Origin: Candidatus Lokiarchaeum ossiferum
GTDB lineage: Archaea; Asgardarchaeota; Lokiarchaeia; Sigyniarchaeales; Promethearchaeaceae
Reading direction: 5' to 3'
Assembly (NCBI GenBank): GCA_025839675.1
Contig: CP104013.1
Location: 4,980,001 to 5,012,000 of the forward strand
DNA length: 32,000 nt
In this document: one piece after another, positions 1 through 32,000 of the stretch
Layout of the letters: the number at the start of each line of letters is the position of its first letter
How positions within the stretch are numbered: position 1 is the stretch's first letter
Translations under genes and position numbers: made by a program
The notes under the pieces: model-generated
Databases searched by the model: none
Seen by the model: the letters and a program-made list of their open reading frames with translations, nothing else
Told to the model about the DNA's origin: nothing

Positions 1-395
1 GGCTTTATATATTTTCAATTTTGCTCTGAGGTGAGTATTTACAACAATTGAATATTTTGTTATTAATTCAGTTAAAGAAATGAGCAGGAAATATCCTTTA
101 TATTGAAAATCAATTAAGAAAATGAAAAATAAGAGAGAAATAAATGATAAAAATATAATGGACAATTTAATAAACATAAAATTTGAATAATAAGATTCAA
201 AATTGGAATCTCCACTATGTTGAATATAAATGGATTCAATTCCAATTGATAAGAACATAGTGAATATTCCAATATAACTCGAAACTTCTCCAGTAACTCC
301 CATTAATTCTAATGACAAGTATTTTGCAAAAAAGTAGGCCGCAAAGATGTTTAGAAACTGAAGTCCTACCTGAAAAATCATTCTAATTATAAATT
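1..395 (-). CDS. Partial CDS (N-terminal 131 codons, runs off the window start): polytopic membrane protein resembling the N-terminus of Wzx/MOP-family polysaccharide flippases
   Basis: Not in the supplied ORF track. My own minus-strand translation from the ATG at 395..393 stays open to position 1: MKDKFIIRMIFQVGLQFLNIFAAYFFAKYLSLELMGVTGEVSSYIGIFTMFLSIGIESIYIQHSG... It has several helix-length hydrophobic segments and an A-K-x-L-x-x-E-x-x-G pattern like Polysacc_synt N-termini. It starts 18 nt downstream of the GT gene at 414..1487 on the same strand. Confidence 0.45.
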
Positions 396-413
396 TATCC
401 TTCATATTATCAT

Positions 414-1487
414 CTATTTTTGCAAAGTTTCTCTGAATATTTTCTTTAGTTGATTTCCTATTTTTTTTGGCGTACAATACTGAAGATATGTTTTATATCC
501 TTCATGAGCAATTTTGGTTCTCAATATTGAATTTGTATATAAAGTAAGAATTGAATTTGCAAGTGATTCTGGATCTTCCGCTTTACAGAGTATTGCATTA
601 TGTCCGTTTGTGAATAACTCCCGAATTGCTGGGTGATTGGATGATATAATTGCCTTTTCCAATGCTATTGCAGCATAAATCTTATTTGGAATTACAATCT
701 GAGACTTAATAGAATTACCAAAAATACCCAAAATGATATCCGCTCTATTCAATTCATTGATCAATTGAGTTTCTTGCATGAAAGGAATTATTTCTACATT
801 GTTTAAATTATTTTTTAACTTGAATTCAAGCATTTCTCTGAACAGAATCTTTTTTGGATTTCCGCCGATTATTTTAAAATGGATTTCAGTTTGATTTAAC
901 AAAATTTTTGCAGCTTGGAATATAATCGGTATTCCTTGTAATGGAATATAGCTACCAAAGAAAGTAACTTGAAAATGTTGAGTTTTTGATTTTGAAATGC
1001 TATTTTCTTTTTCATAATCAGAACCAACGAAAACTCTGTGAATTTTTGATTTTGGTACTTGAATTTCTTCTGAAAAATAATTTCCATGGATCTTGGTGTC
1101 CGATATTAGTACATCGGCCATATTAAACGATAGGTTTTCAACAAATCGCAAGATATTTCCACGTAGACTATGTTTCGGAAACATATGGTAGTCGTTTACT
1201 TTAGTATTATATTGTGATATCAGCGGGTCATAAACAATTTTCTTTCTCTTTACACATTTGAGCAAAAGTGCTATGGGCATTGCTAAAATACTTGCTGGAA
1301 ATCCAATAAATATGATGTTATATTCTTCATTTAATGCTTTTTTAAGAAGCAGCCATTTTCTTTTGAAACTCCTTACATTGAAAATGTTACAATGAATTAC
1401 TTCGATTGAGTTTGCTTGTAATCCTTTCAAAATTATTCTATTTCTTGAATAATTTTGATGATAGGAACCAAAAAATAGTGCTTTCAC
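414..1487 (-). CDS. GT-B fold glycosyltransferase (group-1-like)
   Basis: 357-aa ORF. The N-terminus MKALFFGSYHQNYSRNRIILKGLQANSIEV and the C-terminal block IPNKIYAAIALEKAIISSNHPAIRELFTNGHNAILCKAEDPESLANSI resemble the nucleotide-sugar binding half of GT-B enzymes. The GTG start overlaps the upstream TGA stop (GTGA at 1487..1484), which suggests translational coupling to the giant membrane protein gene. Confidence 0.7.
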   Translation of the reverse strand: MKALFFGSYHQNYSRNRIILKGLQANSIEVIHCNIFNVRSFKRKWLLLKKALNEEYNIIFIGFPASILAMPIALLLKCVKRKKIVYDPLISQYNTKVNDYHMFPKHSLRGNILRFVENLSFNMADVLISDTKIHGNYFSEEIQVPKSKIHRVFVGSDYEKENSISKSKTQHFQVTFFGSYIPLQGIPIIFQAAKILLNQTEIHFKIIGGNPKKILFREMLEFKLKNNLNNVEIIPFMQETQLINELNRADIILGIFGNSIKSQIVIPNKIYAAIALEKAIISSNHPAIRELFTNGHNAILCKAEDPESLANSILTLYTNSILRTKIAHEGYKTYLQYCTPKKIGNQLKKIFRETLQK

Positions 1488-4400
1488 TCCCTCACATCCA
1501 TATTATTTCGCTTATTCTCAATTTTCTGATACCAGAAATAAATTACTCCTAATATTATTGCAGACAATAAATAGAAAGGGAGGGCATGAATATCATCATA
1601 AAATGGATTTCGTTCATTAGTTTCATTTTCATTGAAAACGATTTCTTCCATTTCTCCTTGAATTACTTCAATATTTCGTATAATTATAAACGGATCCCCA
1701 AGATCGAGCGTTGTTTTTATATTTCCTAAGTATATACGGTTTCTTAATTCAGACGATGTCTCATAAAAACTGTTTCGCCAATTTATGAATTGCATTTTTT
1801 TTGCATTAATTTCAGGTTCTCTTATGTAACAATAAGATTGGTCTGAATTAATTTGTATACTTTCAATACTTGTAAACAAATGAGTTTTATTTTGATTCTC
1901 GAAAGAAATTACAGAATCCAATGCATTCTGGAAATTAATGCCAATTTGAGTAAAGAAACTTTCAATATAATAGCTAATTCCGGTAGACAAATTCATTTCT
2001 GTCCCCAAAATTGTAAAATTTGATGATCTTAAATCTAAATTCGACAAATTTGAAAAGGATTCTGAAGTTTTATTATTATATTGTATTATAATCTCATCAA
2101 AAATCATATCTTGCGGAAATAAAATGACATCCGTTTGTATTTCAGGATCATCAATTATAATTTGATCTGCCATTCCAATATACTGGTCATTCCAATCATT
2201 ATTTGTCATCTTCGTTAAATTAACCATTTGAAACAGTTCTTCATAAAAATTATATTCTTCATAAAATGATTCATTTAATTTATCAAAAGCTTGTAAAAAT
2301 GGAACTAAATTCAAATATGATATTGTTCCTAAGCCTAAATCTTTTTCAATCATATATGGAGATATTTCATTATTTCCTGCTTTAAAATTCCATATTTTTG
2401 TTAAATTTTCTAGTGTCAATAATTTTTTTTGTGGAACTGAGATTTCAGTTGGTAGATTTATCGAAATACTTTGATTATTTTCTATAATATTTGAGCTAAT
2501 GGTGGAATTTTCATTTGAGAATAAGAAATCGGAAAAATAACCGTCTTCTTGAGTATTTAATACTATTAGATCTCCTCCGTTGTTAACAAAATCCATGAAT
2601 CGTGACATTTCGCCAAAATTTGTAATATTTGGTTCGAGTTCTAAGGGATCAGTTGGAAGGATTATTGTTTTTTTATCATAAATTTGTGAATCAGAACTCA
2701 AATATGCTGAGTAGTTGATGAACGAAAGCGATAGGAAAAGATATCCAAGATATTGATCTGAAAAGTTTCCAACCTCATTCGAAGGTAAGATGAGCGCATT
2801 TTCACTTCTAATTAAAGGAAAAGATGGTTTGGTTGAATTAAAGATCTCAATTTCTGCATTTTGAAATAAAATTTGTTGAGAATTAATATAATCAAGAAGA
2901 AAACTGCTCGAGCGATTTGCCAATGATATGCTTTCATTTGAAGAAAGAAAGATGTAGGGATGTTCAACTTCTGTTGACTTAAATAAATAACGCAGATCCA
3001 TATCTGGTGTTGTGGCATTGTATAATTTATCATTATATTGATACATATTTGCATACCCTGCCGAATACACTGTTCTTTGTGATTTTCTCTCCAAAGTAAC
3101 TACCCAAGAATTAACATCCGTATTCCCGATTTTAATTAGATTATCCACAGCTTCCAATTCGTTATCAGTAAGCTGATATTCTGATTGAAAACGATCTAAA
3201 GTCTCGTTTTCAATGTTGAATACTGCCATTAATGAATTTGATGTTATGATCATTCCTAAAAATAAAGTTGAAATGAAAGTCTTCTTATTTATTTTCCAAC
3301 TACTTTTCAATTGAATATCTTTTAGGAAATCTATAATTGCATATGGTGCAATTAGACATAATCCAAGAAAAATGAATAGTAAAAACCGATTTTCATAATA
3401 CCCCGTAGAAAAGATAAAAACATTAATGAAAGATACGAATCGACCAAATAAAAATGCGTAAAGAACGAATATGAATATAATGATCATTTCTGCTTTCATT
3501 TTTCCTTCTTTGTACAAAAATAACATTCCTAATAACCCAAATAAACCCGTAAATCCCAGTTTAAATGAATATGTAAATAATGGTAGGATGGAATTTGAAT
3601 TAAGTAAGTAGGCGTTAAACCAATAAGCATACATTCCTGCCGTAATCATACCAACAACATAGAGTGTAGTTATGATTTTTAACATTTTGATAAATTTTTC
3701 ATCCCATCCCGGTAATTCTAGAGTATTTTGAATTTTATCTTCATATTTTCTTAACCATTTTCTTGAAACAAATTCAGTTATGACCAAAAATAAAATTAAA
3801 CCAAGTATTATTAAGAGTACCTTATTATCTATAAGATAGTCAAAGAAACTTGATGAAATGAGTGAATAGATCATATAAATTGGTGTAAGAAAACCGAGAG
3901 AGATTATTATTGTATGATTAATTTTTGTGGTTTTTAATTTTGGTATGATATTTAAAATACCTAAAAACCCACAAAATAGAATTCCTTCCGCGATATGAGT
4001 AAGAAAAATGCCAACAAACAATAGAGCAACTATCAAATGGTTACAAAATGCTTGAATTTTTGAGATTTGTTTATTCTGAGTCTCGTCTTTGATGGATTTC
4101 AATATTATGGAAAATAGAAACAAAAGCATGTTAAAGGCCATAATGGAAGGCACATTCCACAATCCATATAGAGAATTTATTGAGAAATAGGTAACCGCAT
4201 TTGTCACACCGTATAGAAAGGTTTGCGATATCGAAGGAATTAAAACTTTTAAAATTATTACAAAAAAAAACCCTATTCCTCCACTATTATTGCTGAAAAA
4301 TAACCATGTTGCAAACATTGGTATTCTATAATCCAATTTTGAGAATAAAACCGATGCAAATTGATAAAAAGATAAAATAAGGGTTAAATTTGAAAAAATG

Positions 4401-5224
4401 AGGATAGTGTTGATTTTTAAATAAGTGGAATTTGAAATGAAAATAAAAGCCGACTCATATAAATTTGCAAGGAGATAAGGCATCCGATATTCCGAAGGTT
4501 TTTTTCCCAAAATGACACTCCAACCGAAATGTCGAGAAATATCAGCTGAAACACTTCGGGCGATGTTTGGATATAAGACAATATAAATAGATATAAAAAA
4601 ACCAATAATCAGTAATAAACCGGTTAATTCTGCAACTTTCAATTCTATTTTTGAATTGGGATCATTTATGGACTCTGCTTTTTTTTGATTTGAAAATTCA
4701 ACATAAGTCGAAAATATACTACAAAGCAACAGAAGTAAAATAAAAATAATTGTTCTTAATGAAAAATCCATCCAAATTAACGATAGCCACATAAGACCAG
4801 ATAAGATATAACTAACAAAGAGTAATATCAAGAATGATTGAATTCTCGTAAATTTTGCATGCTTTTTAATTAGTTGAAGAATTAAATTTCCGGGAATAAC
4901 TGATATTGCAAGATAGGATAATATTCCAGATATGACGGTTGGATATACTTTAAAAATGTGAAATGAAAGAAGAATACTTGGGATGGATATTATAAGGAAA
5001 TACTTGATAAATTGAAGATATCTATTTGAAACCCTCTTAAAATGGTATGTTCGATTTAGAAAAGACGAGGGATCCAAATAAAAATGAAAGAATACAATAA
5101 AACAAGTTTGAAAAATTATATAAATATACTTTAGAGGAGATCCGACCAGCCAGACCATTATAAGTGAAAAGAAGCCACAAAGGATGAAAATGATTGAAAA
5201 TTTGTTCTTTGAAATCTTTGACAA
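1484..5224 (-). CDS. Giant polytopic membrane protein A (1246 aa): about 650 aa multi-TM N-terminal region, about 550 aa extracytoplasmic domain, C-terminal TM anchor. Candidate GT-C-like glycosyltransferase/oligosaccharyltransferase (function inferred, family not recognised)
   Basis: Long uninterrupted ORF. Many hydrophobic helices occupy the first half. The Asn-rich soluble second half has many N-x-S/T sequons. A terminal hydrophobic helix ALPFYLLSAIILGVIYFWY is followed by a basic tail. It is a clear paralog of 23301..26981, with shared blocks DI(S/Y)RH, ESAFIF(I/L)SN, RIP(M/I)(F/L)ATW, H(I/V)AE, LGF(T/Y)GLFGLL and NGGDLI. The predicted start is TTG at 5224, with AGAGGA 9 nt upstream. No WWDYG (AglB/STT3) motif is present. 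Confidence 0.6.
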   Translation of the reverse strand: MSKISKNKFSIIFILCGFFSLIMVWLVGSPLKYIYIIFQTCFIVFFHFYLDPSSFLNRTYHFKRVSNRYLQFIKYFLIISIPSILLSFHIFKVYPTVISGILSYLAISVIPGNLILQLIKKHAKFTRIQSFLILLFVSYILSGLMWLSLIWMDFSLRTIIFILLLLLCSIFSTYVEFSNQKKAESINDPNSKIELKVAELTGLLLIIGFFISIYIVLYPNIARSVSADISRHFGWSVILGKKPSEYRMPYLLANLYESAFIFISNSTYLKINTILIFSNLTLILSFYQFASVLFSKLDYRIPMFATWLFFSNNSGGIGFFFVIILKVLIPSISQTFLYGVTNAVTYFSINSLYGLWNVPSIMAFNMLLFLFSIILKSIKDETQNKQISKIQAFCNHLIVALLFVGIFLTHIAEGILFCGFLGILNIIPKLKTTKINHTIIISLGFLTPIYMIYSLISSSFFDYLIDNKVLLIILGLILFLVITEFVSRKWLRKYEDKIQNTLELPGWDEKFIKMLKIITTLYVVGMITAGMYAYWFNAYLLNSNSILPLFTYSFKLGFTGLFGLLGMLFLYKEGKMKAEMIIIFIFVLYAFLFGRFVSFINVFIFSTGYYENRFLLFIFLGLCLIAPYAIIDFLKDIQLKSSWKINKKTFISTLFLGMIITSNSLMAVFNIENETLDRFQSEYQLTDNELEAVDNLIKIGNTDVNSWVVTLERKSQRTVYSAGYANMYQYNDKLYNATTPDMDLRYLFKSTEVEHPYIFLSSNESISLANRSSSFLLDYINSQQILFQNAEIEIFNSTKPSFPLIRSENALILPSNEVGNFSDQYLGYLFLSLSFINYSAYLSSDSQIYDKKTIILPTDPLELEPNITNFGEMSRFMDFVNNGGDLIVLNTQEDGYFSDFLFSNENSTISSNIIENNQSISINLPTEISVPQKKLLTLENLTKIWNFKAGNNEISPYMIEKDLGLGTISYLNLVPFLQAFDKLNESFYEEYNFYEELFQMVNLTKMTNNDWNDQYIGMADQIIIDDPEIQTDVILFPQDMIFDEIIIQYNNKTSESFSNLSNLDLRSSNFTILGTEMNLSTGISYYIESFFTQIGINFQNALDSVISFENQNKTHLFTSIESIQINSDQSYCYIREPEINAKKMQFINWRNSFYETSSELRNRIYLGNIKTTLDLGDPFIIIRNIEVIQGEMEEIVFNENETNERNPFYDDIHALPFYLLSAIILGVIYFWYQKIENKRNNMDVRE

Positions 5225-5299
5225 TTTCTTGATTCCTCTTAAAATTAATATTGCTCTTTTTTTAAAAAAGTTTATACCTCATGAAGCTAACCATTTTAT

Positions 5300-6316
5300 C
5301 TAAAGTTTATAAAGATAAAAAAGCAACTTTGCATAAAAATTGAGGAATCTGAATGTTATTGATTTAGAATCCACTTCATTGAATATCCCTTCCATACTAT
5401 AGTAATTATCGAAGATATTATTTTGCTTTTCCTTTGATCGCCATATTTTCAACATATTTTTGACAAGATACTGAAAAATTTTTATTCTTTCTCTCAAAAA
5501 TCCTTTGCCAATTGCGAAAACCAAATGAAAAGGCTCAAATAACAACTGCACTAATAACATTTTCTTTCGATTTTGTGCATGTTCTAAACACATCATTAAT
5601 CGATTGCGTTCATGATAAAAGTATTTGAATTTACCTAATTTATATCCTTCATCATTTTTCAGATGGAGTAATCTTATTGAATTGTCCACATATTGCATGC
5701 AATCTATCATTGATGCTCGTATTGAAAAATCGATATCCTCGTGATACATGAAATATTCTTCATCAAATCCATGCAGTCTTTGAAATAATTGCTTTTCTAT
5801 CAAGAAGCAACATCCTGAGGTAATCATCGTTCTGCGGATTTTACTTGTTTTAGAGTAATCTGGATTTGAAAACCCTAAGAAATTGATTGTTCTTCTCGAA
5901 AACTCTAAAATCCCTGTAGGATTGCAAATTCTTGGACCAATAATTATTTTTTCCGTTCTTTTTTCTCTTTTTAATCGCAAATATGTATTAAACAACTTTT
6001 CGATGAAATTAGGGGATATTTCAACATCTGGATTTATAATTATTACATAATCACCATTTGCTTTTTCTACTGCTATATTATATCCAATGGAAAATCCTAA
6101 ATTCTCTTCAAATCCATAAATACGTATCTTTTCTGTATTGAGCTTATTCTCAGTTAAATAGGATTGAATGTTTAGTATCGGATCTTTTTTGCTCCACACC
6201 AAAACGATCTCATAATTATTATATAATTGTGTGGTTAAAGTTTGCATGCATTTAATGAAATTATTGTCTTGATAAAATCCTACTACTACAAAGGATATTA
6301 GTGGTTCATTTTTCAT
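5300..6316 (-). CDS. Family 2 glycosyltransferase A (COG1216 / WbbL-GlfT-like GT-A fold)
   Basis: 338 aa. It has ISFVVVGFYQDNN at the N-terminus, ENLGFSIGYN, IIINPDVE (DxD-equivalent) and HGFDEEYFMYHEDIDFSIR (ED motif), followed by ERNRL. It aligns along its full length with 28699..29733. Confidence 0.85.
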   Translation of the reverse strand: MKNEPLISFVVVGFYQDNNFIKCMQTLTTQLYNNYEIVLVWSKKDPILNIQSYLTENKLNTEKIRIYGFEENLGFSIGYNIAVEKANGDYVIIINPDVEISPNFIEKLFNTYLRLKREKRTEKIIIGPRICNPTGILEFSRRTINFLGFSNPDYSKTSKIRRTMITSGCCFLIEKQLFQRLHGFDEEYFMYHEDIDFSIRASMIDCMQYVDNSIRLLHLKNDEGYKLGKFKYFYHERNRLMMCLEHAQNRKKMLLVQLLFEPFHLVFAIGKGFLRERIKIFQYLVKNMLKIWRSKEKQNNIFDNYYSMEGIFNEVDSKSITFRFLNFYAKLLFYLYKL

Positions 6317-6440
6317 GCTCTATTATCATAATCCTTCTCAAATAATAAAATTATAAGTTTTTCTTTTCCTAATTAAAATTGATTTTTCAATGAAATTCAA
6401 TAGAGCAAATTCTCTGATAAGAGAAAAGTGAATTTTGAGT

Positions 6441-6541
6441 ATGAAATTAGTTAAAATGCTTAAATTTTTATTACATTCCAAAGGATTTAAGAAGAGAAAA
6501 AAAACTCTTATAATAATTCACAAAATGAGAAAAAATTAAAA
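6441..6541 (+). repeat. Intergenic repeat copy A (about 100 bp), direct repeat of 8391..8495
   Basis: The first 60 nt align in register with only a few mismatches (atgaaattagttaaaatgcttaaatttttattacattccaaaggatttaagaagagaaaa vs atggaattagtttaaatccttaaatttttattgcattccaaaggacttcagatgagaaaa). After a short divergent stretch comes aattcacaaaatg(a/t)gaaaaaattaaaa. It ends 47 nt upstream of the beta-helix A start codon. Confidence 0.8.
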
Positions 6542-6587
6542 AACAATAATTTTACATAAATTATAGGAAATCATAAAAGGGCAAATC

Positions 6588-8375
6588 ATGAAAACTTTAA
6601 AAAAGAATCTTCCTATTGCAATAATTTCAATTATCTTCCTTTCCATGGCTATTTTCTGGATGGGAAAGAGCGATAATTTAGAAAATAATTCAATTAAAAT
6701 TAATCCTGCTGAGTTAAAAGATAAATCTCCCAATTTCATTCAAGAAATTCATTCTTCCATTTCAATTCAAGGAAATGATCAATTGGAAATTTTTATTGCA
6801 AATAACGGTTTAAATGGGGAGGGTTCAGCTTCATCACCATATATCATTGAAAATTATATAATTGATGCTACTTCATCTCACGGTATTTCTATACAGAATA
6901 TAACTAAGAATTTAATCATAAGAGAATGCGATATTCAAGATGGTTTTGACAACGGTAAATTTGGAATTTATTTAAGCAATTCAAGTAATATCTTAATTCA
7001 TGACAATCATTTTACCAGCAATTATTATGCCGTGATGCTATTCAAGTCTACTATCATCAATATTACAAACAATGTGATTTCACAAGCGGGAATTTATTTT
7101 AATGATTCTAATGAATGTTCTCTCTCTTATAATGAATTTAATCGCGCGAATTCTGCAACTGGGGGTGTTTGGTTACAAAATTCGGACAATAATTTAATTC
7201 AATTTAATGAAATTAAAGATTTAGAGTATCGTAAAGGCATATGTCTTTTTGATTCTCATTACAATATACTTAATGCAAATAAAATAAGCAATATCTATAT
7301 GGAACACGCGATTGATATCAGAAGATCTCATTCTAATATCATAACTTCAAATCAAATTAATAAATCTGTATGGATTAGTGCTATATATTTGCATGAATCA
7401 CAAAAAGCACATATAGAGAATAATTATATCTACGAAAATGGTGGAATGGGAATTTTACTCTATTATTCTGATTTCTTCAATATAACAGGAAACATCATAC
7501 GGTTCAATCTTGATTCTGGGATTTGTGTTGATCATACAATGGAAAGTTCCCTAACATTTAACTTAGTTACTGATAACGATGGTTTTGGGATTCATTTACT
7601 CTCCTTTATAAATCTTTTTCTTGAAGGTAATGAAGGAATCATCGGGTACGGTGATGATATACCTCCTGAAACAGATCCCATAATTACAAGTGATTCATCC
7701 ACTATTACACCTCCATCTACTTCTACTTCTTCATCTAACACTTCGTCTTCATCTATTTCTCAATCTATTGAAGAAAGTCGTCCCTCATGGGTTGAACTAT
7801 TTCTAATATTCACTACATTTTTTGTGATTTTCATTTTAATTTCACTTGTTTCATCCAAAAAAGACCAAAGCAACGAAAATCTGAATAATCAAGAAGTGGA
7901 AGAATTAGAATATTCCCTAGATAAAACAGTGGAGAATAATAATATGGAAAATTGGGAAATAGAGTCTATTTTTAATGATAATGTCTCTGATTCGCCTATA
8001 ATAGAAGAGCTAGAACCGAGAAATAGGATCGAAACCAAATTATTATCACCGGAACTTGATATCAAAGCAAATATTCAACCTCAAATTTCCTCTGATCATG
8101 AAATCCATATCTCGACTCAAAAGCATCTATTGGGGAATTTTAAAGATATTTTAAATGAAAAAAGAAAAATAGAAATTCCAATCCTAGCGTCTTTATTAAA
8201 TATTAGTGAAAAAGAATTATTGCTAAATCTTGTTTCATGGAGTCGAATCATCCCCTTTAAAATAGAAAATGGCATTATTGAAATGGAAATTCTCTCCAAT
8301 TTCATTGGGCTACTTGATAAACAATTTCAGGATTGGACTAAAAAAGGACCTAATGATAAGAAAATGGAAAAGTGA
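6588..8375 (+). CDS. Membrane-anchored right-handed parallel beta-helix (PbH1/NosD-like) surface protein A with Ser/Thr-rich stalk, TM helix and about 170 aa cytoplasmic tail
   Basis: 595 aa. The N-terminal signal anchor is LPIAIISIIFLSMAIFW. Repeats of the type N-x-I-x-x-N-x-I...GI-x-L fit PbH1 beta-helix turns. The stalk is TSDSSTITPPSTSTSSSNTSSSSISQS and the TM helix is WVELFLIFTTFFVIFILISLVSS, followed by a long charged tail. It is a paralog of 27244..28494. Confidence 0.8.
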   Translation: MKTLKKNLPIAIISIIFLSMAIFWMGKSDNLENNSIKINPAELKDKSPNFIQEIHSSISIQGNDQLEIFIANNGLNGEGSASSPYIIENYIIDATSSHGISIQNITKNLIIRECDIQDGFDNGKFGIYLSNSSNILIHDNHFTSNYYAVMLFKSTIINITNNVISQAGIYFNDSNECSLSYNEFNRANSATGGVWLQNSDNNLIQFNEIKDLEYRKGICLFDSHYNILNANKISNIYMEHAIDIRRSHSNIITSNQINKSVWISAIYLHESQKAHIENNYIYENGGMGILLYYSDFFNITGNIIRFNLDSGICVDHTMESSLTFNLVTDNDGFGIHLLSFINLFLEGNEGIIGYGDDIPPETDPIITSDSSTITPPSTSTSSSNTSSSSISQSIEESRPSWVELFLIFTTFFVIFILISLVSSKKDQSNENLNNQEVEELEYSLDKTVENNNMENWEIESIFNDNVSDSPIIEELEPRNRIETKLLSPELDIKANIQPQISSDHEIHISTQKHLLGNFKDILNEKRKIEIPILASLLNISEKELLLNLVSWSRIIPFKIENGIIEMEILSNFIGLLDKQFQDWTKKGPNDKKMEK

Positions 8376-8390
8376 TGTGTTCTTTTTATT

Positions 8391-8495
8391 ATGGAATTAG
8401 TTTAAATCCTTAAATTTTTATTGCATTCCAAAGGACTTCAGATGAGAAAAAAATATTCGCCTATACTAAATTCACAAAATGTGAAAAAATTAAAA
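8391..8495 (+). repeat. Intergenic repeat copy B (about 105 bp), direct repeat of 6441..6541
   Basis: See copy A. It begins 16 nt after the beta-helix A stop codon, so the two copies bracket that gene. It lies in the largest non-coding gap of the window (8376..8973). Confidence 0.8.
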
Positions 8496-8973
8496 TAAAA
8501 GAATTCTCTGCAAAATTGAAGAATCTGAAAAAAATGGACTTGGATTAAAAAAGAAATCCTACGAAATATTGATATATACTTGGTGGAACGAGTTAGAACA
8601 AGACCAATTCCCAGATAAATGCATTGGTTTTTTGTTGGACAATCAAGACGATTAAAGATAAGATGAAAAAAAAGAAAAATATCTCTAATGAAGGATAATC
8701 TGAAAGATTGGTGTAAAGCTTTTTTAATCAAGGGATGCAAAATGCAAGGGATCACAGGAAACTAAATCAAGAATATGTAGAAGCTCTCAATTCATGAAGC
8801 CTTAAATTTATGATATTTTTAAAAAGAAAAATAATAAGCCTCACAATGAAGCTAAGAAAAACGGAAAACTCTAAACTTTTAAAATGCACTCAATTATTCA
8901 ACTTATTAGAAAATTATCTAGTTATTTAAAATTAGAAAACAACTTTCCAATGTTCTAAAATTATTTAAGAGTA

Positions 8974-9909
8974 ATGAAAATGAAAAAAAGAAATAATATT
9001 GATAAAAATCCTTATGAAAACCCCATTCTAATTAACTTATTTGCGAAATATGATACTTTATGGGAACTATGCCCAAAAAAAGTAATGAGATTCCTTGAAA
9101 AAAAAATAAAACCATATGTAAAAAGAAATATTCAATATTTAGGTGAATTTGGTTATGAGTTGATTGCAGTTATTCCTTTTGCTTACTGGTTACATTTAAA
9201 TGGAAAACTTCTTTCGACAAGAAGTGCAAAGGATACAAAATGTTTGTACTATTTCTCAAAGTATCATGTAGAAATAAATAAAAAGAGGAAGTTTATCAAA
9301 GTTTCAAATTTTCCTCTGAAAGATATCCATATTCCTTCAATAAATACAAGTAAATGGTGTCCTCCCCCATATAAAAAAATTTATAGAAATTCTAAATTCC
9401 TTTGGGGAAAACCAATTTGTGTAATTTGCAATAAATTTACGGAAGAATGGGGCGGGAAACCTATCAATTTTTTATCTATTGAAATTTTGAAAGAAATATT
9501 TGATTTATTGAAATCAAAATATCAAATTATATACAATCGCCCTTTAAGCAAAAATATTGTTGCAGATGATCAAAAAGAAATAAGTTTTCCCGATATGCAA
9601 TTAATAGAAGAAAAATATCCAGATATTCAAACTATACAAGATTTGGCAATTAATAATGAAGATTTATCATTCAACGTTCTTCAAATGATGCTTTATGCAA
9701 ATTGCGATCATTTTATTTCCGTTCAAGGCGGAAGCTCTGTATTTTCAAGCTTTTTTGGAGGTAAAAACATCATTTTTGCAAAAGAAGGAGGAGAATTGAG
9801 GCATAATTCATTTAAGTGGTACAATAAATTTTCAGGATCAACCATTTTCCATTTGAACGATTATTCAAAACTAATTGAAACACTAAAACGAGAGTATTTA
9901 AATGAATGA
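8974..9909 (+). CDS. Uncharacterised protein, possible GT-B-like glycosyltransferase, translationally coupled to glf
   Basis: 311-aa ORF. Its last 8 nt overlap the glf start (9902..9909). GEFGYELIAVIPFAYWL and HFISVQGGSSVFSSFFGGKNIIFAKEGG loosely resemble GT9/GT61-type motifs. No confident family assignment is possible by eye. Confidence 0.5.
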   Translation: MKMKKRNNIDKNPYENPILINLFAKYDTLWELCPKKVMRFLEKKIKPYVKRNIQYLGEFGYELIAVIPFAYWLHLNGKLLSTRSAKDTKCLYYFSKYHVEINKKRKFIKVSNFPLKDIHIPSINTSKWCPPPYKKIYRNSKFLWGKPICVICNKFTEEWGGKPINFLSIEILKEIFDLLKSKYQIIYNRPLSKNIVADDQKEISFPDMQLIEEKYPDIQTIQDLAINNEDLSFNVLQMMLYANCDHFISVQGGSSVFSSFFGGKNIIFAKEGGELRHNSFKWYNKFSGSTIFHLNDYSKLIETLKREYLNE

Positions 9910-11020
9910 TATATTGATTGTAGGTGCAGGTTTCACAGGTTCAGTTTTAGCAGAAAGAATTAGTTCAAAACTGAATAAAAAATTACTTCTAATTGATAGA
10001 AGAGATCATGTTGGAGGAAATAGTTTTGATTATTATAATGATAATGGTGTTTTAATTCATAAATATGGTCCCCATTACTTTAGGACTAATTCTGATAAGG
10101 TTTTTCAATATCTTTCCCAATTTACTAAATGGAGACATGTAGAATATAGGGTACGGACTTCAGTTGATGGAAATCTATATCCAATTCCAATAAATCGGGA
10201 TACAATTAATCAATTTTTTAAGATTCATTTGAAAAACGAGCAACAAACTAAAGAATACCTAAATAGTATTAGAGTAGAAATTGAAAAACCAAAAAATTCC
10301 GAAGAAATTGTTATTTCAAAAGTTGGAAAAGAAATTTATGAAAAATTTTTCAAAAATTATACATTCAAACAATGGAATTTATATCCAAAGGATTTAGATC
10401 CAGAAGTGTGTGCAAGAATTCCGATTAGAATAAATACAGATGATAGGTATTTTACTGATGAAATTCAAGCTATGCCTGTTGATGGCTATCATTCTCTCTT
10501 TAATCGAATGTTGAAAAATCCTAAAATAACTGTTAAATTGAATACAGATTTTAAAGAAATCAAAAATTTAGATGATTTTAAACTTATAATATTTACTGGC
10601 TGCATTGATGAATTCTTTAATTTCAAATTTGGCCGATTACCATATCGTTCCTTAAGATTTGAAATAGAAAATCATCAGCAAGAATTTTATCAAAATTGGA
10701 GTCAAATTAATTATCCTAATGATTTCGATTATACCCGAATTGTCGAGATAAAGCATGTGACTGGTCAAAAAATTCCTAATACTACAATTGTGAAAGAATA
10801 TCCAGAAGCCGAAGGTGATCCTTTTTATCCAATTCCTCGTAAGCAAAATCATGAAATATATAAAAAATATGAGGATGAAGCCAAATCTCTTAAAAAAATA
10901 ATTTTTGTAGGAAGATTAGCCCAATACAAATATCTAAATATGGATCAAGTTGTTGCAAATAGTTTAGAATTATTCGAAAAAATTCTTTTGAAAAAAGAAA
11001 TCTTGGGTAAGGGAAGTTAA
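9902..11020 (+). CDS. glf: UDP-galactopyranose mutase
   Basis: 372 aa. It has the N-terminal FAD fold ILIVGAGFTGSVLAERI, then LLIDRRDHVGGNSFD, HKYGPHYFRTN and the C-terminal FVGRLAQYKYLNMDQVV. All are characteristic of Glf. Confidence 0.92.
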   Translation: MNDILIVGAGFTGSVLAERISSKLNKKLLLIDRRDHVGGNSFDYYNDNGVLIHKYGPHYFRTNSDKVFQYLSQFTKWRHVEYRVRTSVDGNLYPIPINRDTINQFFKIHLKNEQQTKEYLNSIRVEIEKPKNSEEIVISKVGKEIYEKFFKNYTFKQWNLYPKDLDPEVCARIPIRINTDDRYFTDEIQAMPVDGYHSLFNRMLKNPKITVKLNTDFKEIKNLDDFKLIIFTGCIDEFFNFKFGRLPYRSLRFEIENHQQEFYQNWSQINYPNDFDYTRIVEIKHVTGQKIPNTTIVKEYPEAEGDPFYPIPRKQNHEIYKKYEDEAKSLKKIIFVGRLAQYKYLNMDQVVANSLELFEKILLKKEILGKGS

Positions 11021-11021
11021 T

Positions 11022-11996
11022 TTAAGAATGGTTTTGCCAGTCAAAAACATCTTGAATGATATTTAACATATTCTTTTTAGCTTTCCAGTCAAGCAATTTT
11101 TCTGCTTTGTCGGGATTAGCAACAAGAATTGCAGGATCTCCAAGTCTTTCTTTGCAAAAATTTATTCTAATATTCTTCTTTGAAACCTCTTCAATAATTC
11201 TTATGATTTCTAAAATACTATTTCCTTTACCAGTTCCCAAATTGAAATAATTTGACTTTTTTGTTTTTTTAAGATATTCAAGCGCTTTCAAGTGCCCTTC
11301 TGCGAGATCTAAAACATGAATATAATCACGTATGCACGTTCCATCTTTAGTAGAATAAGAATTACCAAATACATTGATTTCCTTAGTTTTTTCGAATACT
11401 ACATCAAAAATTAGCGGGATTAAATGGGTTTCTGGATCATGTAATTCTCCGATTCCATATGCTGCTCCTGCTGCATTAAAATATCTCATTGAAATTGATT
11501 TGATTCCATAAATTTGATCATACCAGTGAAGATATCTCTCAAATATTAACTTACTTTCTCCATATGGATTAATGGGTTTTTTTACAGATTCTTCATCTAT
11601 TGGTAGATATTCAGGTTGTCCATAAATCGCGCATGATGATGAAAAAACAATTTTGTTGCATGAATGTTTTCTCATTGATTCCAGCAAATTTAATCCACCA
11701 TTTACATTATTATTGAAGTATAAACTTGGGTTTTTCATGCTTTCTCCAACATAAGCATAAGCCGCAAAATGTAAAACAGATTCAATTTCATTCTTAATGA
11801 AAACTTCTTCTATTGCATCTACATTGAGAAGATCTCCCTTAATAATTTGAATTCCTTCTGGGAGTGATTCTCGATGACCATATTTTAAATTATCAAAAAC
11901 AATTAACTGATCAAGTGAGTAACCATTTTTAAGAAAGTAATGAATTGTATGGCTACCGATATATCCCGCACCGCCTGTAAAAAGTATTTTCTTCAT
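11022..11996 (-). CDS. galE: UDP-glucose 4-epimerase (SDR family)
   Basis: 324 aa. It has KILFTGGAGYIGSHT (Rossmann GxxGxxG), SSSCAIYG, the YGESK catalytic YxxxK, and the RYFNAAGA and DGTCIRDYIHVLDLA blocks typical of GalE. Confidence 0.9.
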   Translation of the reverse strand: MKKILFTGGAGYIGSHTIHYFLKNGYSLDQLIVFDNLKYGHRESLPEGIQIIKGDLLNVDAIEEVFIKNEIESVLHFAAYAYVGESMKNPSLYFNNNVNGGLNLLESMRKHSCNKIVFSSSCAIYGQPEYLPIDEESVKKPINPYGESKLIFERYLHWYDQIYGIKSISMRYFNAAGAAYGIGELHDPETHLIPLIFDVVFEKTKEINVFGNSYSTKDGTCIRDYIHVLDLAEGHLKALEYLKKTKKSNYFNLGTGKGNSILEIIRIIEEVSKKNIRINFCKERLGDPAILVANPDKAEKLLDWKAKKNMLNIIQDVFDWQNHS

Positions 11997-12168
11997 TTTA
12001 CAATCCTTTTTTTTTTTAAAAATAATGAATTATTAAATATTTGAGAAATTAAGAAGTTGATTAATTTTTGCAGTTTCTTCAGTTCAAAAGTAATAAATAC
12101 TCGAATATTTCTCTTTTCTGTGATTGTCAGTTAAATCAAAGTTCTATTTTGTACTGATTATCTTTATA

Positions 12169-13395
12169 CTAAGAAGAATGTTTTTTATTAATCAATTTTT
12201 GAATCTCATTAATTCGCTTTTCATAACTCCTTGAAATTGCTTCAAAACTGTGATATTTTTTAATATCTTCTTGTGCTTTGATTTGTAATTTATTTCTATA
12301 ATTTTTATCATAAAACAATTTCCTCATGTAAGAAGTTGCTTCAGATAAGTCTGGATCTGCCCAAACCATCCCTTGTTTATAGTGGAGGTATTCTCCCTTC
12401 TTTAATTCAATTAGTTTGTAAGGAACCAAACAAGAATTATCTGCATTCATAAAATCAACATTGCCGGAATAATTGGTGCCAATGACATTTTTTCCCATAT
12501 ACATGGCTTCCGCTAATCCCAATCCAAACCCTTCGGACCGATGGAGTGATACATAAACATCGCAAGAGTTGATTAGGCCGAGCATTTTCTCACGTTCCAA
12601 AACTTCATCAATGGTATATATATTATTAGCATTAAAACTGTTAATAAATTCATTAAAATCTATTTCTTGTTTTAAATCATTTTTAATTTTTTGGAGTTTT
12701 ATTACCAAACCAACTTTTTCTGAATCATTGTCTGAAAAAGCATTTTTGAAACACTGAATCACTGCTTCTGGATTTTTTCTAGTTATATATGAGGACATAT
12801 CGAAGCTAAAGAGAAATAGAAATTTATTTTTAGGCAGATTAAAATCTTTTCTGGATATATGATGGGGAATTTGGAATTCCACCGGAATTGGCATATGGAA
12901 TACGGGAAGATTCGTACTGTGTTTCATTGTGTCATAAATAAATTTGGAGGGCGCCCAAACTTCATCGAGATACTTAAACTGTTTTGTAAAAATTTTTGGT
13001 AAAGTTGATAATTCCCAATAGCCGTACCCAATATTATATTGAGATTTAATAATTTCGTTTAATCTTCTTGTCATGTAAAGCCAAACTTGGGTTCCATTCA
13101 TACAAAAAAGATTGATATTGTATTTATTTTCCTTTGAAATAAAATTTTTAACTTCATTATTTGAATGTGAATGTTGAATCGCTAGATCTGATTCATTAAC
13201 ACAAAAATTTACTGTTAATTTTGTAAATGCATTAGTTACTAATCGAATATGTTGCCCAATTCCAAAATCTCCATTTGGAAATCCGATTAGATTAACACCA
13301 TCATTCTTTTTTAGATTTTTAAATCGTTTCAATAAATTATAGAAATTAACCAAGAAGAATACGTAAATCAGATAAAAAAATTCCTTAATTTTCAT
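12169..13395 (-). CDS. GT4-family (group 1) glycosyltransferase, paralog P1
   Basis: 408 aa. It has GVNLIGFPNGDFGIGQHIR near the N-terminus and the EX7E motif in HRSEGFGLGLAEAMYMGKNVIGTNYSGN. It is a close paralog of 14731..15963 and 17885..19144. Confidence 0.8.
   Translation of the reverse strand: MKIKEFFYLIYVFFLVNFYNLLKRFKNLKKNDGVNLIGFPNGDFGIGQHIRLVTNAFTKLTVNFCVNESDLAIQHSHSNNEVKNFISKENKYNINLFCMNGTQVWLYMTRRLNEIIKSQYNIGYGYWELSTLPKIFTKQFKYLDEVWAPSKFIYDTMKHSTNLPVFHMPIPVEFQIPHHISRKDFNLPKNKFLFLFSFDMSSYITRKNPEAVIQCFKNAFSDNDSEKVGLVIKLQKIKNDLKQEIDFNEFINSFNANNIYTIDEVLEREKMLGLINSCDVYVSLHRSEGFGLGLAEAMYMGKNVIGTNYSGNVDFMNADNSCLVPYKLIELKKGEYLHYKQGMVWADPDLSEATSYMRKLFYDKNYRNKLQIKAQEDIKKYHSFEAISRSYEKRINEIQKLINKKHSS
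12409..12522 (-). repeat. 114-nt arm of a perfect inverted repeat (partner 15628..15741), inside GT4 paralog P1
   Basis: The reverse complement of 12409..12522 is identical base for base to 15628..15741 (ttgggattagcggaagccatgtatatgggaaaaaatgtcattggcaccaattattccggcaatgttgattttatgaatgcagataattcttgtttggttccttacaaactaatt). Confidence 0.9.
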
Positions 13396-13565
13396 AAAGT
13401 AATTATTTGTTGCCTAAATTTTAATTTTATGGTATATAGGAAGCTTTACAGCATAATCCTCATTAATTTTAGATGTAAAGATGTATAAATGAATTATTTT
13501 CAGTTTTACTTGTTCAAAAAAACTCGAATAGTAATATCAATTTGAAGTAAAAGTCTTCCTTTTCT

Positions 13566-14636
13566 TTACAATTCAATCTTAATATTTTTACAGTATATCT
13601 TTAATATTTTTAATAAGATTGCATTTTCTTGCTCTAAATCAATGAATTTTTCCATATATTTTGTTGCATTAGATGCAATTTTTTTACATTTCTTATCGTT
13701 AGACACGCACCATTTATATATTTCTTCCAGATTATCTAATTTATCATTTAATGGAACATAATGAACATACGGTTTCAATTTTCCTTCCATCAACCAACTT
13801 TCTACAGAAGGTTTTGGCATTAAAACAAGGGAATTAGAATATAGCCCCCATTTCAAATTTGTTGCAACATCATTTCCTTCAATGCTAATAATATATTTAT
13901 ACTGAAGCTGTTCTTTAATAGACATAAATCCTTTAACATTTTTGCTCAGATGTTGTTGTTCTTGGCATATTTCATTAAATCCTATATTAAAAACAAGATA
14001 ATTGTCACATTTTTTTTTAAGAAAAGAACTAAAATATGAAATTAATTTCAATGGGATCATTCGGCTTATACAAGCAATTATTCGATTTAATTTAAAAAAA
14101 CTTTTTTTTAAGAGTCTGAATTTGTCAGATATAAAATATTTGTCCATATAGGTCCTAACTAAACGATATCTTGGATTATTTTCACCATATCCTGTTGTAA
14201 TTCCTCGCCAAACAATTCTGCTACTTTTTTCATCCCATGAAACATCATTTTGGTTTATATCATCAAAAAAAAGCCAATGTCGAAAAATATTAAGTTTGAA
14301 AACAATTGAATTATCTTTCATTTTATCGGGTGATGATGAAAGGGTTCTATATTTCATTATCACAGGTAAATCTGGAAAATGAGATGAAATATCTCCAAAT
14401 TGAACAATAAATTTATTGTTTTTGTTCGGAATTGACAGTAAGTTCAAAATTCTTTGAAAATCTTTGATATAAGGAATACTGTGATATTTTTTAAAAATAT
14501 GATCATTGTATAGGACAGTTAAATCGTTCCAATGTGGTAAAGTTTCTGAAAATTTTTCAACCTGTCTGCGATCAATAACAAGGTCTGTATTCCACCATTT
14601 TCCCATATAATATTGAACTCTTTCATCAATATTCAT
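13566..14636 (-). CDS. GT90 / CAP10-domain glycosyltransferase-like protein (POGLUT/KDELC/Cap10-type)
   Basis: 356 aa. WRGITTG... and the C-terminal block YKYIISIEGNDVATNLKWGLYSNSLVLMPKPSVESWLMEGKLKPYVHYVPLNDKLDNLEEIYKWCVSNDKKCKKIASNATKYM follow the Glyco_transf_90 pattern. Compare human POGLUT1 [74 protein letters not shown]. Confidence 0.65.
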   Translation of the reverse strand: MNIDERVQYYMGKWWNTDLVIDRRQVEKFSETLPHWNDLTVLYNDHIFKKYHSIPYIKDFQRILNLLSIPNKNNKFIVQFGDISSHFPDLPVIMKYRTLSSSPDKMKDNSIVFKLNIFRHWLFFDDINQNDVSWDEKSSRIVWRGITTGYGENNPRYRLVRTYMDKYFISDKFRLLKKSFFKLNRIIACISRMIPLKLISYFSSFLKKKCDNYLVFNIGFNEICQEQQHLSKNVKGFMSIKEQLQYKYIISIEGNDVATNLKWGLYSNSLVLMPKPSVESWLMEGKLKPYVHYVPLNDKLDNLEEIYKWCVSNDKKCKKIASNATKYMEKFIDLEQENAILLKILKIYCKNIKIEL

Positions 14637-14730
14637 AATAAATTGAATTATAGAATAAATAATAAATTTTTGAAATCAATTGACATTTGTTTCAAAAAAA
14701 TATTATTATTTGAATATTTCAGATTACTTG

Positions 14731-15963
14731 ATGTTAATAAAATCTATGAAAAATTTCTTGTATACGTATTTTTATTATAAACCCTACAGTTATTTGAAAT
14801 ATTACTATTACAAATTAAAAAAAAATCGAAGAAATGATAAGAAACTATTAGGGGTTAACATAGTTGGTCTTCCAAAAGGAGATTTTGGAATGGGGGAACA
14901 TATTCGATTAGTTTCTCATTCATTTGAAAAAACTAACCTGAATTTCATAGTAAATGATACGAAACTTGAGTATAATAATCCTAATAATAATAATAATATA
15001 GATTATTTAATATCTCATGAAAATCTATATGATATAAATTTAATTTGCCTTAATGCACCTCGATTAATAACGTATATAACAATCACAGTAAACGATTTCG
15101 TAAAAACTCAATATAATATTGGGTACGGTTATTGGGAACTTCCAATATTGCCAAAAAAATACCTCAAGCAATTTAAGTATCTCGATGAGGTTTGGGCCCC
15201 CTCCAAATTTATTTATGATACAATGAAACAAAGTACGGATCTTCCCGTGTATCATATGCCAATTCCCGTGGAATTCGATATTCCTCATCATATTTCCAGA
15301 AAAGATTTTAATCTGCCTGAAAATAAATTTCTATTTCTCTTTAGCTTCGATATGGGTTCCAGTGTGATTAGAAAAAATCCCGAAGCTGTAATCCAGTCAT
15401 TTAAAAAAGCTTTTAATAATAAAAACATCAATGATGTCGGTTTGATAATCAAATTTCAAAGAATGAAGGGTATTAAAAGATTTGATGAATCCTATCACAG
15501 TCTCATGCTTCATACAAATGCACCTAATATATATATTGTTGATGAATTATTGGATCGCGAAAAAATGTTAGGTTTAATTAATTGTTGCGATGTATATATA
15601 TCGTTACATCGTTCAGAAGGGTTTGGTTTGGGATTAGCGGAAGCCATGTATATGGGAAAAAATGTCATTGGCACCAATTATTCCGGCAATGTTGATTTTA
15701 TGAATGCAGATAATTCTTGTTTGGTTCCTTACAAACTAATTCCAGTGGAAAAAAATCAATATCCCTATGTTGAAAAAGGATCAGTATGGGCTGAACCAGA
15801 ACTGGATGCGGCTGCAAAATTTATGCTTAAATTATACAATGATAAAGACTTTAGGGAAAAACAAGCTAAAAACGCATTTGATCATATGCGAAAGTTCTAC
15901 AGTTTCAATGCAATTGGCAAGAAATATGAAGAACGTATAGTTAAGATAAAAAATAATGGATAA
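14731..15963 (+). CDS. GT4-family glycosyltransferase, paralog P2
   Basis: The ORF track opens at a TTG at 14680. Alignment with the paralog N-termini (MLIKSMKNFLYT vs MKLKDFKNLIYT) favours the ATG at 14731. It has GVNIVGLPKGDFGMGEHIR and HRSEGFGLGLAEAMYMGKNVIGTNYSGN (EX7E). Confidence 0.8.
   Translation: MLIKSMKNFLYTYFYYKPYSYLKYYYYKLKKNRRNDKKLLGVNIVGLPKGDFGMGEHIRLVSHSFEKTNLNFIVNDTKLEYNNPNNNNNIDYLISHENLYDINLICLNAPRLITYITITVNDFVKTQYNIGYGYWELPILPKKYLKQFKYLDEVWAPSKFIYDTMKQSTDLPVYHMPIPVEFDIPHHISRKDFNLPENKFLFLFSFDMGSSVIRKNPEAVIQSFKKAFNNKNINDVGLIIKFQRMKGIKRFDESYHSLMLHTNAPNIYIVDELLDREKMLGLINCCDVYISLHRSEGFGLGLAEAMYMGKNVIGTNYSGNVDFMNADNSCLVPYKLIPVEKNQYPYVEKGSVWAEPELDAAAKFMLKLYNDKDFREKQAKNAFDHMRKFYSFNAIGKKYEERIVKIKNNG
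15628..15741 (+). repeat. 114-nt arm of a perfect inverted repeat (partner 12409..12522), inside GT4 paralog P2
   Basis: Identical to the reverse complement of 12409..12522. Allowing one mismatch, the identity extends back to 15616. Confidence 0.9.
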
Positions 15964-15966
15964 ATG

Positions 15967-16728
15967 TTATTTCATAGTGTCTAAATAATGCTTAATTCCA
16001 AGAGAAGGATCTTCTTCAAACATTGTTAAATGTCCGTGATCCATGACTCCAACTTTAGTTGCTAATTTTTTGACCATATTCATGTCATGGGTCACCAATA
16101 TTATTGCAGAACGTTCCTTATATCTATTAATTGCTTGATAACATTTTGCGCGAAATTTTTCATCACCTACTGCTAAAACCTCGTCTATTAGTAAAATATC
16201 TGGTTCCATTTGGTATGATATGGCAAAACCTAATCGAATATACATCCCGGAAGAGTAATGTTTAACTGGTGTGTCGATGAAATCCCCAATGTCCGCAAAT
16301 TCAATGATTTCATTATATTTTGCATCAATTGTTTTTTTCGACATTCCAAGTATTGCTCCGTTCACATAAATATTTTCACTTCCTGTTAAATCTGGGTGGA
16401 ATCCTGCGCCTACTCCGATCAAAGCACCCATTTCACCTCTGTATTTAATGGTTCCTTTATCGGGGGTGTAGATTCCATTCAATATTTGAAGAAGTGTTGT
16501 TTTCCCTGATCCATTATGACCAATAAGTGCCAATGTTTCTCCCTTTTTAAGTTGGAAAGATACATTGCTTACAGACCAAAATTCATCTTTTCTCAATTTC
16601 TCAGAATGTGTTTTTAATCCAAAGATTTTCCTCAATACATCTTTCATTGTATAAACCATCGATTTGGAAAGTGTTTTACAAAATTTCTTTGAAACATTAT
16701 TTACTTGAAATACAACATTTTCATCCAT
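15967..16728 (-). CDS. wzt: Polysaccharide/teichoic-acid type ABC exporter ATP-binding protein (Wzt/TagH/KpsT-like), short form without C-terminal carbohydrate-binding domain
   Basis: 253 aa. It has Walker A GHNGSGKTTLLQIL, the signature variant YSSGMYIRLGFA typical of Wzt/TagH, Walker B ILLIDEVLAVGD and an H-loop VTHD. The ATG directly abuts the permease stop codon. Confidence 0.9.
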   Translation of the reverse strand: MDENVVFQVNNVSKKFCKTLSKSMVYTMKDVLRKIFGLKTHSEKLRKDEFWSVSNVSFQLKKGETLALIGHNGSGKTTLLQILNGIYTPDKGTIKYRGEMGALIGVGAGFHPDLTGSENIYVNGAILGMSKKTIDAKYNEIIEFADIGDFIDTPVKHYSSGMYIRLGFAISYQMEPDILLIDEVLAVGDEKFRAKCYQAINRYKERSAIILVTHDMNMVKKLATKVGVMDHGHLTMFEEDPSLGIKHYLDTMK

Positions 16729-17583
16729 TTATAATATCTCCTTTATCCGTTTCTCAGTAACATGGAAAGCCGTTAATAAAATCCAAAAACAAACAATAGA
16801 AAATACAACGGTGATAAAATATTCCGTAGTAAGTGATGATGAAGAAAATAATATTAAATCCCTTGGGAATGAAATCAAATAATAGACTGGGTTAATAGTT
16901 GATAAAAATTTAATTATACCTGTTTCAGGCACAATATAAAGGACTGGGGTAATTAACATTAAAAAGGGAAGAATTGCAGTAAGTATTGATGCAACATCGT
17001 GCGCAATTGTATTAAAAATTGCAAATATTAGTCCAAAACCCGTTGAAAGAAATATGATCGGAATTATAAAAACAATTGATGCCAAAAGAGCAACTATATT
17101 TGGTACATAGCCATAAATTAATAGCAATATGACAACTAAGAGAGTTTGAGTGAAGAAAGTGATGACAGAATATCCAATTGATGAGAAAACTATAGGTTTT
17201 AACGAGAAATTTATTTTTTTAATCATTCCCCCCGTACTAATGATGGAATATGTACATGCCATTATTGATGAGGAGAATAATTGCCAGTAAGCCATTCCCA
17301 AAGTGGCATAAATCGGATAAGGGACTTCACTTACTCCAGAAATGAATATTCCAGATTCATTCAAAAAAACAAATGTTAAAACATTCAAAATTGGAAATAT
17401 AAATGCCCATAAAAACCCTAGAAAGGATTGTTTATGAATAGAAAGGAAATTTCTTTTAATAAATTGAGCAGTAAGCCATTTATTTTTTTTTAAATCATCA
17501 ATTATTTCCTTTTGTGTTTCAAAAATGCTTAAATGAGTCAGATCTTTCGGTTTAATTACAGTTATATTACCTTTATCCTCCAT
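16729..17583 (-). CDS. wzm: ABC-2 type polysaccharide exporter permease (Wzm/TagG-like)
   Basis: 284 aa, about 6 hydrophobic helices. The N-terminal cytoplasmic segment has KWLTAQFIKRNFLSIHKQSFLGFLWAFIFP, which is typical of ABC-2 permeases. It lies immediately upstream of and contiguous with the ATPase gene. Confidence 0.85.
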   Translation of the reverse strand: MEDKGNITVIKPKDLTHLSIFETQKEIIDDLKKNKWLTAQFIKRNFLSIHKQSFLGFLWAFIFPILNVLTFVFLNESGIFISGVSEVPYPIYATLGMAYWQLFSSSIMACTYSIISTGGMIKKINFSLKPIVFSSIGYSVITFFTQTLLVVILLLIYGYVPNIVALLASIVFIIPIIFLSTGFGLIFAIFNTIAHDVASILTAILPFLMLITPVLYIVPETGIIKFLSTINPVYYLISFPRDLILFSSSSLTTEYFITVVFSIVCFWILLTAFHVTEKRIKEIL

Positions 17584-17884
17584 ATATTAACCCTAAATTA
17601 TTTATAAAAGAAAAATTTTTCTTTATTCCTTTTACTTTTTTAATATCTAAATTGGAAATAAACCATTTTCATAAATTTAATTGATTCAATCATTAATCAT
17701 TGGAGTAATCAATAATTGATCATTGAATTGGTAAGATTTTTTTCTTGGTTTTTCGAGAACGTTATCTTCTAGATTTTCATTAAATGATTGTTCTTACATG
17801 CGTTTCAAAAAACCAAATTCACCGGTAGATCATATAAAACTTGAAAGAAAAAAGTTAAGAAAGAAATTACGTTCTTTCTTTTAT

Positions 17885-19144
17885 ATGAAGTTAAAAGATT
17901 TTAAGAATCTCATATACACATTTGGTTATTATTATCCGTATCGTTTCTTTACTATTAAAATTCCAGTTCAATTTCATGAATTTAAAAAGAGATTAAAAAA
18001 AAAAAAAAATGAGTTTGGTGTTAATATTATTGGTTATCCAAAAGGCGATTTTGGAATAGGACAACACATGAGACTTGTGACTCAAGCATTTATAAGAAGT
18101 AATTTGCAATTTTCAGTTATAAATTCCATTTTACCCGGCCAAACTCACACTGATAATACATTAACTTCTTTTATTACAGATAGAGGTAAATACTCCATTA
18201 ATTTATTTTGTATGAATGCTCCACAATTAGTCGAATTACGAACAAACATAAAAAACGATATTCACACATCCCAGTATAATATTGGTTATGGCTATTGGGA
18301 ATTGTCAATTTTCCCAAGATCTTTTAGAAAACAATTTAAATATCTTGATGAAATATGGGCACCTTCAAAATTTATTTATAATGCAATTAAAAAAACTACA
18401 AATAAACCTGTATACTATATGCCTATTCCTGTAGATTTTTCAATTCCCAGTCAAATTTCTCGAAAAACCTTCAATTTACCTGCAGATAAATTTCTCTTTA
18501 TTTTTAGCTTTGATATGTCATCATATATTGATAGAAAAAATCCTAGTGCAATCATTAGATGCTTTATTGAAGCATTTGATGAAAAAAATTCTGAGAACGT
18601 AGGGTTAGTTATTAAGTGTCATCGTTTAAAGGGAAATTTAGACCAAGAAAATGCATTAAATAATCTCATTTCGCAACGAAAAAATAATATTTATATTATT
18701 GATGAATTATTAGACCGCGAAAATATGCTCGGCCTAATCAATTGTTGTGATGTGTATGTATCACTCCATCGGTCCGAAGGGTTTGGATTGGGATTAGCGG
18801 AAGCTATGTTCATGGGAAAAAATGTAATTGGAACCAATTACTCAGGGAATTGTGATTTTATGAAAGATGATAATTCATGTTTAGTTCCATATACTTTGAT
18901 TCCTGTCGAAAAGGGGCAATATCCCTATTCCGATAAAAATTCTGTTTGGGCTGAACCTGATTTGGATGTAGCAATAAAATATATGCAATTACTATACAAT
19001 GATGTCATTTATAGAAAGAAATTGTCAAAGAATGCTCAAGAGTATATTAAGAAATATCATAGTTTCGCAGCAATTGCAAAGAAATATGAACTGCATATTA
19101 ATCAAACCAAATCAAAACTTAAAGAAAAAATACAAAAGTCTTAA
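17885..19144 (+). CDS. GT4-family glycosyltransferase, paralog P3
   Basis: The ORF track opens at 17798. Paralog alignment favours the ATG at 17885 (MKLKDFKNLIYTF). It has GVNIIGYPKGDFGIGQHMR and HRSEGFGLGLAEAMFMGKNVIGTNYSGN (EX7E). Confidence 0.8.
   Translation: MKLKDFKNLIYTFGYYYPYRFFTIKIPVQFHEFKKRLKKKKNEFGVNIIGYPKGDFGIGQHMRLVTQAFIRSNLQFSVINSILPGQTHTDNTLTSFITDRGKYSINLFCMNAPQLVELRTNIKNDIHTSQYNIGYGYWELSIFPRSFRKQFKYLDEIWAPSKFIYNAIKKTTNKPVYYMPIPVDFSIPSQISRKTFNLPADKFLFIFSFDMSSYIDRKNPSAIIRCFIEAFDEKNSENVGLVIKCHRLKGNLDQENALNNLISQRKNNIYIIDELLDRENMLGLINCCDVYVSLHRSEGFGLGLAEAMFMGKNVIGTNYSGNCDFMKDDNSCLVPYTLIPVEKGQYPYSDKNSVWAEPDLDVAIKYMQLLYNDVIYRKKLSKNAQEYIKKYHSFAAIAKKYELHINQTKSKLKEKIQKS
17995..18009 (+). 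repeat. Homopolymeric A15 tract inside the 5' part of GT4 paralog P3 (codons L-K-K-K-K-N)
   Basis: Counted directly: a x6 at 17995..18000 plus a x9 at 18001..18009. It is the longest homopolymer I found in the window. The paralog P2 has only A9 at the equivalent position (14817..14825). Confidence 0.9.
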
Positions 19145-19202
19145 TTTAATTATCTGGGTAATAAAAATATACCTCATCTATTAAAAAAGTAGGAAATATC
19201 AA

Positions 19203-20396
19203 ATGAAAATTGCAGTTTATCACAATTTACCATCTGGAGGGGCCAAACGTGCTTTATATAACAATATTAAATATTTAAAAGCTCGAAGAAATGAAATTGA
19301 CTTATACATTCCATCTACTGCCAATGAGGACTATCTTCCATTAAAAAATATCGTTGATAATTTTTTCTCATTTCCTGTCAATCCATCATTTAGGACTTTT
19401 CTCGTTTCCTTATTCAAATATAAGGTTCCAAGCAAAATTCTCTCTGCCGTGGAAGAGGTTGATAAAAATATTGCATGCCTCATAAATAAAAAGGATTATG
19501 ACATCGTTATTTGTGAACAAGATCAGTTTTTCTTTTCTCCTTTCATATTAAAATATATTACAAAGCCAATGCTTTATTTTTGTCAGCAACCATCCAGAGA
19601 AAATGAAGCGATAGTTCATCATCTTATGAAAGAAGGAAAATTACCCAAGAAAAATCATTTTCATCGTTTTATAGATAGAAAATTATATGAAATTGAATTA
19701 AAAAATGTTTCAAATGTAAAAAATATTTTAGCAAATTCTTTTTTTTCAAAAGAATCAATTTTAAGAAAATATGGATTAAATGCACAAGTTTCTTATTTGG
19801 GAATTGATTTAGACGTTTTTTCTCCCAAAAAAATACAAAGACAATCATTTTTATTGTCTGTTGGTAGCTGCACACCAGCAAAGGGGTTTGATTTTCTGAT
19901 CAAGTCTTTATCCTTTATCCCAAAAAATAAAAGACCTCTTTTAATTTTGGTTTCAAATAATGTAAATCAGAAATGGAAAGAATATTTATTGGGTTTAGCT
20001 AAAAGTAAAGCAGTAGAAATTGAAATAAGAAGCAATATTGGGCATGAAGAATTACTCGATTTATATCGGACTACTTCTATCCTATTATATTCTCCCTATT
20101 TGGAACCTTTTGGGCTAGTTCCTCTCGAAGCGCTTGCTTGTGGGACGCCTATTATCGGTGTTAGGGAGGGAGGAATTAGAGAAAGTTTGGGTGCATTTCA
20201 ATCTGGCATTCTAATTGAACGGATTGAAAAAAAATTTGGAAATGCAATTGAATCCTTATTAAATGATCAAACAGATGATCCTCAATCAAATATTGATAGA
20301 CGTAATTATGTTGAAGAGTTTTGGGGTTTAAAGAAGGCTGGTGAGCGTTTTCTTTCCCATATCCAAAGGATTATAATGGATTCAAAAACAAACTAA
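19203..20396 (+). CDS. GT4-family (group 1) glycosyltransferase
   Basis: 397 aa. The N-terminus is MKIAVYHNLPSGGAKR. The C-terminal block SPYLEPFGLVPLEALACGTPIIGVREGGIRESL contains EX7E. Confidence 0.85.
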   Translation: MKIAVYHNLPSGGAKRALYNNIKYLKARRNEIDLYIPSTANEDYLPLKNIVDNFFSFPVNPSFRTFLVSLFKYKVPSKILSAVEEVDKNIACLINKKDYDIVICEQDQFFFSPFILKYITKPMLYFCQQPSRENEAIVHHLMKEGKLPKKNHFHRFIDRKLYEIELKNVSNVKNILANSFFSKESILRKYGLNAQVSYLGIDLDVFSPKKIQRQSFLLSVGSCTPAKGFDFLIKSLSFIPKNKRPLLILVSNNVNQKWKEYLLGLAKSKAVEIEIRSNIGHEELLDLYRTTSILLYSPYLEPFGLVPLEALACGTPIIGVREGGIRESLGAFQSGILIERIEKKFGNAIESLLNDQTDDPQSNIDRRNYVEEFWGLKKAGERFLSHIQRIIMDSKTN

Positions 20397-20506
20397 AAAT
20401 TCATTGAATCATTTTTTTTATCTGATTTAACATTATTGCTAAGGTCCAGATTGAAGAAAAATTTCGGCAATGTCTCCATAAAGATTAAATTACCAACATT
20501 TTGGAT

Positions 20507-21538
20507 TTATTTCCTATAAGATTTTATCAATTTTACCCAAAATTTCAAGTATAATCTTTTTTTACTATCATTTTTTTTTTCATATATTGATGTAAATTTT
20601 TCTAAGTTTTCCTTCGTTAAATCCTCCCAAGAATCTAAGATTAATACGGGCAAATCTTTATATATTGAATCAATTGTGCTACTTTTTATTATTGGGACAC
20701 AATTTAAATATAATGCTTCCCATGTTCGATGACAATCTAACCCATTACCATGGGGTGAAATAATGTACTTGAATTTTGCTTGGAGTATCCATGTTTGCGC
20801 CCTAGGTAATGGTTTTTTAAGAAAAACATTGAAATCTACTTTTTTAAGTTGATCCAAAGCTCGATGTCGATCTTCGTTATGCCTATCAAATAATTTGAAC
20901 TGAAAGTATGAAAAACTTGCATTTTTTTTTTCTCTCCACAAATTATTTTTTTTTGAAATTTTTTTCAATAATTTCTCTTGTTGTCTCGCATAAGATTGTG
21001 GTCCCCATATATATTCCCTTTTTTGAAGAGTGTGATAATCAATTCCTAAGGGAATAGGGGTAATTTTGTGATGGTTGGGTAGATCACAATTTTGAGTAAA
21101 CCAATGGATTATTGTATTAGAATTCGCAATTTTTTCGATATAATTAATTGAGTGTTCTTTTGATAATTCATTTGGGACACTAATAACACATGCTCCTGTA
21201 ACCAAAATAATCTTAATACCATTTCTCATAAGATTTGGGAATATTTTAAAATAGAAATTCGTTAAGGCTGATGAAACAACATAAACTGTATCCATATTTT
21301 TAATTTTTTTATAGTCATCTAGATTTAGACTTTGAGAATCAGAAATGATGTCGCGTGGAAACACGTCACAATGTTGGGCAATTCCTCTTGATGAAACAAA
21401 TTTACAATATTTTTCTTTTTGCCACCTATTTTTTAATATTATTACACTGTTATCCATAAAATTTTTCACAAATACAATTAAATTATATAGTTTTAAAGAA
21501 AGCTTATTTTTCTGCATTATACCTAAAACATATTTCAT
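20507..21538 (-). CDS. Putative glycosyltransferase with exostosin (GT47)-like C-terminal motif. Family uncertain
   Basis: 343 aa. KYIISPHGNGLDCHRTWEALYLNCVPIIKSSTIDSIYKDLPVLILDSWEDLT parallels the GT47 pattern FCLxPxGxxxxSxRxxEAxxxGCVPVIIxD..LPF....DW. Confidence 0.4.
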   Translation of the reverse strand: MKYVLGIMQKNKLSLKLYNLIVFVKNFMDNSVIILKNRWQKEKYCKFVSSRGIAQHCDVFPRDIISDSQSLNLDDYKKIKNMDTVYVVSSALTNFYFKIFPNLMRNGIKIILVTGACVISVPNELSKEHSINYIEKIANSNTIIHWFTQNCDLPNHHKITPIPLGIDYHTLQKREYIWGPQSYARQQEKLLKKISKKNNLWREKKNASFSYFQFKLFDRHNEDRHRALDQLKKVDFNVFLKKPLPRAQTWILQAKFKYIISPHGNGLDCHRTWEALYLNCVPIIKSSTIDSIYKDLPVLILDSWEDLTKENLEKFTSIYEKKNDSKKRLYLKFWVKLIKSYRK

Positions 21539-21838
21539 GTTACCCTAAGCCCGTTCCATTGAAGAAGTTCGATTTATTTTATAAAGGATTTTGTATCCAT
21601 ATAGTCCAATTAATGATCAATTAAATTCCTATCTTCTTCAATTTAGATGGATTAAAGTAAGTATTGTTTTCATAATGGACTTAATTTGAAAAATGAAGAG
21701 GTAGAAAAATGATGAAAATTTGGTTATTGAAAGAAGTATAACTCGCAATTGGAAGATTTATTGCTATTAAGAAACCACAATGTTGTTTGATAATCTAAGA
21801 TATTTCGATATATCAATGCAAACTTGCAAGAAATAAAA

Positions 21839-23274
21839 CAGTTCCCAATGAAATATCCATTTTTACATTTTTATGCCCCATCATTAACTTATTGACTAAA
21901 TATTTGAGTTATAGGTTGATTGAATCAGAAAATTCATCGATGAGCCAATCTCGATATTCTTGGAATGTTATGGCTTTATTGGAGTCTAATTCACCTCGTT
22001 CGATTTGCCAAAAATTGAAGAGCAAATATTTCCCAATTTCCGCAAATAATCGTATTCCATCATAATTCGACCGCCATATCCCTTTATGATCATCTACATC
22101 TCTAAAAGCGGTCTCAATTTGCCATTTCATTTTATAATACCGCTTGATGGTATATACGAATGATTTTGAATGGAATTGAGGGGCAATTGTGGTGATCAAT
22201 GCATAAATTTGCTCTGATGCATCAGTCAAACTTAAATTATTTTGGCGATAGGCATTTTTAATTGCTGCTAAGGATTGATTTCCACGGGCAAACAGGAGTA
22301 CCCAACATCGCATTTTTTGCGTTATACCCCTTTTTTTGCTTTTGTTCCTATCTCGTATTGTTGAGTGCGCCCCTTTTTTTGATCTAAGTAATGCCGCTTG
22401 CAATTTTTTAATTGCGAATAGTCCTTTGCGGGTGTGATAACATCAACATTGCAAATTTTGAAAGATTTGAGCACATTATGTCGATAATATTCCCGATCTA
22501 CAACACAGACTTTGATATTTAATCCAAGTTCTAAAAGCCAATCAGTAATCTGAAGCATAAAGGGAATTTTTGATTCCCCTTTGGCGACGTAGTGGCATCC
22601 AATAAATAATGATTTCTTGCTGCCATGGATCATAGCTCCATGATAATGACAAATACGTCTTGTACCTTTAACCATTTTACTTCCTTTGATTAATGGATCC
22701 CATCTTCGTCCCCAATAACCAAGATAGGTTAAATCAAACTCTAAAACAAAATTAGTTTTTCGTGCCTCGGCAAGAAATATAAGATGTATCATCTTTTCAA
22801 ACACCAATTTATAGATTTTTTCTACTGATACCAAGGTTTGGTCTCTTAGCCAGTCATTTATAGTCGTTTGGTGAGGAAATGCACGCGATTGGCGTCCATC
22901 TAAAAAAATTTGGGGTGTAAATCCAGAATATTTCATTGCTCAACGGTTCAACTTTTCAGATGCATGATGGATGGAGACTCCACGAATCCAACCATAATAG
23001 AGAATTGCAATGATGTCATCCAATACCCATTTCCGTCCGATGAGAGTTGTCGGAAGACCAAGAGCATATCTGACTGACTTAGCAAGATTTTTGAAGAAAG
23101 AAATCTTATTAAAATTAGGATAACGTGTTCTAAATTGGGGAATTTGGTGCACGGCTTGAGTGCATTGGTTCATACGATTACTCAAGCATCCTTTTATTTT
23201 GAGTGCATTGATGCAAATACTAGATAAATTATTTATGGTCAATTACGATATTTTTGTCGAATCAGTTGGAACTG
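21839..23274 (-). mobile_element. IS4/ISH-like insertion sequence (about 1.44 kb), apparently decayed
   Basis: It contains a fragmented DDE transposase. The tentative terminal inverted repeats are CAGTTCC at 21839..21845 and its complement at 23268..23274, with 11 of the first 13 nt matching. Both ends are flanked by ATAAAA (21833..21838 and 23275..23280), a possible 6-bp target duplication. That match is only weak evidence in AT-rich DNA. Confidence 0.6.
21909..23242 (-). pseudogene. DDE transposase (IS4-type, DDE_Tnp_1-like) broken into three ORFs
   Basis: The 100-aa ORF (TTG start) ends at an in-frame TGA (22940..22942). Only one codon separates it from the 204-aa ORF in the same frame. 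The 204-aa and 164-aa ORFs overlap over 22322..22403, with the downstream part in the -1 frame. DDE-type blocks are present: FVLEFDLTYLGYWG, CVVDREYY and YYKMKWQIETAFRDVDD (the Y-x2-R/K-x3-E motif of the IS4 family). Confidence 0.75.
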
Positions 23275-23300
23275 ATAAAAAAAGGAAGAAATAATTCTCT

Positions 23301-26300
23301 TTAGTATGTGAGATATGGAATATCCAGATTAACTACCCTCAAAATATCTTCATAATACGGAATTCCTGTTTCTTGGTAAATTTTTAATTGAATTGCTTTA
23401 AAAATGGGATATATATTTATGTAGTAGAGATTCCCCATACCGATTGGTTGAGTAATAATGAACGGAACTTCTTCATCGTATGAATTTGAATAAGAAGCTA
23501 AGATTGAAGCATTTGCTGGTGTAACACTTAATAGAATCAATTCGATTTCATACAAAAGATCAATAGATTCAGTTTCACCTATCAGCTTATTAGATGCACT
23601 CGTACTAAATGACATTTCTATCATTTCTTTAGCGAATGCATTATATCCATTTGAGTTAAAAATGATTAAGTCTCCTCCATTCTCGATATAATCATAATAA
23701 TCTTCGATGTTTCTACTGGATTTAACTGCATAAAATGCTTCAAAATCTCGAAGATCAAAATTGACAATAAAACTAGTGGAATAGGTCGTGTATTGGATTC
23801 CAAAAACATTCGAATTTGAAGTATTATTGTTTGTTGCATGAAAATTATTTAGCGAAAAATCTATTCCTTGTTCATTTATTGATATATCTACAATTAGATG
23901 ATCCCTTAATTTCCAATTTATGCTTGTATTAACGCCCGGCCATGTTTGAGGTAATATTTGATCTCCAACAATGAAATAATAATGAATAAAACCCGAAGGT
24001 GAAAATAAGTACACTATTTTGTTGAAACTCATGTCATCATTCTGGGAAAAAACAAACTCTAGGTAATTATTTACATTTTTATCCATATCTGCTATTGAAA
24101 TTTGAAACCTGGCAGTTAAATTGGAAATGGGATAAGGACACATTAAAGTTCCACTTGAAACATATGGATCTTTAGAATAAGAGTTAATATTGAACTCAGT
24201 TGCTGTTTGAAAATCAAAATTTCCTCCACAACTTTCCCATTCATAAAAGGATGGGGTAATATTCAAAGAATCATCATTTAGGGGGTCGAAAGCTAAAAAT
24301 AATTTATCATAATCAAACAAAGATCCATCTAAATCATTGATTGTCGAGAAATTTCTATATGCTTGGCTGAATAGATTCATATTTTGGACTTTTTGGGAAA
24401 AAGGAAGATAATTATCCTGAGGAAAAACTATTTTCAAATCACTATTCGATTGAGGTGGTGAAATTTTCGGAATGCGGTAAATGGTGTAATCTTCTTCACT
24501 ATAAACTTTATGGAAAATATTTAACATCTCTTTGAAATAATCATGGTATCGCTCGTTGATTTTAGAAACATTTCCTTGGGTTAAATATAAATAGGAATTT
24601 TCAAATCCTTCATTTTTCATGGTATATTGCTGTAAAAATATGCTCTCTGTGAGTGTATTGTAAGAAAGTTTTTCTCCAAGAACTAAATTTAACACTATGC
24701 GTGAATTTGATTCAGATTTATTAATCATTTGATAAGTGAATTCATCCAGTGTAATAATATAAGCTGAATTATCTTCTTCAAGAAGAGTTCTAATTGCATT
24801 TATTCCCATTTTGTCCTCATCCCATAAAACCGGTAAGTATTGTTTGGCATTTTCCCCATTTCGATAACTATATTCTAACCCAAATAACACTGTTGAATAA
24901 TTGGATATCAAGAGAAAGAATAGAACGAGATATTTGTATAACGATCTGAAATGTATTTCGTTTAATTGTAGATTTTTTAATTTGTGTTTGTCAAAATGTA
25001 TCAAACCATAATAAATCCCTGTAGCAATAAATGGAATGATTATAAACACTCCCAATCTTCTCTCAAAATAGTAGATTGGTCCGGTTAATATATGTAATCG
25101 AACATAAGTTAGCACAATTCCAAAACCCATACAGAAGATACCAAAAATCAGTAAGAAATTATATTTAAAATCAATATTTTTATTTTTAACACTAAAATAC
25201 AGATATAGTAATCCAAATAATCCATAAAATCCCAGTCTAACCGGATGGAAAAACCAAAGAACTTGTCCTGATTCTAAGAAATTCTCTATGCTTAGTGATT
25301 CAGAATCCCAAACAAAAGTCCAGTACACTAACCCGCTGATAAGTAATAGCAAAGCAAATAAAATTAAGATTTTGACTACCTTATGCCATCTTTCATGGGG
25401 AAAATATCGATTATCTGCTGGTGATTTTTCAATTCTGATTAAATAATTTGTTAATCTTGTGTTAGTGATCTTTTCCTTATTCCTTACAATAAATTTCCAT
25501 CCAAGATGAATAATCATAGTTAGAATTAGAAAAGCCAAGGTAACATATAGTAAATAGAAGTAAAGAGGAAAAATCCACTCTTCTATTGCTTTTGACAAAT
25601 AATTATATAATTTATAAAATATTATGATGCTTATATAGGAAAGAATCATAGAAAACAATGTTTCGGTTGATTTGATCCCTTTCCCTTTAAAGAAAAATAA
25701 GAATACTCCCAAAAATATTCCAAAAATGGTAGCTTCAGCCACATGGGATAGGAACATTCCAACTTGCATAATTGTCAATAATGGAATAAATAATTTCCCG
25801 GGAATTGAATCAATCTGAATTAATGTCATAATTCCAAACAAAATAATAAATGATGGAATAATGGGTGTGTAGTAAGATGGAGAAAATCCATAATATAATG
25901 AGTTTAATGTTTGGGAATTTGCGAGATTCAAAGCATTAGAAAAAGGAAGCTGATTGATTAACCTAAGTTTAATGAAATATATCCATCCAAGTCCTCCCGT
26001 TGCACCAAGCATGTAAGCCCAAGTCGCAAGAATTGGAATTCTTTTATCAATTTTATTAAAGAAACGTTTCATCGCAGTATAGAAGACAATGGGTAAGATA
26101 TAATTTATTAATAACAAAGTAGTCTGATTCACTACTATTGAACCGTTAGATAAAAAGATAAATGCTGATTCATGTGAATGGGCCACTGTATAGAACCAAG
26201 AATAATATTGAAGAAAATAATCATTTATTGATTCTCCAAATAGCACACTATATGAATAATGGCGATATATGTCAGGAGAAATTGAATAGACAATTTGCGG

Positions 26301-26981
26301 GTAGAGAAGTAAACTTGAAAAAATATACATCATATAAATTATCGCAAAACCCATCCAATCATTTTTAGAGGCAAAAGATTCAATTTTTGGATAAGAAATT
26401 TCTTTGTTCGTGAATAGAATGGTTCCTCCAACTAAAATCAATAATAAAACCAAGAAAATAGTATTTCTGTTCGCTATTTTTGATATAACTAATATAAACC
26501 ATAGAATGGCTGTAAAAATATAACTTGTGATAAATGAAAACGCTATCATTTCTATTCTGGAAAATTTTGTTCTTATTTTTGTAATTGCAAGAATACAATA
26601 TCCGGGTAGAAAAGAAGTGTTAAGTAATGCAATAATGGAAGAAAGAAATCCCAGATTTATTGTTAATATTGATAAAATTACTTGAATTGTTGGCAAAGAA
26701 CACAAGAATACATTTTTGAGTATTTTTGAATTAAATTTTCCAACAATCTTCTTAAATTGGAGCAGTGATATTGGAATATTCACATCATTCAAAATAATGT
26801 ACAGGAATAGTAAAGTAATAAAAGTGATAAATAGAAAGGGGATCTTGATCCATGTGGGGATAAGCCATAAGAAATAGGCCGAAAGAAGTGTAAAAGGGAC
26901 GCAGAATACAAGAATTGCTTTAAATTTTTTTGATTTAAAAAAATTCCTTATATTTTCTTCATTTTTTTTTTTAATTTCCAT
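23301..26981 (-). CDS. Giant polytopic membrane protein B (1226 aa), paralog of 1484..5224. Candidate GT-C-like transferase (function inferred)
   Basis: Long uninterrupted ORF starting at an ATG. It has a multi-TM N-terminal half sharing conserved blocks with protein A, and a large soluble C-terminal half with NGGDLIIFN and GMGNLYYINIYPIF (A has NGGDLIVLN and GLGTISYLNLVPF). It has no C-terminal TM helix and no WWDYG motif. Confidence 0.6.
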   Translation of the reverse strand: MEIKKKNEENIRNFFKSKKFKAILVFCVPFTLLSAYFLWLIPTWIKIPFLFITFITLLFLYIILNDVNIPISLLQFKKIVGKFNSKILKNVFLCSLPTIQVILSILTINLGFLSSIIALLNTSFLPGYCILAITKIRTKFSRIEMIAFSFITSYIFTAILWFILVISKIANRNTIFLVLLLILVGGTILFTNKEISYPKIESFASKNDWMGFAIIYMMYIFSSLLLYPQIVYSISPDIYRHYSYSVLFGESINDYFLQYYSWFYTVAHSHESAFIFLSNGSIVVNQTTLLLINYILPIVFYTAMKRFFNKIDKRIPILATWAYMLGATGGLGWIYFIKLRLINQLPFSNALNLANSQTLNSLYYGFSPSYYTPIIPSFIILFGIMTLIQIDSIPGKLFIPLLTIMQVGMFLSHVAEATIFGIFLGVFLFFFKGKGIKSTETLFSMILSYISIIIFYKLYNYLSKAIEEWIFPLYFYLLYVTLAFLILTMIIHLGWKFIVRNKEKITNTRLTNYLIRIEKSPADNRYFPHERWHKVVKILILFALLLLISGLVYWTFVWDSESLSIENFLESGQVLWFFHPVRLGFYGLFGLLYLYFSVKNKNIDFKYNFLLIFGIFCMGFGIVLTYVRLHILTGPIYYFERRLGVFIIIPFIATGIYYGLIHFDKHKLKNLQLNEIHFRSLYKYLVLFFLLISNYSTVLFGLEYSYRNGENAKQYLPVLWDEDKMGINAIRTLLEEDNSAYIITLDEFTYQMINKSESNSRIVLNLVLGEKLSYNTLTESIFLQQYTMKNEGFENSYLYLTQGNVSKINERYHDYFKEMLNIFHKVYSEEDYTIYRIPKISPPQSNSDLKIVFPQDNYLPFSQKVQNMNLFSQAYRNFSTINDLDGSLFDYDKLFLAFDPLNDDSLNITPSFYEWESCGGNFDFQTATEFNINSYSKDPYVSSGTLMCPYPISNLTARFQISIADMDKNVNNYLEFVFSQNDDMSFNKIVYLFSPSGFIHYYFIVGDQILPQTWPGVNTSINWKLRDHLIVDISINEQGIDFSLNNFHATNNNTSNSNVFGIQYTTYSTSFIVNFDLRDFEAFYAVKSSRNIEDYYDYIENGGDLIIFNSNGYNAFAKEMIEMSFSTSASNKLIGETESIDLLYEIELILLSVTPANASILASYSNSYDEEVPFIITQPIGMGNLYYINIYPIFKAIQLKIYQETGIPYYEDILRVVNLDIPYLTY

Positions 26982-27243
26982 TATTGATTAATCTAATTAA
27001 TTGATAATAAAAAAGATAACAATAAGATTGAAGAATTGAGGATTTGAAAATTATTTTCTCAAGTGAAGCATGTATTCAAAGAGGTTAAATTTTAAAAAAA
27101 TATTCTAAATGAGTATTGTGAATCAATTTTTTCTTCTTTGTCATCGTGGTATGCTTGTTATTCGATATTTAAGACTTTTCTTGATGAAATTGCGATTTTT
27201 CTGTGCAAAAAAGTGATTCAGATCAAAACAGCATTGAAGACAT

Positions 27244-28494
27244 TCAATTTTTGAATTTCTTTTCTCCTTCATTTGTTTTCCATTCTTGAAACGAATTATC
27301 AAGTTTTTCTAAAAATTCCTCAAGATTGTTTTTATCAATTGTACCTGGATAGTTGTTTTTTGGACCCGGTTTATTATTTTTCACGATAATGCGTGCAAAG
27401 AGAGAAATAAAGATAAGTAAGCCTATTGAACCTAATACAATGAATATAACAGTGTTTTCAGAAATAATCGAGGTGCCCGAAGAATTACTATCCAGATTCG
27501 TCTGACTGGATGAAGTGGAACTTTCTCCATCCGAATTTTCTGAAATGGGGTTTTGGGGATCAGATGTAGAAGTTGTATATGTTGTAGATGTTGGGGTTGT
27601 CCAAGTTGTATCATATCCATTTCTATCATAGAACTCTTGTGAGAAATAAAACTCATTTAAACTTATATTATGAAATATATTATCTACCAAATTTACGTCT
27701 GAACTATCACCAAAATAAATCCCGTAATCTGATAAAGAAATCATATTTCTTTGTATCAAATGATCTGAGTCGCAGACTATAATACCACGTTCTCGATTAT
27801 TGTATATCACATTATCTTGTATAATATGGTTCGTTCCACTAAGTAAAATGCCGCAATATGGGTTGTTAGATATATAATTATTGCTTATGGTACAATATAT
27901 GGATGTCCCTATACCAATTCCATAGTTTAGGTTATTAGAAACATTGCTATTTGATATTGTTATAAATTTGGAATTAGATATCCACATTCCTCCATGTGGA
28001 CCATTTTCTAATATATTATAGGAAAAAACACAGTTCTCTGAAAAAAAAGTCCAAATACAATGTTCTTTTGAATCATTTATCAATGTATTTTCCACTTTTA
28101 TATTTTTTGAATTCCAGATTTTAATTCCTGTCATCGAATTCAAAACTGTGCAATTTTTAATAATTCCATAGGCCGTCGAGCTATTAATAAATATACCATC
28201 TGATCCATTTCCATCTATAATCAAATCTGAAATCATATAAGGATTTTCAAAAGTTCCTAATCCTGAGGCTTCACAATAGATGCTCCAATTATTTCCATCA
28301 ATACTTATGGGTGGATGAGTATTTCCTGCTATTGGAGAGTGGATATGGAATGTTTCAGAATTCTTGAATGGCTCTGTTTTAGAATTACTTTGGGTCAAAT
28401 TGATTGATGATCTTATCGAGAAAATCGATAATATTACTAAAAATGAAATGATCACAGGTTTCAAAAATTTATTTTGCATCTTCAGAAGTATCAT
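27244..28494 (-). CDS. Membrane-anchored right-handed beta-helix (PbH1/NosD-like) surface protein B with Ser/Thr-rich stalk, TM helix and 45-aa cytoplasmic tail
   Basis: 416 aa. The signal anchor is PVIISFLVILSIFSI. PbH1-like repeats are present (NCTVLNSMTGIKIWNSKNIKVENTLI...). The stalk is TTWTTPTSTTYTTSTSDPQNPISENSDGESSTSSSQTNLDSNSSGTS, the TM helix is VIFIVLGSIGLLIFISLFARIIV, and the tail ends LEEFLEKLDNSFQEWKTNEGEKKFKN. Confidence 0.8.
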   Translation of the reverse strand: MILLKMQNKFLKPVIISFLVILSIFSIRSSINLTQSNSKTEPFKNSETFHIHSPIAGNTHPPISIDGNNWSIYCEASGLGTFENPYMISDLIIDGNGSDGIFINSSTAYGIIKNCTVLNSMTGIKIWNSKNIKVENTLINDSKEHCIWTFFSENCVFSYNILENGPHGGMWISNSKFITISNSNVSNNLNYGIGIGTSIYCTISNNYISNNPYCGILLSGTNHIIQDNVIYNNRERGIIVCDSDHLIQRNMISLSDYGIYFGDSSDVNLVDNIFHNISLNEFYFSQEFYDRNGYDTTWTTPTSTTYTTSTSDPQNPISENSDGESSTSSSQTNLDSNSSGTSIISENTVIFIVLGSIGLLIFISLFARIIVKNNKPGPKNNYPGTIDKNNLEEFLEKLDNSFQEWKTNEGEKKFKN

Positions 28495-28698
28495 TGAGTT
28501 TTACCTTAAAAAATTAATCATGATCATGCCTTAATTTCCTATTTGTTGAGTAGAGTTATTCATGATTTCTCCCATTCATTATCGCTCCAATTATCCTAAA
28601 AGAAAATTTTTAAGTAATTGGTTTAATTTAAGCAATAATTAAATCCAAAGTATAATTATGAATCTTAATATCATAACATAATGGTTTAATTTTTCAAT

Positions 28699-29733
28699 AT
28701 GTCTCAAAATGGCTCAAAAAATATTGATATTTCTGTAATTATTGTTGCTTTTGGTTTTCCAGATGCAAAATTAAAAAAAACCCTCGCCAATATTACAAAT
28801 CAATCTTATTCAAGTTATGAAATTGTGCTGATATGGGCAAAATTTCCAAAAACCCTTGATATTAATCAATATTTTAAATCCAACTCCATTAATTCTTCGA
28901 AAATTCAATTTCATCATTTTGAAGAAAATCTTGGATATGCTAAAGGAAATAACCTCGGGTCAAAATTTGCCAAAGGAGACAAAATTGTTATCATGAATCC
29001 CGATGTTGAAACGCTTCCAGCATTCCTCACAGAAATGGTACATACTTTTGCATACCTTCAAAAACTAAATCGAACGGATAAAATTGTTTTAAATCCCCGT
29101 ATCTGTAATAGGTTCGGGAATATTGAATTTGCTAAAATATACTTGAACTTTTTAGGTTTCTCCAATAATAATTTTCCAATGTCTGATAAAATCCAAAGGA
29201 CGATGATCTCTTCTGGATGCACATTTTTAATTTCCAAACGTTGTTTTCACCACTTTCATGGATTTGATGAATCTTATTTTATGTATCATGAAGATACGGA
29301 TTTATCCTACCGTTTACAAAAAGCGGGATTTAAACTTTATGTGGATAATAATATCCCCGTTTGGCATCTAAAAACTGATTATGAATATAAAATGACCGAC
29401 TTTAAATTCTTTTATTGGGAACGAAATCGCTTAAAATTCACGCTTGAAAACGCCTCTAACTTGAAACGGTTACTTCTCTGTCAACTGTTATTGGAACCCT
29501 TGATGTTCGTGTATGCACTTAAAGCTGGACTGATAAAACAAAAATTTATGATTTACAAATACTTCATTCGTAATTTTCTTTTACTTAATCACAAGAATCA
29601 TAAAGGAGTTCTGAATTCCTATGAAAATTACTCTTCTATGGAAGGAATTATCAATGAAGTCCCTCCAAAATCCATTGTGTATCGATCAATTAAATTCTAT
29701 GTGAAATTGCTATTTTATTTATATCATTCATAA
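28699..29733 (+). CDS. Family 2 glycosyltransferase B (COG1216 / WbbL-GlfT-like), paralog of 5300..6316
   Basis: 344 aa. Blocks shared with GT2 A: YEIVL(V/I)W, FEENLG, NPDVE, PRICN, NFLGFSN, RTMI(T/S)SGC, HGFDE(E/S)YFMYHED, SMEGI(F/I)NEV and the terminal KLLFYLY. Confidence 0.85.
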   Translation: MSQNGSKNIDISVIIVAFGFPDAKLKKTLANITNQSYSSYEIVLIWAKFPKTLDINQYFKSNSINSSKIQFHHFEENLGYAKGNNLGSKFAKGDKIVIMNPDVETLPAFLTEMVHTFAYLQKLNRTDKIVLNPRICNRFGNIEFAKIYLNFLGFSNNNFPMSDKIQRTMISSGCTFLISKRCFHHFHGFDESYFMYHEDTDLSYRLQKAGFKLYVDNNIPVWHLKTDYEYKMTDFKFFYWERNRLKFTLENASNLKRLLLCQLLLEPLMFVYALKAGLIKQKFMIYKYFIRNFLLLNHKNHKGVLNSYENYSSMEGIINEVPPKSIVYRSIKFYVKLLFYLYHS

Positions 29734-29825
29734 ATCATGGAATCCTTATTTTTCATAGATTACTAAGTCTTTTCCCATCATCAAATTTTATTCTCTGTTT
29801 AAGATGGGAATATACTTACAAAAAT

Positions 29826-30941
29826 ATGGGTCTTCTTATGAAAATTGCGTTTCTTTCGTATTTTTATCTCGGATTGGATAATTTCGGAGCCAGCACTTAT
29901 GTGCAGAAGTATTTAAATGTTCTTTCGCGTATGAACAATGTTTCAATTGATTTTTATTGTCCGTATCCTATCCAATCGTTTAAAAAAATTAAAAATGTGC
30001 ATTATATCTATATCAAAACCCTTAATATTCCTTTTATTCGATTCTTTCAGTTTGCTTTCAAAATATCTCAATTGCTTAAGCTCAGAAAGTATGATATCGT
30101 TCATTCCAGTTCAGGGGCGGGAATGTTTGTCAAAAATGTGGATTTTGAAACATTTTATCATTACGAACCATTTTCGATCCCTAACTTCAATGCGTGGATT
30201 GGTTATACCCTATCGCGTGTCAGTTTGAAACGAAGCCGCCATATTTTTGCAATCTCAGAACAATCAGTAACAGAACTAATTCAATTTGAAAATCGTCGCC
30301 GTGAGCTGATTTCTATTATAACAAATCCAATTGATTGCATGATTTTCAATCAAAATCATAATTTTTCTACCAAAAAGAAGGAAATACTGAAAGGAAAAGA
30401 CGAAAAATTGATTCTTTCGGTTGGTCTTTTAATTAATCGGAAAAATCCCTTTTTGCTCATAAAAACTCTCGATTACATCATAAAAAAAGGAATTAATGCA
30501 AAATTACTTATTATTGGCAACGGTCCTCTAAAACAAAAAATGATTCTTGCTGCTAATGAGAAAAAAATTCTCGATAATATCATTTTTATACATTCTACGG
30601 GAGAAATTTACCCTTATTATTGCATGGCAGATCTCCTGCTCACTCCCAGCAAAAAAGAAGGATTTGGGTTCCTCTATCTGGAAGGACCTGCTTGTGGATG
30701 CAAATTTGTCGGATTTCCTACGGGAATATCTCCCGTTGCTGCTAAAAAAAATTTGGGCATTGTTGTGAATGATGAAGTGTCGTTTATGGAATCTGCACAT
30801 CAAATATTGCTTTCTGGGGACCGAACCGGTCAAGAAGAGTTTAATTTCATCTATAATAATTTTTCCATGGAAAAATTTGGAAAAAGACTGATTTCCAGTT
30901 ATCAGAAATATTTAAATATAAGAGATGGTCGAAAATTTTAA
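29826..30941 (+). CDS. GT4-family (group 1) glycosyltransferase
   Basis: 371 aa. PSKKEGFGFLYLEGPACGCKFVGFPTG contains EX7E. The alternative start at 29838 (MKIAFLSYFY) looks more typical of the family. Confidence 0.8.
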   Translation: MGLLMKIAFLSYFYLGLDNFGASTYVQKYLNVLSRMNNVSIDFYCPYPIQSFKKIKNVHYIYIKTLNIPFIRFFQFAFKISQLLKLRKYDIVHSSSGAGMFVKNVDFETFYHYEPFSIPNFNAWIGYTLSRVSLKRSRHIFAISEQSVTELIQFENRRRELISIITNPIDCMIFNQNHNFSTKKKEILKGKDEKLILSVGLLINRKNPFLLIKTLDYIIKKGINAKLLIIGNGPLKQKMILAANEKKILDNIIFIHSTGEIYPYYCMADLLLTPSKKEGFGFLYLEGPACGCKFVGFPTGISPVAAKKNLGIVVNDEVSFMESAHQILLSGDRTGQEEFNFIYNNFSMEKFGKRLISSYQKYLNIRDGRKF

Positions 30942-31138
30942 TTTATTGTTAAAAATCTGACTCCACCTATCATTTAGTGATTTGCATTTGAAATTCCTGT
31001 TAGAATTGTGATTTGTTTATTAACGACATTTTTTGTGACGCTACTTCTTAAATGTATGTTAAATTTTTCTTTGTATCTCATTTTAGTACTGATTAAGCTG
31101 AAAATTTAAGAAGCGTGAAGATTTTACTCACAATATAG

Positions 31139-31876
31139 ATGTTGCAAAAGTTTTTCAAACGTTTTGAAATTAAATATCAAATTTCTTTGCAAGAACGGGA
31201 TAACTTCATTGCTCATATCAAACCTTTCATGCATCTTGATTCACATACTTCCAATAATTTTTCTTATGAGGTAAGGAGTTTATATTTTGATTCACGCACA
31301 CATCATTCTTATTTTCAAAAAAATAATGGAACCAGCTATCGAAAAAAACTTCGAATTCGATATTATCCCGATTTTCAATCAATCGATGGAGAAACGGTTT
31401 TTATAGAGATAAAGAAAAAAAATAACGAAAATGTATCTAAGTCGAGAATAGTGGTTCCATTTGCTGATGCCATGAAAATTATTGATAATCACTCTCAAGA
31501 ATCACAAATTTTTTATCAAAATTCTTCAATTCAAGATAAGCGAACCCTTTCTGAAATTTGGCTCTTAGTTAAAAAACATGCTTTAACACCCGTCTGTGTA
31601 GTAAGTTACAAACGACAAGCATTTGTAGGATTAGTAGAGTCACGTTTTAGGTTGACATTCGATACAAATATAAAAGTACGAAAACAGAATTATGACCTTC
31701 ATAATGGGCATGGGATAAGTATCCTTTCTAAAAATGTTAGCGTGATGGAGATCAAATTTAACAATATCATTCCCCATTGGGCTATACGAATCGTTCAACG
31801 AAATAACCTCATACAACAAAAAATCTCAAAGTTTGCAAAGGGAATAAAAAAATCACGAAATTATTACCTAAACTGA
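31139..31876 (+). CDS. VTC domain-containing protein (polyphosphate polymerase-like, CYTH/triphosphate tunnel fold)
   Basis: 245 aa. FERFEIKYQIS..., YEVRSLYFDSRTHHSYFQKNNGTSYRKKLRIRYY and VFIEIKKKNNENVSKSRIVV follow the VTC-domain pattern (RxExKY, SxYFD, RxKxRxRxY, xExKxK). Confidence 0.75.
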   Translation: MLQKFFKRFEIKYQISLQERDNFIAHIKPFMHLDSHTSNNFSYEVRSLYFDSRTHHSYFQKNNGTSYRKKLRIRYYPDFQSIDGETVFIEIKKKNNENVSKSRIVVPFADAMKIIDNHSQESQIFYQNSSIQDKRTLSEIWLLVKKHALTPVCVVSYKRQAFVGLVESRFRLTFDTNIKVRKQNYDLHNGHGISILSKNVSVMEIKFNNIIPHWAIRIVQRNNLIQQKISKFAKGIKKSRNYYLN

Positions 31877-31897
31877 AATAAATCAAAGTGTCATAAA

Positions 31898-32000
31898 ATG
31901 AAAATTAAAGATAATAATTTCTTTGAATCCCAAATTAATTTTCAAAATCGGGTACCTTTATCAAAACAAAAAAAGGATTTCATTACTTTTGTTGTTATCT
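31898..32000 (+). CDS. Partial CDS (first 34 codons, runs off the window end), unknown. Possibly the membrane partner commonly found next to prokaryotic VTC genes
   Basis: Not in the ORF track. The ATG at 31898 lies 22 nt after the VTC stop and the frame is open to the window end: MKIKDNNFFESQINFQNRVPLSKQKKDFITFVVI, with a hydrophobic run beginning at the end. Confidence 0.3.
   Translation, partial: MKIKDNNFFESQINFQNRVPLSKQKKDFITFVVI

Follow-up and report, generated by a model that had tools for sequence, protein, structure and literature searches.

The 32,000-nucleotide window analysed here, from Candidatus Lokiarchaeum ossiferum (contig CP104013.1, positions 4,980,001 to 5,012,000), contains part of an operon in which the genes for a GT2 glycosyltransferase, a 1246-aa membrane protein, a GT4 glycosyltransferase, a Wzx flippase and more glycosyltransferases follow each other in this order. 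The ORF of the membrane protein spans 1484..5224 (minus strand, as do its operon neighbours, the paralog and all domains and motifs described below), runs from a TTG start to a TGA stop, and has an SD-like GAGGA 9 nt 5' of its start codon. Upstream in the same operon lies the GT2 gene (5300..6316, assigned by Pfam). Downstream, the GT4 gene (414..1487) begins with a GTG that overlaps the stop codon by 4 nt (GTGA), in agreement with the overlap described in an earlier note on this DNA. The Wzx/MOP-type flippase is cut by the window edge; its N-terminal fragment (1..405) alone gives a weak MatE match, while the complete flippase in locus L161 has 499 aa and matches Polysacc_synt_3. The NCBI gene call (P0001) starts 49 codons later than our ORF. 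The two TM helices in front of the NCBI start are kept in homologues and are modelled by AF2 with a pLDDT of about 90. A paralog of 1226 aa, also announced earlier, is encoded at 23301..26981; it contains an insert of lectin type, has neither the beta-sandwich nor the anchor described below, and shares with the 1246-aa protein 25% identity over 938 aa (BLASTP, E=4e-50) and the NGGDLI block. Searches for a remnant of the paralog's missing C-terminus and for inverted repeats of an IS element gave no remnant and no clear repeats.

According to AF2 modelling (for residues 1-865: pLDDT 78.9, pTM 0.84), the protein consists of 19 N-terminal TM helices up to residue 678, an ectodomain of 528 aa (residues 679-1206) and a C-terminal helix (1207-1245). 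The N-terminal helices fall into two units. The first is a six-TM module (residues 1-183; 4676..5224) with AF2 helices at 6-26, 31-50, 67-91, 96-120, 127-148 and 154-183; it bears an (F/L)PG(Y/N) motif, and its G112 is 92% conserved. The second is a 13-TM GT-C core (residues 196-678; 3191..4639), recognised as STT3-like by Foldseek and hhalign. The ectodomain starts with a membrane-proximal alpha/beta domain (residues 679-805; 2810..3190), which takes the position of the oligosaccharyltransferase (OST) core domain without its WWDYG motif. It continues with an alpha/beta domain resembling GIFT and class-I glutamine amidotransferase domains (residues 806-1005; 2210..2809; AF2 pLDDT 82, Foldseek) and ends with an all-beta, sandwich-type domain (residues 1006-1200; 1625..2209; DSSP strands at 358-537 in model numbering). 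The AF2 helix and hydropathy place a TM anchor at residues 1207-1232, followed by a basic cytoplasmic tail (1233-1246; anchor and tail together 1487..1606). A C-terminal hydrophobic anchor is found in 130 of 148 full-length family members, which bears out the second membrane anchor that had been proposed.

The distribution of positive charges is strongly asymmetric, with 28 K/R in 115 'inside' loop residues vs 6 in 123 'outside' in the 1246-aa protein, and fractions of 0.235 vs 0.038 family-wide, an orientation on which 163 of 163 sequences agree. Because of these positive-inside counts, the DIxRH loop after the first core helix and the ectodomain are predicted to lie outside the cell, as was assumed in the earlier note, and not in the cytoplasm. 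As modelled, the protein has the general GT-C pattern, with the N-terminus inside, an acidic residue in core loop 1 and the soluble domain outside.

The protein had been called an orphan, a description that does not hold. An exhaustive profile search through 1.84 billion cluster representatives retrieves 1083 representatives at E<=1e-3, 562 of them at E<=1e-30, and all are unnamed. Apart from one noise match, Pfam and NCBIfam contain no family that matches the 1246-aa protein or its paralog at E<=1, and no confident profile match to a well-characterised non-GT family emerged. The Pfam models STT3 (PF02516) and STT3-PglB_core likewise give no match at E<=1 in the 1246-aa protein, the paralog and 35 homologues, and in the same set the PMT_2, DUF2206, YfhO and AftD models do not match either. 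A PDB sequence search with family profiles returned nothing meaningful. At the DNA level, a degenerate pattern for VPW..YP..LG..G gave 35 matches over genome contigs, all in bacterial genomes, which accords with a rough estimate of about 70 by chance.

The relationship of the family becomes visible in structure and profile comparisons. With the AF2 model as query, the seven best PDB fold matches in Foldseek are yeast and human STT3, AglB and PglB, i.e., catalytic subunits of OSTs, the signature enzymes of N-glycosylation; all have a probability of 1.0, at modest E-values (2.5e-4 to 1e-2) and TM-scores of 0.35-0.46. AftA (rank 9), Pmt4 (rank 30) and ALG9 (rank 38) follow behind the OSTs. We therefore retain the GT-C-like character recognised earlier but not the resemblance to Emb/AftD, PMTs and YfhO that had been suggested with it. 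AftA/AftD/Emb, PMTs and ALG9 do share with the 1246-aa protein the GT-C fold and a catalytic Asp in the first external loop, as well as carbohydrate-binding modules in the ectodomain of some relatives. The comparison with GT-C families other than OST was made by fold ranks, Pfam models and single PMT_2 sequences rather than profile-level reference alignments.

For the OSTs, 163 family sequences were compared by hhalign with 53 STT3/AglB/PglB ORFs, a reference set in which 10 of 10 tested ORFs match Pfam STT3 (E 1e-18 to 1e-43). The local alignment has a probability of 96.3% (E=1.7e-9) and the global alignment one of 98.8% (E=5.5e-16), pairing family positions 173-804 with OST positions 1-767; reversed-sequence controls of the full comparison reach 0.2-3%. 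The TM core alone, aligned globally with the OST TM region, gives 96.9% (E=2.6e-10; reversed control 0.0%), and the membrane-proximal domain (679-805) alone gives 9% (E=0.0036) against the C-terminal part of the OSTs. The signal appears only between profiles: against the family profile, single OST sequences obtain no score and single PMT_2 sequences are uninformative. The six-TM N-terminal module is unrelated to the TM core of the OSTs. In the full-length alignment the family sequence 'E.eal..L....dp.s.vlT' stands opposite OST 'w..al.Wlr.nt....vv.sWWDYG', and 'evtIY.vp' opposite 'VkIykv'. Shared with STT3/AglB/PglB (CAZy GT66; Pfam STT3 PF02516 and STT3-PglB_core) are the 13-TM GT-C core with its N-terminus in and C-terminus out, an alpha/beta domain right after the last core helix with a helix-strand start and an '..IY.vp' end, and a location in glycan gene clusters. 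Differences from GT66 are the extra six-TM module, the GIFT-like domain, the beta-sandwich, the C-terminal anchor and the near-invariant H..E and E.R motifs that the family has of its own. Judged by these sequence comparisons, the 1246-aa protein is either the founder or a member of an unnamed family that probably lies within the STT3/AglB/PglB-like branch of the GT-C glycosyltransferases.

Conservation across the 163 homologues, with a mean family identity of about 20%, points to a small set of polar residues. The first is D228 of the DISRH loop (residues 228-232; 4529..4543), located directly after core TM1 and a putative catalytic base. It is present in 162 of 163 homologues (H232 in 80%), and its column is that of the OST EL1 Asp in 'efDPY', itself conserved in 52 of 53 sequences, so that the Asp of DIxRH is aligned with the catalytic position of GT-C enzymes for which it had been proposed. 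A family-specific polar pair follows in HIAE (residues 410-413; 3986..3997), where the chain turns from core TM5 into TM6 and opposite the OST 'WGG' region, with H410 in 156 of 163 (96%) and E413 in 142 of 163 (87%). The third site, ENR (residues 611-613; 3386..3394) at the outer end of core TM12, was absent from the earlier note: E611 is kept in 155 of 163 (95%) and R613 in 157 of 163 (96%), and R613 shares a column with the invariant OST Arg of 'smvRL' (52 of 53). We take the latter to be the Arg near EL6 known as PglB R375 and STT3 R404. In PglB and STT3 this invariant Arg binds the donor pyrophosphate. The positive-inside counts predict an outward-facing position for D228, H410, E611 and R613. 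Among the other motifs highlighted before, FLTHIAE (with the H410 and E413 just described) and RIPxxATW (P302 77%, T306 83%) are family-wide, but ESAFIF is found only in close relatives.

Other hallmarks of OSTs are missing. WWDYG, which in OSTs reads the +2 Ser/Thr of the sequon and whose absence had been noticed earlier, has no equivalent: the family shows a gap of 10 columns facing WWDYGYwI, and at this place it reads (V/L)(L/I)T.(T/S)..S. For the DxD/DxE of EL2 no conserved acidic column exists at 340-360 in the 163 sequences, the best being D in 61 of 163 at 351 and D38/E22 at 346. The Glu of TIXE/SVSE has no counterpart either (E543 in only 30 of 163, vs 53 of 53 for the OST Glu), and EL5 of the 1246-aa protein is short, about 17 residues, compared to the long OST EL5. 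The DK/MI motif is equally without counterpart: D764, 91% conserved, stands opposite the D of OST 'DegK' in a region of low alignment confidence, and no conserved Lys is found at +3. On the sequence alignments, the protein appears to keep the core catalytic residues of OST, Asp and Arg, and to have lost the parts that read the sequon. The STT3/AglB/PglB homology and the place inside a glycan gene cluster would fit an ordinary AglB paralog that still glycosylates N-X-S/T. We reject this reading as very improbable because the OST motifs are missing, namely WWDYG, the DK Lys, the TIXE Glu and DxD/E, together with the short EL5 and the lack of a Pfam STT3 match. The loss of several canonical motifs could also suggest a protein that has kept the GT-C fold but serves as an inactive scaffold or receptor. 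We reject this as the least probable reading of all, since D228, H410, E611 and R613, all charged or polar and predicted to lie on the side of the active site, are 95-99% conserved over the 163 sequences; the gene is moreover tightly set in an operon of biosynthetic enzymes.

We propose instead, with a probability of roughly 60%, that the 1246-aa protein is a distinct STT3-superfamily GT-C enzyme that takes a lipid-linked glycan, once flipped, and transfers it to an acceptor other than a sequon. The active site of the 13-TM core would face the outer side of the cytoplasmic membrane, where D228 in the first external loop may act as catalytic base on the acceptor. R613, E611 and the H410/E413 pair would bind a dolichol-linked glycan at its phosphate or pyrophosphate, possibly via a divalent cation, and would in this way replace the missing DxD and TIXE ligands. 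As DxD/E, TIXE and WWDYG are all missing, the chemistry may also differ from that of OST more than we assume. The gene context suggests that the operon's GT2 and GT4 assemble the donor at the cytoplasmic face of the membrane and that the adjacent Wzx-type flippase carries it across, after which the 1246-aa enzyme would pass the glycan, presumably en bloc, to a cell-surface acceptor. This acceptor is probably not the Asn of an N-X-S/T sequon, because the protein has neither the WWDYG nor the DK motif, nor the long EL5 clamp. The tethering of the ectodomain at both ends, its GIFT and beta-sandwich domains, and the LamG/CBM inserts in relatives suggest a role in presenting the acceptor, which would be a glycan or glycoconjugate, or in handling the donor glycan. 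Such lectin-type inserts include Laminin_G_3 (5e-25), CBM_11 and PF06439. The neighbouring beta-helix proteins were considered as conserved acceptors and downgraded, as they occur in 0 of 8 other loci examined.

The wider gene context bears on two alternatives to this proposal. Sugar-pathway genes surround the homologue in 8 of 8 other loci, five being dense GT4/GT2/epimerase/methyltransferase clusters and three looser ones, such as locus L163, where a PMT_2-type GT-C and an epimerase are the only genes of this kind. A Wzx gene adjoins a gene of the family only in the L. ossiferum locus; none was detected within 10 kb in the other loci, where some neighbours have no Pfam match. A glycan polymerase, i.e., a functional analogue of Wzy using the Wzx-flipped lipid-linked repeat as both donor and acceptor and the ectodomain as a chain-length or co-polymerase element, would fit an operon that has a flippase and no Wzy-like polytopic gene and in which, besides the flippase, only the 1246-aa protein is large and polytopic. 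Its layout, with TM segments on both sides of an ectodomain, is reminiscent of PCP/Wzz proteins, and the lectin-like inserts of relatives hint at a capacity to bind glycans. Known Wzy proteins differ in fold, however, no flippase appears at most other homologue loci, and to our knowledge no STT3-like enzyme polymerises. No sequence feature separates polymerisation from single transfer. We regard a polymerase as unlikely.

Slightly less likely still is the transfer of a single sugar from a dolichol-phosphate-monosaccharide, made by the GT2, to an exported glycan or protein, in a three-component arrangement as for GtrA/B/V, CsbB/YfhO, AglD/AglS and PMT. GT-C enzymes that act in this way are widespread, and the EL1 Asp suffices for them. 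The GT2 is the only neighbour duplicated together with the protein (47% identity by BLASTP between the upstream GT2 and that of the second module at 28699..29733), and a GT2-GtrA fusion lies nearby in one distant locus. Yet in NCBIfam the GT2 at 5300..6316 comes closest to chain-extending enzymes (rhamnosyltransferase, HpsN, AglG; none past cutoff) and not to the GtrB/DPM1/ArnC type, and the nearest folds of the 1246-aa protein are en-bloc transferases, not PMT or ArnT.

How OSTs evolved in Asgard archaea matters for the question of where the eukaryotic OST complex came from, and the C-terminal half of the protein deserves attention in this respect. In the model, domain 806-1005 adopts a GIFT/GATase1-like alpha/beta fold with a GG.L(I/V) strand, formed by NGGDLIVLN at 2555-2581, a segment that had been likened to GldG/DUF4350 domains. 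Foldseek agrees with this type of fold, matching non-catalytic domains of GH42 (E about 7e-8) as well as STM3548 (2gk3), and Pfam matches are weak (Glyco_hydro_42M 0.012-0.068, DUF4350 0.018). Wbp1/OST48, a non-catalytic subunit of the eukaryotic OST, consists of a GIFT domain, a beta-sandwich and one C-terminal TM helix in the same order as here, with a 'GG.(L/V)(I/L)' strand at the matching place; the Foldseek match of Wbp1 (6c26_B) to the C-terminal half covers nearly the whole chain (497 aligned columns, E=9.4e-6, probability 1.0). The protein could then be a single-chain STT3-OST48 pair, composed of STT3-like core, GIFT domain, beta-sandwich and TM anchor, with the whole OST48-like module fused to the catalytic subunit, a difference from OST48. 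We consider this improbable. The GH42 domains match the C-terminal half better than Wbp1 does, hhalign against a profile of two sequences only (Wbp1 and OST48) gives 0.1%, equal to the reversed control, and Pfam DDOST has no match in 35 family members. Two papers on Asgard archaea list only STT3, Ost1 and Ost3/6 and name no archaeal OST48 homologue (PMC11417166, PMC11284389). Should the resemblance be due to shared ancestry, OST48 would have arisen from the C-terminal half of such an archaeal enzyme, and if the single-chain reading is true, the family would represent a non-sequon protein- or glycan-glycosylating system new to archaea.

The proposed STT3-like enzyme thus stands for a wholly unannotated family of more than 1000 clusters, archaeal-rich among the few named cluster members from which its taxonomic range was taken, that seems to have kept the catalytic Asp and Arg of OST, discarded the sequon-reading parts and gained a GIFT-type ectodomain with a second anchor. 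In many Euryarchaeota aglB itself lies inside glycan gene clusters. The family is wired into glycan-assembly operons, whereas the canonical aglB of the cultured Asgard archaeon P. syntrophicum reportedly has no GT genes clustered around it (PMC11284389). If active, its members would give the STT3 fold a new acceptor specificity (for glycans, lipids or protein sites other than sequons), be candidate makers of the poorly understood Asgard cell surface, possibly provide a new glyco-engineering tool and allow a concrete test of the origin of the OST48-like module.

Two uncharacterised Pfam families touch on parts of the protein. DUF1616 (PF07760), a family of archaeal membrane proteins that lack the GT-C core of the 1246-aa protein, matches the PGY-bearing N-terminal module below threshold in 6 homologues out of 35 (profile positions 13-131; 20-24 bits vs a gathering cutoff of 31.6; lowest E=2.5e-5) and gives no match in the 1246-aa protein itself. 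DUF6541 (PF20176) is an STT3 relative that likewise occurs in glycan clusters but has about 700 aa, without N-terminal module, GIFT domain and anchor. It is much nearer to the canonical OSTs (hhalign 97.7%) than to the family described here (56.8%, global), and an example adjoining the homologue P0005 reads QEDSG at the WWDYG position.

The polytopic protein is encoded at 1484..5224 (-), in a window of 28-30% G+C, by an ORF of 1246 aa with a TTG start and a TGA stop, and a Shine-Dalgarno-like GAGGA lies 9 nt 5' of the TTG at 5224. Its product is 100% identical to the database protein P0001, an NCBI 'hypothetical protein' of Candidatus Lokiarchaeum ossiferum, except that residues 1-49, two transmembrane (TM) helices, are absent from the NCBI call. 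We prefer the long form because homologues align to these 49 residues and AlphaFold2 (AF2) models them at a pLDDT of about 90. Public gene calls start the gene too late (window 5077-5224 (-); 1197 aa at NCBI, 1102 aa in the Logan assembly).

Searches of Pfam and NCBIfam with the protein gave no family match, and word-indexed searches recovered 18 relatives only. The earlier note had called the protein an orphan, a status that is not upheld by an exhaustive HMMER search with a profile of residues 1-865 against 1.84 billion cluster representatives. At E<=1e-3 this search returned 1083 proteins, 562 of which still matched at E<=1e-30; the majority of the 1083 are 1200-1500 aa long and align with the profile over its full length. 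Where the source gives a name it is 'hypothetical protein', and the named members come from L. ossiferum, a Thorarchaeota MAG, a Nitrososphaeraceae MAG and one MAG labelled Clostridiales. A pattern scan of the genome collection for the family yielded bacterial matches only, chance-like in appearance, and no paper describing it was found in the literature. Neither Pfam nor NCBIfam names the family, and the source annotations consulted give it no name either. The paralog claimed at 23301..26981 (-) is real, with 25% identity over 938 aa (E=4e-50).

Two AF2 models, covering residues 1-865 (pLDDT 78.9, pTM 0.84) and 660-1246 (pLDDT 82.0, pTM 0.81), distinguish six parts: an N-terminal module of six TM helices (1-183), a core of 13 TM helices (196-678), a membrane-proximal domain of alpha/beta type (679-805), a second alpha/beta domain, which includes the NGGDLIVLN motif (806-1005), an all-beta domain (1006-1200) and, at the C-terminus, a TM helix followed by a basic tail. 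This last helix, proposed earlier as a second membrane anchor, is kept in 130 of 148 full-length members. With the N-terminus set inside, the family-wide K+R fraction is 0.235 in 'inside' loops versus 0.038 in 'outside' loops, with all 163 aligned sequences in agreement (28/115 versus 6/123 residues in the L. ossiferum protein). Based on this bias, the DIxRH loop (residues 228-232), H410/E413, E611/R613 and the ectodomain are predicted to be extracytoplasmic. Acidic residues outnumber basic ones in the ectodomain (74 D/E versus 32 K/R), which contains 18 N-X-S/T sequons, where 9 are predicted from composition.

Structural comparison of the TM model with the PDB by Foldseek places catalytic subunits of oligosaccharyltransferases (OST) in the first seven positions: yeast STT3 8agc_A (E=2.5e-4), 7oci_F, AglB 3waj, 8age_A, PglB 5ogl, human STT3A 6s7o and PglB 6gxc. 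The probability is 1.0 for each match, and the TM-scores, taken on the target, range from 0.35 to 0.46. AftA, Pmt4 and ALG9 follow behind; these other GT-C families were compared at the level of fold. For the profile comparison, a reference set of 53 complete ORFs was collected by a metagenome scan for WWDYGY, and all ten ORFs tested against Pfam were STT3 (1e-18 to 1e-43). Aligned by hhalign with this set, the 163-sequence family reached 96.3% (E 1.7e-9) in local mode and 98.8% (E 5.5e-16) for family positions 173-804 against OST 1-767 in global mode, versus 0.2-3% (E 0.015-0.28) in four runs with either alignment reversed. The signal is retained by the TM core alone (global, 96.9%, E 2.6e-10). 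The N-terminal module gave 0.3% (E 0.2) against the OST TM region in local mode, and the proximal domain alone gave 9% (local, E 0.0036) over 23 columns corresponding to the helix-strand before WWDYG. Together, the OST-first structural list and the hhalign values bear out the essence of the earlier GT-C reading.

In the family-OST alignment, D228 falls in the column of the Asp of the OST motif 'efDPYffyR' and R613 in that of the Arg of 'smvRL', both conserved in 52 of the 53 OST sequences. From the models and alignments, the protein has a GT-C fold of STT3 type, and an extracytoplasmic Asp and an extracytoplasmic Arg occupy the catalytic columns of OST. Other hallmarks of OST differ. The external loop motifs 'GffD.E' (EL2) and 'tVaE' (EL5, 53/53) as well as 'DegK' have no conserved counterpart in the family, WWDYG lies opposite a 10-column gap, and EL5 comprises about 17 residues only. 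H..E and E.R motifs are particular to the family. Since the family lacks five features that define GT66, it is related to GT66 without belonging to it, and the missing OST motifs make a canonical AglB paralog very improbable. Within the STT3-like GT-C enzymes, the protein represents a new variant with a distinct architecture. In the Asgard archaeon P. syntrophicum, the canonical aglB, which has WWDYG, is reported to lie outside clusters of glycosyltransferase (GT) genes (PMC11284389). A further WWDYG-less OST relative occurs in a homologue locus (L001): a DUF6541 protein (20333-22429), located 6 kb from the homologue P0005 in the same glycan cluster, is clearly related to STT3, with an hhalign probability of 97.7% against the OST set, and has QEDSG at the WWDYG place.

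Conservation across the 163 sequences, at about 20% identity to the target, is high for D228 (162/163), H410 (156/163), E413 (142/163), E611 (155/163), R613 (157/163), Y287 (94%) and H232 (80%); P548 and G557 are likewise near-invariant. The alignment shows strong purifying selection on four polar positions besides D228 and R613. That the protein is a dead scaffold is opposed by this residue conservation and is hardly credible.

The gene is linked by its operon to cytoplasmic GTs and a flippase. A GT2 gene (5300..6316 (-)) precedes it and a GT4 gene (414..1487 (-)) follows, its GTG start overlapping the TGA stop as GTGA, just as had been noted before. Behind GT4, an ORF split by the window edge (1-405 (-)) is revealed by the wider locus of the same organism (L161 11083-12582) as a 499-aa Polysacc_synt_3 (Wzx/MOP) flippase of the same operon. 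The genes beyond the flippase encode a GT2, a CapK-like adenylating enzyme and two GT4 enzymes. We propose that a glycan linked to dolichol-P or dolichol-PP would be assembled by the operon GTs and then flipped by Wzx. The phosphate(s) of the glycan would be held by R613, E611 and H410/E413, perhaps with the help of a metal ion, and D228 would activate the nucleophile of the acceptor, so that transfer would proceed with inversion. Because all sequon-reading elements are missing and relatives carry lectin-type ectodomain inserts, the acceptor is probably not the Asn of N-X-S/T; more likely acceptors are glycans, glycoconjugates or protein sites outside sequons. The absence of a Wzy gene from the operon would also suit a Wzy-like polymerase, a reading that we consider rather unlikely. 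A single-sugar enzyme of the Gtr/YfhO/AglS type would draw on the conserved GT2 partner, which shares 47% identity with the GT2 that neighbours the paralog; this partner is of the wrong type, its weak NCBIfam matches being to chain-extending types and not to Dol-P-sugar synthases, and such an enzyme is unlikely.

Sugar-pathway genes are found at all eight other homologue loci. Five of these (L001-L003, L160, L164) are dense GT4/GT2/epimerase/methyltransferase clusters in which a GT often directly abuts the homologue gene. The three looser loci (L159, L162, L163) belong to a more distant subgroup, with GSDH-type dehydrogenases, polysaccharide deacetylase, and GT4 genes or a PMT_2-type GT-C as neighbours; in L163 the sugar genes are a PMT_2 gene and an epimerase only. 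The longer relatives at L162, L163 and L159 (P0013, P0016 and P0017, 1687-1871 aa) repeatedly neighbour GSDH-type (glucose/sorbosone dehydrogenase) beta-propellers, with the deacetylase at L159 and L162 and the PMT_2-type gene at L162 and L163.

Six of 35 homologues have sub-threshold DUF1616 matches on the PGY-motif TM helices of the N-terminal module. The C-terminal model resembles non-catalytic domains of GH42 beta-galactosidases (Foldseek, E about 7e-8), GH164, a beta-1,2-glucosyltransferase and STM3548, and weak Pfam matches to Glyco_hydro_42M and DUF4350 fit the earlier GldG/DUF4350 idea for the NGGDLIVLN domain. GldG, IFT52 and OST48 have a 'GIFT' domain in common. The model also matches chain B of yeast OST (E=9.4e-6), confirmed as Wbp1; hhalign for a specific Wbp1/OST48 link gave 0.1%, equal to the reversed control, and we treat this link as a hypothesis. 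The Asgard papers cited here name STT3, Ost1 and Ost3/6 among the OST subunits, and OST48 is absent from their lists (PMC11417166, PMC11284389). In relatives, LamG, CBM_11 or PF06439 sequences are inserted between the proximal domain and the GIFT domain, and a comparable insert is present in the paralog. The paralog ends straight after its GIFT-like domain (...VVNLDIPYLTY), without the beta-sandwich and C-terminal anchor, and three broken DDE-transposase ORFs (21909-23300) lie about 60 nt downstream. As tblastn found no leftover of its missing C-terminus, an IS insertion or deletion probably shortened it.

Each polytopic gene has as its neighbour a gene for a NosD/parallel-beta-helix surface protein (6588-8375 (+) and 27244-28494 (-)), in which a stalk rich in Ser/Thr is combined with a C-terminal TM anchor. 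These two proteins, with 30% identity to each other over 203 aa, may serve as acceptors or may process glycans; no such protein adjoins the homologues in the other loci. Between the two modules, a second glycan pathway (9902-20396) encodes UDP-galactopyranose mutase (Glf), a GalE-type epimerase, a GT90-like gene, a Wzm/Wzt ABC-2 exporter (15967-17583), three GT4-like paralogs (12169, 14680, 17798; mutual identity 56-61%) and another GT4. This gene content suggests an ABC-transporter-dependent polymer containing galactofuranose. In L161, the glycan island with the flippase gene has at its distal end (18673-19728) a gene for an Arf/Ras/Roc-type small GTPase, a typical Asgard eukaryotic-signature protein. 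A 311-aa ORF (8974-9909 (+)), whose stop overlaps the glf start, has no Pfam or NCBIfam match and is possibly an unrecognised glycosyltransferase.

Follow-up and report, generated by a model that had tools for sequence, protein, structure and literature searches.

Short stretches of the conserved catalytic core have very probably been copied again and again, by gene conversion, among three neighbouring glycosyltransferase genes (P1, P2 and P3) of the Asgard archaeon 'Candidatus Lokiarchaeum ossiferum'. Our reading is based on comparisons of sequences. Gene conversion between P1 and P2 is well supported by synonymous-site identity, by permutation tests, and by a switch of tree topology relative to the orthologs, and the data for P1 and P3 are suggestive of the same process.

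Three GT4 paralogs in a glycan cluster

The window, which is the whole stretch of 32,000 nucleotides that was analysed (contig CP104013.1), contains the following genes.

12169..13395, minus strand: P1, GT4 glycosyltransferase, 408 aa (ORF list and PF00534, Glycos_transf_1)
14731..15963, plus strand: P2, GT4 paralog, 410 aa (ORF list and PF00534)
17885..19144, plus strand: P3, GT4 paralog, 419 aa (ORF list and PF00534)
13566..14636, minus strand: GT90-family glycosyltransferase (PF05686, E = 1.6e-17), between the inverted P1/P2 repeats, so that a crossover would flip it
15967-16728, minus strand: Wzt-like ABC ATPase (PF00005), between the direct repeats P2 and P3
16729-17583, minus strand: Wzm-like ABC-2 permease (PF01061), between the direct repeats P2 and P3
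9902-11020, plus strand: UDP-galactopyranose mutase (PF03275, E = 3e-74), a sugar-precursor gene of the same cluster
11022-11996, minus strand: NAD-dependent epimerase/dehydratase (PF01370, E = 2e-55), a sugar-precursor gene of the same cluster

The reading frames and the gene neighbourhood are those described in the earlier note, which had also recognised P1, P2 and P3 as paralogs of patchy identity; the best partner does change by segment. The transcription of P2 is divergent from that of the GT90 gene and P1. Overall, the three genes are 65-69% identical in nucleotide sequence and their proteins are 57-60% identical. Each protein matches PF00534 (40.5-42.5 bits vs. a cutoff of 26.4), and an NCBIfam equivalog search of the three found none above its cutoff. 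The AlphaFold2 model of P1 (pLDDT 82.8, pTM 0.81) has the two-Rossmann-domain GT-B fold, and its best PDB matches in Foldseek are the GT4 enzymes 3oy2 (E = 1e-16), BshA, MshA and PimA. The EX7E motif of P1 reads E288-GFGLGLA-E296, and both glutamates are invariant in 17 family members. We consider P1, P2 and P3 to be predicted retaining GT4 (GT-B) glycosyltransferases.

Loci from related organisms were used for comparison, and these are designated L001, L002, L004 (which carries the P1 ortholog) and L005 (which carries the P3 ortholog in the same arrangement of wzt-wzm, P3 and GT4). P2 is without an ortholog, and its closest sequence in a collection of 5.8 billion proteins is its own paralog P1, at 60%. 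An ABC-2 permease and ATPase stand beside GT4 genes here and also in L002 and L005, and the exporter pair (15967..17583) is syntenic with L005 at approximately 80% nucleotide identity. No initiating phosphoglycosyl transferase, chain terminator or lipid carrier was identified within the window, and split DDE transposase fragments at 21909-22936 were the sole recombination-type domains found in the scan.

The gene content indicates an ABC-exporter-type glycan cluster. Multi-GT4 clusters that depend on ABC transporters include that of Escherichia coli O9a, with WbdA/B/C and Wzm/Wzt, and that of Klebsiella galactan, with Glf. As in these clusters, a Wzm/Wzt-like exporter adjoins several related GT4 genes and glf, and the likeness is one of gene arrangement. 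Moreover, copies of this family are fused as two-domain proteins in L001, as they are in WbdA. However, the host is an archaeon and lacks LPS; therefore, the bacterial O-antigen framing is not directly applicable.

Tracts of identity and the switch of partners

P1 is a mosaic gene with a head orthologous to L004, two tracts that resemble P2 and one that resembles P3. The tracts, which in the model of P1 fall on the conserved GT-B core, are as follows.

12409..12522, minus strand: P1 arm of the 114-nt perfect inverted repeat (P1 nt 874-987, aa 292-329)
15628..15741, plus strand: P2 arm of the 114-nt perfect inverted repeat (114/114 with the P1 arm)
12506..12585, minus strand: P1 side of the P1/P3 tract (P1 nt 811-890; exact part 12506-12555)
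18725..18804, plus strand: P3 side of the P1/P3 tract (exact 50 nt at 18755-18804)
12769..12966, minus strand: P1 side of block B (P1 nt 430-627, aa 144-209)
15184..15381, plus strand: P2 side of block B (87.9% identical to the P1 side)

The inverted 114-nt identity of P1 and P2, which had been reported previously, was confirmed as their maximal exact match, and the second longest match is 35 nt. The first residue of the tract is Leu292, which lies within the EX7E motif (E288..E296), and the tract continues through the next C-domain strands; thus, E296 is included and E288 is excluded. Identity falls to 52-75% in the flanks, and an exact run of 114 nt has a chance probability of approximately 1.5e-10 at the 82% or so identity that is typical of the block. 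According to the Nei-Gojobori method, P1 and P2 have no synonymous differences in the tract (0/23.7 sites), and the pS of the same segment is 0.40-0.61 in all other pairs, including P1-L004 and P3-L005. In the codons that specify the same amino acid in P1 and P2, 35 in a row are identical (permutation p = 5e-5). A recombination test, which the earlier note had recommended, was performed as a GENECONV-type permutation of 623 polymorphic sites corrected for all pairs, and the P1-P2 fragment 874-984 was significant (global p = 1e-4). With a dS of 0, the tract at 874-987 would be the most recent conversion tract.

The 50-mer common to P1 and P3 is present exactly twice, at 18755-18804 (plus strand) and 12506-12555 (minus strand). 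It had been described as a perfect match lying immediately 5′ of the 114-nt block, where P2 differs. The match is indeed exact and P2 is only 86% identical to P1 over it, but its position is not strictly 5′, because it shares 17 nt with the 114-nt block, and all three genes are identical there. The similarity of P1 and P3 extends to 80 nt with four mismatches, and over P1 nt 811-873 the identity is 94% for P1-P3 vs. 76% for P1-L004. The dS of the P1-P3 tract is 0.23, whereas other pairs are saturated (Nei-Gojobori). The permutation test yielded a pairwise p of 0.001 and a global p of 0.17, which fails the correction for multiple comparisons. The proposal of recent gene conversion is thus upheld for P1 and P2 and is suggestive for P1 and P3.

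Block B spans the last strands of the N-domain, the interdomain linker and the first strand of the C-domain. A second block of high P1/P2 similarity had been placed here, and its similarity is real (208/245, 84.9%), but the partner of 12786-13030 is 15120-15364 and not 15116-15360, and its best core is block B as delimited above. The dS of block B is 0.38 for P1-P2 vs. 0.9 to saturation in the other pairs (Nei-Gojobori), and neighbour-joining (NJ) bootstrap support is 100% for (P1, P2) and 0% for (P1, L004). We read block B as a probable older or patchy P1/P2 conversion tract. P2 and P3 have a longest exact match of 17 nt, inside a 300-nt stretch of 79% identity, and a crossover between them that deletes the exporter, as once suggested, is therefore unlikely.

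Along the gene, the sequence closest to P1 changes from L004 to P2, to L004, to P3 and to P2. The bootstrapped NJ trees, which were built on 177-333 sites, change in the same manner. In the N-terminal segment, the support is 99% for (P1, L004), 100% for (P3, L005) and 0% for (P1, P2). In the catalytic EX7E block (block C), the orthologous pairs dissolve, with 0% for (P1, L004) and 3% for (P3, L005), the latter vs. 93-100% outside the block. The groups that form instead are (P1, P2) at 95%, (P1, P2, P3) at 77%, (L004, L005) at 84% and the six L001 copies at 81%. On third positions only, the bootstrap of (P1, P2) is still 94%; that of the L001 copies is 12%, and their grouping by genome derives mostly from non-synonymous positions, part of which could stem from shared selection. 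The present genome and two to three others show clustering by genome in the catalytic block, and block C is homogenised in every comparator genome. The longest exact runs within a genome are 114 and 50 nt in the window, 44 nt in L001 and 36 nt in the ERZ relative, and those between genomes do not exceed 29 nt.

Inversion, polishing and selection as alternatives

The repeats could instead represent a working switch. According to this explanation, reciprocal crossovers between the arms of the 114-nt (or 50-nt) inverted repeat turn a segment of 3.1 kb (or 6.2 kb) over repeatedly within the population, two glycosyltransferases exchange their C-terminal tails of approximately 80 aa together with their downstream context, the surface glycan is diversified, and the inversion traffic keeps up the perfect identity. 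We consider this improbable, although the locus codes for predicted surface-glycan functions and the repeat lies in frame within P1 and P2 alike. A simulated inversion of 12523-15627 at the 114-nt repeat generated two uninterrupted chimeric ORFs, in agreement with the geometry proposed in the earlier note, and a simulated inversion at the P1/P3 50-nt repeat (12556-18754) also left chimeric ORFs uninterrupted. Furthermore, a perfect identity of 114 nt would suffice for homologous recombination, the minimal efficient processing segment of E. coli being approximately 25-50 nt. However, Pfam and NCBIfam scans of the window ORFs of at least 80 aa detected neither a recombinase nor an invertase domain, no chimeric P1/P2 protein of between 68% and 100% identity occurs among the 5.8 billion proteins, a metagenome search with the block returned no match, and public collections contain no second contig or alternative arrangement of the locus. 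The tails also carry no trace of exchange relative to L004. The L004 tail is closer to that of P1 (pN 0.28) than to that of P2 (0.375), which indicates that the history relative to this related organism is one of conversion and not crossover. In addition, both heads retain their own promoters after inversion; therefore, the arrangement is not an on/off switch.

A comparable use of inverted repeats is known from the phase-variable Type I restriction hsdS loci, such as the pneumococcal SpnIII/ivr, in which specificity genes are shuffled. There, as here, the inverted repeats lie within paralogous ORFs, and inversion trades domain-coding segments to give intact chimeras. The hsdS loci encode a tyrosine recombinase of their own, and reads from them readily show the two orientations, whereas no recombinase was found in the present window and no second orientation was seen. 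The step from gene conversion to a variation mechanism is not supported. There is similarly little likelihood that the perfect in-frame repeats are used for recombinase-free, low-frequency flips of the 3.1-kb or 6.2-kb segment in 'Ca. L. ossiferum'. If such flips did occur, the exchange of C-terminal tails would create surface-glycan heterogeneity in an Asgard archaeon with a single-membrane envelope and complex surface structures.

An artefact, in which similar segments of the paralogs were made uniform by short-read polishing with Pilon or by a collapsed consensus, appears more doubtful still. Raw R9.4.1 ONT reads were assembled with Flye and polished in four Pilon rounds with 150-bp paired reads, and a few positions of the perfect 114-nt identity could have been tidied by the polishing. 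Nevertheless, non-converted homologs are approximately 18% different in the block, which is beyond the mis-mapping of 150-bp reads, and the sharply divergent flanks of the tract anchor the reads. Polishing would not yield the 88% identity of block B, and the by-genome pattern recurs in independent assemblies that come from other projects, namely those of L004/L005 (84%, with the 36-nt exact run) and L001.

The least credible explanation is that no recombination occurred and that purifying selection on the catalytic motif with codon bias, or an embedded functional element at the nucleotide level, preserved the tract. The tract does include part of the invariant EX7E motif and nearby invariant residues, and no part of the protein is more conserved. 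However, all other pairs, the P1 ortholog included, show differences at 40-61% of the synonymous sites of these codons, the (P1, P2) group persists on third positions, and an Rfam search of the window gave no match.

Probable concerted evolution of a catalytic core

Under gene conversion, P1, P2 and P3 would be old paralogs whose lineages predate the split from the related organisms. Homologous recombination between them would start repeatedly in block B and in the catalytic block C, which are conserved more strongly than any other stretch of the gene, and the events would be resolved without crossover, so that short tracts of approximately 50-200 nt are copied from paralog to paralog. At least three events of differing age would be represented: block B between P1 and P2 (dS 0.38), 811-890 between P1 and P3 (dS about 0.2) and 874-987 between P1 and P2 (dS 0). 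Because of this repeated copying, the catalytic block would evolve in concert within the genome, and the N-terminal (acceptor-side) domain, the middle region and the C-terminal tail would diverge independently. P1 may have been the recipient, because P1 alone matches two different partners in abutting tracts. The pathway is presumably RadA-type homologous recombination, and the length of the tracts may be limited by the divergence of their flanks. GC3 is raised in exactly the converted tracts, and GC-biased gene conversion in an Asgard archaeon is a second, smaller possibility for this increase. The process itself is ordinary recombination of an already-known kind, a new example and not a new mechanism.

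The inversely oriented tufA and tufB genes of Salmonella evolve in concert by RecA-dependent gene conversion (PMC5485169). In both cases, non-reciprocal copying within a genome holds paralogs similar and the chromosome is not rearranged. The tuf genes, however, are homogenised over their full length and are about 99% identical, whereas here only two conserved core blocks are affected and the genes are about 60% identical elsewhere; moreover, the host is an archaeon, and the recombinase would therefore be RadA and not RecA. In Helicobacter pylori, the Lewis antigens of the LPS are diversified by recombination between two paralogous fucosyltransferase genes, futA and futB (PMC2583950), and here too paralogous surface-glycan glycosyltransferases swap segments inside one genome. 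The futA/futB variants were observed among single-colony isolates and tied to glycan phenotypes (PMC2583950), whereas the present case is a fixed historical footprint only.

This case of gene conversion indicates that ectopic homologous recombination acts on chromosomal paralogs in a cultured Asgard archaeon, and that the catalytic core of this GT4 family evolves in concert as the remainder of the protein diverges. Gene trees of Asgard paralogs may consequently mislead block by block. The finding also bears on how glycosyltransferase specificity may be split between the conserved and the diverging parts of these enzymes.

The three paralogs and their neighbourhood

Three GT4 glycosyltransferase paralogs of the surface-glycan cluster were found where the earlier note had placed them, each with a match to the Pfam family Glycos_transf_1:

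12169–13395, minus strand: P1
14731–15963, plus strand: P2
17885–19144, plus strand: P3

The paralogs are 57–60% identical in protein and 65–69% in nucleotides. The inverted identity described between P1 and P2 is exact: all 114 positions of 12409–12522 (reverse complement) and 15628–15741 are equal, and it is the maximal exact match of this pair (the runner-up is 35 nt). A 50-mer proposed to link P1 with P3 occurs exactly at 18755–18804 in P3 and 12506–12555 in P1 (reverse-complemented); however, it does not lie wholly 5′ of the 114-nt block but overlaps it by 17 nt, and these have the same sequence in P1, P2 and P3. The second P1/P2 block is confirmed as well, although the coordinates first proposed for its partner were 4 nt out of register. 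In the correct register, 12786–13030 and 15120–15364 are 84.9% identical, and the core (12769–12966 vs 15184–15381) reaches 87.9%.

The neighbours also agree with the earlier description: P1 and P2 are separated by a GT90 gene, P2 and P3 by genes for an ABC ATPase and an ABC-2 permease. The cluster further contains glf, an epimerase and more GT2/GT4 genes, and the window has a G+C content of 29.2%. The locus is an archaeal surface-glycan cluster and not a bacterial O-antigen locus. Several other features were observed around it:

1484–5224, minus strand: giant ORF of 1246 aa
23301–26981, minus strand: giant ORF of 1226 aa
6588–8375, plus strand: NosD/right-handed beta-helix protein
27244–28494, minus strand: NosD/right-handed beta-helix protein
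6433–6503 and 8383–8453: 71-nt direct repeat, 87% identical
21909–22936, perhaps to 23242, minus strand: DDE transposase broken into overlapping ORFs of 164, 204 and 100 aa

The giant ORFs share 24.5% identity and lack a Pfam match. Hydrophobic segments are numerous in their N-terminal parts, and both ORFs could encode GT-C-like glycan polymerases or transferases. The best outside homolog of the 1226-aa membrane ORF (42%) adjoins NosD/beta-helix and sugar genes in the other genome labelled 'Ca. L. ossiferum'. The two NosD/beta-helix proteins, on either side of the glycosyltransferase cluster, are distant paralogs (30% identity over approximately 200 aa) and probably surface proteins. The direct repeat brackets the first of their genes; its 27-nt core differs by one base between copies, and no further copies occur in the window, where the chance expectation is 0. 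The split transposase lies at the glycan cluster's edge and represents either a remnant IS or one that has undergone a frameshift.

Probable gene conversion among the paralogs

The nearest neighbour of P1 switches along the gene. The main comparators are a P1 ortholog (L004, 73% nucleotide identity) and a syntenic stretch of wzt-wzm, P3 ortholog and GT4 gene (L005, 76–80%), which lie on two contigs of one ENA sample, each at approximately 3.8x coverage (the ERZ relative).

Nearest neighbour of P1 by segment
P1 nt 100–339: L004, identity 0.76
P1 nt 430–627 (block B): P2, 0.88 (L004 0.73)
P1 nt 628–810: L004, 0.70
P1 nt 811–873 (C1): P3, 0.94 (L004 0.76)
P1 nt 874–987 (C114, the 114-nt tract): P2, 1.00 (L004 0.82)

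Judged from codons, the identity of P1 and P2 is greater than protein constraint would give. Where P1 and P2 encode the same amino acid, 35 codons in succession are identical (permutation p = 5e-5). Within the 114-nt tract, none of the 23.7 synonymous sites differs between them, whereas 40–61% of these sites differ in P1-L004, P3-L005 and all other pairs. The dS of block B is 0.38 for P1-P2 and ranges from 0.9 to saturation for other pairs; at nt 811–873, it is 0.23 for P1-P3 and saturated for the others. A GENECONV-style permutation over 623 polymorphic sites in five sequences supported the P1/P2 fragment 874–984 globally (global p = 1e-4) but the P1/P3 fragment 844–885 only at the pairwise level (pairwise p 0.001, global p 0.17). 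Exact runs within a genome reach 114 and 50 nt in the window, 44 nt in the JGI metagenome contig L001 and 36 nt in L004/L005, whereas runs between copies of different genomes are at most 29 nt.

Trees conflict in the same way. In the N-terminal segment, neighbor-joining bootstraps are 99% for (P1, L004) and 100% for (P3, L005), and copies of different genomes are interleaved; therefore, the paralog lineages are older than these organisms. In the C block (nt 811–987), these groupings fall to 0% and 3%, and the copies instead form (P1, P2) at 95%, (P1, P2, P3) at 77%, (L004, L005) at 84% and a clade of the six L001 copies at 81%. Third positions alone give 94% for (P1, P2), 55% for (L004, L005) and 12% for the L001 clade. 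In the C-terminal tail (12169–12408, P1 nt 988–1227), the P1-L004 pair has a dN of 0.35 and a bootstrap of 19%, and the P3-L005 pair has a dN of 0.18 and a bootstrap of 100%; the weaker P1-L004 orthology may be due to rapid evolution or to an exchange further back in time.

Synonymous identity, permutation tests and tree conflict thus support the gene conversion proposed in the earlier note, well for P1/P2 and more tentatively for P1/P3. The Loki-B35 genome is a Flye assembly of ONT reads with four rounds of Pilon polishing (PMC9834061), and polishing could have tidied a few positions at most. However, raising identity from approximately 82% to 100% is beyond the reach of Pilon with 150-bp reads, the sharply divergent flanks of the tract would have anchored those reads, block B is imperfect, and the by-genome pattern is repeated in independent assemblies. 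No Rfam family matched the window, and a known embedded RNA is therefore ruled out.

Under gene conversion, the paralogs would recombine homologously, presumably by a RadA-type pathway in this archaeon, with the outcome resolved as non-crossover, and at least three events of different ages would be required. Because P1 has two different partners in abutting tracts, with 17 nt of three-way identity at the join, the economical reading is that P1 would be the recipient, and a single repair event in which the template switched may have produced both tracts. P1 modelled with AlphaFold2 (pLDDT 82.8, pTM 0.81) has a GT-B fold, and its best PDB matches are the GT4 enzymes 3oy2, BshA, MshA and PimA. 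Block B (aa 144–209) takes in the final strands of the N domain, the linker and the first strand of the C domain. Block C (aa 271–329) takes in the EX7E segment, with its invariant SLHRSEGFGLG..AEAM, and the strands that follow it. No other stretches are as conserved as these two, which fits homology-dependent initiation with tracts ending where divergence rises.

In each tract, it is precisely the converted partners that have elevated GC3, and the local G+C peaks of P1 within the tracts are 0.42–0.49. Raised GC3 was seen at 12460–12594 and 12865–12954, and in the same tracts of P2 and P3.

GC3 of converted partners and other copies
Tract B: partners 0.33 and 0.33; other copies 0.14–0.24
C1: partners 0.48 and 0.43; other copies 0.10–0.38
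C114: partners 0.34 and 0.34; other copies 0.21–0.37

This could reflect GC-biased conversion, as described for bacteria (PMC4450053), and could equally reflect GC-richer stretches recombining better in a genome of 29% G+C. Substitutions in the converted pairs, polarised by hand under majority rule in an AT-rich alignment, comprise 33 W→S vs 6 S→W changes, but a control that counted singleton changes within block B of the non-converted genes has the same bias (25 vs 6). Therefore, the polarisation is itself biased, and we do not claim gBGC.

Possible inversion and deletion between the repeats

The geometry suggested for an inversion is right: when 12523–15627 is inverted in silico, both resulting chimeras are uninterrupted ORFs, one joining the P2 head to the P1 tail and the other the P1 head to the P2 tail, and inversion of 12556–18754 at the P1/P3 repeat would act likewise. 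Nevertheless, a working switch that varies the surface glycan is unlikely. Inversion would not make an on/off switch, since each head would retain its own promoter. The idea resembles the hsdS shuffling loci, from which the window differs in containing no recombinase ORF. Public collections yielded no chimeric protein or second arrangement, and an exact search of metagenome contigs with the 60-nt core of the block gave 0 matches. The pN of the L004 tail is 0.28 to that of P1 and 0.375 to that of P2, which points to a history of conversion and not crossover. The L004 flanks have no counterpart in the window and were set aside as evidence on inversion. Deletion of the exporter by P2/P3 crossover, also proposed earlier, appears improbable, since the longest exact match is 17 nt within a 300-nt stretch only 79% identical; such a deletion would probably be harmful.

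Relatives and concerted evolution

Among the scanned genome contigs, P1 alone found no match, the family alignment found a best match of 47% identity, and there was no strain-level comparator. No relative of P2 closer than P1 was found. The nearest named relatives of the GT4 family are bacterial (47–51%). A Cytophagaceae MAG (GCA_035484095.1, 1–5388) carries wzm-wzt followed by three tandem family copies, with an epimerase also present, which suggests that the whole module may have passed between Bacteria and Lokiarchaeia. Locus L006 has two family copies. L001 has six domain copies:

1345–3876 and 7497–9944: two proteins of 843 and 815 aa, each a fusion of two domains (four copies joined pairwise), alongside two single-domain genes

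Its catalytic blocks share the lineage-specific residues GMAEAMKMGK..TAYSGNM. In the second 'Ca. L. ossiferum' genome (CP163304.1, 6.27 Mb), the glycan locus (5343392–5367057) around a homologous giant ORF is composed differently, with approximately 65% nucleotide identity to the window in two short patches only, and no P-family gene appears among the top 120 matches. Because it carries a different glycan locus, we dropped it as a witness of the alternative orientation. From one Lokiarchaeum genome to another, the glycan island appears to be hypervariable.

The regrouping of the C block by genome indicates that the catalytic block evolves in concert within genomes. The alignments and trees show this clearly for the window; for the ERZ relative it is probable, and for L001 they are no more than suggestive. 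The Salmonella tuf genes have served to study the same process, concerted evolution through gene conversion (PMC5485169), and the setting resembles that in H. pylori, where futA and futB recombine (PMC2583950). The Lokiarchaeum paralogs add one more example to a process already known, and they do so in an interesting organism.
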